Source: an uncultured Verrucomicrobiota bacterium
GTDB lineage: Bacteria > Verrucomicrobiota > Verrucomicrobiia > Limisphaerales > JADLHS01
Assembly: GCA_937894935.1 (NCBI GenBank)
Contig: CALAYC010000215.1
Location: 1,021 to 65,020, forward strand
Reading direction: 5' to 3'
Length of the DNA stretch: 64,000 bases
Shown here: piece by piece, positions 1-64,000 of the stretch
Numbering within the stretch: the first letter of the stretch is position 1
Layout: every line of letters begins with the position of its first letter
Program-made: the position numbers and the translations under genes
Notes under the pieces: generated by a model
What the model was told of the DNA's origin: nothing
What the model saw: the letters and a program-made list of their open reading frames with translations, nothing else
Database searches by the model: none

Positions 1-265
1 ACGCCACCGTGTCGCGCGCCTGAAATCGATTGAATGGACCGATGAGCGCCTGGTCGCCGCGCGGATAACGCGTAGCAAATTCGCGCGCATCGAAACATGC
101 GTGCGTCACGTTGCAACGTCCGCCGCCGGAGATGCGCACTTTGGAAAGCAACTGGGAACCCCGCTCCAGCAGTATCACTCGCGCGCCGGATTCCGCCGCC
201 GTGATCGCAGCGAAAAATCCTGCCGCGCCACCGCCGACGACGATGCAATCTGAATCAAGTTTCAT
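1..265 (-). CDS. HI0933/BaiN-like NAD(P)/FAD-dependent oxidoreductase, N-terminal fragment (rest of gene lies outside the window)
   Basis: Reverse-strand ATG (complement of 263-265) gives MKLDSDCIVVGGGAAGFFAAITAAESGARVILLERG...KVRISGGGRCNVTH. It has a GGGAAG Rossmann motif and the SGGGRCN motif typical of this family. It is absent from the ORF track because it is truncated. Confidence 0.7.
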   Translation of the reverse strand, partial: MKLDSDCIVVGGGAAGFFAAITAAESGARVILLERGSQLLSKVRISGGGRCNVTHACFDAREFATRYPRGDQALIGPFNRFQARDTVA

Positions 266-390
266 GTACGAGCGGAAGTCGGTGTTGGCGATTTGCGTTC
301 GGAAATTCGAAACATCAAGCTCCCGAGAATATTCATTTTTCAAGCGCCAACAGCGCGAGCTATTCGTTGGATTTTGATGCCTGACGCTTC

Positions 391-1674
391 TCAGTTCGCC
401 ACGATGAATTCTGCGAATTCTGCTCGATGTTGCGGTGGAATGCGCGCTTTGAACTTCGCTGCTTTAGTCAGATATTTTCGTTCCAGCACTTGACCGATTT
501 TGTGCAATCGCGCAATGAGCGCGGCTTCTTCGTGGGGAATTTTCAGTTCCACCAGTTCGCGTTCGGGCCGGATTTGAGTGCTGATTTCGCCAAGTAATTC
601 ATCAATGCCCTGACCGGTGCGCGCCGAAATAGCGACGGAATTCGGATAAAGCTCGTGCAAGCGCGTGAGCATATTACCGCCATTCAATCGATCCACTTTG
701 TTGAAGACCATCATCGTCGGCTTATGCCCCGCGCCGAGTTCATTCAAGACAGTGTTCACGGCGGCAATCTGTTCGTCGGACTGTGGATGACTCACGTCCA
801 CGACGTGCAATAACAGATCGGCCTGCACGACTTCTTCGAGCGTGGCTTTGAAGGATTCAACGAGTCCGTGTGGCAGCTTCTTGATGAAACCCACTGTGTC
901 GGTGAGCAAAATGTTTTGATTCGTCGGTAGCCGCAGCCGGCGCGTTGTGGGATCGAGCGTGGCGAATAAAATATCTTTCGCCAGTACGCCCGCGCCGGTG
1001 AGGCGATTCAGCAACGTGGATTTGCCCGCGTTGGTGTAACCGACGATAGACGCAAGTGGCCATTGATTGCGCAAGCGGCCGGCGCGTTGCGTCTCGCGTT
1101 GTTGTCGCACGGCATCGAGATCGCGCGTGATGCGATCAATGCGTTCATTGACTTTGCGACGGTCGGCTTCGAGCTGCGATTCACCTTCACCACCGCGCAT
1201 GCCGATACCGCCTTTTTGACGCGACAAGTGTCCCCAGAACCGCGTCAGCCGCGGCAGCAAATGCTGAAGTTGCGCCAGTTCAATCTGAAGTTTGCCTTCG
1301 CGCGTGCGCGCGCGTTGCGAGAAAATGTCGAGAATCAGCGCCGTGCGATCGAGGATTTTGATCTCGAAAATTTTCTCGAGGTTGCGCGTTTGAGCGGGGG
1401 TGAGTTCATCGTCGAAAATGACGGTGTCCACGTTTTGCTCTTTGCAAAAGCGCGCGAATTCTTCGGCTTTACCTTTGCCGATGTAAGTGGCGGCATGAGC
1501 GGCTTCGACCTTTTGCGTGCCTTCACCGACGACTTCACCGCCGGCGGTCTGGGCGAGTTCGGCCAATTCGTCGAGCGACTCGCGCAACTGATGGGTGCTG
1601 CCGGATTTCAATTCGACGCCGATGAGGAAGACCCGTTCCGTCCGCGTATCTCTGGTTTGGACTAATGCTTTCAA
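391..1674 (-). CDS. hflX: GTPase HflX
   Basis: 427 aa. It has an HflX N-terminal domain, a coiled linker and a G domain (GYTNAGKSTLLN, DTVGF, NKVD). Confidence 0.9.
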   Translation of the reverse strand: MKALVQTRDTRTERVFLIGVELKSGSTHQLRESLDELAELAQTAGGEVVGEGTQKVEAAHAATYIGKGKAEEFARFCKEQNVDTVIFDDELTPAQTRNLEKIFEIKILDRTALILDIFSQRARTREGKLQIELAQLQHLLPRLTRFWGHLSRQKGGIGMRGGEGESQLEADRRKVNERIDRITRDLDAVRQQRETQRAGRLRNQWPLASIVGYTNAGKSTLLNRLTGAGVLAKDILFATLDPTTRRLRLPTNQNILLTDTVGFIKKLPHGLVESFKATLEEVVQADLLLHVVDVSHPQSDEQIAAVNTVLNELGAGHKPTMMVFNKVDRLNGGNMLTRLHELYPNSVAISARTGQGIDELLGEISTQIRPERELVELKIPHEEAALIARLHKIGQVLERKYLTKAAKFKARIPPQHRAEFAEFIVAN

Positions 1675-1743
1675 CTAATCAATTTCAGTTCGTCGCCGCA
1701 GCATAGCATGGCGCTGGGGCAGAACAAGGCGGGGAATAATCCC

Positions 1744-3309
1744 TTAATCCTCGTTTGTCGCCTGGCGAAATTCCTCCACTTCCTCCGGCGTGGCTGGCGC
1801 GGGCCAGACGTAGTCGAGTCGCTTCCACAAATCACTCCCGTGATAATCTTCCCGCGGGGCGAAATTTCCGCCGTCATCCAGACCATCTTCTCCAACGGAG
1901 TAAAGCGTGAAGCTGCCGTCGGTGTTGAGTCGGTATTTGAGGGGCTTGCCATCCATGTAATCCACCGGTACTGCAGAGAGAAATTCCGGGACGAGTGCAT
2001 TCAGATTGTCCGGTAACTTTCCGTGTCGAAGCGAATAGCGTTTCAGCGCGATGGCGGTGATACACAGTGCGCGTTCAATTTCGGCCCGCGTCGATTTCTT
2101 AATTGTGTAAGCTAAAGTTATCACGCTATCGGGTGGAGGAAATCGCAATCGATCGTAACCATTTCGCTTGGTTGACTGGACGATCAGCGTGGTTAAATCA
2201 GATTCGATAGCCTGGAACGAGGCGTTAGTTGTAGCCGCACGACTCAGTTCGATGAGTGTTTGCATATTCTTGAGAAGTCTCCGTTCTGCTTGATGCGACC
2301 ACGCGAAACGCCAGGCCCGGCAATAGATATGTCGCCGCAGACCGCTTAACAACTCTTCGCCAAAGGGTAATTGTTTGAACCGTGTCACCCATTCAGATTC
2401 AACCTCATCATCAAAGAAGATCGCGTAATCACCAAACATGAAGTCGTACGTTTTGTCATTGGAATCGCGCAACTGTTGTGCGGTTTGAAGCATATAAATG
2501 CGTTCACCTTCGAGATTGGTGGCCATTGAAGCCATAAAATATTGCGTTTCCCAGACGTGCTGAATAGCAGCCAAATCCGCATCCGCCCAGTCATCGGACT
2601 GTAATGCCTCCCAGGTGTCAGTTCTGGCAATCGCGCCCATGGCAATGCGCACCAGTTCGCTGATGACAACGCCATCTTCTGCCAACAGTCGGAGTGAATT
2701 GAGCTCAGAACTAAGATATTTCGTCGCGTCAGCGGTTCGACCATGGTGCAATGCAAATTGGCACGCACTGCCAAGCCAACGAGTCAAGTTCCTGGCGGAC
2801 AAGAGATGAGAAAATTGCAAATTGGATCCTTCTGCGAGGTCCAAGCGATTGTTCAAGACCGGCTTCGTCAATGCGGTCTGGATTTCGTTCAAGGCGGGCT
2901 TATTTGTCTGCAAATCAGCCGCAAGGTCGCTCCAGTGATTGGTGAAAATTCCGGTTAATGCTTTGCCGTTGCGATAAGGATCTTTTTCTACCCAATAAGG
3001 TTCACGGAATCCGACGATGGCCCGTCCCGACTTCAGCACCTGCATGCGAGGTGGGTAGCTGTCTGGTAGAAGAATGCGATTGGTTAATCTTTCGAGAGCC
3101 GCAAAAATCGTGGGTGCGCCATTGTCTTCTTCATCAAAGACGCGAGCAAAATCCTGCGGGGAAAGTTTCTCGCCTTTGACGCGGAGTTCTTGCTTGAGTC
3201 GAGCCAAAGCAATTTGCCCGCGCCAACGTTCAATCAACAGAAATGCCGCAAGCAACGCGATAAGTCCAAGCAGAATTTTTCCGAGAAGTTTCAGCCGACG
3301 TTTGGACAT
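1744..3309 (-). CDS. Membrane-anchored hypothetical protein, paralogous to the C-terminal module of the 32808-36044 protein
   Basis: 521 aa with a single N-terminal TM (ILLGLIALLAAFLLI). The C-terminus ALKRYSLRHGKLPDNLNALVPEFLSAVPVDYMDGKPLKYRLNTDGSFTLYSVGEDGLDDGG parallels ALERYRLARGSYPEKLSQLVSEYLPEIPPDPVARRPMSYERNPAGRYTLRSFGVDREDD in the other protein. Confidence 0.6.
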   Translation of the reverse strand: MSKRRLKLLGKILLGLIALLAAFLLIERWRGQIALARLKQELRVKGEKLSPQDFARVFDEEDNGAPTIFAALERLTNRILLPDSYPPRMQVLKSGRAIVGFREPYWVEKDPYRNGKALTGIFTNHWSDLAADLQTNKPALNEIQTALTKPVLNNRLDLAEGSNLQFSHLLSARNLTRWLGSACQFALHHGRTADATKYLSSELNSLRLLAEDGVVISELVRIAMGAIARTDTWEALQSDDWADADLAAIQHVWETQYFMASMATNLEGERIYMLQTAQQLRDSNDKTYDFMFGDYAIFFDDEVESEWVTRFKQLPFGEELLSGLRRHIYCRAWRFAWSHQAERRLLKNMQTLIELSRAATTNASFQAIESDLTTLIVQSTKRNGYDRLRFPPPDSVITLAYTIKKSTRAEIERALCITAIALKRYSLRHGKLPDNLNALVPEFLSAVPVDYMDGKPLKYRLNTDGSFTLYSVGEDGLDDGGNFAPREDYHGSDLWKRLDYVWPAPATPEEVEEFRQATNED

Positions 3310-3519
3310 GGCCTGAGGTTAGTTTTCAGCGGTGATGAGACAATTATAATTTCTAAAGGAGATTTTCCTCGGAAAGTTTATGAGAACTTTTCAACTGAAT
3401 GGTTCTTAGTTGCAAACGAGCACGATCAGGAAACGCACGCAACAATTGTCCAATAGAACGGGCTGGCTTCAGTTGCGGCGCTTCGGCATTTTGCCTGCAC
3501 TACACGAACGGTTCGTGGA

Positions 3520-6500
3520 ATGAACATGCGACATTTCAATCTGCTTCTCTCTCTGGTTCTCGGTTGTTCCATGCTGATGCCCGCGCGCGCGGTCGAGAAA
3601 ACTTCGCGCATTGACGCGCGGATGATGCGGCAACCGGATGTATCTGCGACGCACATAGCGTTTGTTTATGCGGGCGACATCTGGGTTGCTCCAAAAACGG
3701 GCGGGGAAGCGGTGCGGTTGAGTTCGCCGCGCGGCGAGGAATCGTTCCCGAAATTTTCGCCGGACGGCACGACTATCGCCTTCAGCGGCAATTATGACGG
3801 CAACGTGGACATTTACACGGTGCCGGTTACGGGTGGCGTGCCGCAACGCATCACGCATCACGGCGCGGCGGATCGGGTGATTGATTGGTATCCCGATGGC
3901 GAGAGCATCCTCTATGCGACGACGATGACGAGCTTCAAAGATCGGTTTAATCAACTCTATAAAGTATCGGCGACGGGCGGGTTGCCGGAAAAATTGCCGA
4001 TGCCGTATGGCGAGTTTGGCGCGATTTCGCCGGATGGAAAATCAATCGTGTTTAACACCATCAGCGTCGATTTCCGCACATGGAAGCGGTATCGCGGCGG
4101 CATGAACCCGGATTTGTGGCTGATGGATCTGACCACGCTCAAGGCGCGCAACATCACCAAGTCGCCTGCGGCGGAATCCATTCCGATGTGGTTCGGAAAC
4201 AAAATTTATTTCCTCTCTGATCGAGATGATTCCAAGCGACTCAACATCTGGTCGCTGGATCTGGCGAATGATCGGTTTAAGCAACTCACGTTTTTCAAAG
4301 AGTTCGACGTGCAATTTCCGAGCGTCGGTGCAGGCGAAATCATTTTCGCCAACGCGGGTCGCTTATATTTGCTCGATTTGAAAACGGAGAAGATGCGTGA
4401 AGTGGAAATTTCCGTGACGACGGATCGCTCCACGTTGAAGCCGCGATTGGAAAATGTGTCGAGTCTGATTCAATGGGCGACGATTTCTCCGACCGGCAAA
4501 CGCGCGTTGTTCTCCGCACGCGGCGAAGTGTTTTCGGTGCCGGCGGAGCATGGCGTGGTGCGCAATCTGACGCGCAGTTCCGGCGTGGCGGAACGTTATC
4601 CTGCGTGGTCGCCGGATGGAAAACTGATTGCGTATTGGAGCGATCGCACGGGTGAATATGAATTGACCGTGCGTGATGCGGAGCGCAATCCCGAAGGGCC
4701 GGGAGAAGAACGCACGCTTACAGCGCTCGGACCGGGTTTCCGTTATTCGCCGCAGTGGTCGCCGGACTCGAAGAAGATCGTGTGGATTGATCAGGCGATG
4801 AAGATCTGGGTTTACGATTTTGAGACGAAGACGAATCGTTTCATTGAGCAACAGAAATGGATGTATCACGGCGCGCTGCAACGTTTCCGCGTGAGTTGGT
4901 CTGCTGACAGTCGCTGGATGGCGTATGCCGGAGAACTGGATACGCGGAACACGGCGATTGTGCTTTATGATTTCGAGAACAATACGCGCCATCAGGTGAC
5001 GAGCGGTTTTTACAATGACGATTTGCCGGTGTTCGATCCGGACGGTAAATATCTCTATTTCCGCACGGGCCGCAGCTTCAGCCCGATTTACAGCGATCTC
5101 GATAACTCCTGGATTTACGCGAACACGATGCGGCTCGCGGCAGTGCCGTTGCGTCGCGATGTGCCGTCGCCGCTCGCGCCGCGAAATGACGACGAACCGG
5201 AGTCCAGGAAAGACAAAGACGCGGAGAAAAAGGATTCCGAGAAAAAAGAAGACGATAAGAAAAACGACGAAAAGAAGTCCGACGAGAAAAAAGACGAGAA
5301 CGGCAACGAAGAAAAGAAAGCCGAGAAAACCAACGGCGAATCCGAATCGAAGAACGACGCCAAGGTCGCCGAGAAGAAAGACGAGAAGAAGAAAGATTCC
5401 AAGACCAAGGCGGTTGAAATTGATCTGGAAGGATTCGAAGAGCGCGCGGTTTTGTTGCCGACGAAGGCCGGTCGTTACGACGACCTCATCGCGGTCTCTG
5501 GCAAATTGCTGTATCGCTGGTTGCCGCGCACCGGAGCGGATGGTGGCAGCAGCCCGGTGGAGTTTTACGATCTGGAAAAGCGCGAGACGAAACGCGTGGT
5601 GGACGACGCGGATGACATCGAGTTGTCTGCCGATCGCAAGAAGTTGCTGGCGCGCAAGGATCGCAGTTACAGCATCATTGAGCCGAAAGAAAATCAGAAG
5701 CTCGACAAGCGGCTCGCGACAACTGGATTTGAAGCGATGATTGATCCGGTTGCTGAGTGGAAACAGATCTTCACTGACGCGTGGCGGTTGGAGCGCGATG
5801 TGTTTTACGATCCGAATCTACACGGCGTGGATTGGAAATTGATGCGCGAGCGTTACGGCAAATTGCTCGAAGAAGCCGTGACGCGTTGGGATGTGAATTT
5901 CGTCATCGGCGAATTGATTGGCGAACTCAATGCCTCGCATACGTATCGCAGCGGCGGCGATGTAGAAAGTGCCACGCATCGCAATGTCGGCTATCTCGGT
6001 TGTGATTTTGTGCTGACGAACGGCGCGTATCGCATTGCGAAAATTATTACCGCTGCGCCGTGGGATACCGAAGTGCGGTCGCCGCTTGCGCAACCGGGCC
6101 TGACGAATATCAGCGAAGGCGATTATCTGCTCGCAGTGAACGGCGAGCCGTTGGATACGAATCTCGATCCGTGGGCCGCATTCCAGGGACTGGCCGATAA
6201 GCCGGTGTTTCTCACCGTGAACAGCGAACCGATATTCCAGGGCGCGCGTGAAGTTCTCGTGCAAACCATCGGCAGCGAAGCGCGCTTGCGAAATCTCGCG
6301 TGGATCAATGAGAACCGGTTGCGCGTGGAAAAAGCGAGCGACGGAAAGATCGGATACATCTACGTGCCGGACACGGGTCAGAATGGACAGAACGAACTCG
6401 TGCGCCAGTTCCGCGGACAATTCACGAAGGCGGGATTGATCATTGATGAACGCTTCAACAGCGGCGGGCAGATTCCGGATCGCTTTGTGGAATTGCTGGA

Positions 6501-6945
6501 TCGTCCGTTGCGGAATTATTGGGGCGTGCGTGATGGCAGCGATTGGCCGTGGCCGGCAGTGGCGCATTTCGGTCCGAAAGCGATGTTGATCAACGGCTGG
6601 AGCGGTTCGGGCGGTGATTGTTTCCCACATTACTTCAAGCAGTCGAAACTCGGTCCGCTGATTGGTCAACGCACTTGGGGCGGTTTGATTGGCATGACCG
6701 GTTCGCCGCCACTCGTGGACGGCGGTAGCGTGACGGTGCCGACGTTTGGCATTTACGATGAGTCCGGCTGGATTATCGAAAGTTACGGAGTGGATCCGGA
6801 CATTGAAGTGGTGGATGACCCCGGCGAAATGGCGCGTGGCGGTGATCCGCAACTGGAGCGAGCCATCTTTGAAGTAATGCGTTCCATCCGGCAGAATCCG
6901 CCTTCGAGCATCAAGAAACCGCAATATCCGAACCGGGCGAATTAA
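3520..6945 (+). CDS. Tricorn-protease-like periplasmic peptidase (TolB/WD40-like beta-propellers, PDZ and S41 peptidase domains)
   Basis: 1141 aa with a signal peptide. It has repeated FSPDG/WSPDG propeller motifs and a C-terminal S41-type region (NGWSGSGGDCF, RTWGGLIG). An internal K/E/D-rich insert lies at 5186-5412. Confidence 0.85.
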   Translation: MNMRHFNLLLSLVLGCSMLMPARAVEKTSRIDARMMRQPDVSATHIAFVYAGDIWVAPKTGGEAVRLSSPRGEESFPKFSPDGTTIAFSGNYDGNVDIYTVPVTGGVPQRITHHGAADRVIDWYPDGESILYATTMTSFKDRFNQLYKVSATGGLPEKLPMPYGEFGAISPDGKSIVFNTISVDFRTWKRYRGGMNPDLWLMDLTTLKARNITKSPAAESIPMWFGNKIYFLSDRDDSKRLNIWSLDLANDRFKQLTFFKEFDVQFPSVGAGEIIFANAGRLYLLDLKTEKMREVEISVTTDRSTLKPRLENVSSLIQWATISPTGKRALFSARGEVFSVPAEHGVVRNLTRSSGVAERYPAWSPDGKLIAYWSDRTGEYELTVRDAERNPEGPGEERTLTALGPGFRYSPQWSPDSKKIVWIDQAMKIWVYDFETKTNRFIEQQKWMYHGALQRFRVSWSADSRWMAYAGELDTRNTAIVLYDFENNTRHQVTSGFYNDDLPVFDPDGKYLYFRTGRSFSPIYSDLDNSWIYANTMRLAAVPLRRDVPSPLAPRNDDEPESRKDKDAEKKDSEKKEDDKKNDEKKSDEKKDENGNEEKKAEKTNGESESKNDAKVAEKKDEKKKDSKTKAVEIDLEGFEERAVLLPTKAGRYDDLIAVSGKLLYRWLPRTGADGGSSPVEFYDLEKRETKRVVDDADDIELSADRKKLLARKDRSYSIIEPKENQKLDKRLATTGFEAMIDPVAEWKQIFTDAWRLERDVFYDPNLHGVDWKLMRERYGKLLEEAVTRWDVNFVIGELIGELNASHTYRSGGDVESATHRNVGYLGCDFVLTNGAYRIAKIITAAPWDTEVRSPLAQPGLTNISEGDYLLAVNGEPLDTNLDPWAAFQGLADKPVFLTVNSEPIFQGAREVLVQTIGSEARLRNLAWINENRLRVEKASDGKIGYIYVPDTGQNGQNELVRQFRGQFTKAGLIIDERFNSGGQIPDRFVELLDRPLRNYWGVRDGSDWPWPAVAHFGPKAMLINGWSGSGGDCFPHYFKQSKLGPLIGQRTWGGLIGMTGSPPLVDGGSVTVPTFGIYDESGWIIESYGVDPDIEVVDDPGEMARGGDPQLERAIFEVMRSIRQNPPSSIKKPQYPNRAN

Positions 6946-6950
6946 AAAAC

Positions 6951-7066
6951 GAGCGCGGCTGTGCAAACGCACCAACCGCAACGGCGTGAATTTTGTCGCG
7001 TTAGAAATCCTTTACAGGTTTCTGCTGAGAGGTACTGCGGCTGGTCTTTCAGACACAGCCGCGCTC
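6951..7066. repeat. Imperfect ~116 bp palindromic intergenic element (family B) between convergent genes
   Basis: The left arm gagcgcggctgtgcaaacgcaccaaccgca (6951-6980) pairs with the right arm tgcggctggtctttcagacacagccgcgctc (7036-7066). The right arm closely resembles 58013-58039 inside nasA. Confidence 0.6.
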
Positions 7067-7073
7067 CGTAGCC

Positions 7074-8150
7074 TCAAGGACACGTCAACGTGGGTGGGAA
7101 ATCAGATCCCAACGCAGCCAGATCGCCGTCTGGCTTCAACTCAATCCACTGCGCGTTGGCGTGTCTGCGAAACCAGGTCAGTTGGCGCTTGGCGAATTGG
7201 CGGGTTTTGATTTTCACCAACTCAATGGTTTCCGGTAACGCACGTTCGCCGCACAGGTGTTCCACCACCTGACGATAGCCGATGGCTTGCATGGCGGTTT
7301 TGTTTTGTTCCAAACCACGCTGGAGCAGTTGGCGAGTTTCTTCGAGTAAACCAGCAGCGAACATTTCATCCACACGCGTATTGATGCGCGCGTGAAGATC
7401 AGCAGTGGGGCGGGAAAGACAGAAGAAGCGAGGCGACACGGAAACCAAATCCCTCGCCCCGCTCAAGCGGGGAGAGGGTTGGGGTGAGGGGATTTGAGCC
7501 GCAACAGCACGGGTTTCAGCCGAAAACAAAAGCGCCTCCTCTCCGTGACCCTCTCCTCCCTTGGGGAAGGAGAGGGGAGATGCGGCCTCGCCCCACCGGG
7601 CGCGTTGGGCGGAGAACGGTTTGCCGGTCAGGCGAATGACTTCGAGCGCGCGGATGACGCGACGTGGGTTGTGCCGATCGATTTTTTCAAACGTCGTCGG
7701 GTCGCGTTGTTCAAGTTCGCGGAGCAGGTCGGGCAGGGGAGTCGCTTCAAGTTCGGCGCGCAATTTTTCATCGGCAGGCGGCGCTTCGCCGAGTCCTTCC
7801 AGATAAGCTTTGAAATACAATCCCGTGCCCCCGCAAAAAATCGGAATGCGACCGCGTGATTGAATTTCTTTAACCGCTTGCTGCGCGAAGCTGACGAACT
7901 TTGCGGCATCAAACGTTTCGGTGAGGTCCGCAACGTCAATCAGGTGATGACGCACCCGGGCGCGTTCGGCGGCGGTAGGTTTGGCGGTGCCGATGTCGAG
8001 CCCGCGATAAACCTGCATGGAATCCACGGAAATAATTTCGCCGCCGAGTTTTTCCGCGAGAGCGAGGGCGAGGGCGGATTTGCCGACTGCGGTCGGGCCG
8101 GCGATGAAGACCGGTTGCAAATCGCGCGTTGCTGTTTGCACGTTATCCAT
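7074..8150 (-). CDS. miaA: tRNA dimethylallyltransferase MiaA, carrying an in-frame ~40-45 aa repeat-derived insertion
   Basis: It has the P-loop GPTAVGKS, QVYRGLDIGTAKP and C-terminal YAKRQLTWFR-type motifs. The start is moved to M22 (8150) so that it no longer overlaps the lgt stop at 8158. Confidence 0.9.
   Translation of the reverse strand: MDNVQTATRDLQPVFIAGPTAVGKSALALALAEKLGGEIISVDSMQVYRGLDIGTAKPTAAERARVRHHLIDVADLTETFDAAKFVSFAQQAVKEIQSRGRIPIFCGGTGLYFKAYLEGLGEAPPADEKLRAELEATPLPDLLRELEQRDPTTFEKIDRHNPRRVIRALEVIRLTGKPFSAQRARWGEAASPLSFPKGGEGHGEEALLFSAETRAVAAQIPSPQPSPRLSGARDLVSVSPRFFCLSRPTADLHARINTRVDEMFAAGLLEETRQLLQRGLEQNKTAMQAIGYRQVVEHLCGERALPETIELVKIKTRQFAKRQLTWFRRHANAQWIELKPDGDLAALGSDFPPTLTCP
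7451..7585. repeat. GC-rich palindromic element (family A, CCCTC/GAGGG arms) inside the miaA reading frame
   Basis: Hairpins are ccccgc-tcaa-gcgggg (7455-7470) and ccctctcct/aggagaggg (7549-7557 / 7568-7576). The element encodes ASPLSFPKGGEGHGEE...IPSPQPSPRLSGARD, which has no counterpart in E. coli MiaA as I recall it. Confidence 0.55.
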
Positions 8151-8157
8151 CGCGCAA

Positions 8158-8934
8158 TCAGGAGGCGGACCGGGTTCGCGGCGCGAGTACGCGATACAAA
8201 GCAATTCCCGCAATCAGAATTCCAATGCTCAACAGATGCGCCGGCGTGAAACCGTTGTGCAGATGACCGTCGGAATAGTCGCCACGGAAAAATTCCACGG
8301 TCGAACGCGTGACGGCGTAGCACATCAGATACAGAGCGAAGATTTGGCCGTTGAATTTGCGACGATGGCGGAAGATCCACGCGAGGCCGAGGTAAAGCGT
8401 GAGGTTGAGGAACGCGTCATAAAGTTGCGTGGGATGAACGGGAGCGCCACCGGTGAAATGATCGCTCGGGAAACGGACGGCCCATGGAAGTTCGCACGCG
8501 CGCCCGTAGCAGCAGCCGTTCATGAAACAGCCGAGGCGACCGAACATCGAGCCGAGTGCAATAGACGGTGCCATGATGTCGGCGATTTTCCAGAGCGAAA
8601 CTTTTTTAAGGCGCGCAAAAATAATGGTCGCCAACGACGCGCCGATGAGGCCGCCGTAGAAAACGAGACCGCCGCGTTGAATCATAAAAATTTCCCACCA
8701 CGGTTTGCCGGCGAATTCATCTTTCCAGTAGCTGATGACGAACAGAATTCGCGCGCCGACGATTCCGCCGACGAGTAGCCACGGGATGACGAGATCGGCG
8801 ATGAGGTTGCCGGAAATGCCGACATGAGGTGCGCGGCGCGTGGCCGTCCACATGCCGGCGAGAAACGCCAAAGCGATGCAGATGCCGAACCAATGAACGG
8901 TGATCGGGCCGAGTTGAAAAGCAATCGGTTGCAC
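8158..8934 (-). CDS. lgt: Prolipoprotein diacylglyceryl transferase
   Basis: 258 aa polytopic membrane protein with GRLGCFMNGCCYG and HPTQLY motifs. Confidence 0.9.
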   Translation of the reverse strand: MQPIAFQLGPITVHWFGICIALAFLAGMWTATRRAPHVGISGNLIADLVIPWLLVGGIVGARILFVISYWKDEFAGKPWWEIFMIQRGGLVFYGGLIGASLATIIFARLKKVSLWKIADIMAPSIALGSMFGRLGCFMNGCCYGRACELPWAVRFPSDHFTGGAPVHPTQLYDAFLNLTLYLGLAWIFRHRRKFNGQIFALYLMCYAVTRSTVEFFRGDYSDGHLHNGFTPAHLLSIGILIAGIALYRVLAPRTRSAS

Positions 8935-9001
8935 TGGTGCGCAAGCTAGCGGGAAATGGCGAAGTTGAAAAATTGATTCTGAGTCAACACGCCGCGGCGA
9001 G

Positions 9002-9769
9002 TTACTTTCGGTTCAACCGTTGGCGGAGGGCTTTGAGCCGTTGTTCCCAATCGAGCCAATCCAGTTCCCAATCCGGGCCGGTGAGATTGGTTTGCGCGTG
9101 AGGCCAGAGTTTTTCGAGCGCCGCAAGTTCGCTTTGAAACAGTTTGGTGTCCTTCCATTCCAGTGCGGCTTCGGCGAGGTTCAGGCGATTTTCCGGATAG
9201 TCGCTGGCGAGATTGGAGGCGCGTTGAAGGTGTTTGCGCGCGAGTTTTTTGTCGCCGACACTCAGCGGCCAGCCGGGCGCGTTTTGATAAAGCAGACCGA
9301 GATTGCGGTCCGGCCCCGCGAAGGAGAATTTCTCATCAATCTGTCGGGCGCGTTCGAAACTTCGTTCCACTTCCTTGACCATGTTGAAGGCGCTCAGATT
9401 GCGTTTGAGATCGGCGATGCGACCGATGTTCATGCCGAGATAATAATTGGCGGGAGCGGATTGAGCGTCGAGCGCGAGGCTGTGCCGACAGGCGGTGACG
9501 CCTTCACGGAAAACTTTTTCTTTGGCCGCGGGCGTTTTCAAAAGATTGCCCCAGGCGAAACAGGCGCGGCCAAGTTGCCAGGCAGCGATGTGGTTAGTCG
9601 GTTCTGCTGCAAAACGTTCGCGAGCGGTGATGAGTTGTTGCTGAAGATGCGCGACGATGTTCGTGGGCACGGAACTGATGACCTCGTCCGATTGCGCGCT
9701 GAGCCGTGCTCCGGAACAAAGGAGCAATGCCAGTGTTAGTCCAGCGATATGACAAATCCTGCTCCGCAT
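9002..9769 (-). CDS. Secreted TPR-like repeat protein
   Basis: 255 aa with a signal peptide (LALLLCSGARLSAQ) and helical repeat composition with A/Y/L spacing typical of TPR. Confidence 0.55.
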   Translation of the reverse strand: MRSRICHIAGLTLALLLCSGARLSAQSDEVISSVPTNIVAHLQQQLITARERFAAEPTNHIAAWQLGRACFAWGNLLKTPAAKEKVFREGVTACRHSLALDAQSAPANYYLGMNIGRIADLKRNLSAFNMVKEVERSFERARQIDEKFSFAGPDRNLGLLYQNAPGWPLSVGDKKLARKHLQRASNLASDYPENRLNLAEAALEWKDTKLFQSELAALEKLWPHAQTNLTGPDWELDWLDWEQRLKALRQRLNRK

Positions 9770-9820
9770 CTTAAAAATATCTTTCTCCCGACCGTCGCGT
9801 GGGTCTATAGTCTCGCTCCA

Positions 9821-10027
9821 GTGACGACAAAGCGGAAGTTAGTCCAATGGGCGGGAGCTGCAACTCTGGTGCTGGCCACTGCGGGTTGCGGTGGCGTTCG
9901 GGCCTCGCGGAGTGTCTCACCGCTGGATTTTATTCTCCCGGGTTTGATTCAAAATCCGCCGGCCCCGACCACTCCCTCCGCTCCGGTAACCAACACAATC
10001 CAACTCGTCGCTCAAGTCCGCCAATAG
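9821..10027 (+). CDS. Putative small lipoprotein (GTG start)
   Basis: A lipobox LATAGC follows a basic/hydrophobic leader (VTTKRKLVQWAGAATLVLATAGCGG). Its stop lies 3 nt before the radical SAM ATG at 10031. Confidence 0.35.
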   Translation: MTTKRKLVQWAGAATLVLATAGCGGVRASRSVSPLDFILPGLIQNPPAPTTPSAPVTNTIQLVAQVRQ

Positions 10028-10030
10028 ACT

Positions 10031-11461
10031 ATGCGATTCCCCTTCGCGTTGTCGGCGAAAATCGCCGGCCATATCATTAAACATAAGGTCAAGCGCACGC
10101 CGAAGTTTGCGATGGTGCTGCAACTTGAACCGCTGCACACCTGCAATCTGACGTGTACCGGCTGCGGTCGTATTCGCGAATATTCCACGTCGCTCAAAGA
10201 CATGGTGCCGCTGGAAAAATGTCTGCAAGCGGCCGCGGAATGCGATGCACCGATGGTCAGCATTTGCGGTGGTGAACCGCTGATTTATCCGAAGATCGAA
10301 GAACTGGTCGCCGGGCTGCGCGAACAGGGCCGCATCATTTACATCTGCACGAACGGCGTGTTCATGCGGAAAAAAATGCGCGAATACTTTGCCGCCGTCT
10401 ATGACGCCACGGACCCATCACATGAAGCCAGGTTGAAACGGTTGATTGCCGAAAAGCTGGTCAGCGAAAAAGAAGCTGACGCGATTCGCAATGCCGATGC
10501 TGCGGCGAAGCACAAGGTCGTCATTCGTCCAAGCCAATGGATGTATTGGAACGTGCACGTGGACGGATTGGAATTTACGCACGACCTGATTGTCGAACGC
10601 GAAGGTGTTTTCAAAGAATGCGTCGCCGCGATCAAGATGGCGAAGATTCTCGGCTATCAGACCGCGACGAACACGACGGTTTACAAAGAAACCGACGTGC
10701 AGGAACTGGAAGACATGTTCAAGTTCCTCAGTTCGCTGGAAGTGGACGGTCACACGATTTCGCCCGGGTACGATTATGACGCGGCGAAGAAGGACATGGT
10801 GACGCGTCTCGGCAAAGATCCGCAGGAGTTTTTCCTCACGCGCGAGATGACGCGGAAAAAATTCGCGAAGATCGAGGAGTGGGGAAATCTGTTCACGATT
10901 TTTGGCACGCCGGTGTATCAGGAATTTCTCGCGGGCAAACGTGAGTTGACCTGCACTGCGTGGGCGATTCCGACCTACAACATCAAGGGTTGGAAAGCGC
11001 CGTGTTACCTGATGACCGATGGGCATTACGAGCGTTACGCCGAAATGCTGGAGAAGGTGAAATGGGAGAACTACGGCGTGGTGGACGGCAAAGCGCGCGA
11101 TCCGCGATGCGAAAACTGCATGGTGCATTGCGGCTACGATCCCAGCGGCGCGCTTGGCACGAATTATCAGAGCGGCGATAACTGGAAAAATTTCAAATAC
11201 AACTTCTGGCCACGCCCGAAACCGTTTCCCGCGAGTGAAGAACTCGTCAAACGCGCTTTCAATGGCGTGAGCATCGGCAAAGGTCATCTCGCCGAAGCGA
11301 AAGCGGCTATTAATTCTCCGCGTGCGGCGATGAACGGCGCTCAGTCGGTTTTCCAACGTCGCGAAGAAAATCACGCTGCTGGAAACGGTTCATGCAGTTC
11401 CGGAGACGGTGGCGAGCCCGCCGCCGTTGCGACGGGAAAATCTGCGACTACTGAAAGTTGA
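10031..11461 (+). CDS. Radical SAM protein of the HpnH (adenosylhopane synthase)/DUF3463 family
   Basis: It has a CNLTCTGC radical SAM triad, SICGGEPL, and a C-terminal DUF3463-like region (ISPGYDYD, CTAWAIPTYNIKGWKAPCYL, CENCMVHCGYDP). By eye it is colinear with HpnH, but it has an extra ~65 aa insert and a ~70 aa tail. Confidence 0.7.
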   Translation: MRFPFALSAKIAGHIIKHKVKRTPKFAMVLQLEPLHTCNLTCTGCGRIREYSTSLKDMVPLEKCLQAAAECDAPMVSICGGEPLIYPKIEELVAGLREQGRIIYICTNGVFMRKKMREYFAAVYDATDPSHEARLKRLIAEKLVSEKEADAIRNADAAAKHKVVIRPSQWMYWNVHVDGLEFTHDLIVEREGVFKECVAAIKMAKILGYQTATNTTVYKETDVQELEDMFKFLSSLEVDGHTISPGYDYDAAKKDMVTRLGKDPQEFFLTREMTRKKFAKIEEWGNLFTIFGTPVYQEFLAGKRELTCTAWAIPTYNIKGWKAPCYLMTDGHYERYAEMLEKVKWENYGVVDGKARDPRCENCMVHCGYDPSGALGTNYQSGDNWKNFKYNFWPRPKPFPASEELVKRAFNGVSIGKGHLAEAKAAINSPRAAMNGAQSVFQRREENHAAGNGSCSSGDGGEPAAVATGKSATTES

Positions 11462-11535
11462 TTGTAGCTCGCTGAGGCATCGCGCCCCATGTGGTCAAAA
11501 GTTTTGTCGGGAAAAGATCGCTGCGTTGAATCTGT

Positions 11536-11889
11536 ATGACGACGAAGCATCGGGTCTTTGCGATCAATTTTGCCAAGGTTTATCCGCTCTACATTGCCAA
11601 GGCTGAGAGGAAGGGGCGCACGAAAGCAGAGGTCGATACCATCATCAGGTGGCTGACGGGTTACACACCGCGGCAATTGGAAAAACAACTGGCAAAGCAG
11701 ACGGATTTGGAAACTTTCTTCAAGGAAGCGCCTGAGTTGAATCCCGCGCGAGCGTTAATCAAAGGAACGGTTTGCGGTGTTTGCGTAGAAGACATCGAAG
11801 ACCCGACAATGCGGGAAATTCGCTATCTCGATAAGTTGATTGATGAGCTGGCGAAAGGGAAACCGATGGAAAAGATTTTGCGGTCGTAG
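11536..11889 (+). CDS. DUF2200 family protein
   Basis: 117 aa. The sequence [32 protein letters not shown] matches my memory of DUF2200. Confidence 0.65.
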
Positions 11890-11891
11890 AA

Positions 11892-12809
11892 TCACTCCTG
11901 CGGATGCTTCCACAACATCCCGGCCTTCAACCATTCGCTCATCAGGCTGCGAAACGCGGCGGCGGGCGGCGATTCCACTTCATCTGACCAGACCATGACC
12001 AGCTCAACCGAACGCGCGGGACTGAGCGGGCGGAAGACGACGGGTTGACCGTTGCCGAGCGAGCTGACGCTGTCCGGGATGACTCCGCAACCGGCGCCGG
12101 CTTCCACGTAACTCAACACGGTGCTGATGAGGCTGGGAGTGTGTGCGAGCTTCGGAGTGAACTTCGCTTCGCGACACGCATCGAGAATGGCATCGTGCAG
12201 ACCCACACCTTCACGTCGTGCGAGAATAATCAAAGGTTCGTTTGCGAGGGCACGCCAGCGAACAGTTTTGTTCTTTGCCAGTGCGTGGTCTTGCGGCAAC
12301 GCTACGCAGAGGCGTTCATGACGCAGCAAAGCGGTTTTTAAACCGAGCGCCGGACTCGCGAGTACGGGTCGGGTCAAACCAATATGAAGCCGACCGCGTA
12401 CGACCATTTCCCAGACGCGTTCGGGAGTGCGTTCTTCGAGGTTCAATGACACGCGAGGATGACGACGGCGGAATTCCTGTAGAATGCGCCCGAGAAAATC
12501 CTGGGTGGGCGGTCCGATGAATCCGAGACGCAGTTCGCCTTCTTCGCCGGCGGCGGTGCGTTGGACTTTTCGTAACGCTTCGTCGAGACGCTGCAGGAGC
12601 AAACCGATTTCATTCAACAGGACGCGACCGGCCGCGGTGAGAGCGACGGAGCGGCGATTGCGATCCAGCAACGTCACGCCGAGTTCGGATTCCAATTCCA
12701 TGACGGCACGGCTCAGCGCGGGTTGCGCGATGTGCAAGCGTCGCGCGGCTTTCGAAAAACTCAATTCTTCGGCGACCGCCTGGAAGTAGCGCAGGTGACG
12801 GAAATCCAT
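11892..12809 (-). CDS. LysR-family transcriptional regulator
   Basis: It has an N-terminal wHTH (LRYFQAVAEELSFSKAARRLHIAQPALSRAV) and a LysR substrate-binding fold. It is divergent from the ABC importer. Confidence 0.9.
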   Translation of the reverse strand: MDFRHLRYFQAVAEELSFSKAARRLHIAQPALSRAVMELESELGVTLLDRNRRSVALTAAGRVLLNEIGLLLQRLDEALRKVQRTAAGEEGELRLGFIGPPTQDFLGRILQEFRRRHPRVSLNLEERTPERVWEMVVRGRLHIGLTRPVLASPALGLKTALLRHERLCVALPQDHALAKNKTVRWRALANEPLIILARREGVGLHDAILDACREAKFTPKLAHTPSLISTVLSYVEAGAGCGVIPDSVSSLGNGQPVVFRPLSPARSVELVMVWSDEVESPPAAAFRSLMSEWLKAGMLWKHPQE

Positions 12810-12823
12810 GCGGATGATGTTAA

Positions 12824-12838
12824 TGCCGGCGCGGCATA
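12824..12838. promoter_or_regulatory. Candidate LysR box (T-N11-A) in a divergent promoter
   Basis: ATGCCG-gcg-CGGCAT is a 6-bp-arm perfect inverted repeat between the LysR start (12809) and the SBP gene (12896). Confidence 0.3.
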
Positions 12839-12895
12839 ACTCCTATAACTAAAAAAGATTTCTGTTGTCAGGCCAGTCTCTCCAAGATACGCCGG

Positions 12896-13939
12896 TTGAA
12901 ATTTGGAAAATCCATTTTAATTACGTCGGTGCTGTGGCTGGTGATTATCACTTTGCTGCACGGCGCGCTGAATTTGAAATGGTTCGCGCCTAAGGCGGCG
13001 GGTGCGACGGAAAAGTTTCGCATCGGTTTTCTGCCGGTGACGTGTCATCTCACGTGTCCGGTCACGGACTTCATCACGAAGCAGAAGGACGGGGTAGGGA
13101 TTTTTGAACCGGTGCGCTTTAACGGTTGGCCGGAATTGAAGGAAGCGTATTTGTCCGGTTACACACCGGCGACATTTATTCTCGCGCCGATGGCGATCGC
13201 ACTGCGGGAACAAGGCGTGCCGCTCAAAATTGTGTACCTCGGACATCGCGACGGAACAGCGGTGATGGTGCATAAGGATTCAGGGATTTATCGAATGGAA
13301 GACCTGCGTGGGAAACGCATCGCGGTGCCGAATAGATATTCGAATCAGCGGTTATTGATCTTCCGAGCGCTGCGGCAGGCAGGCATGACAATCAAAGATA
13401 TTGAGATGATTGAAATGCCGCCGCCGGACATGCCAGCGGCGTTGTATGCGAAAGCGGTGGACGCGATTTCGAGCGGCGAACCGTTCATGGGGCAAACAGA
13501 GTTGGATGGTTACGGTCGCGTGTTGTGGCTGACGAAAGATGTGTGGCCGAACTTTATTTCGTGCGTGCTCGCGGTGCATGAAGACATGATTAAGAATCAT
13601 CGCGAGCAAGTGCAGGCGCTCGTGGATGGTATTGCAAAGAGTGGTAAATGGCTGGATGTGGATATGACCAATCGCATGGATGCCGCGCAGTTTGTGTCGA
13701 AGAATTATTACAATCAGGACCCGCGCTTGTTGGAATTTGTGCTGAGCAAACCGCCGGATCGCGTGAAGTACACGAACCTGTCGTTGCGGCGAAAAGATTT
13801 TGAAGAGATTGAAGATCTCGGACGCGAAGCGGGAATTCTGGAAGGTAAGGCGCATTTTGAAGATTACACCGATGTATCCTTTGTGCCGGACGATTCGGTG
13901 GTGCAACCGCATGTCTGGGAGGGACTGAAGAAACCATGA
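12896..13939 (+). CDS. ABC transporter substrate-binding protein, NitT/TauT (NMT1-like) family
   Basis: 347 aa with a TTG start and an N-terminal TM/signal. It is followed by the permease and ATPase of the same family. Confidence 0.8.
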   Translation: MKFGKSILITSVLWLVIITLLHGALNLKWFAPKAAGATEKFRIGFLPVTCHLTCPVTDFITKQKDGVGIFEPVRFNGWPELKEAYLSGYTPATFILAPMAIALREQGVPLKIVYLGHRDGTAVMVHKDSGIYRMEDLRGKRIAVPNRYSNQRLLIFRALRQAGMTIKDIEMIEMPPPDMPAALYAKAVDAISSGEPFMGQTELDGYGRVLWLTKDVWPNFISCVLAVHEDMIKNHREQVQALVDGIAKSGKWLDVDMTNRMDAAQFVSKNYYNQDPRLLEFVLSKPPDRVKYTNLSLRRKDFEEIEDLGREAGILEGKAHFEDYTDVSFVPDDSVVQPHVWEGLKKP

Positions 13940-14742
13940 GCGGCAGCAGTGGTAATGGCAAAGGAGCGGCGGTTCGAGTTCGCGTGGAGCGTGGCAAATT
14001 ATTTTTGCCGATTGGAACAATCATTCTGTTTCTACTCGCATGGGATGTTGCGGTGCGGATTTCTGGAAGTGATTTGTTCCCGACGCCAATTCAAGTGGCG
14101 AAAGGTATCAAGGAACTCGCGGAAAAAGGTTTGTTGTTGAAATATATCGTGGCATCGCTGTTTCGTGTCAGTTGGGGTTTCGGTGGTGCGGTGCTGGTGG
14201 GAGTTCCGCTGGGATTGGTGTTGGGCTGGTTTCGACCGGCGTTCTTCGCGATGAATCCATTGATTCAAATCCTTCGCCCGATTTCTCCGATTGCGTGGAT
14301 TCCGGTGGCGATTCTCTGGTTTGGCGTCAAAGATACTGCGCCGATTTTTCTGATTTTTCTCGCGAGCGTTTTTCCCATCACCGTGTCGGCAATGGCCGCG
14401 GTGCAGAACATGCAATCGGTTTACATTCGCGCGGCGCAAAATTTCGGGCTCACCGGTTTTTCATTATTTCGACGCGTGATTTTTCCGGCGGCATTGCCGC
14501 AGATCATCACCGGGATCCGGATTGCGCTCGGCGTTGCGTGGTTGGTGGTGGTGGCGGCGGAGATGATCGCGGTGAACTCCGGACTGGGTTACCTCATCAT
14601 TGATGCGCGCAATGCGGGTAAACGCTACGACCTGGTCGTGGCAGGGATGGCGTTGATTGGTGCGATCGGGTTGGTGCTGGATTTGTTAGTGCGCCGGTTG
14701 GAGAAATTTGACGAAGTTCGCTGGGGTTATGGCCAACGTTGA
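13936..14742 (+). CDS. ABC transporter permease, NitT/TauT family
   Basis: 268 aa with 6 TM helices and an EAA-like loop. It has an ATGA overlap with the SBP gene. Confidence 0.85.
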   Translation: MSGSSGNGKGAAVRVRVERGKLFLPIGTIILFLLAWDVAVRISGSDLFPTPIQVAKGIKELAEKGLLLKYIVASLFRVSWGFGGAVLVGVPLGLVLGWFRPAFFAMNPLIQILRPISPIAWIPVAILWFGVKDTAPIFLIFLASVFPITVSAMAAVQNMQSVYIRAAQNFGLTGFSLFRRVIFPAALPQIITGIRIALGVAWLVVVAAEMIAVNSGLGYLIIDARNAGKRYDLVVAGMALIGAIGLVLDLLVRRLEKFDEVRWGYGQR

Positions 14743-15517
14743 ACCACTCATTCGCGTCCGCGATACCTGGATGTCGTTTCCCGGCAAGAGCAACGGGAAA
14801 TATGTTCACGTGCTTGAAAACGTGAACTTCGATATTCGCGCGGGCGAATTTGTCTGCATCGTCGGGCCATCGGGCTGCGGCAAATCCACGATGCTGAATA
14901 TCCTCGGTGGTTTCCTCAAAGAGACTCGCGGAGAAGTGCGAGTGGAAGGCGCGCCGGTGACCGGGCCGGATCCCGGCCGGATTTTTGTGTTTCAGGAGAA
15001 CGGCGTTTTTCCGTGGCTGACCGTGGAACAGAACGTCGGCTTTGGATTGTTAGCGCGACCGGAGGGGGAACGCGAGCAGCGGGTGAAGCATTACATTCAG
15101 ATGGTCGGCCTGACAGGATTTGAAAAATCGTATCCGCGCGAACTTTCCGGTGGAATGCGACAACGCGTGGAAATCGCTCGGGCACTCGCAGCGGAAGCGC
15201 GTGTGCTTTATATGGACGAACCTTTCGGCGCGCTCGACTTTCTGACGCGATTAAAAATGCGTAACGATCTCATTCGCATCTGGCAGGCGGAACACAAGAC
15301 GGTGATTTTTGTGACGCACGATATCGAAGAGGCCGTGCAGATGGCGGATCGAGTGTTGGTGATGAGTCGTCGTCCCGCGACCGTGCAGGCGGAAGTGGTG
15401 GTGGATTTGCCGCGACCGCGCGATCTCGATGCGCCTGGTTATCTTGAAGCGCGCGACAAAATTTTTTCCATCATGGGCATGGACGCGCACGGCGGTGGAG
15501 CAGGGGAGCCGAAGTAA
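14729..15517 (+). CDS. ABC transporter ATP-binding protein, NitT/TauT family
   Basis: It has Walker A GPSGCGKST, the signature LSGGMRQR and Walker B LYMDEPF. The start may be 14708 or 14729. Confidence 0.9.
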   Translation: MANVEPLIRVRDTWMSFPGKSNGKYVHVLENVNFDIRAGEFVCIVGPSGCGKSTMLNILGGFLKETRGEVRVEGAPVTGPDPGRIFVFQENGVFPWLTVEQNVGFGLLARPEGEREQRVKHYIQMVGLTGFEKSYPRELSGGMRQRVEIARALAAEARVLYMDEPFGALDFLTRLKMRNDLIRIWQAEHKTVIFVTHDIEEAVQMADRVLVMSRRPATVQAEVVVDLPRPRDLDAPGYLEARDKIFSIMGMDAHGGGAGEPK

Positions 15518-15548
15518 ACTTCAATCTGTTTTTCGTAGAAATTCAAAT

Positions 15549-15959
15549 TCAGTCAGTCGTTTGTAGAGTTTTTCCCAGTCGGCTTCGTTTCAATCCTCGC
15601 ACCAGCGTGACGAAACCAATGATTAATCCGCCGCCGATCAGATTTTCTCGGGCGTTAGGTGGAAAAATCAGGATGTAGCCGGCGTCTTTGACGAGTGCGG
15701 CGAAACTCGAGACGCAGAACGGCATTAGATAAAGCCGAAACGTTTGCCAGCGATCTAATGCCATCGTGCCTTTGCTTGAAGAGCGAGTGCTGATGACGAG
15801 CGCCGTGCCGATGATGAAACTCAGTCCCACCGACGTCAGCCACAAGCGCGGACGCGGATCGAAATGCGTCGTCACATTGACGGCGTACCAGATTGCGTAG
15901 CACCAGAGAATGATTCGACCGGTTGTCAGCCGGGCAAGATAACGGAGCAATTGCCTCAT
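15549..15959 (-). CDS. Hypothetical 4-TM membrane protein
   Basis: 136 aa with a hydrophobic helix pattern. I recognise no family. Confidence 0.45.
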   Translation of the reverse strand: MRQLLRYLARLTTGRIILWCYAIWYAVNVTTHFDPRPRLWLTSVGLSFIIGTALVISTRSSSKGTMALDRWQTFRLYLMPFCVSSFAALVKDAGYILIFPPNARENLIGGGLIIGFVTLVRGLKRSRLGKTLQTTD

Positions 15960-16096
15960 GCGTTATCCACGAAAATCAAGTTGTCCCCTCTTTTCAAGCG
16001 AACAATCGACGTAATCAAATGGTGTTATGGATTGGAAAAGTTTTTGCAAAGTCAGAACGGAAAGCTGGTCAGCACCGCAGCAGCATGATGTAATGC

Positions 16097-16396
16097 GTGA
16101 CGATGAAAACTGTGACTGTAGTGGCGACGTTTGAAGCCCGACCGGGAAAAGAATTGGAATTGCGTAATGCGTTGATGGGACTCGTCGCACCCACGCGAAA
16201 GGAAAACGGGTGTTTGAATTACGATTTGCATGTGTTGCCGGAGAATCCCGCCCGATTTCTCTTTCACGAAAACTGGACTTCGAAAGCTGCGTTGGATGCG
16301 CATTTGCAGAACACGCATCTCCAGGCGTTTTTGCCGCGTCTCGACGAACTGTGCGTGAAGCCACCGGAGATTGTGATCTGGGAACGCATCGCGTGA
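16097..16396 (+). CDS. ABM-domain (YgiN-like) putative quinol monooxygenase
   Basis: 99 aa. The sequence VVATFEARPGKELELRNALMGLVAPTRKENGCLNYDLH...FHENWTSKAALDAHL is a typical ABM fold sequence. Confidence 0.75.
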   Translation: MTMKTVTVVATFEARPGKELELRNALMGLVAPTRKENGCLNYDLHVLPENPARFLFHENWTSKAALDAHLQNTHLQAFLPRLDELCVKPPEIVIWERIA

Positions 16397-16484
16397 GCGG
16401 TGCCTACCTGAATATGTTGCAATAAAGCGTGGCGCGCGGCTTGACGACGGTACGTAGCATGGCGGAAAATTCCGTCGCTGTACC

Positions 16485-17801
16485 ATGAATACAACCAAAG
16501 TTTCGTTAGCTTCCACTCGCCGCGATTTTCTGAAAACTACTGCCCTGGCCGGGGCCACGTTGGCCGCACCGGCGATTCTGCCCGGTAAACTTTTTGCCGC
16601 GAATTCGCAAACGTTGCGCATTGGATTAATTGGTTGTGGCGGTCGCGGGACCGGAGCTGCCAGCAATGCGTTGCGCGCCGATCCGAATGTGGAATTGGTC
16701 GCGATGGGCGACGCGTTCTCTGATCAGATTGAGAAAAGTCTGAAGGCGTTGCGTTCTGATGCTGAGCTGGCGCCGAAAGTTAAAGTGACGCCGGAGAAAT
16801 GTTTCGCCGGGTTCGACGCGTATCAGAAGGTGATTGATAGCGGTGTGGACGTGGTGCTGTTGACTTCGCCACCCGGTTTTCGCCCGCAACATCTCAAAGC
16901 TGCCGTTGCCGCGGGAAAACATATCTTTGCGGAAAAACCGATGGCGGTGGATGCAACGGGCGTTCGTTCGGTGCTCGCGAGTGCGGCGGAAGCGAAGGAG
17001 AAGAAGCTCTCGCTGGTGGCAGGATTTTGTTACCGCTACAACAACGGTGTGCGCGCGTTCATGGAGCAGATTCACAACGGCGCGATCGGGGATGTGCGGG
17101 CGATTCATACGGCTTACAACACCGGTGGTTTGTGGTCAAAGGCGCGCCAGCCTGGTTGGACGGACATGGAATGGCAGGTGCGCAACTGGATGTATTTTAC
17201 GTGGCTTTCGGGCGATCACATCGCTGAACAGGCGGTGCATAATCTCGACAAAATGTCGTGGGTGATGAAAGACGTGCCGCCGGAGCGGTGCATGGCGATT
17301 GGCGGACGACAGGCACGCACAGCTCCCGAATACGGTCACATCTTCGATCACTTCGGAGTGGTGTACGAATACGCCGATGGCGTGCGCGCATTTCATTTCT
17401 GTCGGCAACAAACAAATACCGCGCCGGACAACTCCGATTACGTCATGGGTTCTGATGGCGTGGCCCACATCGTGCGCGCGTTCAGCGGGCCGTTCGTGAT
17501 TCGCGGTAGTAAGAACAATTGGCGTTTCCGGGAGGAACAGAAGGCGCGGGACATGTATCAGAACGAACACAACGAGTTGTTCGCTTCGATCCGCAAGGGC
17601 GAGCCGATCAACGACGGTGAATGGATGGCGAAATCCACGTTGCTGGCGGTGATGGGACGTATGGCTGCTTATACCGGTCAGATTGTGACCTGGGAAGAGG
17701 CGTTGAATGCGAAGGAAAATCTGTTTCCGGAAAACCTTTCCTGGGATACGCCCATCAGCGTGCCGCCGGTGGCAATTCCGGGATTCACGCAAATCTCCTG
17801 A
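16485..17801 (+). CDS. Gfo/Idh/MocA-family oxidoreductase with TAT signal
   Basis: It has a TAT signal (TRRDFLKTTALAGA) and Rossmann GLIGCGGRG and EKP motifs. Confidence 0.85.
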   Translation: MNTTKVSLASTRRDFLKTTALAGATLAAPAILPGKLFAANSQTLRIGLIGCGGRGTGAASNALRADPNVELVAMGDAFSDQIEKSLKALRSDAELAPKVKVTPEKCFAGFDAYQKVIDSGVDVVLLTSPPGFRPQHLKAAVAAGKHIFAEKPMAVDATGVRSVLASAAEAKEKKLSLVAGFCYRYNNGVRAFMEQIHNGAIGDVRAIHTAYNTGGLWSKARQPGWTDMEWQVRNWMYFTWLSGDHIAEQAVHNLDKMSWVMKDVPPERCMAIGGRQARTAPEYGHIFDHFGVVYEYADGVRAFHFCRQQTNTAPDNSDYVMGSDGVAHIVRAFSGPFVIRGSKNNWRFREEQKARDMYQNEHNELFASIRKGEPINDGEWMAKSTLLAVMGRMAAYTGQIVTWEEALNAKENLFPENLSWDTPISVPPVAIPGFTQIS

Positions 17802-18703
17802 TGAGCATGGCGCTGAATCGCCGGAAATTTTTGCGTGTGAGCGGTGCGACGTTGGCGTTGGCCGCTACGGCGCCTCTGGCGCTGGCTGAAACGTCGTCCC
17901 AGCGCGCCCACAAAAAAGGAATCATGTGGGCGACGGTTGGCGTGAAAGGTTCGATTCGGGAAAAAATGAAAGCCATCAAAGCGGCGGGTTTTGATGGCGT
18001 GGAGATGACGAGTCATCTGGACCAGGCTGAAGTGCTGGCGGCGCGGGAGGAGACCGGTCTGGAAATTACCAGCGTTTGCGGGGCGCATCATTGGGCGAAA
18101 CCGTTGTCGCATCCGGATGCGGCAGTGCGCGCGGAAGGATTGGCAGCGCTGCAACAAACGTTGCAGGATGCGAAAACTTACGGCGCGGATTCGATTTTAC
18201 TCGTGCCGGGTGTGGTCAACAAAGACGCGGATTTCAATGCGTGTTGGCAGCGTTCCATCGAGCAAATCCGCGAAGCCATTCCGTTGGCGAAGGAACTGGG
18301 CGTGAAAATTTCCATCGAGAACGTCTGGAATAATTTCATCACGACGGAAGACGTTGCGGTGCGCTATCTCGACGAAATCAACAGCCCGTGGGTGCAATGG
18401 CATTTCGACGTGGGCAACATCATTCGCTACGGCGATCCGATTGCGTGGATTAAAGCGCTCGGGAAACGCATCACGCGCGTTCACATCAAGGAATACAGTC
18501 GAGACAAGGCGATGCGTACCGGCGATGTCTGGCAGGGATTTCGAGTGCCGTTGCTGGAAGGAGCGAATAACTGGTCCGGTATCATGAAGGCGCTCGATGA
18601 CGTCGGTTATCGTGACTATCTGATTACGGAACAGCCGGGTGGTGATTCGCCGGAAGGTTTGCGTGATTTGTGCGCGCGGCTGGGAAAAATTATTGCGCTG
18701 TAA
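17801..18703 (+). CDS. Sugar phosphate isomerase/epimerase (xylose-isomerase-like TIM barrel) with TAT signal
   Basis: It has an ATGA overlap with the upstream gene, a TAT signal (NRRKFLRVSGATLALA) and an IENVWN metal-site-like motif. Confidence 0.8.
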   Translation: MSMALNRRKFLRVSGATLALAATAPLALAETSSQRAHKKGIMWATVGVKGSIREKMKAIKAAGFDGVEMTSHLDQAEVLAAREETGLEITSVCGAHHWAKPLSHPDAAVRAEGLAALQQTLQDAKTYGADSILLVPGVVNKDADFNACWQRSIEQIREAIPLAKELGVKISIENVWNNFITTEDVAVRYLDEINSPWVQWHFDVGNIIRYGDPIAWIKALGKRITRVHIKEYSRDKAMRTGDVWQGFRVPLLEGANNWSGIMKALDDVGYRDYLITEQPGGDSPEGLRDLCARLGKIIAL

Positions 18704-19223
18704 GTCGCAGGTGTGGTTTCACCGCCGTTACGAGCGCGTCGGGCAACCGCTTCATTTTTTCTTCAAGGCTCATGCAAACGTGGTGCGTTTCGGCATTGAG
18801 AATCAGTACGCTCGACTGATTGACGATGCGATATCCGAAGTTAAGTCGCACTCGTTCAGCGGTGGTTAGCCACACTTCTACATTCAGAACATCGTCGTAA
18901 CGGGCCAGCGCCTTGTAGCGAAGTTGTGCTTCAGCCACCGGGAACATGAAACCCTGTTCCTGCCATTGCAGGAACGTGACGCCCAGATGGCGAAAGAATT
19001 CGCCGCGCGCGGCTTCAAGAATGCCAAGATAGTTGGCGTAATAGACGTGATTACCCAAAGTGCAATCGCGATACGTGACGCGGTACGGATAAACGAACGG
19101 AGTCGAATTCACGCGGCGGAGCGTAAGTGGATGCGCGGAAAGTTCAACGGCGAAGTCGGCGGAGGAAAGAATTGCCAGCGCTGCGAGTGCGTTTATGTTG
19201 GGGTAATGAATTCGGACTGGCAA
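18690..19223 (-). CDS. Acyl-CoA thioesterase, 4HBT/YbgC-like hot-dog fold
   Basis: The core YRVTYRDCTLGNHVYYANYLGILEAARGEFF is typical of the family. The real start may be the GTG at 19112, which would remove the overlap with the small divergent ORF. Confidence 0.7.
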   Translation of the reverse strand: MPVRIHYPNINALAALAILSSADFAVELSAHPLTLRRVNSTPFVYPYRVTYRDCTLGNHVYYANYLGILEAARGEFFRHLGVTFLQWQEQGFMFPVAEAQLRYKALARYDDVLNVEVWLTTAERVRLNFGYRIVNQSSVLILNAETHHVCMSLEEKMKRLPDALVTAVKPHLRLTAQ

Positions 19224-19421
19224 ACCGTGGTTTCATTGCTGCTCGTCGCGGCGGCGGCGATTGGTTTGCTTTGGGGCCGATTTCGCAAGCGGAAGAAGCA
19301 TTTTCATCGCGATAGTCCCTGCGGTTGTGTGAGCGAGCCTTCGAACCCGCAGCAATCCATTATCTTCCGCGCGCGCAAGGGGGAGCGACCGCAGATTATC
19401 GTGAAGAACAAACCGGGGTGA
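19206..19421 (+). CDS. Small single-TM Cys-containing protein (FeoB-associated Cys-rich membrane protein-like)
   Basis: 71 aa: MNSDWQTVVSLLLVAAAAIGLLWGRFRKRKKHFHRDSPCGC... This is an N-terminal TM, a basic stretch and then a CGC motif. Confidence 0.35.
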   Translation: MNSDWQTVVSLLLVAAAAIGLLWGRFRKRKKHFHRDSPCGCVSEPSNPQQSIIFRARKGERPQIIVKNKPG

Positions 19422-19525
19422 ACCCGAAGTTTGCAGTGATTAATACGGAAATCCTCGGTAAAGCTCGCAAAAAGTCGCGACGAGGCGCTTGCGCGCCTGT
19501 TAGGCGTGAGATAGTGTGACCAAGC

Positions 19526-19951
19526 ATGGCCGTAACTAAAATCAGTTCTTCCACCCAGTTCGTGACCCGCGCTTCTGCCATCAGCGGTCGTGATTCCGCG
19601 GCCAACGGACATTGGGTGCCAAATACTGATGTGTATGCCACGGATTGCGGGTTAGTGGTGAAAGTGGAGCTGGCGGGGATGCGCAGCGAAAATCTGGAAA
19701 TTACCGTAGAAGGCAATCGATTGCGCATCAGTGGCGATCGTCCGGATACCTGTCGTGCGCCCAAAGCGAGTTTTCTCGTGATGGAAATCAACTACGGTCC
19801 GTTCGAGAGCATTCTGGAATTGCCTCACGGTTACGACCTCGGACAGGCCAAAGCTTCTTATCTGAACGGTTTCCTTCGCATCGAAGTTCCGCCCATCGCT
19901 CCCCCGCAAGCGCTCAAGACGACGAAGTTGACCATCTCGGATGGCAAATAA
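19526..19951 (+). CDS. Hsp20/alpha-crystallin small heat-shock protein
   Basis: 141 aa with an alpha-crystallin domain (WVPNTDVY...VVKVELAGM...ITVEGNRLRISG...GFLRIEVP). Confidence 0.9.
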   Translation: MAVTKISSSTQFVTRASAISGRDSAANGHWVPNTDVYATDCGLVVKVELAGMRSENLEITVEGNRLRISGDRPDTCRAPKASFLVMEINYGPFESILELPHGYDLGQAKASYLNGFLRIEVPPIAPPQALKTTKLTISDGK

Positions 19952-20021
19952 GTTTTCTGCGGCTTTGCTTGAATTATTCTTCGGGATGCGGCTCTAATGA
20001 GCGCGGTTCACCAACGCCAAG

Positions 20022-22418
20022 ATGACTCCATCTGACACAGAATTTATCAGCATCATGGGCTCGCCCGGCCGTTCCGAGGAAGCGTCGCGGATCTCGACCC
20101 GTTCGTTGCCCGAAAAGCTGCCGATTCTGGGCCTTTCAGACATCGTGATTTTCCCCGGCGCCATCGCGCCGTTACTGGTTGAAACCAGCTCGAGCATTCA
20201 ACTCATTGATGAAGCGGTGGCGGGCGACCGCTTGATTGGCACGGTTTTGCAAAGGCGCGCCGACGTGCCGGATCCTGCGCCAGAGGATTTATACGACGTT
20301 GGTTGTGTCGTGCGTCTGGCAAAGATGGTCAAGTTTCCCGACAACACCGCGCGCGTGTTGGTGGAAGGTCTCTGGCGCATCAGCATCAAGGAATACACGA
20401 GCACCAGTCCGTATCTCTGTGCGAAGTACGAACTCATGCGCGACGAGAGCGATGATTCCATCGAAGTCTCCGCGATGATGCGAACGGCGCAGACGCAATT
20501 TCAGGAAATCATCAAGTTGTCGCCAGCGCTTTCCGAACAGGTCAAAGTCGCCGCGCTTAACACCGAAGACCCGGGGCACTTCACGGATTTGATTGCTGCC
20601 AATCTCAACTTGTCGTTGGAAGATCGGCAGGCGTTGCTGGAAATTCCGTCGGTCAAAGAGCGATTGACCAAACTGCTGCCGATGCTCAATCGCGAGCACG
20701 AAGTGCTGACGTTGAGTTCCAAGATTCAGACGGACGTCGCAAGTTCCATCGCGAAAACGCAACGCGACTTTTTCCTGCGTGAACAATTGCGCGCCATTCA
20801 ACGCGAACTTGGTGAAGGCGAACCCAATTCGAACGAGATCAAAACGCTGCGCGAAAAAATCGAGCAGACGCCCATGCCGGCGGAAGCGAAAAAAATCGCT
20901 ACGCAGGAATTGGAGCGATTGCAGCAGATTCAACCGGCGGCGGCGGAATATCCAGTGGCGCGTAACTATCTCGATTGGATTCTCAGTCTGCCATGGGAGA
21001 AATCCACGGATGACAAAATCGATCTCGCGGCGGCGGAGAAAATTCTGAATCAGCAACACTTCGGCCTGGAAAAGGTGAAGGATCGCTTGCTGGAATTTCT
21101 CGCGGTCATCAAACGCAAGCGTGTTATCAAAGGGCCGATTCTCTGTCTGGTCGGTCCACCGGGCGTGGGTAAAACGTCGTTGGGGAAGAGTGTCGCGGAT
21201 GCACTCGGTCGTAAATTCGCGCGGATTGCACTCGGGGGTATGCGCGATGAAGCAGAGATTCGCGGTCATCGTCGCACGTACGTCGGCGCGATGCCGGGAC
21301 GGATTTTGCAAACGTTGCGCCGTGTTGAAAGCAACAATCCGGTGATCCTGCTCGATGAGTTGGATAAAATCGGATCGGACTTTCGCGGTGATCCGGCGTC
21401 GGCGTTGCTCGAAGTCCTTGATCCGGCGCAGAACAATACGTTTACGGATCACTATCTCGACATGCCGTTCGATTTATCGCGCGTGTTGTTCATCGCGACG
21501 GCGAACTGGCTTGAGCCGATTCACCCGGCGCTGCGTGACCGTCTTGAAGTGATTGAACTGCCGAGCTACACGGAATCCGAGAAGCTGCAAATTGCGAAAC
21601 GATATCTCGTGCCGCGGCAGTTGGAAGAACACGGGCTGACGAAGAAAGAATTTTCGCTGCCGGATGCGACGTTGCGACGGTTGATTCAGGATTACACGCG
21701 CGAAGCCGGTGTGCGGCAATTGGAACGTCAAATCGCCGCTTTAGCTCGAAAAGCTGCGCGCAAACTGGTCAGCAAGAACGGTCACGCCGCACGAATCAAA
21801 CTCGATCCGAATGCGCTCAAAGCGGAGTTGGGTCATGCGCCGTTCGTGCACGAGACGGCGGAGAAGATTAAGGAGTTCGGGATTGCTACCGGTCTCGCGT
21901 GGACGCCAGTGGGCGGCGAAGTGTTGTTTATCGAAGTGACGCGGATGCCGGGTAAAGGCGGATTTTTACTTACGGGTTCGCTCGGCGATGTGATGAAGGA
22001 AAGCGCGCAAACGGCGTTCAGTTATTTGCGCAGTCAGGCGGACAAGTTGGGATTGGATTTCAGCGACGCAACGAAGCAGGACATTCACATTCACGTGCCG
22101 GCAGGCGCGACGCCGAAGGACGGTCCGAGCGCGGGGGTGGCAATTGTCGCCGCGCTGGCCTCGTTGTTGGCGCAACGTCGAGTGCGTTCCGATACCGCGA
22201 TGACAGGCGAAATCAGTTTGCGCGGTCGCGTGCTGCGAGTCGGGGGAGTGAAGGAAAAGGTGTTGGCCGCCGTCCGATTCGGTGTGAAGCACGTAATTCT
22301 GCCCGAGCAAAACAAACCGGACTGGGAAGAAGTGCCCGCCGAAGTGCGTGGTAAAATAAAAGCTCACTTCGTCAGTCAGATTTCGGAAGTCGTCAAACTC
22401 GCATTGGAGCCGAAATGA
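20022..22418 (+). CDS. lon: ATP-dependent Lon protease
   Basis: 798 aa. It has a LON N-domain, AAA+ Walker A GPPGVGKTS and a proteolytic PKDGPSAG serine site. Confidence 0.95.
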   Translation: MTPSDTEFISIMGSPGRSEEASRISTRSLPEKLPILGLSDIVIFPGAIAPLLVETSSSIQLIDEAVAGDRLIGTVLQRRADVPDPAPEDLYDVGCVVRLAKMVKFPDNTARVLVEGLWRISIKEYTSTSPYLCAKYELMRDESDDSIEVSAMMRTAQTQFQEIIKLSPALSEQVKVAALNTEDPGHFTDLIAANLNLSLEDRQALLEIPSVKERLTKLLPMLNREHEVLTLSSKIQTDVASSIAKTQRDFFLREQLRAIQRELGEGEPNSNEIKTLREKIEQTPMPAEAKKIATQELERLQQIQPAAAEYPVARNYLDWILSLPWEKSTDDKIDLAAAEKILNQQHFGLEKVKDRLLEFLAVIKRKRVIKGPILCLVGPPGVGKTSLGKSVADALGRKFARIALGGMRDEAEIRGHRRTYVGAMPGRILQTLRRVESNNPVILLDELDKIGSDFRGDPASALLEVLDPAQNNTFTDHYLDMPFDLSRVLFIATANWLEPIHPALRDRLEVIELPSYTESEKLQIAKRYLVPRQLEEHGLTKKEFSLPDATLRRLIQDYTREAGVRQLERQIAALARKAARKLVSKNGHAARIKLDPNALKAELGHAPFVHETAEKIKEFGIATGLAWTPVGGEVLFIEVTRMPGKGGFLLTGSLGDVMKESAQTAFSYLRSQADKLGLDFSDATKQDIHIHVPAGATPKDGPSAGVAIVAALASLLAQRRVRSDTAMTGEISLRGRVLRVGGVKEKVLAAVRFGVKHVILPEQNKPDWEEVPAEVRGKIKAHFVSQISEVVKLALEPK

Positions 22419-23137
22419 TGGTGCGCGCAGTCATCGCGGCATTGCTGGTGATGGTGGCAGCGACGGATAACTTCGCCGCAACCACTTCCACAAACGATCC
22501 GATCAAAGCCGCTGCGGCAGGGCGCGAACTGGCGGAACAAATGCGGTCGCTTCGACCGGAATCGAGCTTCACCAACACCGGCACATTGTTTATTCGCGCG
22601 TCGCGACGGGCGAAATGGCAGGTCAGTTACACCTGTCGCGTTCACGTTACGGAAACAAACTGGACAAGTTATTACTCAGCGATGCGCGATGGGAAACAGT
22701 TGCCGGGATTTTCGGTCGAACATCGTGTGGGTGAACGGAACGTTTATCGGGATGACGCGGGGAATATTTTGACGGAGACGCAGATTAACGCGCCGTTTGC
22801 CGGTTCAGATTTCTGGTTGATGGATCTGGGACTTGAATTTTTTTACTGGCCGGAACAACGCGTGTTGAAGTGGGAGATGAAACGCAGTTTCGGTTGTCGC
22901 GTGTTGGAAAGTCGTAATCCCAATCCAGCGGCTGACGGTTATTCTCGCGTGCTGACGTGGATTCACGAGAAAACCGGCGCAATCATTCAGGCGGAAGCTT
23001 ACGATGTGCGCGGCAAGCTGTGGAAAGAATTTCGCCCGACAGAAGTAGAGAAAGTCAATGGCCAACATGAGTTGAAGGAAATGGAGATTGAAAATGTCCG
23101 AACCCGTTCTTCGACCCGGTTGGAATTCAATCTCTGA
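22415..23137 (+). CDS. Outer-membrane lipoprotein-sorting (LolA-like) domain protein
   Basis: It has a signal peptide and a FAGSDFWLMDL motif resembling the LolA_like F-G-[ST]-D-F-x-x-E-D-L motif. It has an ATGATG overlap with the lon stop. Confidence 0.55.
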   Translation: MMVRAVIAALLVMVAATDNFAATTSTNDPIKAAAAGRELAEQMRSLRPESSFTNTGTLFIRASRRAKWQVSYTCRVHVTETNWTSYYSAMRDGKQLPGFSVEHRVGERNVYRDDAGNILTETQINAPFAGSDFWLMDLGLEFFYWPEQRVLKWEMKRSFGCRVLESRNPNPAADGYSRVLTWIHEKTGAIIQAEAYDVRGKLWKEFRPTEVEKVNGQHELKEMEIENVRTRSSTRLEFNL

Positions 23138-23209
23138 TTCATTTTATCACCGCACCAAATCAATGACTCGCGATTGCGTGCGCGCGGTCGGATCGCTACT
23201 CTGGCGCGC

Positions 23210-24106
23210 ATGAACACCACATCGCGTTTTGCGGTCCGCCGGATTTCTCTGTTGCTTTCATGCGCTTGTCTTTTCGGCGCATTACTGTTGAGCGGTTGCA
23301 CCAGTTCTTCTGCTTCGGCCAAAAATCCGAAGCGCGTCTTGGTTGTGACGACTACCACAGGCTTCCGGCACAGCTCGATTGAAACCGCAGAAAAAGTCAT
23401 CGGCGAGCTGGCGGCGCGAAGCGGTGCGTTCACTGTTGATTATGCTCGTGTGAATAACAACGCACCGGAGTATCGCGGCGCGGACGGCAAACCGGACAAA
23501 TCGAAATACGCGCCGGCGATTAAAGCGGTGCTTGCCGAGAAAATGAATCCGGTGGCGTTACAAAATTATGACGCGGTGATTTTTGCCAACACCACCGGCG
23601 ACCTTCCGATTCCTGATCCGCAAGCGTTTTTGGATTGGATCAAGGCGGGCAAGGGATTCGTTGGAATGCACTCTGCCACGGATACATTTCACGGATTTCC
23701 GCCGTTTATTGAAATGATTGGCGGCGAATTTCTCACGCACGGTCCACAGGTTTCCGTGGACATCATCAATCAGGATAAAGAATGCGCGGCCTGTCAGCAT
23801 TTGCCAGGCACGTGGACGGTGTTCGATGAGATTTACATTTTTAAGAATTTTGACCGCGCGAAGGTCCACGGTTTGTTGACACTGGATAAGCATCCGAACA
23901 ACAAAACGCCCGGCGATTATCCGATTGCGTGGAAAAAGAATTACGGCAAAGGTCGCGTTTTCTACACGTCACTCGGTCATCGTCAGGATGTCTGGGAGCC
24001 GAACAGTCCGCAGCAATCCGGTGGAATCAAGAACGCACCGGAAGTTGCGGAGGCGTATCAAGCACATATCCTCGGCGGCATCAGATGGGTGCTCGGTTTG
24101 AAGTAG
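23210..24106 (+). CDS. ThuA-domain (trehalose-utilisation-like) protein, lipoprotein-type signal
   Basis: It has a leader LLLSGCTS and then VLVVTTTTGFRHSSI...GFVGMHSATDTF...FYTSLGH, the ThuA hallmark motifs. Confidence 0.8.
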   Translation: MNTTSRFAVRRISLLLSCACLFGALLLSGCTSSSASAKNPKRVLVVTTTTGFRHSSIETAEKVIGELAARSGAFTVDYARVNNNAPEYRGADGKPDKSKYAPAIKAVLAEKMNPVALQNYDAVIFANTTGDLPIPDPQAFLDWIKAGKGFVGMHSATDTFHGFPPFIEMIGGEFLTHGPQVSVDIINQDKECAACQHLPGTWTVFDEIYIFKNFDRAKVHGLLTLDKHPNNKTPGDYPIAWKKNYGKGRVFYTSLGHRQDVWEPNSPQQSGGIKNAPEVAEAYQAHILGGIRWVLGLK

Positions 24107-24199
24107 TGAGGCGTGATGGCCGAGCTGGTTCGCGGGAGATAATTTGCTCCGAGACTTCGAGATTGAAACGGAGCGCTTGAAAGCGGATTATTTTTGCGC

Positions 24200-25579
24200 A
24201 TGAGCCAACCAGACCAATCGTTCGACTTCAATCGCCGCAATTTTCTCAAGGGCAGTTCGCTGGCGGCGTTGATGACGATGATGGGCGGTGTGGAACTGAT
24301 TTCGCCCGCGCAGTCGAGCGACGCGGCTTCGTCAGCGTTGCGAAAACCGAAGGTCAAAGTGGCGGTTATCGGTTTAGGTCCGTGGGGACGTGAAATTCTC
24401 GATCAACTCGGCCGCCTGGAACAGGCGGACATCGCGGCGATTTGCGATAACTATCCGGCCATGTTGCGTCGCAGCGCGAGCAAAGCGCCGGACGCGGTGC
24501 AGACGGAAAATTACGAGGAGATTCTGGCGAACAAAGATATCAAAGCAGTCATCGTCGCGACGGGTTCGCATCAGCACAAAGACATTGTTCTCGCAGCGTT
24601 GCGTGCGGGGAAACACGTGTATTGCGAAGCGCCGCTCGCGCATACGATTGAAGAGGCGCGGGAAATTGCTTTGGCCGCAAAGGCGAATTCTGCGGTGGTG
24701 TTTCAACCGGGATTGCAAATGCGTTGCGATCCGCATCGTCGTTTTCTCCTGCCGTTTATCCGTTCCGGCGCGCTGGGTAAACCGATTATGGCGCGGGCGC
24801 AGTGGCACAAGAAACAGAGTTGGCGTCAGGCGTCGCCTAATTCAGACCGCGAACGAGCGGTCAACTGGCGTTTGCAGCAAAATACGTCGCCGGGATTGAT
24901 TGGCGAAATCGGCATTCACGCGTTGGATCAGGCCGCCTGGATGTTCAACGTCATGCCGACGGCGGTAACCGGATTCAGTTCAACCATCGTGTGGAATGAT
25001 GGTCGGGATGTGCCGGATACCGTGGAAGCGTTACTCGATTTCCCGGAAGGCGTGCGGATGAATTATCACGCGTCGCTCGGCACATCGTTTGATGAGGAGT
25101 ATGAGTTGCTCTACGGCGCGGAAGCCACGGTGATGATGCGCGATGGCAAGGCGTGGATGTTCAAGGAAGTGGATGCGGCGTTGCTGGGCTGGGAGGTTTA
25201 TGCGCGTAAGGACAATTTTTACAAAGAAACGGGCATTGCACTCGTAGTCGATGGCTCGAAACAGCGTAATCTCTCGGAAGCAACAACGGACGATCCTGGT
25301 AATGCGTTACCGCAGCTTTATTACGCGCTGGAAGCGTTTTTGGGCAATTGCCATGAGATCAGCACGGAAGTGGACGAGTTTCGGGCGACGTACGGGGAAG
25401 ATAACGAAGAGGCGTTGGCGGAGCATCTGGCTGGTGTCGTGCAAGCTCGCGAAGCAAAACGGCAAGCGCCAGGTTATCTGGAAGGTTATGTGGCGACCGC
25501 ACTCGCTTTAAAAGTGAATGAAGCAGTTACGAGTGGAAAACGTCTAGAGTTACGAAAAGAATGGTTTGAATTGACTTGA
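24200..25579 (+). CDS. Gfo/Idh/MocA-family oxidoreductase with TAT signal
   Basis: It has a TAT signal (NRRNFLKGSSLAAL), a Rossmann motif VAVIGLGPWG and CEAPLA. Confidence 0.85.
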   Translation: MSQPDQSFDFNRRNFLKGSSLAALMTMMGGVELISPAQSSDAASSALRKPKVKVAVIGLGPWGREILDQLGRLEQADIAAICDNYPAMLRRSASKAPDAVQTENYEEILANKDIKAVIVATGSHQHKDIVLAALRAGKHVYCEAPLAHTIEEAREIALAAKANSAVVFQPGLQMRCDPHRRFLLPFIRSGALGKPIMARAQWHKKQSWRQASPNSDRERAVNWRLQQNTSPGLIGEIGIHALDQAAWMFNVMPTAVTGFSSTIVWNDGRDVPDTVEALLDFPEGVRMNYHASLGTSFDEEYELLYGAEATVMMRDGKAWMFKEVDAALLGWEVYARKDNFYKETGIALVVDGSKQRNLSEATTDDPGNALPQLYYALEAFLGNCHEISTEVDEFRATYGEDNEEALAEHLAGVVQAREAKRQAPGYLEGYVATALALKVNEAVTSGKRLELRKEWFELT

Positions 25580-25608
25580 AGCAATACCGTCCAAAGACCG
25601 GGAAATTT

Positions 25609-26256
25609 ATGAAAACAATGCACACTCAATACACGAATCGAATCCTTCTGGCGTTGATGGCGACGGGATTGCTCGCAATCTCTGCGTCGGCGCAAACCGT
25701 TCGTTTCAATTCGCAACCGAAGGGAAATAAAGTTGTGGTGAGCGGAGATTCAAGCATTCACAAATGGACCATGGAGAGCGGCATCATTGGCGGCACGATG
25801 GAAGTGGATGCAAATTTCCCTGAATCCGCTTTGACCAATCCGGAAGCGGCCAAACCGACGGTCAATGTCTATGTGCCCATCCGCACGTTGAAGAGCGGGA
25901 AAGCGACGATGGATGAGAGAATGGAGGAGACGATGACGGCTTCGAAATTCCCTCGCGTTGAATACAAGCTGATCGAACTCAAACCAAAATCGAAGGCTGG
26001 CGCTACCGGTGCGTTGGAATTTGACGCTGTCGGTGCGCTGACGATTGTGGGAAAAACCGTTACGAACACGATGCCGGTAACAATCGAGAAGAAAGATGGT
26101 AAGCTCAAAGTAGTGGGTAGCACTCCGATTAAGCTGACCCAATTCGAAATCAAACCTCCGGTCATCTCATTGCCATTGTTGCCTGACATCAGTGTTTATG
26201 ACGACCTGAAGATCGATTTCGAATGGAATTTGGCTCCGCGGCCCGAAAAGAAATAA
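25609..26256 (+). CDS. YceI-like periplasmic protein
   Basis: It has a signal peptide (LLAISASAQ) and a YceI-type beta-barrel pattern (HKWTMES...GALTIVGKT). Confidence 0.75.
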   Translation: MKTMHTQYTNRILLALMATGLLAISASAQTVRFNSQPKGNKVVVSGDSSIHKWTMESGIIGGTMEVDANFPESALTNPEAAKPTVNVYVPIRTLKSGKATMDERMEETMTASKFPRVEYKLIELKPKSKAGATGALEFDAVGALTIVGKTVTNTMPVTIEKKDGKLKVVGSTPIKLTQFEIKPPVISLPLLPDISVYDDLKIDFEWNLAPRPEKK

Positions 26257-26277
26257 AAACGAAATCACCGATTTTTC

Positions 26278-26313
26278 AACGGCTGTCGTTTTTTGCGGCA
26301 GCCGTTTTTCTTT
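26278..26313 (+). terminator. Rho-independent terminator after the YceI-like gene
   Basis: The stem aacggctgtcg / cggcagccgtt (11 bp, one G-U pair) has a ttttttg loop and is followed by a T-run. Confidence 0.65.
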
Positions 26314-26316
26314 GCC

Positions 26317-27180
26317 TCAATCAGTAGAAGTCGAGCGGCCGTGCACTTCGCGCGATAGTTGTTCCAATCGCTGTCGTTCTCGTGTGCTCAGACTGTGAAT
26401 GCCGTTGCTGGCAGCTTTATCGAGCAACCGGTCAATCTCTGCCAGCTTTTCATTGCGACGACGATTTTCCGCGTAGCGTTTGGCGCGATCACCACCGAGT
26501 CCCACATCGTAACTCTCTGTTCGTGCGGTCAACCCTTGCAGAGGTTTTGTGATCAGCAGGAACAGGATGATTAGCGATAGCAGCAGAACGGTGACAAACA
26601 TTCCTGGCGATGCCAGCACGATTTGCGGATAAAGCACTGTCGTGACGAGCAGCCCGACAATTGCTCCACCGAGATGCGCATCATGGCCGACGTTGCCGAT
26701 TCCTTTTCGATGGCCGTAGAACGACGCGAGGAGAAATAGAATCGCGTAAAGAAAAGTGGGAATCGGAATGATGAACATGTGCAGGATCGTGCCGTTCGGG
26801 AAAAGGAAGAGCGAAGCGAAGATGACGCCGCAAACACCGCCGGATGCGCCCAAGGCACGATATTGATGATGGCGGTGAATTATCAGTGACAATAATGAGC
26901 CGCCGAGAATGGCGGAGAAATGAATGAGCAGTAAAGTGCCCCAGCCGTAAGCCCATTCGATGTTGCGCCCAAAGAAAAAGAAGCTGAACACGTTGACGCC
27001 AAAATGAAACCAGTCGCCATGAATGAATCCTGACGTCAGCAGCCGGTCATATTGTTTGCCGGTAAGAATTTCTTCCGGTTTAAACATCCAACGCTCCAAC
27101 AGATCGCGACGTCGAAAAGCGATCCATGTCATCACTCCGGTAACGAGCAGGACCGCAGTTGTGATCGGAGGGAAATTCAT
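26317..27180 (-). CDS. Rhomboid-family intramembrane serine protease with a basic coiled C-terminal tail
   Basis: It has the catalytic GASGGVCG, the HLGGAIVGLL histidine helix and 6 TM helices. The start is trimmed to MNFPPI (27180) to avoid overlapping the ilvN start region. Confidence 0.8.
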   Translation of the reverse strand: MNFPPITTAVLLVTGVMTWIAFRRRDLLERWMFKPEEILTGKQYDRLLTSGFIHGDWFHFGVNVFSFFFFGRNIEWAYGWGTLLLIHFSAILGGSLLSLIIHRHHQYRALGASGGVCGVIFASLFLFPNGTILHMFIIPIPTFLYAILFLLASFYGHRKGIGNVGHDAHLGGAIVGLLVTTVLYPQIVLASPGMFVTVLLLSLIILFLLITKPLQGLTARTESYDVGLGGDRAKRYAENRRRNEKLAEIDRLLDKAASNGIHSLSTRERQRLEQLSREVHGRSTSTD

Positions 27181-27370
27181 ACCGTCTGCGGCGTGATAAT
27201 TTGCCGAAGCCAAGTCAGGCGGCAAGCCTGGTTCGCTGGCGAGAGCGACAAGGTGTATCTCATCGGAACAACGCGTCGCCGGGCTTGCGACAACAATCGG
27301 CGTTATTTTTGCAGATTGACCGGGTTTTGCACGCTGGCTACCCTCCGCCTCCCTGTAGAAACAGGGCTTT

Positions 27371-27844
27371 ATGCGACACACCATTTCCATTTTGGTTGAG
27401 AACCGATTCGGCGTGCTGACCCGCGTGGCCGGGTTGTTCAGCGGCCGTGGTTACAACATCGAATCTCTGAATGTCGCGCCGACGCACGACAAAACCGCTT
27501 CGCGCATGACCGTAGTAACTCAAGGCGACGAAGCCACGTTGGAGCAGATCGTCAAGCAGTTAAATAAATTGCCCGACGTGCTCAAGGTGCAGGATTTTCG
27601 CGATGGCGAGTATGTCGATCGCGAACTCGTGCTCGTGAAGGTGAAGGTGGATTCCAAGGCCCGCGCTGAAGTGATGCAAATTAGCGATATCTTCCGCGCC
27701 AAGATCGTGGACGTGCAGCCCAAGACGTTGACGATTGAAATCACCGGCGACGAAAGCAAGGTCGAGAAGTTCATCAGTCTGATGGACAATTTCGGCATCA
27801 TCGAATTGACCCGCACCGGCAAAGCCGCGATGCCGCGTAAGTAA
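27371..27844 (+). CDS. ilvN: Acetolactate synthase small (regulatory) subunit
   Basis: 157 aa with an ACT domain, [31 protein letters not shown]. Confidence 0.9.
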
Positions 27845-27864
27845 ATAAACCCGCAACTGAATTT

Positions 27865-28887
27865 ATGGCAAAAGTCTATACCGACAAAGACGCCGATCTC
27901 GGCGTGTTGAAAAAGAAAACCCTCGCCGTGCTCGGCTTCGGCTCGCAAGGCCACGCCCACGCGCTCAACCTCAAAGACAGCGGCCTCAAGGTCATCATTG
28001 GCCTGTATGAAGGCAGCAAGTCGATTCCGGTCGCGAAGGAAAAAGGTTTTGAAGTTGTCAGCACCGCTGAAGCGGTCAAGCGCGCCGACGTGATCATGGT
28101 CGCGCTGCCTGACACCAAACAACCTGCTTGTTACAAAAAGGACATCGAGCCGAATCTCACCAAAGGCAAGACGCTCGTGTTCAGCCACGGTTTTTCGATT
28201 CATTTCAAGACCATTGTTCCGCCGAAAAACGTGAACGTGATCATGGTCGCGCCGAAGGGTCCGGGGCACACCGTTCGTCGTCAATATGTCGAAGGCAAAG
28301 GCGTGCCGAGCCTGATCGCCGTTTATCAGAATCCCGGTAAAGACGCGAAGAAGATTGCGCTTGCCTGGGCCAAAGGCATCGGCGGCACTCGTGCTGGCGT
28401 CATCGAAACCAACTTCAGGGAAGAAACCGAAACTGATTTGTTCGGCGAACAAACAGTGCTTTGCGGGGGCGCAAGCGCGCTGGTGCAAGCCGGTTTCGAA
28501 ACGCTCGTTGAGGCGGGTTACTCGCCGGAGATGGCGTATTTCGAGTGCTTGCATGAACTGAAATTGATCGTGGATTTGATGAACGAATCCGGCATCAGCG
28601 GCATGCGCTTCTCGATTTCTGAAACTGCCAAGTGGGGCGACATCACAGTCGGTCCGAAGATTATCGACGCGAGCGTGAAGAAACGCATGAAGGCGGCGTT
28701 GAAAGACATCCAATCCGGTAAGTTCGCCAAGGAATGGGTCAAGGAATACCAATCCGGTTACAAGCGCTACAACGCGCTGCTCAAGAAGGGTGAACAACAT
28801 CCGATTGAGAAGACCGGTGCGAAACTCCGCGCGCTCATGCCGTGGATGGGCAAGAAGAACATCAAAGGCGCGCAAGCGGCTTACTGA
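27865..28887 (+). CDS. ilvC: Ketol-acid reductoisomerase
   Basis: 340 aa with [18 protein letters not shown] and [11 protein letters not shown] motifs. Confidence 0.95.
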
Positions 28888-28905
28888 TGAGTCAGATTCT
28901 CCAGC

Positions 28906-28942
28906 GCCGTCGCAGTGAAAACTGCGGCGGCTTTTTTGTTTT
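28906..28942 (+). terminator. Rho-independent terminator after ilvC
   Basis: The stem gccgtcgcag / ctgcggcggc is followed by ttttttgtttt. Confidence 0.7.
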
Positions 28943-29061
28943 GGGCACGCAGCAGAGTTAGGCTGGAAAGCACTCTTTCAATGTACGGAATTCCGAAAGC
29001 GCTGTCATCGCCGCGCTTTGCCGGGCGCAGTCCAAGATGTTTCGGTGCGTTGCTGAAGTTT

Positions 29062-30551
29062 TTAATTCGCTGCGGATTTAGGCGGGGCGATTTGGATCGC
29101 TTGTGAAATACCGAAGCGTTCGAGGATGCGTTGGGTGGCTTCGCGTTCCGGTTTTCCAGCGGCGAGAATCATCCGTTGCAACGTGTCATTAGGCGTGAAG
29201 TCAATGACGTGGAAATCGCCTGCGGGTTGTTTTAAGGCTTCGCGGAGATCGCTCAGGGAAGTGATGCGCCGCCCATTGACTTTGTCCACCACGTAACCGC
29301 GATATTCCTGATAACCGATGTTGAAGCGGTCAGGCAGGACTTGCGAGAGGATGACGAGCGACGGCTGTTCTTTGGTGGCTTCGTTGTCGCGATAGTAATT
29401 GAAGCGGAACGGCGCATTGCGTTGCCATTCGTTGCCCCAGCGTTGCAGATAGGGAACGGTGAGCGGTTGAAAAACGAGGCCGCCGACAATCAGGTAATCG
29501 GGTGGTTGATCGTAAACGCCGAGCGGGACGAGGAGATTGGTGTAATCGTATTTAGGCAGGCGATAGCTGATTTCCTGAGCTTTGCCATCGCGCCAGATTT
29601 TCATTTTGATTTCGTCACCAGCCCAATGCCGCCGCGTGGCGAGATTTTCCAACATCAACTGACCGTAGTCCGGATCGAAGTAATCGCCTTCGGTATCAAT
29701 CGCGAAACCGTCAATTTCCAGAATGATGTCGCGTTCTCTAAAAACCAACGGGTGATCGTCGGGACGCGGAGGCACATCAATGACCAACACACCACGCGGT
29801 GCACCCGGAAGTTTTAGATTTGCGAGGGAAGCGGGATTTTCCGCCGGTTGCCAATAAAAGTGGAAATAGCCGAGGGCACGTTCGGGGCCGGAGCGACGGG
29901 CGTCCAGAATGCGTTGCACAAACGACGCGGGAATAACGCGACACGTGCGGCCTTGTTGTTGAGCGATGAGACCGACGACTTGAGAGTTTGCGATGACGGG
30001 TTCACCAAGCCCGGCAGCCTGAATGTCTGAAGCGATTTCCATTTGCACATGACTGATTTCGCTGAACTGGCTTTTGCGCACCGTGAACTGGGTGAATTCC
30101 GCCTGGCGAACTTCGAGTTTGCCTTCGCGCCAACGAAGAATCTGCAGCGGTGTGCCTTCGCTGGCGGGTTTCGCGGCGAAGGCGGCGGGGCGCAGGTCGG
30201 CGCGGAATTCTTCATCGGTAATCGTCAGCACGGCGAGATTGGCGTAGTAATCCACCCACGCGACTGTGGCGATGACCCACGGACCGCGACCGCCTTTCTG
30301 CACGCGAACCAAAGTTCGGTCGGAAAGACTTTCGGACGTGGTGAGAATTTGTTGGTCCGCGACGACGAGCCCCATTTTGACGGCCAATTCGTTGCGCGTG
30401 TTCCAGGGTTGGTAGTAATCGTACGCCCGGCGCGTGACTTCAATGCGCACGACCGATTTCTCCCATTGCGCCGCGGTGTTGGCAGGCGTGGTTTGCGGCA
30501 ACGCAGTGGTTGCCGCGGTAAAAAACAGAATTAAAGCGAATATAGAATTTT

Positions 30552-30555
<4 letters not shown>
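29062..30555 (-). CDS. Catalytically degenerate paralogue of the upstream Deg9/Nma111-like protease (pseudoprotease with PDZ-like regions)
   Basis: It is colinear with the 30552-32003 product, but triad positions are replaced. These are LTTSESL for MTNAHVV, ANLAVL for CDLAIL, and IQAAGLGEPV for INPGNSGGPV. It has a signal peptide. Confidence 0.7.
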
Positions 30556-32003
<1,448 letters not shown>

Positions 32004-32132
32004 GGTCGCAAAGTGAAAGCTGTTCTCGGTCAGGTCAAGGTATTATGCGAGAGTTTTGTAAATCTGCGCCGCGTGCGGGCTGTGGTTGAAAGGTTCGAGC
32101 GGAAGGATTTGGTGACAACTTAAGGCGAAAAG

Positions 32133-32693
32133 ATGAACAAAACTGAAAAAGAGAAAATGCTGGCGGGTGAACTTTACAATCCGCTGGATGCGGAATTGTC
32201 CTGCGAACGACAGCGCGGTCGCGAGTTGTGTGCGAAGCTCAACGCGACCAGGGCAACGCAATCTGAGGAGCGAGCTCGCATCATCGCGGAATTGTTTCAT
32301 GCTGCGCCTGAGGCCTGGATCGAGCCGCCGTTCTTTTGCGATTACGGAAGCAACATCACGCTGGGGCGAAAAGTTTTCTTCAACTTCAATTGCGTGGTGC
32401 TGGATGTGATGCCGGTGGTGATTGGCGATTTTTCGTTGTTCGGTCCAGCGGTGCAAATTTACACGGCGATGCATCCGATGGACGCTGCGGAGCGAAGGAA
32501 GGGACTTGAGTTCGCGCGAGCCGTTCGTATTGGAGCGGATGTGTGGGTTGGTGGCGGGGCGATTATTTGTCCCGGCGTAACGATTGGCGATCGCGCGGTG
32601 ATTGGCGCGGGCAGTGTCGTGACGCGCGATATTCCACCGGATGTTTTCGCAGCGGGGAATCCGTGTCGCGTCATCCGCTCGTTGGTTGGTTAA
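32133..32693 (+). CDS. maa: Maltose/galactoside O-acetyltransferase (hexapeptide-repeat)
   Basis: 186 aa with an N-terminal Mac domain (MLAGELYNPLDAEL) and a left-handed beta-helix hexapeptide region. Confidence 0.85.
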   Translation: MNKTEKEKMLAGELYNPLDAELSCERQRGRELCAKLNATRATQSEERARIIAELFHAAPEAWIEPPFFCDYGSNITLGRKVFFNFNCVVLDVMPVVIGDFSLFGPAVQIYTAMHPMDAAERRKGLEFARAVRIGADVWVGGGAIICPGVTIGDRAVIGAGSVVTRDIPPDVFAAGNPCRVIRSLVG

Positions 32694-32807
32694 GAAGAAG
32701 TTTAACCATCAATGAGCCTGGGAACGTAAAGTAGCTATCTTTGTGCTTGCAGTTGGAAGAAGGTTGTCGCGTCATTCGGGCATTCTCAATTCGGAAGTCG
32801 GGCCACT

Positions 32808-35800
32808 ATGCGATTTTTATCAGTAGCCGAACGGGAGCTGCGGGCGGCAGCGCGGCGACGTTTCACGTACCTTGCGCGTTGGATGACCGGTTTGGGCTTT
32901 TTCGGACTGCTGGTGTGGCTGCTTTGGGTGATGGGCGGGCTGACGAATCGCGGCGACGCCGCAGAAATTCTTCACGTTTTTGCGGTCATCACGTTTCTCT
33001 ATTGCTTGCTCTTCGGGACGGCGCGGACGGCGGATTGCATCAGCTCCGAGCGACGCGACGGCACGTTGGGATTGTTGTTTCTTACGAATCTGAACAGCGC
33101 GGAAGTTGTTATCGGCAAACTGTGTTCGCACGCGTTGGCCAGTGTGTATGCACTGCTGGCAATTTTCCCAATCATGGCGTTGCCGCTGTTGATGGGCGGC
33201 ATCACGGGAACGGAATTTTTTCACACGGTTCTCGCATTGATGAATGCGATTTTCGCGTCGCTGGTTGCGGGATTAATCGCTTCAGTGATGTTCACACGAC
33301 AATTTCCGGCGGTCGCATTTGCAGTGGGGTTAATGGCGATCTGGGGACTGGGGTCGTTGGGCATCGCGGGCATCATCGCCGAACACAAAGGCAATCCGCT
33401 GCTCGTGCAAGGCTTCGCGGTTATCTGTCCGCTTTACGCGCTGCTGACGGCCGATGGCTCGCGGATCTTCGGCGCAAATCTCTTTTGGGAATCGCTCGCC
33501 GCGGTGGCGACGCTCTCGGTGCTTGGATGTGTTTGGGCAACGTGGCGGCTGTCGCGAACATGGCGGGATCGGCCAGCGGTGGTGCGGGCGAAAGGCAGTT
33601 GGAAATTCTGGCAGCGTCGTAAGGCAACGACCGCCAAACCCACCAATCCACGACTGCGGCAACGGTTACTTGATGTGAATCCGTTTTATTGGTTGGCGGG
33701 TCGAAAACTGGTCAGTGCGCCCATCTTCATGATTCTGATGCTGCTGTTGGTGTTGCTGACCGTGACCGTGACCGTGCCATTTTTTCAGTCCACGTTCCGA
33801 CGGCAAAGTGACTTCGCGCCGATGATCGGTTGTTTGCTGGGATGGCTGTGGACGGTGTTGGCGGCGCATGTTCTGACGCTTTATTACGCGGCGATGATTT
33901 CTTCGCAGCGTCTGGCGGAGGATAAACAGACCGGTGCTCTGGAAATGATTCTCTGTACGCCGACGACCGAGCGAGCGATTTCGCGAGGGCTATGGCAGGC
34001 GTTTTTTCGGCGTATGACTTTTCCGGCGGGCGCGGTGGTGTTGCTGCATGGCGCGTTTCTGTGGTTGATCATGGTGATGTGTACGTTCGAGCCGCCGACC
34101 AATCAAAGAAGTGTCCAGGGAAATGGAACTCCCGGTGAATACTTCTGGGCAATCCTGTGGAACGAACCGGTGCGTGGCATAGCGTTGGACTGGGAGTTTA
34201 TAATGCTTATGCGCGTGGTGATTTTTCTGTTGCCGTCGGCGTTTCTAATCTGGATTACGCTGGGTTGGGTGGGGCGTTGGTTGGGGTTGAAAATGAAACA
34301 TCCTGGTTTCGCACCGCTGCTGGCGCTCGCGTTGACGTTCATTCCACCTATCATCGGCTTCTCAATCCTGTGTTACATCGCGGATAAACTGGGGTTCTTT
34401 CGTGGCTCGAATCGCCAAACAGCGCCAATCGTCATCTTGAGCGCGTTTGCCTGGGGCAGCGGTTATTGTCTGTTGCTTTGCCTGTGGGCGGCGGACCGGT
34501 TGCGGAATGAGTTTCGTCACATTGTTACGAGCCGATTTCAACCGATGGCGCGGAGGCGATGGTGGGTGCCGAATTGGCGGCTGATGTTGCGGTTTGCGCT
34601 CTGGCTGATGGCGATTGGTGGCGGAATGGTCGTGCTGGTGGTGGGATATTACGCGGTTCAAAACTGGAATCTGCAACGCAATTGGAAAAAGTTTCAGGCC
34701 GAGGTGCAACAGCGCGGTGACAGGCCTGACTTTCCGCTGGTGCAACCCACGCGTGTGCCGGAGGCAGAAAATCTGGCGATGCATCCAGTTTTCCAACAGT
34801 CCTTACGCGAGGTGCAGTCGTTCGGTGGACAGACGTTGGGTTCGCTCGTCTTTCGGCTTTCGAATCTGCAAGATCCGTATCAACGTTGGCCGACAGATGC
34901 GACTGCGCCGTGGCCGACCCGAAAATTCTTCCCGCTCGATGAGCATGCGCGTTGGATAGAGAGTTCTCGCAAATTCGGCGTAAGTACCAATCGCGCCGAA
35001 ATGGCAACGGCCATGCTGGCGGACCTTGCGAAATATCGGGAGGCGCTGAGCGAATTTGCGGAAGCGGCGAAGCTGCCGTATTACCAGACCCGAACGAATT
35101 GCGACGTGGAGACGGTGATTCGCAGTGATCAACCGGAAAGTGTGCTGTTGGAGCGAGTGCATTTTATTTTTGCGTTGCGAGCCAGTGCGGCGTTGGCGAC
35201 GGGTGACCACGATGCGGCGGCGGTTGATGTTCTGACTGGATTACGATTGGCGCGATTGGCGCGACAGACGCTCGATGCGCGGGCGGCGTTGCGACAACAG
35301 ATTTTGCTGGTGCGAACCTTGCAACCGTTGTGGGAAGGAATGTGCGAACAGCGGTGGACCGCAACGGAGTTGACGCAGTTTGAATCTGAGTTGCGGCGAT
35401 TTACTTTGTTGACGGATTACACCAACGACGTGCGACGCGTCGTGCAGGCGCATTTGCAATTGTGGAGTCGTTTTCCGGATTTGCCGTCCCATCTGCGGCA
35501 GATCCCAAGTTCCAATGGTAATTCCTATTCCACCCGTTCGCATTGGCAACACGAGCCTGGCAACTGGTGGTATGAGCGCTGTCGGCTTTTGCACGCCGCC
35601 GGAGAAAGAGCCATCGCTAAACTGGATATTGAGAATGGCTGGGCGTCTCTCGACCGAGGAACTGATTATCTGCACGACCTGCCGTTGAACGACGATGTTT
35701 TCACACTGTTGCAACCGTATCCATGGAACAATCCGCGTCCGACGACGCTGGCGTTTGCGCAGGCGGCGTTGAATCAGGCGCTCATCGCCTGCGCGTTGGA

Positions 35801-36044
35801 GCGATACCGGCTCGCGCGCGGGAGTTATCCGGAAAAGTTGTCGCAGCTCGTTTCGGAATATTTGCCGGAAATTCCGCCTGACCCGGTCGCTCGTCGTCCG
35901 ATGAGTTACGAACGAAATCCTGCGGGTCGCTATACGCTCCGCAGCTTCGGTGTGGATCGGGAGGATGATCGAGTCAGGAAAGTAAACGACGACTGGCTCT
36001 GGACTTATCCGACCAATCAACCGAGCGTCGGTCCGGGTAAATGA
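32808..36044 (+). CDS. Large polytopic protein: two tandem ABC-2-type permease-like modules fused to a ~480 aa extracytoplasmic module
   Basis: 1078 aa. It has two copies of the ABC-2/NosY-like signature (SSERRDGTLGLLFLTNL and LAEDKQTGALEMILCTP), each within about 6 TM helices. The C-terminal module is paralogous to the 1744-3309 product. Confidence 0.7.
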   Translation: MRFLSVAERELRAAARRRFTYLARWMTGLGFFGLLVWLLWVMGGLTNRGDAAEILHVFAVITFLYCLLFGTARTADCISSERRDGTLGLLFLTNLNSAEVVIGKLCSHALASVYALLAIFPIMALPLLMGGITGTEFFHTVLALMNAIFASLVAGLIASVMFTRQFPAVAFAVGLMAIWGLGSLGIAGIIAEHKGNPLLVQGFAVICPLYALLTADGSRIFGANLFWESLAAVATLSVLGCVWATWRLSRTWRDRPAVVRAKGSWKFWQRRKATTAKPTNPRLRQRLLDVNPFYWLAGRKLVSAPIFMILMLLLVLLTVTVTVPFFQSTFRRQSDFAPMIGCLLGWLWTVLAAHVLTLYYAAMISSQRLAEDKQTGALEMILCTPTTERAISRGLWQAFFRRMTFPAGAVVLLHGAFLWLIMVMCTFEPPTNQRSVQGNGTPGEYFWAILWNEPVRGIALDWEFIMLMRVVIFLLPSAFLIWITLGWVGRWLGLKMKHPGFAPLLALALTFIPPIIGFSILCYIADKLGFFRGSNRQTAPIVILSAFAWGSGYCLLLCLWAADRLRNEFRHIVTSRFQPMARRRWWVPNWRLMLRFALWLMAIGGGMVVLVVGYYAVQNWNLQRNWKKFQAEVQQRGDRPDFPLVQPTRVPEAENLAMHPVFQQSLREVQSFGGQTLGSLVFRLSNLQDPYQRWPTDATAPWPTRKFFPLDEHARWIESSRKFGVSTNRAEMATAMLADLAKYREALSEFAEAAKLPYYQTRTNCDVETVIRSDQPESVLLERVHFIFALRASAALATGDHDAAAVDVLTGLRLARLARQTLDARAALRQQILLVRTLQPLWEGMCEQRWTATELTQFESELRRFTLLTDYTNDVRRVVQAHLQLWSRFPDLPSHLRQIPSSNGNSYSTRSHWQHEPGNWWYERCRLLHAAGERAIAKLDIENGWASLDRGTDYLHDLPLNDDVFTLLQPYPWNNPRPTTLAFAQAALNQALIACALERYRLARGSYPEKLSQLVSEYLPEIPPDPVARRPMSYERNPAGRYTLRSFGVDREDDRVRKVNDDWLWTYPTNQPSVGPGK

Positions 36045-36191
36045 TGTTGCGGCGGTTGTTTCTTCAATTTGCGTCCCCCTTTCCGGCGATGGCTCACGAT
36101 GGTTGAAGCTGTTAACGTGCGCCATCCCTCGCGAGCGGTTCGTGCTTTTGTCGCACGGCAAAGATCGTCGGAGGAATTCGCCACGTTGCCC

Positions 36192-39100
36192 ATGAAGAGA
36201 TTGTTGATTGCCTTGCTGCTGGTCGGTTCGCTCGGAATTTCTCCGCTCACGGCGCAAATGCAAATGGAACGACTGGGGCGTGGGGTGGTCGCTGTACGCA
36301 CCGGAACGAGCATGGCGTATGTGGGATGGCGTTTGTTGGGAACAGATCGGGAGGATATCGGTTTCAACGTTTATCGCTCGTCCAACGGCGGCGCGCTGGT
36401 GCAACGGAATACGACGTTAATCACCAACAGTTGTAACTTCGTGGACACAGCGGTGAACTTCGCGCAATCGAATGCGTATTTTCTGCAACCAGTGGTGGCC
36501 GGGATAACGCAGGCGTTGAGTGCGCCGTTTGGTTTGGCGGCAAATGTTCCGACGCAGCAATATCTCAACGTCCCACTGCAACCGCCTGCTGACGGCGTAA
36601 CGATTGATGGCGTGCCGTATTCCTACAATGCGAACGATTGCAGTGCGGCGGATCTCGATGGCGACGGCGAATACGAAATCGTGTTGAAATGGGATCCGAC
36701 GAATTCCAAGGACAATTCGCAGAGCGGTTTTACCGGCAACGTTTTTCTCGACGCTTACAAGTTAAACGGCACGTTGCTGTGGCGGATTGATCTCGGACCG
36801 AACATTCGTGCCGGGGCGCATTACACGCAGTTCATTGTTTACGATTTGGATGGAGACGGTCGCGCCGAGCTCGCCTGCAAGACTGCGCCCGGCACGCGCG
36901 ACGGTCTGGGCGCGTATGTGGATGGCAATGCTGCTTTCACCACGTACACCAATTCGGGCGGTTACATTCTGAGCGGGCCGGAATACTTCACGATTTTCGA
37001 CGGACTCACCGGGGCGAAGTTGGCGAACACCAATTATCTGCCGGGGCGCGGCAATGTTTCGGATTGGGGCGATAACTATGGCAATCGCGTGGATCGGTTT
37101 CTGGCGGCGGTGGCTTATCTGGATGGCGTGCGTCCGAGTGTGGTGATGTGTCGCGGCTATTACACGCGTGCGGCGTTGGTGGCGTGGGATTGGCGGGATG
37201 GGCAATTGACGCAGCGATGGACATTTGACACCGGACATTCCGGCGGCCCGTGGGCGAATTACAAAGGGCAGGGCGCGCACAGTCTCACCGTGGGTGATGT
37301 GGATGCGGACGGTAAAGACGAAATTGTTTACGGCGCTTGCACGATTGATGATAACGGTACGGGGCTTTACACGACCGGCCTGGGCCATGGCGATGCGTTG
37401 CATTTGTCCGATATGGATCCCGATCGGCCGGGATTGGAAGTCTGGATGATTCATGAATCGCCATCGCAGTACGGGCCGTATGGTTTGGACTGTCACGATG
37501 CGCGCACGGGTGAAATCATTTTCGGCGTGGACGGACAGAACTCCGATGTCGGGCGCGGAATTGCGATGGATATCAATCCGAACTTTCGCGGTTTTGAAAT
37601 GTGGGGTTCGCGCGGCGGATTGATGAACGTGCGCGGCACGCAAATTTCCTCCACCAAACCTGGACCGCAAAATTTCGCGTGTTACTGGGATGCGGATCTG
37701 TTGCGCGAGTTGTTGGATGGCACGACGATTTCGAAATGGAATTTCGTGTCGAGTAGCACGAGTACGTTGTTGTCGCCCGGTGGAATCAGTTCTAATAACG
37801 GCACGAAATCCACGCCCGCGTTGGCGGCAGATTTGTTCGGCGATTGGCGCGAGGAAGTCATCTGGCGCACTTCGGATAATCAGAACTTGCGCATCTACAC
37901 GACCACCATTGTCGCGACCAATCGGCTCGTGACATTGATGCACGATCCGCAGTATCGCGTTGCCATCGCGTGGCAGAACGTCGCTTACAATCAACCGCCG
38001 CATCCGGGTTATTACATCGGGCCGGGCATGTATCGCGCTCCGGTCGCGCCGATTTCCGATGCGGACCTCGTCTGGCGCGGTGGCGGCGCGAATATCTGGG
38101 AAGACAACGGTGCGGTGAATTGGCGCACGAACGGTGTTTGGAAAGGCAACAATCCCGCAGTGCCGTTCGTAGCCGGGCGCTCCGTGCTTTTCGATTTAAC
38201 CGGATCGAATCACACGAGCATTACGTTGAACGGCACGTTAACGCCCGCGCAAGTGACGGTTCACACAGCGAAAGACTATGTATTCGCTGGAACAGGTTTG
38301 CTCGACGGTGCGATGTCGCTCCGCAAAGCCGGTCCGGGTCGATTGACGGTAAATACTACTAACCACTTTACCGGCGCGACCGTTGTGAGTGGTGGGGCGA
38401 TGTTTGTGAATGGCGCATTGGGCGGTAGCGCGGTGACGGTGGAACGACGTGGTACGCCGGAAGGCCCATCGCAATTTGGCGGTAGCGGTTATCTGGGTAA
38501 TGGCCTTGTCGTGGAGAACGGTTGTAGGTTGACGATTGGTCCGGGGACCAATGCGACAGGAACGCTCTCAGTTGCCGGCGATGTGTCGCTGCTTGGCGTA
38601 TTGTGTCAGTTTGATTTGTCCGATGATCCGAGCGGAACGATTAAGGCGAGCGATCGGTTGGTGATTCAGGGAAATCTTACGTTGAGCGGGACGAACACAA
38701 TTGAGATTCGCACGCTCGACGGACATCTCGAACCAGGAGTTTATCCGTTGATGACTTACACCGGTTCGTTGAACGGCGGTCTGACCAATCTCGCGTTGAG
38801 CGGAAACTTCATTCAAGAAGTCACGCTGACAAATGCGCCCGGCCTGATTGCATTGATAGCGATGATTCCGCCTGCACCACCGGTTGCGCCGAGCAATTTG
38901 ACTGCTGTTCCGGTGGGCGCGTTTCAAATCAATCTTTCGTGGCAGGATAACGCGACGAACGAAAACGCGTATCTGATTGAGCGGTCGTTGGACCATGTTT
39001 CGTTCAGTCAGATTGCGGTGACGGCGGCGAATGAAACGACTTATGTGGATAACGGATTAACTCCGGACACGACGTATTACTACCGCGTGCGCGGGACAAA

Positions 39101-40790
39101 TCTGGCTGACGCTTCAGCTTATTCCACCACAGCGCAAGCGACCACGACGCCGTTGCCGAGCAGTCTCACGTGGCGCGGCGGTGCGGCGGCGAATGCGTGG
39201 GATATCGGTGGCGCATTAAATTGGTTCGATGGTGCGAACATCGTGGTTTACAGCGACGGCGCGAATGTAAGGTTCGATCAATCCGGCTCGAACAATACAC
39301 CGGTTTTGTTGAATGCCACGTTGCAGCCGGGTTCGGTGACGGTGGATGCCAATAAGAATTACACTTTTAATACAAGCGGGAACGGCTCGATCGCCGGTGC
39401 GATGACGTTGACGAAACAGGGTAGCGGCACGTTGTTCATGAATGTTTCCAACTCTTTCAGTGGTGGCGTGGACATCAACGCGGGAACATTGTCGCTCGGA
39501 AATGTTTTTGGCGCTGGCAGCGGACCGATTCGCCTCAATGGTGGGACGTTGACGTTCGCGATTGGCGGGCAGCAGTTCTATGCCAATCCACTCGTGGTGA
39601 ATGCTGCCAGCACACTGTTATCGCAAGGCGGTAACAACAATGTGGTCAGTGGTTCGTGGAGTGGTAACGCGGGAGCGACGTTGATTATTTCCGCGTCAGG
39701 AAGTCCGGGCGTGTTTTCTGTGGGCGGCAACATGAGCGGTTTCCCGGGCGCGGTGAGTCTGGGAAACAGCAGCGGCACGCTTCGCATCAATAGTGGAAAC
39801 AGCAATGTTTCGTTCGGCAGCGCAAATACCACGTTTGATCTCGGCACGGGCACGGGTTGGCTCGTCAATCGCAACGGTAACATCACGGTGGCGCTCGGTG
39901 CGTTGAGCGGCGGACCGAATACAACGTTATCGGGGCGCTCTTCGGGTTCAGGTGGGGCGGGCAGCACATACGACATCGGCGGGAAGAATCTTTCCACGAC
40001 ATTCAGCGGGCGCATCATCAACGGCAACGATGTCACCAGCATTATCAAATCCGGCACGGGCACGTTGCGATTGGCCGGCACGAACACTTACACCGGCACG
40101 ACCATGATCAACAACGGGACGTTGTTGGTGAATGGCGATTCAGCGGCAGCAACCGGCGCGGTGAATGTTGGCGTCAATGGGCGACTCGGCGGGACAGGCG
40201 TCATTGGCGGGGTTACGACGGTGTTCGGACGATTGCTTCCCGGTGATGGCATCGGAACATTGACCTTCACGCAATCACTTACGCTCAACGCCAGTGCGAT
40301 CGCGCAATTTGAAATCAGCAAAAATCCATTTGGCAACGACAAGGTTGTTGTGGGAGGCACGGTTACTTATGGCGGCACATTGGATGTGTTGAATGCGAGT
40401 GTCGAACTGTTGGAAGCAGGCGATAATTTTCAGTTGTTTGCCGCCGGCAATTATTCCGGGGCTTTTGCGCAGGTTGAATTGCCCGCGTTGGAAGCCGGAT
40501 TGAAATGGGATACCTCGCAGCTCGCAACCAACGGACGAATCTGGATCGTCAGCACTGAACCGCCGGTCGTGAGCAGTGTTGATTTAAGTGGTGGAAGCTT
40601 CCATTTCTCCGGCAGCGGCGGAACGCCGAATTGGACTTACGACGTCGTGACGTCCACCAACCTTGCATTGCCGGTAACCGAATGGACGGTGATTTATACC
40701 GGTCAGTTTGATTCGACTGGCAATTTCAGTGTGACGATTCCAACGGTCGCTCAGGAAGCGCAACGGTATTACGTCGTGCGCAGCCGGTGA
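36192..40790 (+). CDS. Secreted rhamnogalacturonan-lyase-like (PL11 beta-propeller) protein with FN3 and autotransporter-associated beta-strand (PATR) repeats
   Basis: It has a signal peptide at M42 of the ORF. The N-terminus QMERLGRGVVAVRT...YVGWRLLGTD...FNVYRS and DLDGDGEYEIVLKWDP resemble YesW/YesX PL11. An FN3 domain (SNLTAVPVG...YYYRVRG) lies near 38.9 kb, and there are many G-x-L-x-K-x-G-x-G-T-L repeats. Confidence 0.75.
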   Translation: MKRLLIALLLVGSLGISPLTAQMQMERLGRGVVAVRTGTSMAYVGWRLLGTDREDIGFNVYRSSNGGALVQRNTTLITNSCNFVDTAVNFAQSNAYFLQPVVAGITQALSAPFGLAANVPTQQYLNVPLQPPADGVTIDGVPYSYNANDCSAADLDGDGEYEIVLKWDPTNSKDNSQSGFTGNVFLDAYKLNGTLLWRIDLGPNIRAGAHYTQFIVYDLDGDGRAELACKTAPGTRDGLGAYVDGNAAFTTYTNSGGYILSGPEYFTIFDGLTGAKLANTNYLPGRGNVSDWGDNYGNRVDRFLAAVAYLDGVRPSVVMCRGYYTRAALVAWDWRDGQLTQRWTFDTGHSGGPWANYKGQGAHSLTVGDVDADGKDEIVYGACTIDDNGTGLYTTGLGHGDALHLSDMDPDRPGLEVWMIHESPSQYGPYGLDCHDARTGEIIFGVDGQNSDVGRGIAMDINPNFRGFEMWGSRGGLMNVRGTQISSTKPGPQNFACYWDADLLRELLDGTTISKWNFVSSSTSTLLSPGGISSNNGTKSTPALAADLFGDWREEVIWRTSDNQNLRIYTTTIVATNRLVTLMHDPQYRVAIAWQNVAYNQPPHPGYYIGPGMYRAPVAPISDADLVWRGGGANIWEDNGAVNWRTNGVWKGNNPAVPFVAGRSVLFDLTGSNHTSITLNGTLTPAQVTVHTAKDYVFAGTGLLDGAMSLRKAGPGRLTVNTTNHFTGATVVSGGAMFVNGALGGSAVTVERRGTPEGPSQFGGSGYLGNGLVVENGCRLTIGPGTNATGTLSVAGDVSLLGVLCQFDLSDDPSGTIKASDRLVIQGNLTLSGTNTIEIRTLDGHLEPGVYPLMTYTGSLNGGLTNLALSGNFIQEVTLTNAPGLIALIAMIPPAPPVAPSNLTAVPVGAFQINLSWQDNATNENAYLIERSLDHVSFSQIAVTAANETTYVDNGLTPDTTYYYRVRGTNLADASAYSTTAQATTTPLPSSLTWRGGAAANAWDIGGALNWFDGANIVVYSDGANVRFDQSGSNNTPVLLNATLQPGSVTVDANKNYTFNTSGNGSIAGAMTLTKQGSGTLFMNVSNSFSGGVDINAGTLSLGNVFGAGSGPIRLNGGTLTFAIGGQQFYANPLVVNAASTLLSQGGNNNVVSGSWSGNAGATLIISASGSPGVFSVGGNMSGFPGAVSLGNSSGTLRINSGNSNVSFGSANTTFDLGTGTGWLVNRNGNITVALGALSGGPNTTLSGRSSGSGGAGSTYDIGGKNLSTTFSGRIINGNDVTSIIKSGTGTLRLAGTNTYTGTTMINNGTLLVNGDSAAATGAVNVGVNGRLGGTGVIGGVTTVFGRLLPGDGIGTLTFTQSLTLNASAIAQFEISKNPFGNDKVVVGGTVTYGGTLDVLNASVELLEAGDNFQLFAAGNYSGAFAQVELPALEAGLKWDTSQLATNGRIWIVSTEPPVVSSVDLSGGSFHFSGSGGTPNWTYDVVTSTNLALPVTEWTVIYTGQFDSTGNFSVTIPTVAQEAQRYYVVRSR

Positions 40791-40847
40791 ACTGGCGGAA
40801 ATTAGAACCTCAGCATTGGATTCAGTTTTTCCAACGCGTCGTTTCCG

Positions 40848-41750
40848 TCAGATATTCTTCGTGACATCGCCGCATAAGCGCACGAATTCTGATTCAACCA
40901 GCGAAAGATTTTTCCCGCGCAAATAGAGAAAGCCCCATTCGCGCCGCAGTTTGCGGCGGCCGAGCGGCATCGCGACGAGTGAGCCTTCTTTCAATTCGGC
41001 GCGCGCGATCCACGTGGCCAGCACGCTGACGCCGAGGTTGAGTTTCACGAGCTGTTTGATGGTTTCGATACTGCCGAGTTCCATCGTGGCATTGAGCGTA
41101 ATGCCTTCTTCGCGAAAGAAACTTTCCACCGCGCGGAACGTCTGACTTGCGCGGCTGTAGAGAATGAAATTCTGACGTGCAATTTCGGGGCGCGCTACGC
41201 CGCCGGCTTCGACCCACGAATGTTGCGGTGCGACGATGAACATGAGTTCGTCGTCGAACAACGGCTGAAACTCGAGGGCAGGCTCGCGTTGGGGGCGAAG
41301 AGCGAGCGCGATATCAATGCGCTGTTCGCGCACGGCTTCGGCGAGGGCAGGGGAGTCGCCGGGCTCAAGCGTGATGCGACATTTGGGATGCGTCTGTTTG
41401 AAGTTGCGCAGCACCTGCGGCAACAGGTGTTGGCACGCGGAAACGCTCGCCCCGATGCGGAGGCGTGTTTCGCCCCATTTGCCGAGTTTGTCGAGCGACG
41501 CGCGGGCGGCGGTCATGTCCGCGATAATTTTTTCCGCGTGGCGGAGGAGTTGTTCGCCTTCGAGTGTGAGCGTGGTGCGTTTGCCGATGCGATTGAGCAG
41601 GCGGCAACCGAGTTCGTTTTCCAGCGCGCGCATCGAATGGCTGACGGCGGATTGAGTGATGAAAACTTCCTTGGCGGTGGCGGTAAAGCTGCCGGTTCGC
41701 GCCAGCGAAACAAAGGTCCGTAATTGTTTACTATCCAGTAAATCGTTCAT
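40848..41750 (-). CDS. LysR-family transcriptional regulator (paralogue 1)
   Basis: 300 aa with a wHTH (LRTFVSLARTGSFTATAKEVFITQSAVSHSM) and a LysR effector domain. Confidence 0.9.
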   Translation of the reverse strand: MNDLLDSKQLRTFVSLARTGSFTATAKEVFITQSAVSHSMRALENELGCRLLNRIGKRTTLTLEGEQLLRHAEKIIADMTAARASLDKLGKWGETRLRIGASVSACQHLLPQVLRNFKQTHPKCRITLEPGDSPALAEAVREQRIDIALALRPQREPALEFQPLFDDELMFIVAPQHSWVEAGGVARPEIARQNFILYSRASQTFRAVESFFREEGITLNATMELGSIETIKQLVKLNLGVSVLATWIARAELKEGSLVAMPLGRRKLRREWGFLYLRGKNLSLVESEFVRLCGDVTKNI

Positions 41751-41896
41751 GAATGAAAATCGGGTTTCGAGCGCGGGGAGCCGGGCTCGCCGCGCTCAGG
41801 CGAGCAATCTTCAGCATTAAAAACACCAACTTGCGGAGTTTGATGAAAATCATTCACGCCAGCGGTCGGCGGTGCGGAGAATGAGCGCGAGAACAA

Positions 41897-42820
41897 TCAG
41901 ACCAGCTCGGTTTTCATGGTGAATGAATTGCATGCAGATTTACATAATCCGATAAAGGTTTCTTCGGCGAGACTGAGCCGTTTGCCGCGCCATTGAAGAA
42001 TGCCCCAACGACGTTGCAGTTTGCGGCGACCCAGCGGTAACGCCACGAGCGAACCGTCTTCAATTTCCTTCCGCGCAATCCAAGGCGCGAGAATGCTCAC
42101 GCCAAGCCCCAGTTTTACGAGTTCCTTCGTCGCCTCCATGCTGCCGAGTTCGATCACGGTGTTGAGAACCATCTGTTCCTGGCGGAAATAATCCTGCACG
42201 AGGCGGAAAGTGACGCTGGTTTTGCTGTAAAGAATGTAGTTCATGCGCGGAATTTCACTGCGCTCCACACGACCGGCCTTCGCCCATGGATGCATTGCGC
42301 CGACGATGAATTGCAGTTCGTCAGTGAACAGATCGTGCGCTTCCAATTGCGGATCGTTCCCCGGATCAAGGCACATCGCGAGGTCCACGCGATGATTCAA
42401 CAGGACGTTCACCAGTTCGGGGGTATCGCCGGGTTCAATGCTGATGCTGTGATCGGGAAAACTCTCTTTGAATTCGCGGAGAACGGTTGGCAACAGATGC
42501 TGACACGCGGTGGTGCTCACGCCGAGGCGCAAGCGGCCTTGCCCCCATTTGCCGAGTTGGCCGAGCGAAACACGCGCGCTCTCCATTTCATGAAGAATTT
42601 TTGCCGCGTGCTGTAAGAACTGTTCGCCTGCCTGAGTGAGCACGACTTTTTTGCCCAATCTGTCCAAAAGCCGACAGCCGATATCAGTCTCCAGCGCTTT
42701 GATGGAATGGCTGACACCGGATTGCGTGAGATGAAGCTCACGTGCGGTCTGCGTAAAACTTCCCGTGCGCGCCAACACGCAAAACGCGCGAACCTGCCGA
42801 CTGTCCAGTGGAGCATTCAT
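41897..42820 (-). CDS. LysR-family transcriptional regulator (paralogue 2), divergent from the nitrate operon
   Basis: It is colinear and clearly similar by eye to the 40848-41750 product. The start is trimmed to MNAPLDSRQ (42820). Confidence 0.9.
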   Translation of the reverse strand: MNAPLDSRQVRAFCVLARTGSFTQTARELHLTQSGVSHSIKALETDIGCRLLDRLGKKVVLTQAGEQFLQHAAKILHEMESARVSLGQLGKWGQGRLRLGVSTTACQHLLPTVLREFKESFPDHSISIEPGDTPELVNVLLNHRVDLAMCLDPGNDPQLEAHDLFTDELQFIVGAMHPWAKAGRVERSEIPRMNYILYSKTSVTFRLVQDYFRQEQMVLNTVIELGSMEATKELVKLGLGVSILAPWIARKEIEDGSLVALPLGRRKLQRRWGILQWRGKRLSLAEETFIGLCKSACNSFTMKTELV

Positions 42821-42822
42821 AA

Positions 42823-42837
42823 ATGAGCGGCAGTCAT
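42823..42837. promoter_or_regulatory. Candidate LysR box (ATGA-N7-TCAT, T-N11-A)
   Basis: atgagcggcagtcat lies immediately upstream of the LysR start, in the 138-bp divergent region facing the nitrate operon. Confidence 0.25.
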
Positions 42838-42958
42838 GGCTGCCATTGGTGCAACTCGGAGCATTCATTACGCCACGCACTACCGGTTGGCATCTGCGCC
42901 GCTAAAGAACCGCGCCGAGGGCCAAACCCGCCGTCACTGAAAAAAAGAAATTCACTTG

Positions 42959-44050
42959 ATGACTTTTGCGAGAGCCAACCGAATGATGCGACTGGGATTC
43001 GTGCCGCTGACCGACTGCGCGCCACTCGTCATGGCGCAGGAATTAGGACTGTTCAAAAAATACGGCTTGCAGGTCGCGCTGAGTCGCGAACTCGGTTGGG
43101 CCACGATTCGGGATAAAGTCATTCACGGTGAACTCGAAGCCGCGCATGCCGTCGCCGGAATGCCTGTGGCTGCAACGCTCGGATTGAATTCCATCGCCTG
43201 CGAATGTCTTACCGCGCTGGTGCTTAATCTTCACGGCAATGCCATCACGCTCTCGGCGGATTTGTGGAATCGCGGTGTGCGCGATGGCAAATCATTGCGC
43301 GCAGAAATTCAACGCACGCGCGGTCAGAAGGTTTTTACGATCGGTGTCGTTTACTCATTTTCGTCGCATCACTATCTGTTGCGCAACTGGCTCACTGCGG
43401 CAGGCATTCGACCGGATCAGGATGTGCGAATCGTCATTGTTCCGCCGGCGCAGATGGTGACAAATCTCAAAGCCGGTCATCTTGATGGGTTCTGCGTGGG
43501 GGAACCGTGGAACTCGTTGGCTGTGCGTTCCGGTGAAGGCTGCGTGGTTGCAGTGAGCGCGGAACTGGACCCGTTGCATCCGGAGAAAATTTTGATGGTG
43601 CGACGCGAGTTCGCGGAGAAGCGCGCGCAGGAACACATCGCTTTGATTGCGGCGTTGTTGGGAGCCTGCGCCTATTGCGATCAACCGGAGAATCACGCAG
43701 AGATAATTTCCATTCTGGCGCGACCCGAGTATGTGAACGTTTCCGAAGATGTGTTGCGGTACGGATTAACCGGTCCGTTTGCGCTGACGAAGAAAGAAGC
43801 ACGCAATATTTCGGATTTCTGCATTTTCCATCGGCATGACGCCAACGAACCCTCGGCCGATAAAGCGGGTTGGGTGATGCGCAATCTGCGCACCAGCGGT
43901 CTTGTCAGAGACCCCGGCCAACTCAGCGCTGCGTTGGGGCGTCGCATTTTTCGACCGGACATTTTCACGCAAGCCAATGCGCTGCGTCTTTCAACTCAAA
44001 CTCCCGCCGGAAAGGAAAACACCAATGAAACCAAAGTCATCTCCTGTTAA
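42959..44050 (+). CDS. Leaderless (cytoplasmic) NrtA/NasS-like nitrate/nitrite-binding protein
   Basis: 363 aa. [30 protein letters not shown]...GELEAAH...[10 protein letters not shown] parallels the periplasmic NrtA encoded next ([29 protein letters not shown]...GELDGAH...[10 protein letters not shown]). It has no signal peptide. Confidence 0.7.
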
Positions 44051-45398
44051 CTCCGTTACCCGAGTTTTAATTGTGCGGCTTCTCGTGATGGCCTTTTGTG
44101 TCGCAGCATTGTTGCTTTCTATTCTTTCCGCGCCCGCCGCGCCGAAGCTGGAAAAAACCGATCTGAAATTCGGTTTCATCAAACTCACTGATTGCGTGCC
44201 GATCATCATCGCGAAGGAGTTGGAATACTTCGAGGACGAAGGGCTTTACGTAACGGTGGAGGCGCAGTCGAATTGGAAAATTCTGCTCGACCGCGTCATC
44301 AGCGGTGAACTCGATGGCGCGCACATGCTCGCCGGGCAACCGATTGCGGCGACTATCGGATTCGGCACGAAAGCGCACGTGATTACGGCGTTCAGCATGG
44401 ACCTCAATGGCAACGGCATCACGCTCGGCAACGCCATCTGGGAGCAGATGAAAGAGATGAATCCGACGTTGAATCAAGAGCCGATCGAACGTCCGCTCAA
44501 AGCTGATTTACTCAAGCCGGTTGTGCAAAAACTCAAAGCTGAAGGCACGCCGATGAAGATGGGCATGGTGTTTCCGGTTTCCACGCACAATTACGAACTG
44601 CGTTATTGGCTCGCGGCGGGCGGTATTGTGCCGGGGTACTACACTGCAACCGACACGACGGGCACGAAGGACGCCGATGTGTTGATTTCGGTGACGCCGC
44701 CGCCGCAAATGCCGGCGACGCTCGCGCAAGGGACGATTCAAGGTTACTGCGTCGGTGAACCGTGGAATCAACAAGCGGTAATCAAAGGCATCGGCGTTGC
44801 TGCGATTACCGATCTCGAAATCTGGAAGAATAATCCGGAAAAAGTTTTTGGCGTGACGGCGGATTGGGCGGCGAAAAATCCGAACACGCACATTGCCGTG
44901 ATCAAAGCGTTGATTCGCGCGGCGAAGTGGTTGGATGCGTCGCCGGAGAATCGCATGAAGGCGTGCGAGATTTTGTCCAAACCGGAATACGTCGGTGCGG
45001 ACAAGCAGGTCATCGCAAACAGCATGACCGGAACGTGGGAATACTACAAAGGTGACAAACGTCCGATGCCCGATTTCAACGTCTTCTTCCGCTACTACGC
45101 GACGTATCCGTTTTACAGCGATTGCATCTGGTATCTCACACAAATGCGCCGTTGGGGACAGATCACCGAAGCGAAATCCGACGACTGGTATTTCGAAACT
45201 GCGAAGCAGGTTTACAAACCGGAGATCTACATGCAGGCCGCTCAAGCGCTGATCAAAGAGGGCAAACTCAAAGCCGACGAAGTGCCGCAAACCGATGGCT
45301 TTAAAGCGCCGACTGCGGAGTTCATTGATGGCATCGAATACGACGGCACAAAGCCCAACGACTATCTGAAAAAGTTTCCCATCGGTTTGAAAGACTGA
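44025..45398 (+). CDS. nrtA: Nitrate ABC transporter substrate-binding protein
   Basis: 457 aa from the ATG at 44025, preceded by an RBS-like ggaaaggaaaa. It has a signal/anchor helix and NrtA/CmpA-family motifs, followed by nrtB and two ATPase genes. Confidence 0.85.
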
Positions 45399-45404
45399 TT
45401 CACC

Positions 45405-46421
45405 ATGAGCACTTTGATCAAAACCTGCGAAAGCGTTGGGCTGAACTGGTTCGTTCCGTTCCTGCGCCTGGCCAAGCGCGACAATCCGAATGAACAACTC
45501 CGCCAGATTCTGTTGACGATCGGCGTGCCGATTATCGCAGTTCTGATTTTTCTCGGTGCGTGGAGTTGGGTCGCCAGAAACGTGAAAGTGAGCTTCGGTT
45601 CGCTGCCTGGTCCGGCGGCGGTCTGGGTGGAAGCGAAAAATCTCTGGGCCGACCACCTCGCAGAACGAAAAAAGGAAGCGGATTTTTACAAACGCCAGGC
45701 AGAACGCAAAAAGACCTTTCTGGCGGAAAATCCGACGGGCGAATGGAAAGAACGCAAATACGCAGGTAAACCCACTTATCTCGACCAGATTTTCACCAGT
45801 CTGAGAACCGTGTTCACGGGCTTTGTTATCGCGGCAATCATCGCGGTGCCGCTCGGCATCCTTTGCGGATTGAGCAAAGTCTTCAACACCGCGATGAATC
45901 CGTTCATTCAGATTTTCAAACCGGTGTCGCCGCTCGCGTGGTTGCCCATTGTGATGATCATGGTGAGCGCGCTCTACAATCCGAAAGAGCCGATGTTTGA
46001 AAAATCGTTCATCAGCTCAGCGTTCACGGTGGCGTTGTGTTCGCTCTGGCCGGCGCTCATCAACACAGCGTTGGGTGTGGCTTCAATTGACAATGATTAC
46101 CTCAATGTCGCGCGCGTGTTGAAACTCGGTTGGTGGAAGAAAGTGCGTAAGATTGTGATTCCCTCCGCGCTGCCGCTGATTTTCACCGGGCTGCGACTTT
46201 CGTTGGGCGTCGGCTGGATGGTGCTCATCGCCGCAGAAATGCTGGCGCAGAATCCAGGGCTCGGAAAATTCGTATGGGACATGTTCCAGAACGGCAGCAG
46301 CCAGACGCTCGCGCAAATCATGGTCGCGGTGTTCACCATCGGTTTCATCGGCTTCTTTCTCGATCGCACGATGATGGTCTTGCAGAAGGCTGTGAGCTTC
46401 GACGGCGCCGCAATCCGGTAA
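45405..46421 (+). CDS. nrtB: Nitrate ABC transporter permease
   Basis: 338 aa. It has the long cytoplasmic loop and permease core typical of NrtB ([34 protein letters not shown]). Confidence 0.9.
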
Positions 46422-46446
46422 AGCAATTCACCTGACAATAAATCCC

Positions 46447-47358
46447 GTGGCATTTCTCGAACTCAACAAAGTCAGTAAAGGATACGGCTTTGGCGCGAAG
46501 CGGACCGAGGTGTTGCACGACATCAATCTCAGTATCGCCGAGGGTGAGTTTGTGGCGATTGTCGGCTATTCCGGCGCGGGCAAAACCACGCTGATGTCGC
46601 TTATCGCGGGCTTGCAACGACCGGACGAGGGTTCGGTGACGTTGCGCGGCGAAACGGTGACCGAGCCATCGCCTGATCGCGCCATCGTTTTTCAGAATTA
46701 TTCGCTGCTTCCGTGGTTGAGTGTATACGAAAACATCGCGCTCGCGGTGGATGAAGTTTTCTCCCATTGGCCAGCGGAGAAACGTCGCGAACACGTGGAA
46801 AAATACATCGCGATGGTGAATCTCACGCCGGCGCGCGATAAAAAGCCGCGCGAACTTTCCGGCGGCATGCGGCAGCGCGTCAGTGTTGCGCGCGCGTTGG
46901 CGATGGATCCGAAAATTCTGTTACTGGATGAACCGCTTTCCGCTCTGGATGCGCTAACCCGTGCGGTATTGCAGGATGAGATTGCCCGCATCTGGGCGGA
47001 ATCCAAAAAGACTGTCGTGCTCATCACCAACGACGTAGATGAAGGCATCATTGTTGCCGACCGCATCATTCCGCTGAGTGCCGGCCCGCGCGCTACGTTG
47101 GGGCCGTCGGTGCAAGTGGACATTGAACGTCCACGGGATCGCAAGGCGTTGAATCACGATCCGCGCTTTAAAGCGATCCGCAAAGAAGTGATCGGTTATT
47201 TGCTGGGCGATGGTGGACACAAAAAAACTTCCGTGACGCGCAAGCTCACGTTGCCGGACATCGAGCCGGAGGATTTGAGCGTTTCGCGGTTTCATTTTGG
47301 CAGACCTCCCGCCCGGCGGAAGAGCGAACAAAAGCAGGAAACCGTCGAAACCGTATGA
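46447..47358 (+). CDS. nrtC: Nitrate ABC transporter ATP-binding protein (NrtC-type ATPase with linker tail but no NrtA-like C-domain)
   Basis: It has a GTG start, Walker [10 protein letters not shown], the signature LSGGMRQR and a ~45 aa tail after the ATPase core. Confidence 0.85.
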
Positions 47359-47398
47359 GCTGGCTGCACAGAGGACCAGCCAGAATAAACCAACTCAC

Positions 47399-48202
47399 AT
47401 GAGCCACTACGTTGAAATCGCAAATCTGACGAAGATTTATCCGACGCCCAAAGGCCCGGCGGTCATCGTCAAAGATTTCAATCTCAACATCGCGAAAGGC
47501 GAGTTCGTCACGCTTATCGGTCATTCAGGTTGTGGCAAATCGACGGTGCTTTCGATGTTGGCCGGACTGAACGACATCACGTCTGGCGGCATCATTCTCG
47601 CCGGGAAGGAACTCAGTGGGCCTGGGCCGGATCGCGGAATCGTGTTTCAATCGCCTTGTTTGTTGCCGTGGCTGACGGCGTTTGAAAACGTGATGCTCGG
47701 CGTGGACCAGGTTTTCTTCACTGCGAGCAAAGCGGAACGCCGCGCGATTGCGGAATATTATCTCACGGTAGTCGGCCTGGGGGATGCGATGCGCAAGCGC
47801 GCGACGGAACTCTCGCAAGGCATGCGTCAACGCGTCGGCATCGCCCGGGCGTTTGCGCTCAAACCCAAGATGCTGCTGCTCGATGAGCCGTTCGGCATGT
47901 TGGACGCGCTCACGCGCATCGAACTCCAGCAGGTGTTACTCGAAGTGTGGGGCCGCACGCAACTCACCGCGCTCATGGTCACGCATGATGTGGATGAAGC
48001 GATTTTTCTGTCCGATCGCGTGGTGATGATGACCAACGGTCCGGCGGCGGAAGTCGGTGATGTGCTGGAAGTGAAATTTCCGCGTCCGCGCAATCGTGCC
48101 GCATTGTTGGAGGATTCGCAGTACTACACCTGTCGCGAACACCTGATTGAATTTCTCAACGACCGCGCGCAGCGCAAACCCGGTCTCGCTCACGCTGCCT
48201 GA
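47399..48202 (+). CDS. nrtD: Nitrate ABC transporter ATP-binding protein
   Basis: The start is trimmed to [10 protein letters not shown]. It has Walker [10 protein letters not shown] and the signature LSQGMRQR. Confidence 0.9.
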
Positions 48203-48203
48203 T

Positions 48204-50231
48204 ATGTTTTACCGCGCCAGACTTGCTCCGACTGGGTTGGATTCCGGAAACGGAAAACAACACGACGCCCGAAAACGCGCTGTTTCCAAAAACGTGAAAA
48301 CAGTCGTGGTCATCGGCAACGGCATGGCGAGTTACAAGTTGTGTGAGCGTCTCGTCGCGCTGGACGACGACGGAGAATTTCGCCTCGTGGTGTTCGGGGA
48401 AGAAAAGCAACCGGCTTACGACCGTGTGCATCTGACCTCGTTCTTCGAACAACCTGTTGCAGAGAAACTGTTGCTCGCGCCGTTGTCCTGGTATGCGGAA
48501 CAGAACATCGAATTGCATCTGGGCGACCCGGTGGTGGCGGTGGAGCGCGAATCGAAAAAGGTTCGCACCGCGAGCGGAAAAGAGGTTGCTTACAATTATC
48601 TGATTTTTGCGACCGGTTCGCGTGCGTTCATGCCGCCATTGCCGGGCCAGGAATTATCCGGCGTTTTTCTGTATCGCACGATTGAAGATTTACAGGGCAT
48701 TCGTGAACACGCGCAAAACTGCAAACGCGCGGCAGTTTTGGGCGGTGGATTGCTGGGAGTCGAAGCCGCGAAAGCTTTACGGGATCTCGGACTTGAAGCC
48801 TGGATTGTCGAGCGCGGTGTTTCGTTGCTCGCGCGTCAACTTGATCCGCAAGCCGGTGCGTTATTGCAAACGCACGTTGAAAAGCTCGGCATTCATGTTT
48901 GCACGCAGCGCGAAACGCAAAGCATTGAAGCACTTGGTGAAGATCGGTTGCTGCAATTCAACACCGGCGAATGTCTGCGCGTGCAATTGGTCGTCGTGGC
49001 AGCGGGGATTCGACCGCGCGATGAACTGGCGACGGCATGCGGACTCGAAATCGGCGCGCGCGGTGGCATTTGCATCAACGACGCGCTGCAAACTTCTGAT
49101 CCGAATATTTATGCGATTGGCGAGTGCGCGTGTCATCGCCACGTGGTTTACGGACTGGCCGCCCCCGGTTATCAGATGGCGGATGTGCTGGCGGAAAATC
49201 TCGCTGGCAAACGTCGCAAATACACCGGGAGCGACCAGTCCACGCGACTCAAACTCAGCGGCATCGAAGTCGCCACGCTCGGCGATTTTCAGGCGAACGG
49301 TGATGAATCGGTCAGTTGGCAGGGGAACGGAGCGAGTCGGCGCTTGGTTCTGGAGAAAGGTCGGCTGGTCGGGGCGACGGCAGTTGGCGATTGGCCCGAA
49401 GCCGTGCGAATCCAAGAACTCGCCGAACGCCGGGCGCGTGTCTGGCGTTGGCAGAAAATTCGTTTTGCGCGCACGGGCAAACTATGGAAAGCCGAGACCG
49501 CGCCGCATGTCAGTCAATGGCCGGCGAATGCGCTTGTTTGCAACTGCGTTGGTGTGCGACGCGGCATGTTGAGCGCGGCGTGTGCGGAAGGTTGTGCGAC
49601 GGTGGAAGCGTTGGCGAAGCGGACCGGAGCGTCCACGGTTTGCGGCTCGTGCAAACCGTTGCTCGCGCAACTCGTCGGTGCGCCTGCGTGGTTGAATGAA
49701 CTTCCCGGACTCAAACCGCTGGCGATTGCGTGTTCCATCGCGCTGATTTTCGCGCTGGCCATTTTCTTCGCGCCGCCGATTGCATTCGCAGATTCCGTGC
49801 AGGGAAAACTTCATTCCGTGAATGCGTTGTGGCGCGATGGATTCTGGAAACAGATTACCGGATTCACACTCATCGGGCTGGTGTTGATCAGTCTCGGCCT
49901 GTCACTGCGCAAGCGCATCAAGCGATTTACGTTTGGCGAATTCGGTTACTGGCGCGCGATTCATGCGGTATTGGGAACGATTTCGCTTATCGCGCTGGTG
50001 ACGCATACGGGGTTTCGCCTCGGCAATAATTTCAATTTTGTGTTGATGCTGAATTTTCTCGCGCTCGTGTTGGTGGGAGCACTCGCAGGCATGGTGACGG
50101 CGCTGGAACGGCGGTTGAGCCCCGTGGCGGCGAAACGATTGCGGGCATTCTGGACCGGAACTCACATCGCATTGGGGTGGCCGATGCCGGTGCTCGTCGT
50201 GTGGCACGTGATAGTTGCGTATTACTTTTGA
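48204..50231 (+). CDS. Fusion protein: NirB-type NAD(P)H/FAD reductase half with a BFD-like [2Fe-2S] domain, fused to a C-terminal 5-TM bis-His (ferric-reductase-like) membrane domain
   Basis: By eye it is colinear with the E. coli NirB N-terminal half (VVVIGNGMAS, YRTIEDL, GGGLLGVEAA, SDPNIYAIGECA, GLAAPGYQMA). It has a BFD-type CNC...CGSC motif at about 49539-49655. The TM domain (49710-50228) has H-x13-H in two helices. Confidence 0.75.
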   Translation: MFYRARLAPTGLDSGNGKQHDARKRAVSKNVKTVVVIGNGMASYKLCERLVALDDDGEFRLVVFGEEKQPAYDRVHLTSFFEQPVAEKLLLAPLSWYAEQNIELHLGDPVVAVERESKKVRTASGKEVAYNYLIFATGSRAFMPPLPGQELSGVFLYRTIEDLQGIREHAQNCKRAAVLGGGLLGVEAAKALRDLGLEAWIVERGVSLLARQLDPQAGALLQTHVEKLGIHVCTQRETQSIEALGEDRLLQFNTGECLRVQLVVVAAGIRPRDELATACGLEIGARGGICINDALQTSDPNIYAIGECACHRHVVYGLAAPGYQMADVLAENLAGKRRKYTGSDQSTRLKLSGIEVATLGDFQANGDESVSWQGNGASRRLVLEKGRLVGATAVGDWPEAVRIQELAERRARVWRWQKIRFARTGKLWKAETAPHVSQWPANALVCNCVGVRRGMLSAACAEGCATVEALAKRTGASTVCGSCKPLLAQLVGAPAWLNELPGLKPLAIACSIALIFALAIFFAPPIAFADSVQGKLHSVNALWRDGFWKQITGFTLIGLVLISLGLSLRKRIKRFTFGEFGYWRAIHAVLGTISLIALVTHTGFRLGNNFNFVLMLNFLALVLVGALAGMVTALERRLSPVAAKRLRAFWTGTHIALGWPMPVLVVWHVIVAYYF

Positions 50232-51610
50232 TGGCTCAGAAGCACAAATGGCTCTGGATTCTCTGGAGCGTCGTAACTTTGGCAATGAGTGGCATGGCAA
50301 CCTATATCCTGACGGGGTCGGACCGGCGTTTTCTTTTGCCGGGTGAAACCACCAGCGGCCATTACCAGATTGAACTCGCCTGCAGCGCGTGTCACACACC
50401 ATGGCTCGGGGTCAAAGAAGACGCGTGTTACAAATGTCACGAAGCGGAGTTGAAAGCCGCGAACGATTCGCATCCGAAAAGCAAATTTATCGATCCGCGA
50501 AATGCCGATCGCTTGCAACTCATCAAAGCGGACAACTGCGTTGCGTGTCATCGCGAACATGTGCCGCATCAGACGGGGGCGATGGGCGTGACGGTGCCGA
50601 TTGATTATTGCGCGCATTGTCATCAACAAACGCTGACTGATCGACCGAGTCACAAGAATTTCAAATTCGATTCCTGCGCCACGGCGGGCTGCCACAACTA
50701 TCACGACAACTCGGCGCTTTATGAAAATTTTCTGCTCAAACATGCCCAAGAGCCGGCGGTGAAAGATTCGGGGACGGTGGCGCAACGACAATTGCTCGCG
50801 TTCCTGACGGCCGATGGCGTGATGAAACCGCGTCCCGCGCTCACGGCGGAACAACAGGACGCGCCTGCCAATGTGACTGCGAACGCGAAGGTGAAAGAGG
50901 ATTGGTTGACGACCGCCCACGCCAAGGCGGGCGTGAATTGCACCGATTGTCACAACATCGAGGATGCGGCGACGCGTGAGAAACGTTGGTCGGATAAGCT
51001 GGCTCCCAATGCCTGCACGCGGTGTCACAAGGAAGAGGTGAACGGTTTTCTCGCCGGAAAACACGGGATGCGGCTCGCGTTGGACCTGCCGCCGATGACT
51101 CCGGCGCAGTCACGACTGCCGATGAAAGCGGACGCGGCGCATCACGAGTTGGGTTGTGTGAGTTGTCATGGCGCGCATGAATTCAACACGCGCACGGCGG
51201 CGGTTGACGCGTGTCTTTCCTGTCACAACGACGAACACAGTCTGGCCTACAAAGACTCCAAACATTTTGCGCTTTGGTTCAACGAAACGACGGGTGAAGC
51301 GCCAGCGGGCAGCGGAGTGAGTTGCGCCACCTGTCATCTGCCGCGCGAGAAAATTGAAAACGCGGGCCATGTCATGGTGCGCGTGCAGCACAATCAGAAT
51401 GCGAATTTGCGTCCCAACGAAAAAATGATCCGCAGCGTCTGTATGGGTTGCCACGGGCTGGAATTCAGTCTCGATGCGCTCGCAGATCCGGCGTTGATCT
51501 GCACCAATTTCATCGGTCGCCCCGCCCGGCATGTCGAGAGCATTGACCTGGCGGTAAAGCGACAGATGGAAATTCAAAAACAAAAATCCAAACCCCGTAC
51601 TGAAAAATGA
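50231..51610 (+). CDS. Membrane-anchored multihaem cytochrome c (10 CXXCH plus 1 CX4CH)
   Basis: 459 aa with an N-terminal TM (WLWILWSVVTLAMSGMATYIL). Motifs are CSACH, CYKCH, CVACH, CAHCH, CATAGCH, CTDCH, CTRCH, CVSCH, CLSCH, CATCH and CMGCH. It has a TGATG overlap with the upstream gene. Confidence 0.85.
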   Translation: MAQKHKWLWILWSVVTLAMSGMATYILTGSDRRFLLPGETTSGHYQIELACSACHTPWLGVKEDACYKCHEAELKAANDSHPKSKFIDPRNADRLQLIKADNCVACHREHVPHQTGAMGVTVPIDYCAHCHQQTLTDRPSHKNFKFDSCATAGCHNYHDNSALYENFLLKHAQEPAVKDSGTVAQRQLLAFLTADGVMKPRPALTAEQQDAPANVTANAKVKEDWLTTAHAKAGVNCTDCHNIEDAATREKRWSDKLAPNACTRCHKEEVNGFLAGKHGMRLALDLPPMTPAQSRLPMKADAAHHELGCVSCHGAHEFNTRTAAVDACLSCHNDEHSLAYKDSKHFALWFNETTGEAPAGSGVSCATCHLPREKIENAGHVMVRVQHNQNANLRPNEKMIRSVCMGCHGLEFSLDALADPALICTNFIGRPARHVESIDLAVKRQMEIQKQKSKPRTEK

Positions 51611-52209
51611 AAGCGAAACCCCTGAAACCTCTTCTACTCGTCGGCACATTGATGGCGACGATTGTCAGCGCCACTGTTCTGACCGGCTGTAATAAAGCGG
51701 AAGCTGCTAAAGCGTCCGGATTCACGCCGCAACAGATGGCGGACAATCTGTTCATCGTGATGTCGTCCGATCGTGCGGTTTATACCAAACAGGTGGTCAA
51801 TCGTTTGCAGAACGACGAAAAAATCATCAAGGCCACTGAGCACTGGAAAGACGAGAAAACCTTGCCGTTGCCGGCCCAGATGTTCCGGATGGGCGCGGAA
51901 ACGGTCGCAGAAAAGAAACCTGGATTCAGCTACGCGTTGTTGTCGCTCTGGCCCATCAACAAACAAAACGAACCGAAAACCGAAGCTGAGAAGAAGGGAT
52001 TGCAGTTTGTCGCGGACAGCAAAGGGGCGACGAATTTTTACGCGGAGGAAGTTCTCGGCGGGAAAAAATATTTCACAGCGGTTTATGCAGACGTCGCGGT
52101 TTCTCCCGCGTGCGTGAAGTGCCACAACGATCACGATGACTCGCCGAAAACGGATTTCGAGTTAAACGACGTGATGGGCGGCGTGGTTATCCGTTTGCCG
52201 TTGGATTGA
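51607..52209 (+). CDS. DUF3365 (Tll0287-like) haem-c lipoprotein
   Basis: It has a lipobox VLTGC and a C-terminal ACVKCHNDHDDSPKTDFELNDVMGGVVIRLPL, which is characteristic of DUF3365. It has an ATGA overlap with the cytochrome gene. Confidence 0.75.
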   Translation: MKAKPLKPLLLVGTLMATIVSATVLTGCNKAEAAKASGFTPQQMADNLFIVMSSDRAVYTKQVVNRLQNDEKIIKATEHWKDEKTLPLPAQMFRMGAETVAEKKPGFSYALLSLWPINKQNEPKTEAEKKGLQFVADSKGATNFYAEEVLGGKKYFTAVYADVAVSPACVKCHNDHDDSPKTDFELNDVMGGVVIRLPLD

Positions 52210-52245
52210 TTCAAGTCAAAGCAAGCAACTCAGAAAGGAAATAAC

Positions 52246-52662
52246 ATGACGCCACAACAAGTGACTCTTGTACAGACCAGTTGGGAAAAATGCGTGCCGA
52301 TTGCGGATCAGGCGGCGGCGCTCTTTTACGGCAAATTGTTTGAACTCGATCCCGAACTGAAACCGCTTTTCAAAACGGATTTGAAAGAGCAGGGTAAAAA
52401 ATTGATGACCATGATCACCATGGTGGTGCGCGGGTTGAACGATCTCGGTCGGCTCGTGCCCGCGGTCGAAGATCTCGGTCGCCGCCATGTGGGTTACGGG
52501 GTGAAGGACGCGCATTATGCGACAGTCGGTACCGCGTTGCTCTGGACTTTGGAGCAGGGACTGGGACCGGAATTTACGCCGGAAGTCAAAGAAGCCTGGA
52601 GTACCGCTTACGGCGTTTTGGCGACGACGATGCAAAAGGCTGCCGCCACAACTCCCGCTTGA
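52246..52662 (+). CDS. Single-domain (3-on-3) bacterial globin
   Basis: 138 aa with no signal peptide. VQTSWEKCVPIADQAAALFYGKLFELDPELKPLF...LGRRHVGYGVKDAHYATVGTALLWTLE contains the proximal-His region HVGYGV. Confidence 0.8.
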   Translation: MTPQQVTLVQTSWEKCVPIADQAAALFYGKLFELDPELKPLFKTDLKEQGKKLMTMITMVVRGLNDLGRLVPAVEDLGRRHVGYGVKDAHYATVGTALLWTLEQGLGPEFTPEVKEAWSTAYGVLATTMQKAAATTPA

Positions 52663-52702
52663 AGTCTCTTTCTTAACTGCAAACGAACGAATCCCATACC
52701 GA

Positions 52703-54043
52703 ATGAAAATTAAAACTCACCACTGGAGACTTCTTACCGGCAGCGCGCTCGTACTCGCTGCGACTGCGTCCGTTTATGCGCAGGACAAATCGATGATCAC
52801 CGACACGAACGGTTGTCCAATGACGACGTTTTTCACTGACAAAATCCCGGACGTGATCGCGAAAGGGAAATTCTCGCTGAACGTGCGAGCGCGTTACGAG
52901 AACGTCGATCAGGAAGGTGGCACGCCGCCCGCGCACGCGGAAACGATTCGCACGCGCTTCGGTTACACGACCGCGCCGCTTTACGGTTTTCAGGCGATGA
53001 TTGAAGGCGAAAACGTCACCGCCGCCAACAAGGACACTTACGCGGCGGGCGCGGGATCGCCCGTGCCGCGCGATGTTATCGCTGATCCGACGGTAACCGA
53101 GATGAATCAGGCGTGGCTCAGCTACACTTACAGCGCGAGCAACTTTATGGCATCGGTCAAGGGCGGACGACAGGTTTTTGTGTTGGATAATCACCGGTTC
53201 ATCGGTCACGTCGGTTGGCGACAGAATCAGCAGACGTTCGACGCCGTGGCGACGAAAGTGACGCCGCTCAAAGGGATCGATTTGAATTATGCCTATCTGT
53301 GGAAGGTACATCGTATTTTTGGCGACGACACGTCACTCGGAGCCGGCACGAGCGATTTCAATTCCGCTTCGCATGTGTTCAACGGCAGTTACACAGTGTC
53401 GCCGTTGCTCAAAGTCACGGGCTATGCGTACGTGCTCGATTTGAAAAACGAGCGTCCGCTGGCCGGCGTGGCGAATAATTCCTGCGCGACCTATGGCGGT
53501 TTTCTCACGGGCACATGGACGTTCGATCAAGAACACAAAGGCACGCTGAGTTATCGCGGCGAATTCGCGTGGCAGACGGATTACGCAGACAGCACGTTGG
53601 ATTACGAAACGGAGTATTACCTCGGTGAACTCAAAGCTACGTATGACCGATTCACCGTGAGCGCGGGATACGAAGTGTTGGGCAGCGACGAAAACGGCGG
53701 GGCAGGCGGTGGCGTAACTTCGTTCCGGACGCCGCTGGCGACACTGCACGCGTTCAATGGTTGGGCAGACGTCTTTTTGACCACGCCGGCTGCGGGGCTG
53801 AAGGACTTTTATGCGTCGGCAGGAGTGACGTTGCCGGGGAACATTCCGGTGAATTTCGTTTACCACAAATTCGATTCGGAAACCGGCAATACCGACTTCG
53901 GTCACGAATACGACCTGGTCGTGTCGCGTAAGTTCGGCAAGAACTGGACTGTGCTCGCCAAATACGCGAAGTACGACGGGAAAGACGCGCCGTTCGCTTT
54001 CGACAAAGAAGTGTTCTGGGCGGAAATCGAGTTCAACTTTTAG
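52703..54043 (+). CDS. Outer-membrane beta-barrel porin (alginate-export/AlgE-like family, tentative)
   Basis: It has a signal peptide (LVLAATASVYAQ), alternating beta-strand pattern, HRFIGHVGWRQNQQTFDAV and a terminal aromatic (...EIEFNF). Confidence 0.6.
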   Translation: MKIKTHHWRLLTGSALVLAATASVYAQDKSMITDTNGCPMTTFFTDKIPDVIAKGKFSLNVRARYENVDQEGGTPPAHAETIRTRFGYTTAPLYGFQAMIEGENVTAANKDTYAAGAGSPVPRDVIADPTVTEMNQAWLSYTYSASNFMASVKGGRQVFVLDNHRFIGHVGWRQNQQTFDAVATKVTPLKGIDLNYAYLWKVHRIFGDDTSLGAGTSDFNSASHVFNGSYTVSPLLKVTGYAYVLDLKNERPLAGVANNSCATYGGFLTGTWTFDQEHKGTLSYRGEFAWQTDYADSTLDYETEYYLGELKATYDRFTVSAGYEVLGSDENGGAGGGVTSFRTPLATLHAFNGWADVFLTTPAAGLKDFYASAGVTLPGNIPVNFVYHKFDSETGNTDFGHEYDLVVSRKFGKNWTVLAKYAKYDGKDAPFAFDKEVFWAEIEFNF

Positions 54044-54072
54044 TCGCTGTTTCTCGGGTTCGATGTGACAAG

Positions 54073-54105
54073 TGCGCTGGTCAAACGGCCAGCGCACCTT
54101 TTTTG
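54073..54105 (+). terminator. Rho-independent terminator after the porin gene
   Basis: A perfect 9-bp stem gtgcgctgg / ccagcgcac is followed by cttttttg. Confidence 0.75.
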
Positions 54106-54385
54106 AAAGCAACCGCAACGCTTTGCTGACTCCGCAACTTTGGTCGCGATGGACAATTTTCGCCAAGTCAGGAGGGAGACGTTTCAAAACGCCAACTTTG
54201 CGAGTGATCGCAATTCTTCTCAATTCCCTTGGTTTGCTTGAGAAAACACCACAAACGCAGGCGTTTTGAGTCACTCGCCCGGCTCATGGTAAACATGAGA
54301 ACTATTCAGTTGGTTCATGGGTTGGTGGCATCGGCGGCGCTCAAATGAATCGCGGGAAACTCCAGCGGGTTTTCCGCCGAACCAA

Positions 54386-56044
54386 ATGACATCCGCTCCT
54401 GACAACGCTCCGCGCAACCGGCCTCCCGCCGAATCGGCGCGTACGTTGATTGATGAACTGTTGGCGGAGCAGCAACGGCTCACGGCGGTGGAGCGGTTTT
54501 CCCGTTTGCATGAAACCAACGGGCTTCCGGCGCAGGCGCGTTACTACCGCGATTTAATTCCGCAGACCAAACCGCAGCCCGGGCAGCAATACGCATTCGA
54601 AGTGGATCTCGATCGATGCAGTGGCTGCAAGGCGTGCGTCACGGCGTGTCATTCGCTCAATGGACTCGAAGAAACGGAAACGTGGCGCAACGTGGGATTA
54701 TTGATCAGCGACGATTGGCGCGCGCCGCAACAGCAGACGATTACCACCGCGTGTCATCACTGCGTCGAACCGGGTTGTCTCGAAGGTTGTCCGGTGTTGG
54801 CTTACGACAAAGACCCGGTCACCGGCATCGTGCGGCATCTCGATGATCAATGCATCGGTTGCCAATACTGCGTGATGAAGTGTCCGTACGAAGTGCCGCA
54901 GTATTCGAAACGGCTCGGCATTGTGCGCAAATGCGACATGTGCGCAAATCGCCTCGCGGTCGGTGAAGCACCGGCTTGTGTGCAGGCCTGTCCGCATGAA
55001 GCGATCAAAATTACGTTAGTCGAAACGGCTGCGGTCCGGGAACGCTATCGCGCGACTCAAGATTGCGGAGAAATCAAGGAGAAGGAAAGAGCGCGGAACA
55101 ATCATTCCGCGAATCCGTTTTTGCCCGCGTCGCCGTCACCGCAGATTACGCTGCCGACCACGCGTTACAAATCCACTCGACCGCTGCCATCGACCTTGCT
55201 CGCGGGTGATCACGCGCATGTTGCTCCGGCGACATCGCATTTGCCGTTGGTGTTCATGTTGGTGCTGACGCAATTGGCGGTTGGCGTGAGCCTCGCGACG
55301 TTGTTTGCGTCGCTATCGCAATGGTTGGCCGTTACTGCTGCAATCGTCAGTGCCGTTGCATTGGGCATTGCTTCTTTGCATTTGGGCAAGCCGTTGAAAG
55401 CGTGGCGCGCCTTTCTTGGTTGGCGCACGTCATGGTTCAGTCGCGAAGTTATCGCCTTCGGTGCTTATGTGCCGCTGGCGATGTTGACGGCGGTAACTTT
55501 CTTTGTTGCACCGCTGACTTCGTTGCAAAAGCCACTGATGCTGCTGACCGTCGCAACGGGATTGGTTGGCGTTGCATGTTCGGCGATGATTTATGTGGAT
55601 ACGCGTCGGGAATTCTGGTGCGGATCGCAAAGCTTCGGAAAATTCTTTGGCACGACATTGCTCCTCGGTGCGGCGACAGCGTTGTTAGTCACAGATTCGA
55701 CAAGTTCGATACCGGTTGTGCTGCTGTTTTTTACCACGGCTGCAAAGTTGGGACTGGAACATCGCATTTTCCGGCATCTGGTGGATAAAGACACGTTGAC
55801 GTTGTCGCCATTGAACAAAACCGCACGGCTGCTAACAGATGAACTTGGACTGGCGTCGCGGAGTCGCATCTTCTGCGGAATGCTGGGCGGACTGATTCTG
55901 CCGTTGGGGCTGGTGATGTCGGAGCCGAATCGCGTGTTGGCGATCGTGGTGTTCGGGCTGTGTCTCGTGGGGGAATTGCTGGAGCGCTATCTGTTTTTCA
56001 CGGCAGTTGCGCCCGCCAAAATGCCGGGAGGTTTTGTCGCATGA
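54386..56044 (+). CDS. Fusion of a DmsB/NrfC-type four-cluster FeS protein with a DmsC-like 8-TM membrane anchor; no TAT signal
   Basis: It has four Cys groups ([44 protein letters not shown]...CVQACP). Eight hydrophobic helices follow, with a DmsC-like [14 protein letters not shown]. The start is uncertain (54317 or 54386). Confidence 0.75.
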
Positions 56045-58503
56045 ACGCGGAACAAGAAAATTCTCTGCTGCGGCAATGGAACGGCGCGTTGACGCAAAAA
56101 CTTGGGTTGCGGCCCGGAGATTTTGGCCTCGGTCATGTTCCCGCGCGACTCAAACCGGACAGCACGACGACTTCGGTCTGCGGTTTTTGTTCAACCGGTT
56201 GCGGGTTGAACGTTCATCTCAAAGACGGCCAGGCAGTGAATCTCAGCGCGGCGACGCATTATCCGGTCAATCTCGGTATGGCGTGTCCGAAAGGTTGGGA
56301 AGCGCTGAGTTGTCTTTCCGCGTCTGACCGCGCCACCACGCCGCTCTTGCGCAATCCGAAAACCGGTGAGCTTGAACCGACGGATTGGGATCAAGCGATG
56401 CAGGTGTTCACGCTGAAGTTCAAAGCGATCATGGATAAGCATGGGCCGGAGAGCGTGGCGTTTCTCAGCACCGGCCAGATTTGCACGGAGGAACTCGCGT
56501 TGCTCGGCTGTCTGTGGAAATTCGGCATGGGCGCGTTGCATTGCGATTCCAACACGCGCCAGTGCATGGCCACTGCGCATGTTGCTTACAAACAGAGTTT
56601 CGGTTTCGACGCGCCGCCGTTCACTTATGCGGATTTTGAGTTGAGCGATACGCTGGTGTTCATCGGTGCGAATCCATGCATCGCGCATCCCATCATGTGG
56701 CAGCGCGTGCTGCGAAATAAAAATCAGCCAAACATTATCGTCGTCGATCCGCGTCGCACGGAGACGGCGATGAACGCCACACAACATCTTGCGCTCGCAC
56801 CAAAATCCGATCTTACGTTGCTCTACGGGCTCGCGAATTTACTGGTGCAAAACGGTTGGGTGGATCGCGAGTTCATCGCGCGCAGTACGACGGGATATGC
56901 AGAGTTCGCGGAATTTGTACGGCAGTTCACGCCGGACAAAGTTGCGGCGGAAACGGGTTTGACCGTCGGAGAAATTTATCGTTGTGCGGAAACGATTCAT
57001 CGCGGCAAGGCGGTTTCGTTCTGGTGGACGATGGGCGTGAATCAAGGTCACGAAAGCACACGCACTGCACAGGCGATTATCAATCTCGCGTTGATGACGG
57101 GGAACATCGGCAAACCCGGAACAGGAGCGAACAGTATCACGGGGCAATGCAATGCGATGGGTTCGCGGCTCTACGCAAACGTGACGAGCCTGATTGGCGG
57201 ACGTGACTTTGCGAAGGTGGAACATCGTGAGCAGGTCGCGCGATTGCTGAAGATTCCGGTGGAACGAATCCCGAAAAAATCGTCGTGGGCGTATGATCAG
57301 ATTGTTGAAGGTATTCGCAGCGGAACGATTAAGGGACTGTGGGTGATTGCGACGAATCCAGCGCATTCGTGGGGCGCGCGGCTTGAAAAGAAAAACGGTG
57401 TGACATCCGCCCTCACCCCCGAGGAGAGGGAGAAACGCTCCCCGTCTTACGAGAATGCGAGCGCGGTCAGCGGCTCGCAGGTTAAACGCGAATTCAAGAA
57501 TGCTCAACTGCTATCCCCTCTCCCCGGGGGTGAGGGTGAGCGTGACAATGATTCATTCGACGCCATTCTCGACAAACTGGAATTCCTCGTCGTGCAGGAC
57601 ATGTTCACAACCACGGACACGGCTCAACGCGCGCATCTCATGTTGCCGGCGGCCGGTTGGGGCGAGAAGGAAGGCACGTTCATCAACAGCGAGCGCCGTA
57701 TCGGTTTGACGAAAAAAGTTTCTCGCGCGCCGGGGCAGGCGTTGAGCGATTTCAATATTTTCAAACTCATCGCGCACTATTGGGGCTGTGGCGAATTATT
57801 CCGCGAATGGACTTCGCCCGAAGCAGCGTTTCAGATCATCAAGCGACTCTCAGCCGGACAGCCTTGCGACATCACGGGGATCGTGGATTACAAACATCTC
57901 GATGAGTGCGGCGGAATTCAATGGCCGTTACCGCAATCTGACGGAGTACGGCTGTGGTCGCAGCCTCAGCCGCAGCACGATGAAACGAATAGAAGCGTAC
58001 GAAATAATGAGAGTGCTGCGGCTGGTGCTTCGCACACAGTCGCGTTCGATGAGAGGAGATTGTTCGTCGATGGCAAATTTTATACGCCCGATGGTAAGGC
58101 GAGATTTTTGTTCGATACGCCGCGACCCGTTGCCGAGCCGACGACGGAAGAGTTTCCGTTCGTGATGTTGACGGGGCGCGGCACGAGTGCGCAATGGCAC
58201 ACGAATACGCGCACCGGGAAGTCAGCCGTATTGCGCACACTGTATCCCGCGAATCCGTACGTGGAAATCAATCCTGCCGATCTCGCGCGACTCGGCTTAG
58301 TGGCGAATCGTCCCGTGGCTGTGGTATCGCGTCGCGCGCGAATTGAATGCGCGGCAGTGGCGTCGCCAAGTGTTCAGCCCGGGCACGTGTTTATTCCGAT
58401 GCACTACGACGTGACGAATCAATTGACCCGCGCCGAATACGATCCGCATTCGCGTCAGCCGAGTTACAAATACTGCGCCGTGCGGCTGGAGAAGATTTCA
58501 TGA
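56041..58503 (+). CDS. nasA: Molybdopterin (bis-MGD) oxidoreductase of the assimilatory nitrate reductase NasA/NarB type, with two in-frame repeat insertions
   Basis: It has an ATGA overlap with the FeS/anchor gene. It has an N-terminal [4Fe-4S] motif CGFCSTGCG...ACPKG and no twin-arginine leader. The C-terminus [20 protein letters not shown] is typical of Nas/NarB. Confidence 0.8.
57409..57545. repeat. Family A palindromic element inserted in frame in nasA
   Basis: The arm ccctcacccccgaggagaggg (57410-57430) is the reverse complement (20/21) of ccctctccccgggggtgaggg (about 57515-57535). It encodes [12 protein letters not shown]...[12 protein letters not shown], and SPL..GGEG is shared with the miaA copy. 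Confidence 0.6.
57952..58039. repeat. Family B palindromic element inserted in frame in nasA
   Basis: ctgtggtcgcagcctcagccgcagcac (57952-57978) pairs with gtgctgcggctggtgcttcgcacacag (58013-58039) at 22/27 positions. The right arm is near-identical to intergenic 7033-7059. Confidence 0.55.
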
Positions 58504-58669
58504 AAACCCATCGAGTACCAACAGCCAGGCTACAGAGAAGTACCAGGTTTCAAGCTCCAACGCGTGTCAGCGCAGGAGGAATTATTTTGAAGTTTGGTGC
58601 TTGGAATTTCTTTGGATGTTGGAGCTTGGGGCTTGGTTATTTTCCTCGTCCGCTTCTTTTCAATTTTCA

Positions 58670-60475
58670 ATGACGAACATTCCTTTCATTCCTGAATCCG
58701 CTCCGTTCACCGTGGAACAACGCGCGTGGCTCAACGGTTTTCTCGCCGGTCTGTTCTCGCAAGTGCCCGCCGGTGCGCCGACGCCGCAACTGAACATTGC
58801 TCCGCTCAAGCCGCCGGGTGAACCGTTGCTCGTGCTATACGGATCGCAGACGGGCAGCGCGGAAGGACTCGCGAAAAAGGTAGCGAAGGAAGCGGAAGTG
58901 CGCGGATTTGCGCCGAAGCTCGCGGCGTTGAACGATTTTGAATCAGCAGGATTCGTTACGGCGAAAAAGGCGGTCATCATTTCGAGCACGTGGGGCGATG
59001 GCGAACCGCCGGATAATGCAGTGAATTTCTGGAGTTGGCTCAATGGCGATGCCGCGCCGCGGCTGGAGAATTTGAATTTTGCGGTGCTCGGGTTGGGCGA
59101 CCGGAACTATTCCGATTTCTGCGGTGCATCGAAGAAGTTTGATGTGCGATTGGAAGCGCTCGGGGCGAAACGCGTTGTGCCGCGCGGCGAGTGCGATGTG
59201 GATTACGAAGGTCCGGCGAAGGCGTGGATTGATGGACTGTGGGAAAAGCTGAGTGAAGGGAGGGCGGGCAGTCCCCTGTCTGCCGCCGTTGGCAATGGCG
59301 CGAACGGCGCGCATGGAGTGACGCGTCCTACCAGCGAAGCCAACGGCGCTCCGAAAGTTTACGGCAAATCCAATCCTTTCCCCGCAAAGCTGCTCAAGAA
59401 CGTGCTGTTGAACAAGCCCGGCTCGGGCAAGGAAGTGCGCCACTACGAAATTTCACTGACCGGAAGTGGCTTGACGTACGAAGCAGGCGACGCGCTCGGG
59501 GTTGTGCCGGTGAATTGTCCCGAACTGGTGGACGACATCATCACCGCGCTCAAAGCAAATCCCGATGAGAACGTGAAGTTCGGCGACAAGATTGTGTCGT
59601 TGCGCGAGGCGTTGACGCATCACCTGGACGTAACGAAGCCGTCGCAGGAATTGTTGGCGGTCGTGGCGAAAGCGGCGCCGCAAAGTGAGCTTGCGGCGTT
59701 GCTCGGGCCGGAGAAACGTGACGGGTTGAAAAAGTGGTTATGGGGGCGGCACGTGATTGATTTGCTCGAACTGCTGCCGGCGCCGATGCCGGTGACAGAA
59801 TTTATTCCGCTGCTCAAAAAACTGGTACCGCGGCTCTACTCGATTTCCTCGTCGCCCAGAATGCATCCGGGTGAAGTGCATTTGACGGTTGGCGCGGTGC
59901 GTTACGAGAGTCACGGACGTAAACGCAAAGGTGTGGCTTCGACGTTTCTGGCGGATCGCGTCGGTGAGATGGAATTCGTGAAAGTGTTCGTGCAGCCGTC
60001 GCATGGATTCAAACCGCCGGCCAACGGAGATACGCCGATGATTATGGTCGGGCCGGGCACGGGCATCGCGCCGTTTCGCGCGTTTCTGGAAGAACGTCAG
60101 GCGACCGGTGCGAAGGGTAAAAACTGGTTGTTCTTTGGCGATCAGAAGCGCGACACGGATTTTCTTTACGGGGAATTACTCACTGGCTGGCACAAATCGG
60201 GTTTTCTTACGCGGCTGGATTTGGCGTTTTCGCGGGATCAGGAGCAGAAGATTTATGTGCAGGATCGCATGCGGGAAAACGCAACAGAACTGTGGTCGTG
60301 GCTCGAAGCTGGCGCGCACTTTTATGTCTGCGGCGATGCGAGTCGCATGGCGAAGGACGTGGACGCGGCATTACACGCGATTGTGGAAACTGCCGGTGGC
60401 AAGAGTGCCGAAGAGGCGAAAGCATACGTGGCGAAATTGAAAACGGAGAAACGATATCAACGAGATGTGTATTGA
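58670..60475 (+). CDS. CysJ-like diflavin (flavodoxin-FAD-NADPH) reductase
   Basis: 601 aa. It has an FMN domain (LVLYGSQTGSAEG...SSTWGDGEPP), an FNR-like domain (RLYSISSSP, GPGTGIAPFRAF) and the terminal YQRDVY. Confidence 0.85.
   Translation: MTNIPFIPESAPFTVEQRAWLNGFLAGLFSQVPAGAPTPQLNIAPLKPPGEPLLVLYGSQTGSAEGLAKKVAKEAEVRGFAPKLAALNDFESAGFVTAKKAVIISSTWGDGEPPDNAVNFWSWLNGDAAPRLENLNFAVLGLGDRNYSDFCGASKKFDVRLEALGAKRVVPRGECDVDYEGPAKAWIDGLWEKLSEGRAGSPLSAAVGNGANGAHGVTRPTSEANGAPKVYGKSNPFPAKLLKNVLLNKPGSGKEVRHYEISLTGSGLTYEAGDALGVVPVNCPELVDDIITALKANPDENVKFGDKIVSLREALTHHLDVTKPSQELLAVVAKAAPQSELAALLGPEKRDGLKKWLWGRHVIDLLELLPAPMPVTEFIPLLKKLVPRLYSISSSPRMHPGEVHLTVGAVRYESHGRKRKGVASTFLADRVGEMEFVKVFVQPSHGFKPPANGDTPMIMVGPGTGIAPFRAFLEERQATGAKGKNWLFFGDQKRDTDFLYGELLTGWHKSGFLTRLDLAFSRDQEQKIYVQDRMRENATELWSWLEAGAHFYVCGDASRMAKDVDAALHAIVETAGGKSAEEAKAYVAKLKTEKRYQRDVY
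59256..59335. repeat. GC-rich palindrome-containing insert in the FMN-FAD linker of the cysJ-like gene
   Basis: It encodes EGRAGSPLSAAVGNGANGAHGVTRPTSE. It contains the hairpin gcgggcag/ctgccgc and the perfect palindrome gacgcgtc. There is only one copy in this window, so repeat status rests on my memory of similar peptides in related genomes. Confidence 0.35.
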
Positions 60476-60657
60476 TCGAATCACGAATTGCCGAAGTGCG
60501 CGAGGCCGACGGGTAACTCGTTTTGGAATGAGTCGGGAAGCGAAGCGCCACGCCGCTTTCAGTCGCATCGAAGGGGAGATTTCATCAATCAAAGCGGTGT
60601 CGCTGCTGCGCTCTGCCACCGCAGTCCATGACGCCTTGAGTAAAACCAGATCGTGTT

Positions 60658-62463
60658 ATGAGTAACGTGACTTTACCCGAACCGATTGCGAATGCGGGGT
60701 TCACTGCGGAACAGAAGGAATATCTGACCGGATTGTTTGCCGGCGTCGCCGCGCGCGGACAACGATTCAGCGATGTTGAGCCGGTGCCCGTCGCATCGCG
60801 GGAGGAGTTGATTCTCGAAGAGCGCATCAAGCGTGAATTGCATCCGCTCGATGCCTATGGACAAATCGTTGAGAACGCTGCCAACAACAAAGCGCCGGAC
60901 AAAGAGGACATTTTCCGCTTCAAATGGCACGGCTTGTTTTTTTTGACGCCGGTGAAAGATGCATTCATGTCGCGGCTGCGAATTCCCGGCGGCGTGTTGA
61001 AGTCGTATCAACTGCGGGAATTGGCGCACATCGCGCAGCAACTCACCAGTGGTTACGTGCAGATCACCACGCGCGCGAATCTGCAAATTCGTCTGATTCA
61101 ACCGAAGGACGCGCCGGAGTTTTTGCAACGCGTGCAAGCGATCGGAATGCACACGCGTGGCAGTGGCGCGGATAACATTCGTAATCTGACGATGAATCCC
61201 ACGGCAGGCATTGATCCGGTGGAGTTGATTGATGTGCAGCCGTTCGTGCAACAGCTCGCGCAGATCATTGTCAATGATCGGTCGTTTTACGATTTGCCGC
61301 GCAAGTTCAATATTGCGTACGACGGAGGCGGGCTGATCGGTTCAGTCGAGGATACGAACGACATCGGGGTGAAAGCGGTTTTAGTAGCTGAGCCTGATAA
61401 GTCTGACCTCTCACCCTCAATCCCTCGCCCCGTTGAGGAGAGAGGGAAGGGCATAGTGGACGCATCGGGAAATCCAATCGAGCCGGGCGTGTATTTCCGC
61501 ATCGCGTTGGGAGGAGCGACAGGACACAAATCTTTCGCGCGAGACCTGGGCGTGATTGTACCGCCGAGTGAGATTAATAAAGTCGTGGTGGCGATTGTGC
61601 GCGTGTTCATCGAGAAAGGTTGCCGCACGAATCGCAAACGGGCGCGTCTTAAACATCTGCTCGAAACGATGTCGCTGGGGGAATATCTCGCGCTCGTGGA
61701 AAAGAAGTTGGGCAAAACACTTCAGCGTGCCCCGTATGATGTTACGTCGATGCGGTGGGCATCGCAGGAACTGGCACATTCGCATGTCGGCGATTTTCCG
61801 CAGAAGCAAAAGGGTTTCAGTTACGTCGGCGCGACGTGTCCGGTTGGTAACATCACGCCGAAGCAGATGTTGCGCGTGGCCGAGTTGGTGGATTTATACG
61901 GCAGTGGCGAAGTGCGACTGACCGTGTGGCAGAATTTCATCATTCCGAATGTGCCGGATGCGTTTGTGCCGACGTTGAAGCGCGCGTTGGACAAAGCAGG
62001 TTTGCCGACGAAGCAGTCGAATCTGGCGAGCGGCGTTATCGCCTGCACCGGAAATTCTTACTGCAAATTCGCGCAAGCGAATACGAAAGGACACGCGCTG
62101 GAGGTGATTAAACAATTGGAGAAGAAGCTGGAGTTGGATCAGCCGGTGAACATTCATGTCACCGGTTGTCCGAATTCGTGTGCGCAACATTACATGGGCG
62201 ATATCGGGTGTCTCGGTACAAAGACCAAAATTAACGGTGAGGGCGTGGATGCGTATCACGTTTTCGTGGGGGGCGGTTTTGGGAAAAATCAGGCGGTGGG
62301 GCGACAGGTTTTCTCCGGCGTAACGGCGGCGCAATTACCCGGAATAATCGAAACCATGTTGCGTGCATACCTGAAGTATCGCGCGAAGAAATCAGAGACG
62401 TTTCAAGAATTCACCAAACGACACGAAGTCGGACGATTGCAGGAAATGTTCGCGGAGTTTTAA
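60658..62463 (+). CDS. nirA: Sirohaem/[4Fe-4S] nitrite (or sulfite) reductase hemoprotein, NirA-type
   Basis: 601 aa with duplicated NIR/SIR ferredoxin-like and sirohaem-binding halves and a Cys cluster (ACTGNSYCKF...TGCPNSCAQ). The nitrate-cluster context favours nitrite. Confidence 0.8.
   Translation: MSNVTLPEPIANAGFTAEQKEYLTGLFAGVAARGQRFSDVEPVPVASREELILEERIKRELHPLDAYGQIVENAANNKAPDKEDIFRFKWHGLFFLTPVKDAFMSRLRIPGGVLKSYQLRELAHIAQQLTSGYVQITTRANLQIRLIQPKDAPEFLQRVQAIGMHTRGSGADNIRNLTMNPTAGIDPVELIDVQPFVQQLAQIIVNDRSFYDLPRKFNIAYDGGGLIGSVEDTNDIGVKAVLVAEPDKSDLSPSIPRPVEERGKGIVDASGNPIEPGVYFRIALGGATGHKSFARDLGVIVPPSEINKVVVAIVRVFIEKGCRTNRKRARLKHLLETMSLGEYLALVEKKLGKTLQRAPYDVTSMRWASQELAHSHVGDFPQKQKGFSYVGATCPVGNITPKQMLRVAELVDLYGSGEVRLTVWQNFIIPNVPDAFVPTLKRALDKAGLPTKQSNLASGVIACTGNSYCKFAQANTKGHALEVIKQLEKKLELDQPVNIHVTGCPNSCAQHYMGDIGCLGTKTKINGEGVDAYHVFVGGGFGKNQAVGRQVFSGVTAAQLPGIIETMLRAYLKYRAKKSETFQEFTKRHEVGRLQEMFAEF
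61400..61455. repeat. Single-hairpin family A-like element in frame in nirA
   Basis: cctctcaccctcaatccctcgccccgttgaggagagagggaagg has the stem ctctc..ctcaa / ttgag..gagag and shares tccctcgccccg with the miaA copy. It encodes LSPSIPRPVEERGKG. Confidence 0.45.
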
Positions 62464-62561
62464 CGCGCAGAGCAAGGGAGTCCGACGATTCGCAGTTCAG
62501 ATAGTGCCGCGCCAGTTTCCGTCTCGCATGCGGTCTTAATTTCTCGCAGACTGCGCGCGCA

Positions 62562-63632
62562 ATGTCTGACGAGTTGCCGTCCATTCCGCCTTACGATCCC
62601 ACTGCCAAACCGCATAAGCGGCGTCCGCGTTATCGCGGCACGCATCCACGTCGCTTTGAAGAGAAATACAAGGAACTCAATCCCGAGCGTTACGCCGATA
62701 CGGTCGAAAAAGTGAAAGCTGCGGGAAAAACTCCGGCGGGAACGCATCGGTCCATCATGGTGGCCGAGATTCTCGAAGTGCTCGCGCCGCAACCGGGTGA
62801 AATCGCCGTGGACGCGACGTTGGGCTATGGCGGACATGCACGTGAAATTTTGCCGCGGTTATTGCCGGGCGGAAAATTGCTTGGACTGGACGCCGATCCG
62901 ATTGAGTTGCCGAAAACGGAAGCGCGGATGCGCGCGGCGGGTTTTGGAACAGACGTGTTCACGGCGCATCGGACGAATTTCGCCGGATTGCCGCAAGTGC
63001 TCGCGCAGGTTGGTTTGAGCGGTGTGGATGTTATTCTGGCCGACCTCGGTGTGTCCTCGATGCAGATTGACGATCCGGCGCGCGGTTTTTCGGTGAAGCT
63101 CGATGGTCCTCTTGACATGCGGATGAATCCGCAACGCGGTCAATCTGCCGCCCATTTGTTACAACGCATCAGACCGGACGCGTTGGCTGATTTGCTGGTG
63201 GAAAATTCCGATGAACCGCATGCTGCGACTTTGGCGCCGTTGCTCGCGGGGAAAAACTTTGCCACGACGCGAGCACTGGCGGAAGCGATTCGCGTCGCGC
63301 TCCCGCGAACGGCCAAAGATGAAGTTGATTTGGCGGTGCGCCGGGTGTTTCAGGCCTTGCGCATCGCGGTGAATGACGAGTTTTCCGCGCTTGAAACATT
63401 TCTGCGCAATCTGCCGACGTGCCTCAATCCGGGTGGCCGCGTGGCGATTCTGACATTTCATTCCGGTGAAGATCGGCGCGTGAAAAAGGCGTTTGAACAG
63501 GGATTGCGGGATGGCATTTATGCCGAGATGGCGCAGGAAGTCATCCGCCCAACGGCAGCGGAGCGAAATGCGAATCCGCGTTCCACTCCGGCAAAACTGC
63601 GATGGGCAAAACGAAACGACGCAGCGGGGTAA
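62562..63632 (+). CDS. rsmH: 16S rRNA (cytosine1402-N4)-methyltransferase RsmH with a basic ~55 aa N-terminal extension
   Basis: It has HRSIMVAEILEVL, DATLGYGGHA, DLGVSSMQID and LTFHSGEDRRVK motifs. Confidence 0.9.
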   Translation: MSDELPSIPPYDPTAKPHKRRPRYRGTHPRRFEEKYKELNPERYADTVEKVKAAGKTPAGTHRSIMVAEILEVLAPQPGEIAVDATLGYGGHAREILPRLLPGGKLLGLDADPIELPKTEARMRAAGFGTDVFTAHRTNFAGLPQVLAQVGLSGVDVILADLGVSSMQIDDPARGFSVKLDGPLDMRMNPQRGQSAAHLLQRIRPDALADLLVENSDEPHAATLAPLLAGKNFATTRALAEAIRVALPRTAKDEVDLAVRRVFQALRIAVNDEFSALETFLRNLPTCLNPGGRVAILTFHSGEDRRVKKAFEQGLRDGIYAEMAQEVIRPTAAERNANPRSTPAKLRWAKRNDAAG

Positions 63633-63783
63633 GGCCGGTTGAGTGAGTTTGTTTTTCTACACCGATTCGAGGGCAAGCGACAAGAAGCGGAATGAGCGGT
63701 TCAGTTTATCGGTTGTGGATGGCCTTGAGGGCGTTTGACTCGTACGCCGCGCGTTTGCTACCGTTTCCGCTCCTAGGATTGCG

Positions 63784-64000
63784 ATGGAATACAAAGATAC
63801 ACTCAACCTCCCGCGCACGGACTTCGCGATGAAGGCCGATCTTGTGACGCGCGAACCGGAACGCCTCAAGAAATGGGAAGCCGCCAACCTTTACGCGCAG
63901 ATTCTCGCCGCGCGCAAGGATGCCGAGAAATTCGTGCTGCACGACGGTCCACCTTTCGCCAACGGCGACGTTCACATCGGCACAGCGCTGAACAAGATTC
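63784..64000 (+). CDS. ileS: Isoleucyl-tRNA synthetase, N-terminal fragment (continues beyond the window)
   Basis: The ATG at 63784 gives [32 protein letters not shown]...[21 protein letters not shown]. This is the canonical IleRS N-terminus with the HIGH-type motif. It is an open frame to the window edge, so it is absent from the ORF track. Confidence 0.85.

Follow-up and report, generated by a model that had tools for sequence, protein, structure and literature searches.

The first gene ahead of nrtABCD in the 64-kb window, the whole stretch of DNA that was analysed, encodes a putative cytoplasmic nitrate-binding protein of a hitherto undescribed lineage of Verrucomicrobiota and Planctomycetota. 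This protein, referred to here as the sensor, is a leaderless member of the NrtA family (NMT1_2) predicted to bind nitrate or nitrite. Together with an NtcB-like LysR-type regulator, LysR1, and a candidate sigma-54-type promoter carrying a phased LysR box, it makes up a widespread module of three sequence-defined parts. The reading that is tentatively favoured for this arrangement is that of a NasS-like nitrate sensor acting on the LysR regulator.

The sensor gene occupies positions 42959..44050 on the plus strand and, up to its in-frame stop, encodes 363 residues from an ATG, or 364 from a TTG at 42956. The product matches PF13379 (NMT1_2, Pfam) with E=5.8e-78 and is colinear with the downstream NrtA at 33% identity over approximately 360 residues (E=9e-73). 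Its conserved fold begins at residue 11-13 (RLGFVPLTD), whereas the NrtA paralogue possesses a 46-residue leader with a hydrophobic core, and any N-terminal extension of the sensor is blocked by an in-frame TGA at 42938-42940, six codons upstream of the start. The stop codon at 44048-50 and the nrtA ATG at 44025 produce a 26-nt overlap between the two genes. An earlier note on this DNA had described a 363-residue protein colinear with NrtA, starting directly with the mature fold, lacking a signal peptide and overlapping the nrtA start by 26 nt, and each of these features is borne out. Behind the sensor gene, all on the plus strand, follow the periplasmic NrtA with its signal peptide (44025..45398), the NrtB permease (45405..46421; TIGR01183 ntrB, E=1e-49), an NrtC-type ATPase of 303 residues (46447..47358; TIGR01184, 301 bits) and NrtD, a second and different nucleotide-binding ATPase subunit (47399..48202; TIGR01184, 321 bits). 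That the first ATPase has a linker-like tail and no NrtA-like C-domain had likewise been noted before; Pfam shows an ABC_tran domain only, followed by a tail of about 50 residues, with no NMT1_2 domain and hence no fused regulatory domain.

An AlphaFold2 model of the sensor, built from a 25-sequence alignment, was too poor for a fold search (mean pLDDT 60, pTM 0.48), and the fold is assigned from homology in sequence to regulatory domains of known structure. The best-matching solved structures are the C-terminal regulatory domains (CRDs) of the cyanobacterial transporter subunits NrtC (8w9m, chain 8w9m_C; 2e-74) and CmpC (9uai, chain 9uai_E, and 9u9z; 1e-65), with the periplasmic NrtA 2g29 far behind at 6e-40. 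In CmpC, nitrate is bound by Trp319, His408, Gly452 and Lys481 (PMC13287603), and Lys480 is a ligand residue in NrtC (PMC10945777). These residues map onto W47, H137, G181 and K210 of the sensor, all four of which are present. Among the 57 sequences of the PVC set, which comprises the window sensor and 56 relatives from Verrucomicrobiota and Planctomycetota, the ligands are conserved in 56 (W47), 53 (H137), 55 (G181) and 57 (K210). The matches, the ligands and the missing signal peptide agree with the earlier assignment of the protein to the cytoplasmic NrtA homologues of the NasS or NrtC-domain kind. A phylogeny including NasS and the NrtC domain, which the earlier note had proposed, places the sensor in a clade of its own: in a neighbour-joining tree of 97 sequences, whose deep nodes are unresolved, the 57 PVC sensors are monophyletic with a bootstrap value of 84. 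The fused regulatory domains form a separate group (bootstrap 100), the NasT-linked NasS group is likewise apart from the PVC clade, and no support emerges in this tree for placing the latter within the fused domains or as their sister. Identity between the sensor and NasT-linked NasS proteins amounts to 36-46%.

A protein search returned more than 5,400 family matches, of which the 120 best share at least 63% identity with the sensor and are without exception stand-alone and 288-441 residues long (most of them 350-410); their source names, where given, are mostly Verrucomicrobiota. Carriers of the sensor that can be cultivated include Opitutus, Prosthecobacter, Pelagicoccus, Cerasicoccus and Methylacidiphilum. 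Some sources label close relatives of the sensor "two-component system, oxyanion-binding sensor". The pipeline name "CmpA/NrtA family ABC transporter substrate-binding protein" is misleading as to the cellular location of these proteins.

Upstream of the sensor gene, a candidate sigma-54-type -24/-12 promoter element, TGGCATCTGCGCCGCT, lies at 42888..42903 on the plus strand and would place the transcription start near 42913. This motif is conserved across loci: in 37 of the 57 PVC loci, TGGCAY-N7-GCW precedes the sensor start by 22-78 nt, compared with 0.014 occurrences expected per 260 nt, and it recurs in 38 of 53 independent metagenome loci. A LysR-type T-N11-A box, ATGAGCGGCAGTCAT, with an ATGA-N7-TCAT dyad, is located at 42823..42837, its start 65 bp upstream of the -24 element, and is probably the recognition site of LysR1. 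Among 47 genome loci, 32 have the box, as do 46 of 53 from metagenomes; both motifs occur together in 37 of the metagenome loci, and in 35 of these they are 64-65 bp apart. The same spacing appears, as an untallied reading from the table, in the genome loci. The two independent locus sets share the order of LysR box, 64 bp and TGGCAY-N7-GCT. Closer to the promoter, the anchored consensus of 70 unique loci reveals a conserved half-site, GGAGCATTCATTACGCCA (42858..42875; consensus aagcatt.at...gCca), which directly adjoins the -24 element and may be a site of activation by LysR. Together with the TGGC of that element, the GCCA of the half-site makes up a dyad, and GCCA-N11/12-TGGC recurs in 23 of 47 loci. 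Counted in the window by itself, the two promoter motifs are no more frequent than expected by chance, and the support for them comes solely from their positional conservation across loci.

The sensor gene is always promoter-proximal, whichever genes come after it. A promoter of the sigma-54 type needs an ATPase enhancer-binding activator, and neither such an ATPase nor rpoN was found among the scanned ORFs of the window. Relative to the earlier note, a sigma-54-type operon promoter with a phased LysR box would be new, and would add an enhancer-binding activator to the required components. Two further motifs of this type were encountered. A minus-strand sigma-54-like motif directed toward LysR1, TGGCGTAATGAATGCT, matched in 17 of 47 loci by a relaxed pattern, is not claimed, since the proximal LysR half-site falls on the same position. 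A second plus-strand element, TGGCATCGGCGGCGCT (54326..54341), is a single occurrence that precedes the genes for Fer4_11-DmsC, molybdopterin oxidoreductase, flavodoxin reductase and NIR_SIR proteins; a CTCATG-N5-CATGAG dyad is situated near it, at 54283-54299.

Divergent from the sensor gene lies LysR1 (41897..42820, minus strand), an NtcB/CbbR-like LysR-type regulator with Pfam HTH_1 and LysR_substrate domains, whose best PDB matches are 5y2v (9e-37) and NtcB (8h3v, 7.5e-27). Its longest ORF runs to 42880 (41897-42880), but the true start is probably at 42820, giving a protein of 307 residues that fits both the position of the HTH and the gene calls on identical contigs. Beyond it, LysR2 (40848..41750, minus strand) is a paralogue 58% identical to LysR1. 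The two LysR genes that had been reported to adjoin the sensor are both there, and the linkage of LysR1 is strongly conserved; the pair is not a conserved unit, however, as LysR2 is confined to the closest relatives (the window, L001, L002 and L004/5).

In 47 of the 57 PVC loci, a LysR1 orthologue (217-684 bits) is divergent from the sensor and no more than 400 nt away, and three further loci have a LysR that is either partial, at the edge of the contig, or separated by one gene; overall, of the 55 PVC loci that are informative, about 50 have a divergent LysR1 beside the sensor. The converse count gives a sensor adjoining LysR1 in 51 of 63 LysR1-centred metagenome loci. Loci L011-L170 supply about 100 pairs of sensor and LysR1 and about 35 pairs of sensor and NrtC. 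Exceptions occur on both sides. Five PVC sensors have no adjacent LysR, nearly all of them beside ABC transporter genes, and LysR1 orthologues without a sensor are found in L100, L106 and L117, the first of which has the same promoter directly ahead of NarK and a sensor reduced to an N-terminal remnant. Sensor similarity correlates with LysR1 similarity with a Spearman rho of 0.87, compared with -0.06 for NrtA, -0.15 for NrtB and 0.64 for NrtC, although the correlation with LysR1 could arise from shared vertical descent alone. Moreover, a LysR gene divergent from its target operon is the default arrangement, and what the synteny shows is therefore regulation of the operon by LysR1 rather than any contact with the sensor.

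The genes that follow the sensor are more variable. An ABC transporter is encoded beside it in the window and in most loci, yet the sensor is followed by NarK in four loci (L003, L029, L065 and L141) and by reductase genes in two (L060 and L061), and the fetched flanks of these six loci, 6-10 kb in extent, hold no ABC genes. The WHGK ligand set is intact in all five of them that were aligned, L141 being outside the alignment. In addition, two unrelated types of NrtA/NrtB occur under one sensor clade. The presence of sensors with intact ligands in NarK-only operons and the exchange of NrtA/NrtB modules together favour a route of action that is independent of the ABC transporter.

The fold family, cytoplasmic location, conserved ligands and separate clade of the sensor can be read from the sequences themselves, as can its synteny with LysR1, the lack of NasT and of leader RNA at its loci and the promoter motifs; nitrate binding, the physical partner and the sign of regulation are what we infer in addition. 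In the favoured reading, the sensor would be a soluble cytoplasmic protein that binds nitrate, and probably also nitrite, derived from the periplasmic NrtA fold, its lineage being a sister of those of NasS and the NrtC/CmpC regulatory domains and confined to Verrucomicrobiota and Planctomycetota. As the product of the first gene transcribed from a putative sigma-54-type promoter with a LysR box at a fixed 64-bp phase, it would couple transcription to the nitrate inside the cell through partner switching of the kind known from NasS and NasT, with LysR1 in the place of NasT. When no nitrate is available, the sensor may keep LysR1 in a non-activating or promoter-occluding state; nitrate in the cleft would then cause LysR1 to be released or repositioned, upon which sigma-54 RNA polymerase could fire under the action of NtrC or another enhancer-binding protein that responds to nitrogen status. 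With its gene lying in the operon that it would control, the sensor would close a self-limiting loop. A more detailed and distinctly speculative version, which is rather unlikely to hold as it stands, has the sensor and LysR1 forming a nitrate-sensitive complex at the sigma-54 promoter, where the phased box, switched by the ligand, would assist an NtrC-type activator as an architectural or anti-occlusion element.

LysR1 is unproven as the partner, and among the observations that argue against it are the LysR1 loci that are free of a sensor, the five sensors that are free of a LysR, and the lack of any sensor-LysR fusion. Neither sensor-HTH nor sensor-LysR fusions were found among 150 family representatives, the only fusions being to ATPases, and ten long representatives scanned for fused domains contained ABC_tran but no HTH, LysR or ANTAR domain. 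A literature search likewise found no LysR-type regulator controlled by a separate binding-protein-like sensor, and searches covering NasS with LysR, Verrucomicrobia NasS and Methylacidiphilum nitrate transporters brought up no account of the arrangement. The nearest known precedent is AtzR with GlnK. Should the sensor indeed act on LysR1 in a nitrate-sensitive complex, the latter would be the first case of a LysR-type regulator that relies on a separate binding-protein-like subunit to perceive its inducer, and the module would constitute a third, PVC-wide form of nitrate-specific control of assimilation beside NasR and NasS-NasT antitermination and cyanobacterial NtcA-NtcB. It would also extend NasS partner switching from RNA-binding to DNA-binding regulators, and provide a new signal input for the LysR family, the largest among bacterial regulators. 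Both phyla, Verrucomicrobiota and Planctomycetota, abound in soils and waters.

The earlier note had left two options, inhibition of the transporter in trans and signalling to the LysR proteins, and there is now evidence on both sides. The former, doubtful but a serious rival, amounts to a split NrtC: the sensor would be a free-standing equivalent of the NrtC/CmpC CRD that docks on the NrtC/NrtD dimer, perhaps via the NrtC tail and perhaps with PII, and gates transport post-translationally by intracellular nitrate, LysR being merely the operon regulator. This would be in keeping with the rank of the CRDs, well ahead of NrtA, as top solved homologues of the sensor, and with the two different ATPases, NrtC and NrtD, that the window and most relatives share with cyanobacteria. 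The tree, however, gives no support for nesting in, or sisterhood to, the fused domains. The NrtC tail (residues ~255-303; TRKL ... RRxP ... ETVE) is conserved, and an alignment of 28 PVC NrtC with six fused NrtC sequences matches it to the cyanobacterial hinge/linker, which contacts the regulatory domain in CmpC. On the side of the sensor, five of the eight residues by which the CmpC domain contacts the ATPase are kept (R43, E44, D52, Q165 and K171), while the equivalents of R320 and T317 are replaced by Ala and Leu, respectively, and those of the NrtC PII contacts Asn564 and Lys565 are not conserved. Furthermore, R43 and E44 are equally conserved in NasS; since they are common to NasS, the fused domains and the PVC clade, these lip residues do not identify the partner, and the contact mapping fails as a discriminator.

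The genomic context is similarly divided. The translational coupling of the sensor to nrtA in the window and many relatives, the restriction of family fusions to ATPases, the moderate correlation of sensor with NrtC similarity and the ABC genes next to nearly all of the five LysR-free sensors are each consistent with an action on the transporter. Conversely, ligand-intact sensors precede NarK-only or reductase-only operons in the fetched flanks, and the NrtA and NrtB modules are swapped independently of the sensor. An action of the sensor on the transporter would show that the regulatory domain known from cyanobacterial NrtC is also able to function as a subunit of its own.

A less probable alternative is that the sensor has a different partner, such as an NtrC-like sigma-54 activator, PII or the assimilatory nitrate/nitrite reductase, or that it has none and functions as a nitrate buffer or in nitrate delivery. 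The ATPase activator that a sigma-54-type promoter needs is not encoded in the window, the sensor is promoter-proximal irrespective of what follows, and loci with LysR1 only and with the sensor only both exist, all of which would suit such a partner. Nevertheless, LysR1 alone is consistently linked to the sensor, and this alternative has no precedent, nor does the sequence indicate any specific candidate.

It is very improbable that the sensor is an orphan NasS of the canonical kind, served by a NasT antiterminator from another part of the genome, despite its 36-46% identity to NasT-linked NasS and the two-component sensor label that close relatives bear in some sources. An ANTAR HMM, constructed from three NasT and one NasR sequences and run on all six-frame ORFs of at least 60 aa, detected none in the 64-kb window, as had been claimed before, and none in any of the 57 PVC loci or of 80 LysR1-centred loci. 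In contrast, it recovered NasT in 15 of 16 non-PVC loci (Proteobacteria or Binatia) with a stand-alone sensor. A target for NasT also appears to be missing. The implied 5' UTR of the sensor operon is only about 46 nt and the sensor gene overlaps nrtA, so that any leader would be too short for antitermination. Across 40700-52400, scans with promoter and terminator consensus patterns stayed at or below the chance rate, terminator-like hairpins being as frequent as chance predicts, and an Rfam scan of the window gave no matches. In some relatives a gap separates the sensor from nrtA and was suspected to be a leader; the gaps of L012 and L013 instead hold an ORF whose N-terminus resembles, by eye, a formate/nitrite transporter (NirC-like), and in those of L014 and L018 no plus-strand ORF was resolved. 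Finally, the PVC clade stands apart from NasS.

That the sensor is an ordinary periplasmic substrate-binding protein with a mis-called start codon is hardly conceivable: near-identical Logan contigs with six rather than seven A at 42940-46 do extend the gene call to 408 residues, but in the window the stop at 42938-40 prevents this, the 45 extra residues (MSGSHGCHWCNSEHSLRHALPVGICAAKEPRRGPNPPSLKKEIHL) have no hydrophobic core and span the LysR box and promoter region, and homologues by the hundred begin within 10-30 residues of the fold. An upstream start supplying a signal peptide, which would have refuted the reading of the earlier note, is not found. The N-terminal signal peptide or lipoprotein signal by which a periplasmic NrtA/CmpA is recognised is absent from the sensor, the true NrtA being the next gene.

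Among known systems, NasS-NasT, which has been described in Paracoccus denitrificans, Azotobacter, Pseudomonas and Bradyrhizobium (PMC3795266), is one of the closest to the arrangement described here. Like NasS, the sensor is a stand-alone, leaderless NrtA homologue of approximately 360-400 residues with all nitrate ligands, is encoded with assimilatory nitrate genes, and would be expected to sense nitrate or nitrite in the cytoplasm. Unlike NasS, it has neither an ANTAR gene nearby nor a leader RNA, belongs to a separate clade at 36-46% identity, and is encoded by the first gene of the putatively regulated operon instead of in a nasTS unit; its conserved neighbour is a LysR-type regulator, and its candidate promoter is of the sigma-54 type. 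With the CRDs of NrtC and CmpC (8w9m, 9uai/9uak/9u9z; PMC10945777, PMC13287603), the sensor shares about 45% identity over some 330 residues, the same four nitrate ligands, the company of a transporter with NrtC and NrtD ATPases, and part of the domain-to-ATPase contact surface. However, it is unfused and encoded upstream of nrtA rather than inside nrtC, occurs also with no ABC transporter nearby, lacks conserved PII contacts and falls in a separate clade.

LysR1, in turn, is a relative of CbbR, NdhR, CmpR and NtcB, the last of which (8h3v; 7.5e-27 with LysR1) is the nitrite-responsive LysR activator of the cyanobacterial operon nirA-nrtABCD-narB; LysR1 is similarly divergent from a nitrate assimilation operon with a T-N11-A box. 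NtcB acts with NtcA at sigma-70-type promoters, and no accessory binding protein is known for it, while the predicted target promoter of LysR1 is of the sigma-54 type and has the sensor gene interposed. A sensor with a binding-protein fold that controls a regulator through a ligand-sensitive complex is exemplified by AmiC-AmiR from the amidase operon of Pseudomonas aeruginosa. This system is also discussed in PMC3795266. AmiR differs from the DNA-binding LysR proteins in being an ANTAR antiterminator, and AmiC represents another class of binding proteins; AmiC nevertheless resembles the sensor of the favoured reading in having a binding-protein fold and in being encoded within the operon it regulates.

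A protein of the NMT1_2/NrtA family (PF13379, E=5.8e-78; 363 aa), encoded at 42959-44050 on the forward strand and here termed the sensor, stands at the head of a large nitrate-assimilation cluster. The earlier note had described it as a leaderless NrtA paralogue colinear with the NrtA encoded next, which is borne out by 33% identity to the product of the following gene (44025-45398) and by a conserved fold that starts at residue 11; the 26-nt overlap of its 3' end with nrtA is likewise present. The product of 44025-45398 possesses a typical 46-residue signal sequence and, judged by sequence, is the real periplasmic NrtA. An upstream alternative start supplying a signal peptide, which the note had raised against its own reading, is blocked by an in-frame TGA at 42938-40, six codons 5' of the sensor start, and therefore no export signal can be added to the sensor. 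The A-run at 42940-42946 has seven A in the window and six in the near-identical Logan contigs L004 and L005, where the in-frame stop is gone and gene callers give a 408-aa product (P0001). The 45 extra residues are non-hydrophobic, cross the promoter region and overlap the LysR box, and this gene call is regarded as spurious. The in-frame stop and the non-hydrophobic extension all but exclude a periplasmic protein with a wrongly called start.

The best solved matches of the sensor are the C-terminal regulatory domains (CRDs) of NrtC (8w9m, 2e-74) and CmpC (9uai/9u9z, 1e-65), with periplasmic NrtA (2g29, 6e-40) far behind. Both cyanobacterial CRDs bind nitrate (PMC13287603; PMC10945777), which in CmpC is liganded by Trp319, His408, Gly452 and Lys481 (PMC13287603), and nitrate specificity is set by the lysine, Lys480 in Anabaena NrtC and Lys269 in NrtA (PMC13287603; PMC10945777). 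The CmpC ligands align with W47, H137, G181 and K210 of the sensor, which are invariant across 25 close homologues and are kept in 56, 53, 55 and 57, respectively, of the 57 sequences of the Verrucomicrobiota/Planctomycetota (PVC) clade. Because of this CRD homology and the kept ligand residues, nitrate binding by the sensor is a strong inference. By analogy with NasS, for which nitrite as well as nitrate is reported (PMC3795266), the sensor probably binds nitrite too.

A word-indexed protein search with the sensor returned more than 5,400 matches. The top 120 all stand alone, share at least 63% identity and measure 288-441 aa (350-410 in most cases); where source names are available, they are mostly Verrucomicrobiota. 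The nearest homologues come from Verrucomicrobiota. Representatives at 50% identity are mostly leaderless proteins of 340-400 aa, and ATPase fusions are few. A scan of species-representative genomes gave 80 loci, annotated by ORF calling, phmmer and HMMs against labelled references, which fall into four classes: stand-alone sensors with a divergent LysR gene in PVC loci; stand-alone sensors in Proteobacteria and Binatia (16 loci, 15 with an adjoining ANTAR NasT gene); domains fused to the NrtC ATPase in Cyanobacteria (6 loci, including one that bears the label of a Sphingobacterium MAG); and true periplasmic NrtA. The note had weighed NasS against a detached NrtC domain; in a neighbour-joining tree of 97 sequences and 345 columns with 100 bootstraps, whose deep branching lacks resolution, the sensor belongs with neither, as the 57 PVC sequences all fall in a single clade (bootstrap 84), another clade (bootstrap 100) unites the fused domains, and NasT-linked NasS make up a third, looser group. 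The pairwise identity of the sensor with NasS is 36-46%, with the fused domains 37-41% and with NrtA 28-37%. In two gammaproteobacterial loci (L048, L054) and one from Akkermansiaceae (L050), the ABC ATPase genes are followed by a stand-alone sensor and then by nirB; the sensor there takes the place of the regulatory domain in fused NrtC, and in L050 it is preceded at 40 nt by a sigma-54-like element of its own.

As previously noted, two LysR genes adjoin the sensor, LysR1 (41897..42820, reverse strand, divergent) and LysR2 (40848..41750, reverse strand), and no ANTAR ORF was found anywhere in the window with an HMM built from three annotated NasT proteins and one NasR. LysR1 is nearest to cyanobacterial CbbR-family regulators including NtcB (5y2v, 9e-37; 8h3v, 7.5e-27); LysR2 is 58% identical to it and restricted to the nearest relatives. 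A LysR1 orthologue (217-684 bits, against ~60 bits for unrelated LysR proteins) lies divergently within 400 nt of the sensor in 47 of 57 PVC loci. The others comprise two in which LysR is truncated by the contig edge, one with LysR one gene away, two without upstream sequence, and five without an adjacent LysR (L017, L032, L040, L042, L050). No ANTAR gene occurs within 6-10 kb of the sensor in any of the 57. Conversely, when metagenome contigs were scanned with the LysR1 alignment, 51 of the 63 loci offering 400 nt or more of upstream sequence carried a divergently adjacent leaderless sensor, and none of these LysR1-centred loci contained ANTAR. Judged by gene neighbourhood, the conserved partner gene of the PVC sensor is thus a LysR regulator, not NasT. 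At other LysR1 loci the regulator faces a porin (L106) or a Fer4_11-DmsC gene (L117, where it is a divergent LysR1-like gene), and in L100 LysR1 and the same promoter (LysR box, 64-bp spacing, sigma-54 element) stand straight before NarK. A short ORF there (MIKKLQTRKLLRFGLAPSADRAS..., L100:1750-2090, reverse strand) looks like a remnant of the sensor N-terminus, which suggests recent sensor loss with the promoter kept.

The divergent intergenic region holds three conserved elements at fixed spacing, a layout new in this analysis: a distal dyad, ATGA-N7-TCAT, which is a canonical T-N11-A LysR box (42823-42837); a proximal half-site, aagcatt.at...gCca (42858-42875); and a promoter element, TGGCAY-N7-GCT (42888-42903), that fits the sigma-54 -24/-12 consensus down to the exact GG-N10-GC spacing. 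Both promoter motifs occur at chance rate within the window alone, and their support is positional conservation across loci. The LysR box was found in 32/47 genome and 46/53 metagenome loci and the sigma-54-type element in 37/57 and 38/53, the latter 22-78 nt 5' of the sensor start (0.014 would be expected by chance in 260 nt of these loci). Of the 37 metagenome loci with both motifs, 35 have 64-65 bp from the start of the box to the -24 element; the same spacing was read, without a tally, from the table of genome loci, and all three blocks are visible when 70 unique loci are aligned on the -24 element. LysR1 almost certainly binds this region, as predicted from the conserved motifs. Since the promoter is of the sigma-54 type, an enhancer-binding ATPase must also take part; it is probably a general nitrogen regulator, and none was found among the window ORFs scanned. 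Two copies of a direct repeat, GGAGCATTCAT, are spaced 48 bp apart, of which that at 42810-42820 overlaps the start codon of LysR1 and that at 42858-42868 is the promoter-proximal half-site; two similar ATTCAT-containing copies are likewise present in loci L002 and L018.

Downstream of the sensor lie nrtA, nrtB, nrtC and nrtD (44025-48202), the first ATPase being, as earlier described, a 303-aa NrtC-type protein with a tail and no NrtA-like domain. An unusual three-gene module (48147-52209), also on Logan contig L006, separates nrtD from an Alginate_exp-type porin (52517-54043). Its 694-aa first product (48147-50231) has NirB N-terminal flavin/NAD and BFD [2Fe-2S] domains without the sirohaem NIR_SIR domain, fused to a C-terminal multi-helix membrane domain with a weak DUF4405 match; a 477-aa multihaem cytochrome c (50177-51610) and a Tll0287-like protein (51607-52209) follow. 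The module could be a membrane electron-transfer route tied to nitrite reduction. Then come a Fer4_11-DmsC fusion (54317-56044), a molybdopterin oxidoreductase (55960-58503), a flavodoxin/FAD/NAD reductase (58601-60475) and a NIR_SIR nitrite/sulfite reductase (60658-62463). A second sigma-54-like element, TGGCATCGGCGGCGCT (54326-54341), 5' of the first two of these reductase genes, and a nearby CTCATG-N5-CATGAG dyad suggest that 54317-58503 encodes an assimilatory nitrate reductase anchored in the membrane and served by a LysR/sigma-54 promoter of its own (54283-54341), possibly the target of LysR2. The nitrate cluster of the closest two-LysR relatives contains, between narK and its Fer4_11-DmsC gene, a PP2C phosphatase/Ser-Thr kinase fusion that is absent from the window (L001:18511-20217; L002:18030-19742). 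In two other loci (L012:9154-9993; L013:3215-3661) an ORF lodged between sensor and nrtA has, by eye alone, a formate/nitrite-transporter (NirC-like) look at its N-terminus (MDYVKPLEVAK...KDLLIRGFLSGALLGFATS). Elsewhere in the window, at 11892-15517, genes for an NMT1_2 binding protein, a permease and an ATPase are divergent from a second, unrelated LysR gene; they form a sulfonate/taurine-like ABC system, whose binding protein scores just 48 bits against NrtA.

Two readings of the sensor's function survive, of which a partner switch on LysR1 is favoured over a split NrtC. Tentatively, the sensor would act in a NasS-like manner with LysR1 as its output, because the LysR1-sensor pair is a conserved cassette whatever genes come after it. 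These are either of two unrelated NrtA/NrtB types, NarK (L003, L029, L065, L141) or reductases (L060, from Methylacidiphilum, and L061), and the sensors checked in ABC-free loci keep the full ligand set. Across PVC loci, similarity of the sensor to that of the window follows LysR1 (rho 0.87), not NrtA (-0.06) or NrtB (-0.15). Encoded inside the operon under its control, the sensor would provide negative feedback, by analogy with AmiC-AmiR. However, a divergent LysR gene is the default for any LysR-controlled operon, and LysR1 can work without the sensor, as in L100. Furthermore, no fusion ties a LysR regulator to a binding-protein-like sensor, the long representatives containing ATPase fusions only, and no precedent for such a pairing was found in the literature searched.

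It is somewhat unlikely that the sensor is instead a free-standing transporter regulatory domain split from NrtC, although its best structural relatives are such domains and its gene is frequently translationally coupled to nrtA. PVC transporters do have the cyanobacterial-style pair of different ATPases, NrtC and NrtD, and their NrtC proteins share a ~50-residue tail (TRKL...RRxP...ETVE) that aligns with the hinge touching the regulatory domain in CmpC; the sensor, for its part, keeps 5/8 of the CmpC contact residues. Yet the sensor survives without ABC genes nearby and does not group with the fused domains in the tree, and the NrtC PII-contact residues are not conserved in it. Other partners (an activator ATPase, PII or reductases) or a non-regulatory role are improbable. 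An orphan NasS served by a distant NasT is hardly credible; the 5' UTR of the sensor, measured from the predicted promoter, is ~46 nt and therefore has no room for an antitermination leader.

The output partner, the distinguishing claim, is not established by sequence analysis; the sensor module itself is widespread, cleanly defined and directly testable. No description of a LysR-linked, sigma-54-driven sensor arrangement was found in the searchable literature. Both NasS and the NrtC/CmpC CRDs resemble the predicted sensor as cytoplasmic nitrate sensors of NrtA fold. Unlike NasS, it has no NasT nearby and no leader RNA, and it belongs to a separate clade; unlike the NrtC and CmpC domains, it is unfused and does not always have ABC transporter genes nearby.

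Follow-up and report, generated by a model that had tools for sequence, protein, structure and literature searches.

We consider it probable that two adjoining genes of an uncultured Verrucomicrobiota bacterium encode a two-polypeptide, three-module nitrate reductase, which faces the cytoplasm, probably depends on menaquinol and catalyses the initial step in nitrate assimilation. The genes are located in a 64,000-nucleotide stretch of contig CALAYC010000215.1, referred to below as the window. The upstream gene encodes one four-cluster ferredoxin domain fused to one DmsC-like membrane anchor, and the downstream gene encodes one bis-MGD enzyme of the nitrate-reductase clade. The features of the pair and of the surrounding genes are listed in Table 1.

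Table 1. Coordinates of the gene pair, its sequence features and the neighbouring genes in the window
Feature	Coordinates	Strand	Basis or remark
NrtA-like (two copies), NrtB and NrtC/D nitrate ABC transporter genes	42956..48202	+	ORFs; function by similarity
Terminator-like hairpin	54072..54097	+	3' of porin gene; 11-bp stem, 8 GC pairs, then T-run; consensus match only
FeS::DmsC fusion gene	54386..56044	+	552 aa (alternative ATG at 54317 gives 575 aa); Pfam, NCBIfam, AF2, Foldseek
Four ferredoxin-type Cys groups (aa 78-202)	54617..54994	+	Cys positions; invariance; 36% identity to E. coli DmsB
DmsC/SoeC-like membrane domain (aa 285-540)	55238..56005	+	8 TM (AF2), predicted N-in; DmsC alignment
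Predicted quinol-site loop (aa 332-359)	55379..55462	+	H332/E354 are equivalents of DmsC H65/E87
ATGA stop/start overlap of fusion and Mo genes	56041..56044	+	Direct sequence reading
Catalytic bis-MGD subunit gene	56041..58503	+	820 aa, Nas/Nap clade; Pfam, PDB match, NJ tree
Family-specific N-terminal motif of Mo subunit	56065..56175	+	Precedes FS0 Cys motif; present in family members compared
FS0 [4Fe-4S] motif of Mo subunit (C47-x2-C50-x3-C54 ... C82-P-K-G)	56176..56286	+	Pfam Molybdop_Fe4S4; invariant in alignment
Cys175-Met176, predicted Mo ligand and nitrate-reductase signature residue	56563..56568	+	Alignment
In-frame insertion of ~58 aa in Mo subunit	57391..57564	+	Palindromic-repeat origin; comparison with relatives
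CysJ-like NADPH flavoprotein gene	58601..60475	+	NCBIfam cysJ, 650 bits; PRK06214 above cutoff
NirA-family sirohaem nitrite reductase gene (pathway step two)	60658..62463	+	NCBIfam NF007126, 714 bits, above cutoff

Gene pair and genomic neighbourhood

As stated in the original prediction, the stop codon of the fusion gene overlaps the start codon of the 820-residue Mo enzyme. A 4-nt or 1-nt overlap between the two genes recurs in 57 of the 79 related loci, which excludes chance as its origin, and on sequence grounds the overlap is translational coupling of the two genes. The window and all 80 related loci have the fusion as one single ORF; it directly precedes the Mo gene in 79 of these 80 loci, and the remaining one is explained by a contig end. 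The conserved, translationally coupled partner of the Mo enzyme is one integral membrane FeS protein. The terminator-like hairpin is likely the upstream boundary of the transcription unit that begins with the fusion gene.

Conservation of the gene pair extends over Verrucomicrobiota, Planctomycetota, Myxococcota and Acidobacteriota; at 50% identity, the family comprises at least 150 near-full-length clusters, and 752 clusters reach E <= 1e-30. The window contains both nitrate-uptake and assimilatory nitrite-reductase genes, and Nrt homologues also adjoin the pair in several related loci. NirB(D) or NirA(+CysJ) is encoded within 10 kb of the pair in 50 of the 53 loci larger than 15 kb, and the linkage to nitrite-reductase and nitrate-transporter genes holds over all four phyla. 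Searches of 80 loci gave no matches to NapB, NapC, NapD, NapF, NapG or NapH, or to NarH, NarI or NarJ.

Molybdenum subunit and its substrate

The Mo subunit contains the Pfam domains Molybdop_Fe4S4, Molybdopterin and Molydop_binding, and its best PDB match is the monomeric NapA of D. desulfuricans (1e-97). The Cys-Met pair is conserved in 67 of 67 family members and is present in all Nas/Nap references, whereas FdhF and FdnG carry U/C-H at this position. Like Nas and Nap, the subunit also contains the TGQxNAMG motif. In one neighbour-joining tree, which was built with few references, without cyanobacterial NarB and Bacillus NasC and with NarG as outgroup, the family received 100% bootstrap support and grouped with Nas/Nap in one nitrate-reductase clade, which was separated from FdhF, FdnG, DmsA and NarG with 96% support; E. 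coli NapA fell outside the family grouping. Together with the nitrate-assimilation gene context, the Cys-Met pair and the tree placement support the predicted identity of the subunit as nitrate reductase. Relatives are named 'nitrate reductase', 'assimilatory nitrate reductase catalytic subunit' or 'narB2' in the databases.

Reduction or oxidation of another substrate (formate, chlorate, selenate etc.), with the nitrate context being coincidental, appears very unlikely. Such a function would be in line with the NCBIfam scores, since the Fdh-alpha and NasA_Halo models match the subunit equally (~442 bits each, both under cutoff), and with the label 'anaerobic selenocysteine-containing dehydrogenase', which is common among the relatives at JGI. 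However, Cys-Met replaces the U/C-H of Fdh throughout the family, the grouping of the family with FdhF has 0% bootstrap support, and the gene linkage described above is maintained in four phyla.

The assimilatory nitrate reductases of the textbooks are soluble enzymes, with NAD(P)H, ferredoxin or flavodoxin as electron donor. Like NasA, NasC and NarB, the Mo subunit lacks a Tat leader, carries the Cys-Met pair (R-x-C-M-[AS]), is encoded in nitrate-assimilation context and forms one clade with NapA. Different from these enzymes, the family is coupled to a membrane protein and has an extra conserved N-terminal motif. Klebsiella NasA, Paracoccus NasC and S. meliloti NasA lack this motif; all three start 5-10 residues before the first Cys. 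Klebsiella NasA and Paracoccus NasC possess one C-terminal BFD-type [2Fe-2S] domain (Fer2_BFD) and NADH reductase partners; neither is present here, and Pfam detected no C-terminal [2Fe-2S] domain in the Mo subunit. Paraburkholderia differs in having one NasA::CysJ fusion of 1390 residues. The nearest soluble relative found is of the Cetobacterium type (43.5% identity over aligned columns); in this sister type, the Mo subunit is accompanied by one homologous Fer4_11 protein and one FAD oxidoreductase. The ~58-residue insertion is missing from 65 of the 67 family members and from the closest relative, P0272. It contains two 32-nt inverted arms (57399-57430 and 57516-57547); judged from these arms and the comparison with relatives, it is derived from a palindromic repeat element and is outside the conserved enzyme.

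Ferredoxin domain, membrane anchor and electron donor

All the elements that had been predicted for the fusion, i.e. four Cys clusters, eight TM helices and one DmsC-like SREVIAFG motif, are present in one ORF. The Cys groups are C78/81/84/88, C123/126/131/135, C156/159/162/166 and C183/186/198/202; all 16 Cys residues are invariant in 37 diverse homologues, and the domain is predicted to bind four [4Fe-4S] clusters. Pfam matched Fer4_11 (4e-20) and DmsC (PF04976, 2e-12, profile positions 7-273 of 275), and the top NCBIfam match is DmsB, with 130 bits, which is under the model cutoff. The AlphaFold2 model of the fusion has a pLDDT of 87.7 and a pTM of 0.86; it agrees with hydropathy analysis on the eight TM helices. 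Foldseek matched the model to PsrB (TMt 0.68) and PsrC (TMt 0.73), and also to FdnH and ArrB. The eight helices and the modelled PsrC-like fold argue for the membrane anchoring that had been predicted.

The membrane domain aligns colinearly with DmsC across all eight helices; however, its charge bias is opposite to that of E. coli DmsC. The K+R value is 14.6 for loops 2-3, 4-5, 6-7 and the C-terminus, compared to 2.1 for the other loops, and the bias is present in 37 of 37 homologues. The anchor thus appears inverted (N-in) relative to E. coli DmsC, with the FeS-proximal loops in the cytoplasm. The lack of a twin-arginine leader, as originally noted for both proteins, was borne out: in the window and 79 related loci, neither the fusion nor the Mo protein has an RR motif with a hydrophobic stretch behind it, including every in-frame upstream start back to the preceding stop codon. 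RR strings do occur in long upstream read-throughs, but these strings fall within the preceding gene, which is in a different frame. Both the missing leader and the reversed positive-inside bias support a cytoplasm-facing complex. A periplasm-facing Nap-like complex that uses an unrecognised export route is hardly credible; although the Mo subunit has its best structural relative in NapA, which is periplasmic, no start at the 79 loci carries a Tat motif, NapD, NapB and NapC are absent, and the charge bias in every homologue places the FeS-proximal loops on the cytoplasmic side. Moreover, we know of no Sec or YidC route that exports a 285-residue, cofactor-loaded N-terminal domain.

In E. coli DmsC, mutants made in the Weiner laboratory reportedly revealed a role of H65 and E87 in menaquinol oxidation. 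The SREVIAFG motif (aa 352-359) is aligned with the E87 region of this protein, and the spacing of 22 residues between H332 and E354 is identical to that between H65 and E87. H332, S349, S352, R353 and E354 do not vary among the 37 homologues; further invariant residues of the membrane domain are H285, S399 and Y403. With the orientation predicted above, H332 and E354 would be located on the cytoplasmic side. The invariant equivalents of H65 and E87 support the quinol link made in the original prediction and, by analogy with DmsC, we infer that quinol is the electron donor of the complex.

Alternatively, the complex may be one ordinary NAD(P)H-dependent assimilatory reductase, in which electrons from NirB/NirD or the CysJ-like protein enter the four-cluster domain and the membrane domain localises the enzyme near the nitrate transporter, without oxidising quinol. 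We regard this as unlikely, although NAD(P)H flavoproteins are nearly always adjacent: NirB is encoded in 40 loci and NirD-like (Rieske-type) proteins in 34, and CysJ accompanies NirA, with exceptions at contigs that end nearby. In Paracoccus, one NirD-like ferredoxin serves both reductases; by analogy with this NasG protein, the NirD-like proteins could feed the Mo subunit here, too. However, the donor proteins vary among the loci, whereas the fusion is constant. NirB is present, NirA+CysJ is absent and the fusion is retained in 31 of the 53 large loci, which indicates that CysJ is not the donor of the Mo enzyme; the CysJ-like flavoprotein is more readily taken as the donor for NirA. In addition, the invariant residues of the membrane domain cluster at the DmsC menaquinol site, and their conservation would be unexplained if the domain were a passive tether.

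Relation to known complexes and proposed mechanism

The closest architectural precedent is the sulfite:quinone oxidoreductase SoeABC (Allochromatium, Aquifex, Ruegeria), not NarGHI. For SoeABC, the peripheral subunits have been hypothesised to be on the N side, with SoeC inverted and the quinone site on the N side (PMC8076601). Like the complex described here, SoeABC is one complex iron-sulfur molybdoenzyme without Tat leader, and its anchor is of the 8-TM DmsC family. Our reference locus (L091) was tentatively assigned to SoeABC from its architecture and xsc neighbour; NCBIfam contains no Soe model. The fusion anchor and the SoeC-like anchor of this locus (HLGRPERAWRALSQWRSSWLSRE; BLAST E 2e-9) have the HLGRP..AWRA...WR.SWLSRE motif in common and agree in their N-in charge bias. 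The HMM score was 81.6 bits for the SoeC-like anchor and 64.2 for DmsC, which suggests that it resembles the former more closely than E. coli DmsC. The two systems differ in three respects. The catalytic subunits are functionally unrelated: that of the present complex is placed in the Nas/Nap clade, SoeA is of the sulfite-oxidising type, and the identity to the SoeA-like protein of L091 is ~25%, over 248 residues of the N-terminal part only; electrons flow from substrate to quinone in SoeABC and, as predicted, from quinol to substrate here; the B and C subunits are separate in SoeABC and fused here.

DmsABC and PsrABC share the bis-MGD subunit with FS0, the four-cluster 16-Cys ferredoxin and the haem-free 8-TM anchor with the H65/E87 residues. 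Different from the present complex, they are Tat-exported and periplasm-facing; here the Tat leader is missing, the anchor charge is reversed, B and C are fused and the Mo subunit is of the Nas/Nap clade. The original premise that complexes of this kind face the periplasm holds for these Tat-exported members; as a universal rule it overlooked SoeABC. Nap is related through the solved NapA structure, and the subunit was labelled NapA in one genome paper (PMC6995999); however, the Tat leader and the accessory Nap proteins are all missing here.

NarGHI is membrane-bound, cytoplasm-facing and quinol-oxidising, as predicted for the present complex, and in mycobacteria it is also assimilatory. However, over aligned columns the Mo subunit shares only 21.9% identity with NarG, the most distant reference, and homologues of NarH, NarJ and NarI are lacking at the 80 loci. 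The earlier description 'NarGHI-like' is thus apt in a loose sense, for a quinol:nitrate reductase with cytoplasmic active site; it does not extend to a NarI-type di-haem subunit. Without di-haem b subunit, both a P-side quinol site and a redox loop would be lacking.

In the proposed mechanism, quinol, probably menaquinol, would be oxidised at the DmsC-type site, to which H332, E354 and other invariant residues close by contribute, where TM1-4 end on the cytoplasmic side. From there, the electrons would travel along the four [4Fe-4S] clusters of the N-terminal ferredoxin domain to FS0 of the Nas-type subunit and on to its Mo-bisMGD centre, with Cys175 as ligand, where nitrate brought in by NrtABCD would be reduced to nitrite; the contact between the FeS domain and FS0 is assumed. 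Reduction of the nitrite would fall to a distinct NAD(P)H-linked enzyme, NirA with the CysJ-like protein here and NirBD in many relatives. Since the predicted quinol site and the active site are both on the N side and haems are lacking, a NarGHI-type redox loop is unlikely; the reaction would most likely be electroneutral across the membrane, and energy would be conserved only upstream, at the reduction of the quinone pool. It seems doubtful that the inverted anchor exports the N-side quinol protons via the helix-5-8 bundle, driven by the large menaquinol-to-nitrate potential drop. If it did, assimilatory nitrate reduction would itself generate proton-motive force in these phyla, which use menaquinone, one coupling mode unlike both the NarGHI redox loop and soluble Nas.

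We also find it quite unlikely that the complex is mainly dissimilatory, serving anaerobic/micro-oxic respiration or redox balancing, perhaps with one NrfD-like proton pathway, and that assimilation is secondary. In favour of such a role, respiratory complex iron-sulfur molybdoenzymes have this architecture, the pair is counted among the capacities for anaerobic respiration in the Lacipirellula genome paper (PMC6995999), and several NrfD-like subunits have been proposed as ion translocators (PMC8076601). However, half-channels are poorly defined in DmsC and SoeC (PMC8076601), the placement of both sites on the N side leaves no redox loop, and in 50 of the 53 large loci the pair is part of an assimilation cluster, together with genes for uptake transporters and for nitrite reductases that form ammonium in the cytoplasm.

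The literature searched contains no experimental characterisation of the gene pair; its single passing mention is one sentence in the Lacipirellula genome paper (PMC6995999). Apart from this mention, the family carries generic annotation. If the assimilatory, quinol-fed reading is true, the family would constitute a third class of assimilatory nitrate reductase, one that is membrane-bound, in four phyla that are abundant in soils and waters. It would also add a further candidate for an inverted, N-side NrfD/DmsC anchor beside SoeABC, with cultured hosts such as Sorangium and Adhaeretor, and the interpretation of nasA/narB marker genes from these phyla would have to be revised. Nitrate assimilation would also come at a different energetic cost, because the electrons would pass through the quinone pool and its upstream coupling sites instead of being spent directly from NAD(P)H.

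Architecture and membrane orientation of the fusion

The fusion is a 552-residue protein, in which one N-terminal ferredoxin domain is followed by one C-terminal membrane anchor. As claimed in the original prediction, all these elements reside in a single ORF: 16 cysteines arranged in four ferredoxin groups precede eight hydrophobic helices, and the SREVIAFG motif is located at residues 352–359. Pfam identified Fer4_11 and one DmsC match that covers the whole profile. E. coli DmsB shares 36% identity with the N-terminal domain, and the eight helices of E. coli DmsC all align colinearly with the C-terminal domain. His332 and Glu354 are the counterparts of DmsC His65 and Glu87, with identical 22-residue spacing; the role of the two DmsC residues in menaquinol oxidation has been established by mutants. 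Among 37 homologues (39–63% identity), His285, His332, Ser349, Ser352, Arg353, Glu354, Ser399, Tyr403 and all 16 cysteines are invariant. The anchor has only two invariant histidines, both located at the cytoplasmic boundary.

The AlphaFold2 model, which was built with an alignment of homologues (pLDDT 87.7, pTM 0.86), contains eight long helices and two short loop helices. Foldseek matched its N-terminal half to FdnH, ArrB and PsrB, and its C-terminal half to PsrC (TMt 0.73) and ActC. Sequence search of the PDB with the family profile returned the FeS domain only; PsrC surfaced by fold comparison alone. Neither the anchor domain nor SoeC is covered by an NCBIfam model.

Neither the fusion nor the Mo subunit, an 820-residue bis-MGD enzyme and predicted nitrate reductase, carries a twin-arginine leader in the window, and the same holds for 79 related loci. 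The absence, which had been noted for the window pair, extends to all in-frame extensions reaching the preceding stop, where a cryptic Tat signal on an alternative start was looked for. In the Mo frame, RR strings occur in long read-throughs further upstream, but they do not qualify as Tat signals: they fall within the preceding gene, which is read in another frame, and no hydrophobic region follows.

In the 37 anchor sequences, loops 2–3, 4–5 and 6–7 and the C-terminus contain 14.6 Lys and Arg residues on average, whereas loops 1–2, 3–4, 5–6 and 7–8 contain 2.1; the former exceed the latter in every sequence (37/37). Different from the fusion, the homologous loops of E. coli DmsC show the opposite bias, about 3 versus 7–8 Lys and Arg residues. 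The termini of E. coli DmsC are periplasmic; because the charge bias opposes that of DmsC, the anchor of the fusion is predicted to be inverted. Two independent lines, both judged from sequence, indicate a cytoplasmic location for the FeS domain, for the Mo subunit and for the predicted quinol site: the lack of Tat signals and the positive-inside rule. Together with the eight helices, they agree with the cytoplasm-facing, membrane-anchored topology that had been proposed.

The catalytic subunit and its insertions

Among solved structures, the Mo subunit is best matched by D. desulfuricans NapA (1e-97), and the Mo-ligand Cys aligns between the two. Cys175-Met176 is invariant (alignment of 67 family members and references); the same Cys-Met is present in Klebsiella NasA, Paracoccus NasC, S. 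meliloti NasA, the Paraburkholderia NasA::CysJ fusion and E. coli NapA, and the position is Sec/Cys-His in FdhF and FdnG. In a neighbour-joining tree with few references (200 bootstraps), the family was supported at 100%, as was its grouping with the soluble Cetobacterium enzyme; the nitrate-reductase clade, which leaves out FdhF, FdnG, DmsA and NarG, was supported at 96%. Grouping of the Mo subunit with FdhF occurred in 0% of the 200 bootstraps. The tree supports the proposed Nas-type placement, and clustering with non-nitrate enzymes was not observed.

Different from Klebsiella NasA and Paracoccus NasC, the Mo subunit has no C-terminal BFD-type [2Fe-2S] domain. It possesses one conserved N-terminal motif of roughly 35 residues (..GPLTxELxLxPGxFGLGxVP..PDATT), which is absent from the classical Nas enzymes compared, Klebsiella NasA and Paracoccus NasC. 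The fusion has its own family-specific N-terminal motif, which ends in ...YRxLxP and is absent from DmsB; its pLDDT is low (53–70) in the single-chain model. The N-terminal motifs of both partners are candidate interface elements. In NCBIfam, every match of the fusion and the Mo subunit falls below cutoff.

One palindromic repeat element has given rise to an in-frame insertion of about 58 residues in the Mo gene, with 32-nt inverted arms. P0272, the closest relative (94% identity over the alignment), lacks the insertion. Other close relatives (locus L048 and proteins P0273–P0297 and P0356) have palindrome-derived inserts, either related or different, in the same loop, in a second one that follows IQWPLP, and N-terminally; the Mo proteins of close relatives range from 728 to 861 residues. 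The insertion resembles the palindromic elements of Rickettsia, which insert in frame. A second palindromic element, rich in G, is present elsewhere in the window and overlaps one ORF; it has GGGGAGAGGG / CCCTCTCC cores, its inverted arms are imperfect and 39 nt long, and it is possibly related to the Mo-gene insert.

Gene cluster and family distribution

The nitrate-assimilation cluster occupies about 42.9 to 62.5 kb on the plus strand of the window. Its products are, in gene order, two NrtA-like proteins, NrtB and two ABC ATPases; one NirB-N-terminal-like flavoprotein with a membrane tail; one multihaem cytochrome c, one Tll0287-like protein and one globin; one Alginate_exp-family porin; the fusion and the Mo enzyme; and one CysJ-like flavoprotein followed by one NirA-family nitrite reductase. 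The first NrtA-like protein has neither signal peptide nor TM segment, so it may act in the cytoplasm as a NasS-like nitrate sensor. The ATGA overlap noted earlier between the fusion stop and the Mo ATG is indeed present. One strong terminator-like hairpin separates the fusion gene from the porin gene, and no comparable hairpin was found between the pair (fusion and Mo genes) and the CysJ-like and NirA genes in the window; judged by the hairpin, the genes for nitrate and nitrite reduction may constitute a transcription unit of their own.

Coordinates of features in the window and in related loci
Feature	Position	Strand	Description
G-rich palindromic element	7444-7576
ORF overlapped by the G-rich element	7074-8213	-
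Two LysR regulators	40848-42880	-	divergently oriented; just upstream of NrtA-like genes
First NrtA-like gene	42956-44050	+	product without signal peptide or TM segment
Second NrtA-like gene	43902-45398	+	N-terminal hydrophobic anchor
Accessory module	48147-52662	+	NirB-like protein, cytochrome, Tll0287-like haem protein, globin
Terminator-like hairpin	54072-54097		11-bp stem, 8 GC pairs, T-run
Fusion gene	54386-56044	+
N-terminal motif of fusion	54440-54560	+
Stop/start overlap	56041-56044	+	ATGA
Mo gene	56041-58503	+
N-terminal motif of Mo subunit	56065-56175	+
Insertion in Mo gene	about 57391-57564	+
Inverted arms of insertion	57399-57430 / 57516-57547
Module in related locus L058	14548-18902
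Module in related locus L071	17335-21469
Soluble relative, L082	3986-7744		Cetobacterium somerae plasmid NZ_CP143320.1
Probable SoeABC, L091	1981-6713		Azospirillum brasilense plasmid NZ_CP059453.1

Within the accessory module, the NirB-like protein consists of FAD/NAD and BFD [2Fe-2S] domains fused to one 5-TM tail; the tail is di-haem-b-like, with two His pairs 14 residues apart (His606/His620 and His673/His687). The cytochrome is membrane-anchored and contains 10 CXXCH motifs. The module recurs beside the pair in distant phyla (L058 and L071), and its composition suggests a system in which NAD(P)H would drive electrons across the membrane to the periplasm.

Search against 50%-identity cluster representatives identified 752 proteins at E <= 1e-30, and almost all of the best 150 are near full-length fusions. 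One scan of one genome per species identified at least 561 relatives, of which the best 80 loci were compared; all encode full-length fusions and belong to Verrucomicrobiota, Planctomycetota, Acidobacteriota and Myxococcota, the last with nine Sorangium genomes. In the plasmid collection, no match of the fusion query reached a coverage of 80%, since DmsB and DmsC-type genes are separate there; the SoeABC-like locus L091 came from this collection. L011, L034 and L048 are labelled 'uncultured Bifidobacterium', 'Akkermansia' and 'Klebsiella', although the loci on these contigs are of a typical verrucomicrobial or planctomycete type; taxonomic labelling appears unreliable in some MAG records.

Among these best 80 loci, the Mo gene lies directly 3' of the fusion in 79, of which 57 show an overlap of 4 or 1 nt between the two genes; in the 80th, the contig stops at this point. 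In this set, the fusion and one Tat-less Nas-like gene are constant neighbours. Fifty-three of the 80 loci are longer than 15 kb. An assimilatory nitrite reductase, either NirB(D) or NirA with CysJ, was found within 10 kb in 50 of the 53, many of which also contain Nrt or NarK transporters; NapB/C/D/F/G/H and NarH/I/J were found in none (0/53). CysJ occurs together with NirA in related loci. Since 31 of the 53 have NirB without NirA and CysJ and still keep the fusion, the CysJ-like protein of the window is best assigned to NirA. The constant partner of the Mo enzyme is the fusion.

The fusion is listed as 'DmsC/YnfH family molybdoenzyme membrane anchor subunit' at NCBI and as 'formate dehydrogenase iron-sulfur subunit' at JGI. 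Names given to the Mo subunit include 'nitrate reductase', 'assimilatory nitrate reductase catalytic subunit', 'narB2' or 'anaerobic selenocysteine-containing dehydrogenase'. The pair is mentioned in one passing sentence (PMC6995999). No functional study was found in the searchable literature, which omits most subscription journals, so that an earlier description is possible. The pair is real and widespread and, apparently, uncharacterised.

Comparison with known systems and proposed electron flow

The pair is built from known modules, and its architecture has precedent. Like DmsABC and PsrABC, it comprises the same three modules, but it lacks their defining periplasmic location and Tat features. 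The closest architectural precedent is SoeABC, the peripheral subunits of which were hypothesised to reside on the N (cytoplasmic) side; SoeC would then be inverted, with its quinone site on the N side (PMC8076601). L091 encodes one Mo oxidoreductase without Tat leader, one FeS protein and one DmsC-family anchor next to xsc, the sulfoacetaldehyde acetyltransferase gene, and is probably SoeABC. Its genes have generic NCBI annotation only; Soe models are absent from NCBIfam. The L091 anchor carries HLGRPERAWRALSQWRSSWLSRE, nearly identical to the family consensus. BLAST matched the window anchor to the L091 anchor (E 2e-9), whereas E. coli DmsC gave no significant match; the HMM scores are 81.6 and 64.2 bits, respectively. 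Compared to SoeABC, the window pair has a catalytic subunit of another clade, electrons are expected to flow in the other direction, and B and C are fused.

The nearest soluble relative of the Mo subunit found, from L082, is 43.5% identical over aligned columns. It is encoded with one 135-residue Fer4_11 protein, homologous to the FeS domain of the fusion, and one FAD-dependent pyridine nucleotide oxidoreductase; the membrane-linked family thus has a likely NAD(P)H-linked counterpart in L082. This soluble relative suggests that the family originated by exchange of the input module, with one quinol-linked module swapped in for the NAD(P)H-linked one.

In the proposed mechanism, quinol would be oxidised at the DmsC-type site on the cytoplasmic face, and electrons would pass through the four [4Fe-4S] clusters to FS0, the [4Fe-4S] cluster of the Mo subunit, then to Mo-bisMGD and nitrate. 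The nitrite product would be passed to NirA/CysJ or NirBD. Menaquinone is the respiratory quinone of the phyla carrying the family, which would fit a low-potential quinol donor. The system is neither NarGHI nor Nap. Of the proposed NarGHI-like enzyme assembled from Nas and DmsBC parts, the parts stand, given the nitrate-reductase clade and the DmsABC modules, but the NarGHI likeness is loose: because the complex has no haems and the predicted quinol site is on the active-site side, no NarGHI-type redox loop is expected. As to a possible outward conduction of protons by the anchor, half-channels are poorly defined in DmsC and SoeC, according to one review of NrfD proteins (PMC8076601). The nitrate-reduction step itself would probably be electroneutral.

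Follow-up and report, generated by a model that had tools for sequence, protein, structure and literature searches.

Rickettsia palindromic elements (RPEs) are palindromic repeats that sit in frame within genes, where they are translated as extra protein segments, and that also occur between genes. DDE-derived MITEs, such as the Correia elements of Neisseria, carry target-site duplications and descend from DDE insertion sequences. A further group of small repeats belongs to REPIN-RAYT systems, among them the REP doublets of Pseudomonas fluorescens SBW25 and the REP/BIME sequences of E. coli with TnpA-REP (PMC3116915, PMC3337134). Most described REP families are marked by a GTAG or CGTC tag, the latter being that of the in-frame Rickettsia repeats, and the degenerate forms listed for the tag exclude GGAG (PMC3733652). 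In that study, Di Nocera et al. (2013) reported REPs within genes in several species, chiefly the verrucomicrobium Opitutus terrae and Rickettsia conorii; genes for replication and repair are frequent hosts, some of them with two REPs, and the encoded segments are 20-30 residues long (PMC3733652). In-frame REP insertion is already described, and the repeat reported here, family B, is a new sequence family of that phenomenon.

Family B resembles the REPIN-RAYT systems in its hairpin units of ~30 nt, set as inverted pairs around a spacer, in a Y1/HUH gene flanked by the same units, and in leaving no target-site duplication; its dispersed copies may likewise be many and mostly extragenic. It departs from them in starting with GGAG, not GTAG, in its Verrucomicrobiota hosts, in its long spacers (~40 or ~58 nt), in the number of its apical variants, two of which are often joined in one dimer, and in the few per cent of copies that lie in frame within genes. 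The Opitutus terrae REPs likewise enter verrucomicrobial proteins in frame, as singles or dimers, and there many of the hosts are DNA repair and helicase genes; the coding hosts of family B are nasA, mfd, a UvrD/AddA-like helicase gene and a kinase gene. Unlike those REPs, family B lacks the GTAG tag and its inserts span ~35 residues rather than the usual 20-30, and neither of two family-B peptides, TAALR and ARLW, was present in the supplementary files of PMC3733652. As in RPEs, the reading frame stays open through the insert, in nasA, Mfd, helicase and kinase alike, so that the segment would be translated; unlike RPEs, family B ends in GGAG/CTCC, is hosted by Verrucomicrobiota, showed no sequence relation to them in this analysis and has a flanked RAYT. 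With Correia elements and other MITEs it shares small size, multiple copies, inverted ends, the lack of any coding sequence of its own and, putatively, the capacity to serve as a terminator or be co-transcribed, but neither a target-site duplication nor a DDE origin was seen.

The window analysed here is a 64,000-nt stretch from an uncultured Verrucomicrobiota bacterium. It contains nasA (56041..58503, plus strand), the gene for an 820-aa assimilatory nitrate reductase catalytic subunit with Pfam domains Fe4S4 (residues 42-87), Molybdopterin (97-578) and Molydop_binding (707-813); its close relatives are Verrucomicrobiota assimilatory nitrate reductases. A REPIN-like family-B REP dimer lies in frame in this gene at 57943..58048 and encodes residues 635-669, between the Molybdopterin and Molydop_binding domains. 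The preliminary description had noted arms at 57952-57978 and 58013-58039, and direct reading confirms that these pair at 22/27 positions; the inverted repeat extends to arms of 30 nt (57949-57978 and 58013-58042; 80% complementary, 34 nt apart), and the full element, GGAG...CTCg, is wider again. Its peptide, and its place just before a conserved 17-residue NasA block, are also as first described. The left unit (57944..57975, plus strand) reads GAGTACGGCTG-TGGTCGCAGCCT-CAGCCGCAG, a partly decayed GGTC-gca-GACC variant; a 40-nt spacer (57976..58015) puts the dimer in the 104-nt length class; and the right unit (58016..58047, minus strand) reads GAACGCGACTG-TGTGCGAAGCAC-CAGCCGCAG on the minus strand, a GTGC-gaa-GCAC variant. 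The copy unites two unit variants, and it is for this reason, not through decay alone, that its arms mismatch at many positions. The same pair of arm variants, at the same 104-nt length, recurs outside nasA at three loci (L079, L104 and L110). Stem pairs that are intact in the nasA copies of L002 and L003 are missing from the window copy, a few in each unit.

The nasA element folds at -48.8 kcal/mol (z -4.2 against dinucleotide shuffles). It contains no stop codon, and the 820-codon frame is open throughout. No T-run follows the hairpin, and no terminator was called at this copy by the promoter/terminator scanner, which accepts loops of 3-8 nt only and is blind to long-loop hairpins. Rfam at gathering thresholds gave no matches in the whole window. 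When the 37-residue peptide of the window copy, a short and decayed query, was compared by HMMER with 1.84 billion representatives, two unrelated repeat proteins were the only hits. An AlphaFold2 model of NasA, built on a 37-sequence alignment, reached a mean pLDDT of 55.7, with values below 50 across most of the protein and not in the inserts alone, and therefore cannot place the insert as a surface loop. As had been proposed, nasA hosts two unrelated repeat families, the other being the family-A palindromic insert at 57399..57547, a separate inverted repeat with arms at 57399-57430 and 57516-57547; both inserts are missing from many NasA orthologues.

The second of the two family-B copies in the window is a 116-nt dimer at 6951..7066, between the convergent genes for a tricorn-type protease and miaA, a usual location for REPs. 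Its left unit (~6951-6981) is degenerate, whereas the right one (7035-7066) agrees perfectly with the consensus of the GTC-tgaaa-GAC variant. A likeness of the nasA right arm to 7033-7059 had been reported; the likeness holds, at coordinates that were off by one, and the true match is longer, with 28/35 positions identical between 58013-58047 and 7032-7066. This nasA 35-mer gives a local alignment score of 21, whereas 300 random 35-mers of the window, each aligned with the rest of it, gave a mean of 13.5 (sd 1.4) and a maximum of 19, none reaching 21, so that the similarity has the formal statistical support in question. The outer left ends are also alike (GAGCGCGGCTGTG at 6951-6963, GAGTACGGCTGTG at 57944-57956), and the consensus of the two window copies, taken in both orientations, is GGAGCGCGGCTGTG...CCAGCCGCAGC, a spacer, then the reverse complement. 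The intergenic element folds at -54.2 kcal/mol (z -3.7 against dinucleotide shuffles). Direct reading of the miaA (minus) strand finds TTTTTT (6949 to 6944) starting one base beyond the dimer; on the plus strand this is an A-run (6944..6949) that overlaps the tricorn stop codon (6943-6945). No T-run follows the copy on the plus strand. The label 'terminator-like', given to this copy earlier, is accordingly plausible on the minus strand alone: dimer and T-run together are shaped like an intrinsic terminator of the miaA transcript, for which a role as terminator or stabiliser is a plausible prediction. The scanner found background-level matches here and at nasA, and left the intergenic copy uncalled because it permits short loops only.

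In each family-B unit a short apical stem-loop, variable in sequence, is set between an outer box GGAGCGCGGCTG and an inner box CAGCCGCAG; the unit measures 32 nt, and its hairpin has 11 stem pairs, one bulged base and a loop of 3 nt. The apical palindromes differ among copies (GTGC-gaa-GCAC, GTC-tgaaa-GAC, GGTC-gca-GACC and many more), and three apical stem pairs covary. Across 69 distinct 32-nt units, 96.4% of hairpin cells are paired, compared with 86.0% in shuffles, and 64 cells are changed on both sides of the stem where 16.9 are expected; the observed values were reached in 0/500 shuffles. Since the variable part of each unit is both palindromic and covarying, the arms are individual REP-like stem-loops, and together they make the element an inverted REP dimer, akin to a REPIN.

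The claim that one family is found both between and within genes is borne out: a scan for the exact pattern, covering one genome per species, located this dispersed dimer at at least 120 loci, and no fewer than three genes besides nasA carry it in frame. Among the matches listed, 103 of 120 records are named as Verrucomicrobiota lineages; the remainder are Bifidobacterium, Klebsiella, Proteobacteria and a few more, all of them MAGs with names as recorded. A single MAG contributes at least 14 loci. Among the loci listed, 256 units were collected, which form 99 inverted dimers and leave 58 units unpaired. Dimer lengths among these loci cluster near 86, 104 and 120-131 nt, and spacers at ~40 and ~58 nt. 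The 99 dimers have conserved ends, C-G-GAGCGCGG...CCGCGCTC-C-G, with 97% G at -1 and 78% C at -2. The outer end C-G-GAG places GGAG where GTAG would be expected, so family B has neither the GTAG nor the CGTC end tag of REPs. No target-site duplication was found at the 99 dimers: for lengths of 2-5 nt and offsets of 0-3, direct repeats were no commoner than when flanks were paired by shuffling.

A published panel of RAYT sequences (supplement of PMC3733652) was used to search the loci for a mobilising enzyme and detected three Y1 transposase genes, in L022, L068 and L114. The L022 gene (5111..5905, minus strand) has complete family-B dimers on either side (~4988-5110 and ~5859-5988), and the identical unit variant faces it from both flanks. 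Its product passes Pfam Y1_Tnp and has a sole PDB match, E. coli TnpA-REP (4er8), with the HUH motif aligned. Of its 1903 relatives at E <= 1e-10, several are named 'REP element-mobilizing transposase RayT' by JGI, and the relatives retain the HUH motif, with MPNHVH conserved, as well as the catalytic Tyr of RNYIENNP, for which the L022 copy has Cys. In three more genomic contexts (L129, L130 and L131-133), one of them on a 1.7-Mb contig, relatives also have family-B dimers or units on their flanks, no more than ~50 nt from the ends of the gene. A RAYT directly flanked by family-B dimers in four independent contexts is the REPtron architecture of REP/REPIN-RAYT systems. No RAYT gene was found within the 64-kb window. 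The transposases of L068 and L114 were rejected as family-B enzymes, being tied to other repeat families or TIR elements, as was a transposase beside nasA in L003, which is flanked by a different REP family; tblastn with the L003 protein alone found no other Y1 gene among the loci. The retrieved relatives of RAYT and Mfd are in many cases on contigs of only 1-3 kb.

At least 3 of 96 sampled dimers lie within genes, with Pfam domains on both sides or around them. These in-frame copies are in mfd (L078, between the Helicase_C and TRCF domains), in a gene for a UvrD/AddA-like helicase-nuclease (L083, between UvrD_C and PDDEXK_1) and in a Ser/Thr kinase gene (L104, inside the kinase domain). All three have a left unit of the GGTC...GACC type or a close variant, and share the nasA reading frame, GARLW.(Q/E/K)TQPQ ... 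AAAGA.HTAAL. A frame bias of coding copies, which the preliminary description had put forward for testing, is thereby seen as one frame in nasA, mfd, helicase and kinase, and with four genes only is suggestive at best. Stop codons were rejected as the cause, three frames being open about equally often; going by the predicted peptides, the common frame is likely favoured for its hydrophilic product, the other frames being cysteine-rich or hydrophobic.

Across 37 aligned close orthologues, NasA varies most in the stretch after GGIQWP. The loop has at most 17 residues in 15 of 120 close orthologues (P0016 and P0032 among them), and the others carry at least 15 recognisably different peptides, mostly mirror-like, as translated palindromes would be. 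Nearly all NasA loops of at least 28 residues fold with z of -4.8 to -10.3 against mononucleotide shuffles. Family B occupies nasA in P0001, P0006, P0036, P0040, P0044 and P0046, and in P0109 the right unit alone remains, the left half being an (AGTCCAA)4 repeat. At least 15 unrelated REP-like families share the same few NasA codons in different lineages, with cases of half-replacement, and the palindrome families are scattered across a neighbour-joining tree of conserved NasA columns. The closest relative of the window over this part of the gene, L001, holds a different, GTAG-tagged repeat at the site, one with 9 occurrences in the loci examined. For its first kilobase the window nasA is 100% identical to that of L001, and beyond this point 83-93% identical, a mosaic that indicates recombination or chimeric assembly and therefore calls for caution in reading the NasA tree.

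Four nasA copies, those of the window, L002, L003 and L124, agree in position and length and have homologous spacers (68-72% identity). Those of L125 and L126 are offset by one codon and have spacers that resemble non-nasA copies in L104 and L110, a pattern from which family B would probably have arrived at the NasA loop more than once. Within the group of the window, L002, L003 and L124, spacers have diverged by 0.31 per site, with changes of 16/34/23 by codon position and no third-position bias; spread over all codon positions in this way, they argue against selection on the encoded peptide, which shows no sign of it. Arm divergence in the same group is 0.08-0.13 per site, well below that of the spacer and surrounding gene, as may be expected either if the arms are young, through recent separate insertions, or if they are constrained as nucleic acid.

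A similar pattern is seen in Mfd: across 115 Verrucomicrobiota orthologues, the loop that follows LDFL has anywhere between 16 and 71 residues and carries many different repeat-derived peptides, family B included. One Mfd-loop family, GRAGSPL...GAHGVTRPT, is also in frame in the reductase gene immediately downstream of the window nasA. Since Mfd shows the same multi-family loop, repeated colonisation is not special to nasA, which speaks against a nasA-specific function. Such loops argue that elements arrive at a high rate and persist where the protein tolerates them, possibly aided by a preference for existing hairpins.

Several other origins for the nasA segment deserve consideration. It could be an ancestral NasA loop whose likeness to the intergenic copy is a G+C-rich coincidence, and the NapA of D. 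desulfuricans does have a native segment of ~30 residues at the aligned position. The wider metagenomic NasA set (53-79% identity), however, has a modal loop of 9-12 residues here, with DNA that folds no better than shuffles and no hairpin signal; L001 bears a different repeat at the site; the intergenic match beats all 300 controls; and the 104-nt element is found outside nasA and in frame in other genes too. These findings refute an ancestral loop, to which we assign an exceedingly low residual probability, and the orthologue comparison answers the doubt raised on this point in the preliminary description. A classical MITE, derived by deletion from an insertion sequence that has a DDE transposase and terminal inverted repeats, would account for an element of ~100 nt with inverted ends and multiple copies that encodes nothing of its own. 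It would not be expected to lack a target-site duplication at every offset, nor to have 'terminal repeats' that are each a covarying hairpin and that exist singly, as do the unpaired units among the loci listed; moreover, the only transposase found adjoining units is the Y1/HUH RAYT. Such a derivation is very unlikely.

The hairpin might instead be kept in nasA for a function, as a pause, processing, stability or attenuation signal in RNA or DNA, or as a useful protein loop. The nasA arms of L002, L003 and L124 stay near consensus while the spacer and surrounding gene have diverged, most close orthologues hold a palindrome in the same loop, and the element folds strongly as RNA, all of which a retained function would explain. 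Against it, the loop palindromes belong to at least 15 unrelated families of variable length and the short-loop orthologues dispense with them, the unrelated Mfd repeats the multi-family pattern, several stem pairs are lost in both units of the window copy, no T-run or called terminator follows the nasA hairpin, and the spacer is free of codon-position bias. On balance we think a retained function improbable. The nasA segment is, in our judgement, very probably a non-autonomous REP/REPIN mobile element carried as a tolerated in-frame passenger, with the intergenic copy in the usual REP position. Counting against this reading are the lack of a RAYT in the window, the GGAG tag, the Cys of the L022 transposase, the well-conserved nasA arms and the poor AlphaFold2 model.

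We propose a model where family B has, most likely, spread in Verrucomicrobiota by being copied in trans by a single-copy RAYT, an IS200-like Y1/HUH transposase that would act on hairpins in single-stranded DNA and leave no target-site duplication. One copy would have inserted between the molybdopterin and dinucleotide-binding domains of NasA, where the ancestral loop has only ~10-12 residues. With the frame preserved and no stop codon introduced, the gene would have stayed intact, encoding ~35 extra hydrophilic residues. The insert is most likely a passenger that NasA tolerates rather than a functional part of the enzyme, and the window copy is decaying already. The intergenic copy, in turn, probably ends or stabilises the miaA transcript.

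More speculatively, two permissive loops of conserved proteins in this verrucomicrobial clade, one behind GGIQWP in NasA and the other behind LDFL in Mfd, may be repeated landing pads and self-perpetuating hotspots, in which a resident hairpin attracts the next element via RAYT-type enzymes; we put this forward tentatively, as a possibility that is more doubtful than not. It goes beyond survivorship in a tolerant loop, in that hairpin-targeted insertion or replacement could, conceivably, keep rewriting the same piece of protein.

There are practical consequences for annotation. Inserts of this kind lengthen conserved proteins by 30-90 residues, break metagenome assemblies and seed spurious ORFs; once family and transposase are known, they can be masked and interpreted. 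Beyond this, family B adds a GGAG-tagged REP-RAYT pair from a phylum in which these systems have received little study. That a single loop has been colonised again and again, by many different families and in Mfd as in NasA, is to us the most interesting by-product of the analysis. One short loop that has received many independent palindromic insertions is a natural experiment on how proteins tolerate random peptides, and the same NasA loop can be used to ask whether REP-type elements target existing hairpins.

Partial overwriting of elements by other elements has taken place in the nasA loop. We base this reading on L128, the locus of a relative that carries the nasA of orthologue P0109, because there four AGTCCAA copies replace the left half of the family-B element, an inverted REP dimer, leaving the right family-B unit alone in the loop region.

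The gene is also uneven in its relationship to L001, the window's closest relative over the insert-bearing part of nasA. The window's nasA (56041-58503) and L001 863-3151 share 100% DNA identity across 56041-57090, but past 57090 identity falls to 83-93%. Such a break indicates either that lineages have recombined or that the metagenome contig is chimeric.

Further repeats lie close to nasA in the window. Between its stop codon and the next gene is another inverted repeat (pair I25, 58535-58644), with 27-nt arms that are 74% complementary. Downstream, the flavodoxin/FAD-binding reductase gene (58601..60475, + strand) contains another in-frame, repeat-like insert, GRAGSPLSAAVGNGANGAHGVTRPT (59258-59330), whose DNA has a strong fold; its peptide family also occupies the loop of Mfd, the transcription-repair coupling factor, in many Verrucomicrobiota orthologues.

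At other loci, family-B dimers or units also form tandem arrays, in which three to five or more copies are spaced ~95-146 nt apart (L023 926-5329 and L095 1-230). Several short dimers (L017, L042, L076, L099, L111, L116) are enclosed by an outer inverted repeat, TTCTCATTTTG ... CAAAATGAGAA, and this nesting suggests a composite element or, alternatively, insertion into another palindrome.

The family-B RAYT of the L022 MAG (5111-5905) has a cysteine at the site of its homologues' catalytic tyrosine (RNCIENNP versus RNYIENNP), and may be an inactive copy, unless the substitution reflects an error in sequencing. L003 contains a second REPtron (14486-15125), located 2 kb downstream of nasA, where a Y1 transposase sits between GTAGCCACGGGTGGAGCGCAGCGGAACCCGTGG hairpins of a different, GTAG-tagged family; beside this REPtron, the final ~40 nt of the nitrite reductase gene are present as a duplicate.

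Insertion of this type extends beyond nasA. Following the LDFL motif, Mfd has a loop of 16 to 71 residues (orthologues P0241-P0360; L078 2697-6566), which in the same orthologue set holds many different palindrome-derived peptides, differing by lineage. Given this varied content, the post-LDFL loop of Mfd is a second multi-family insertion hotspot.
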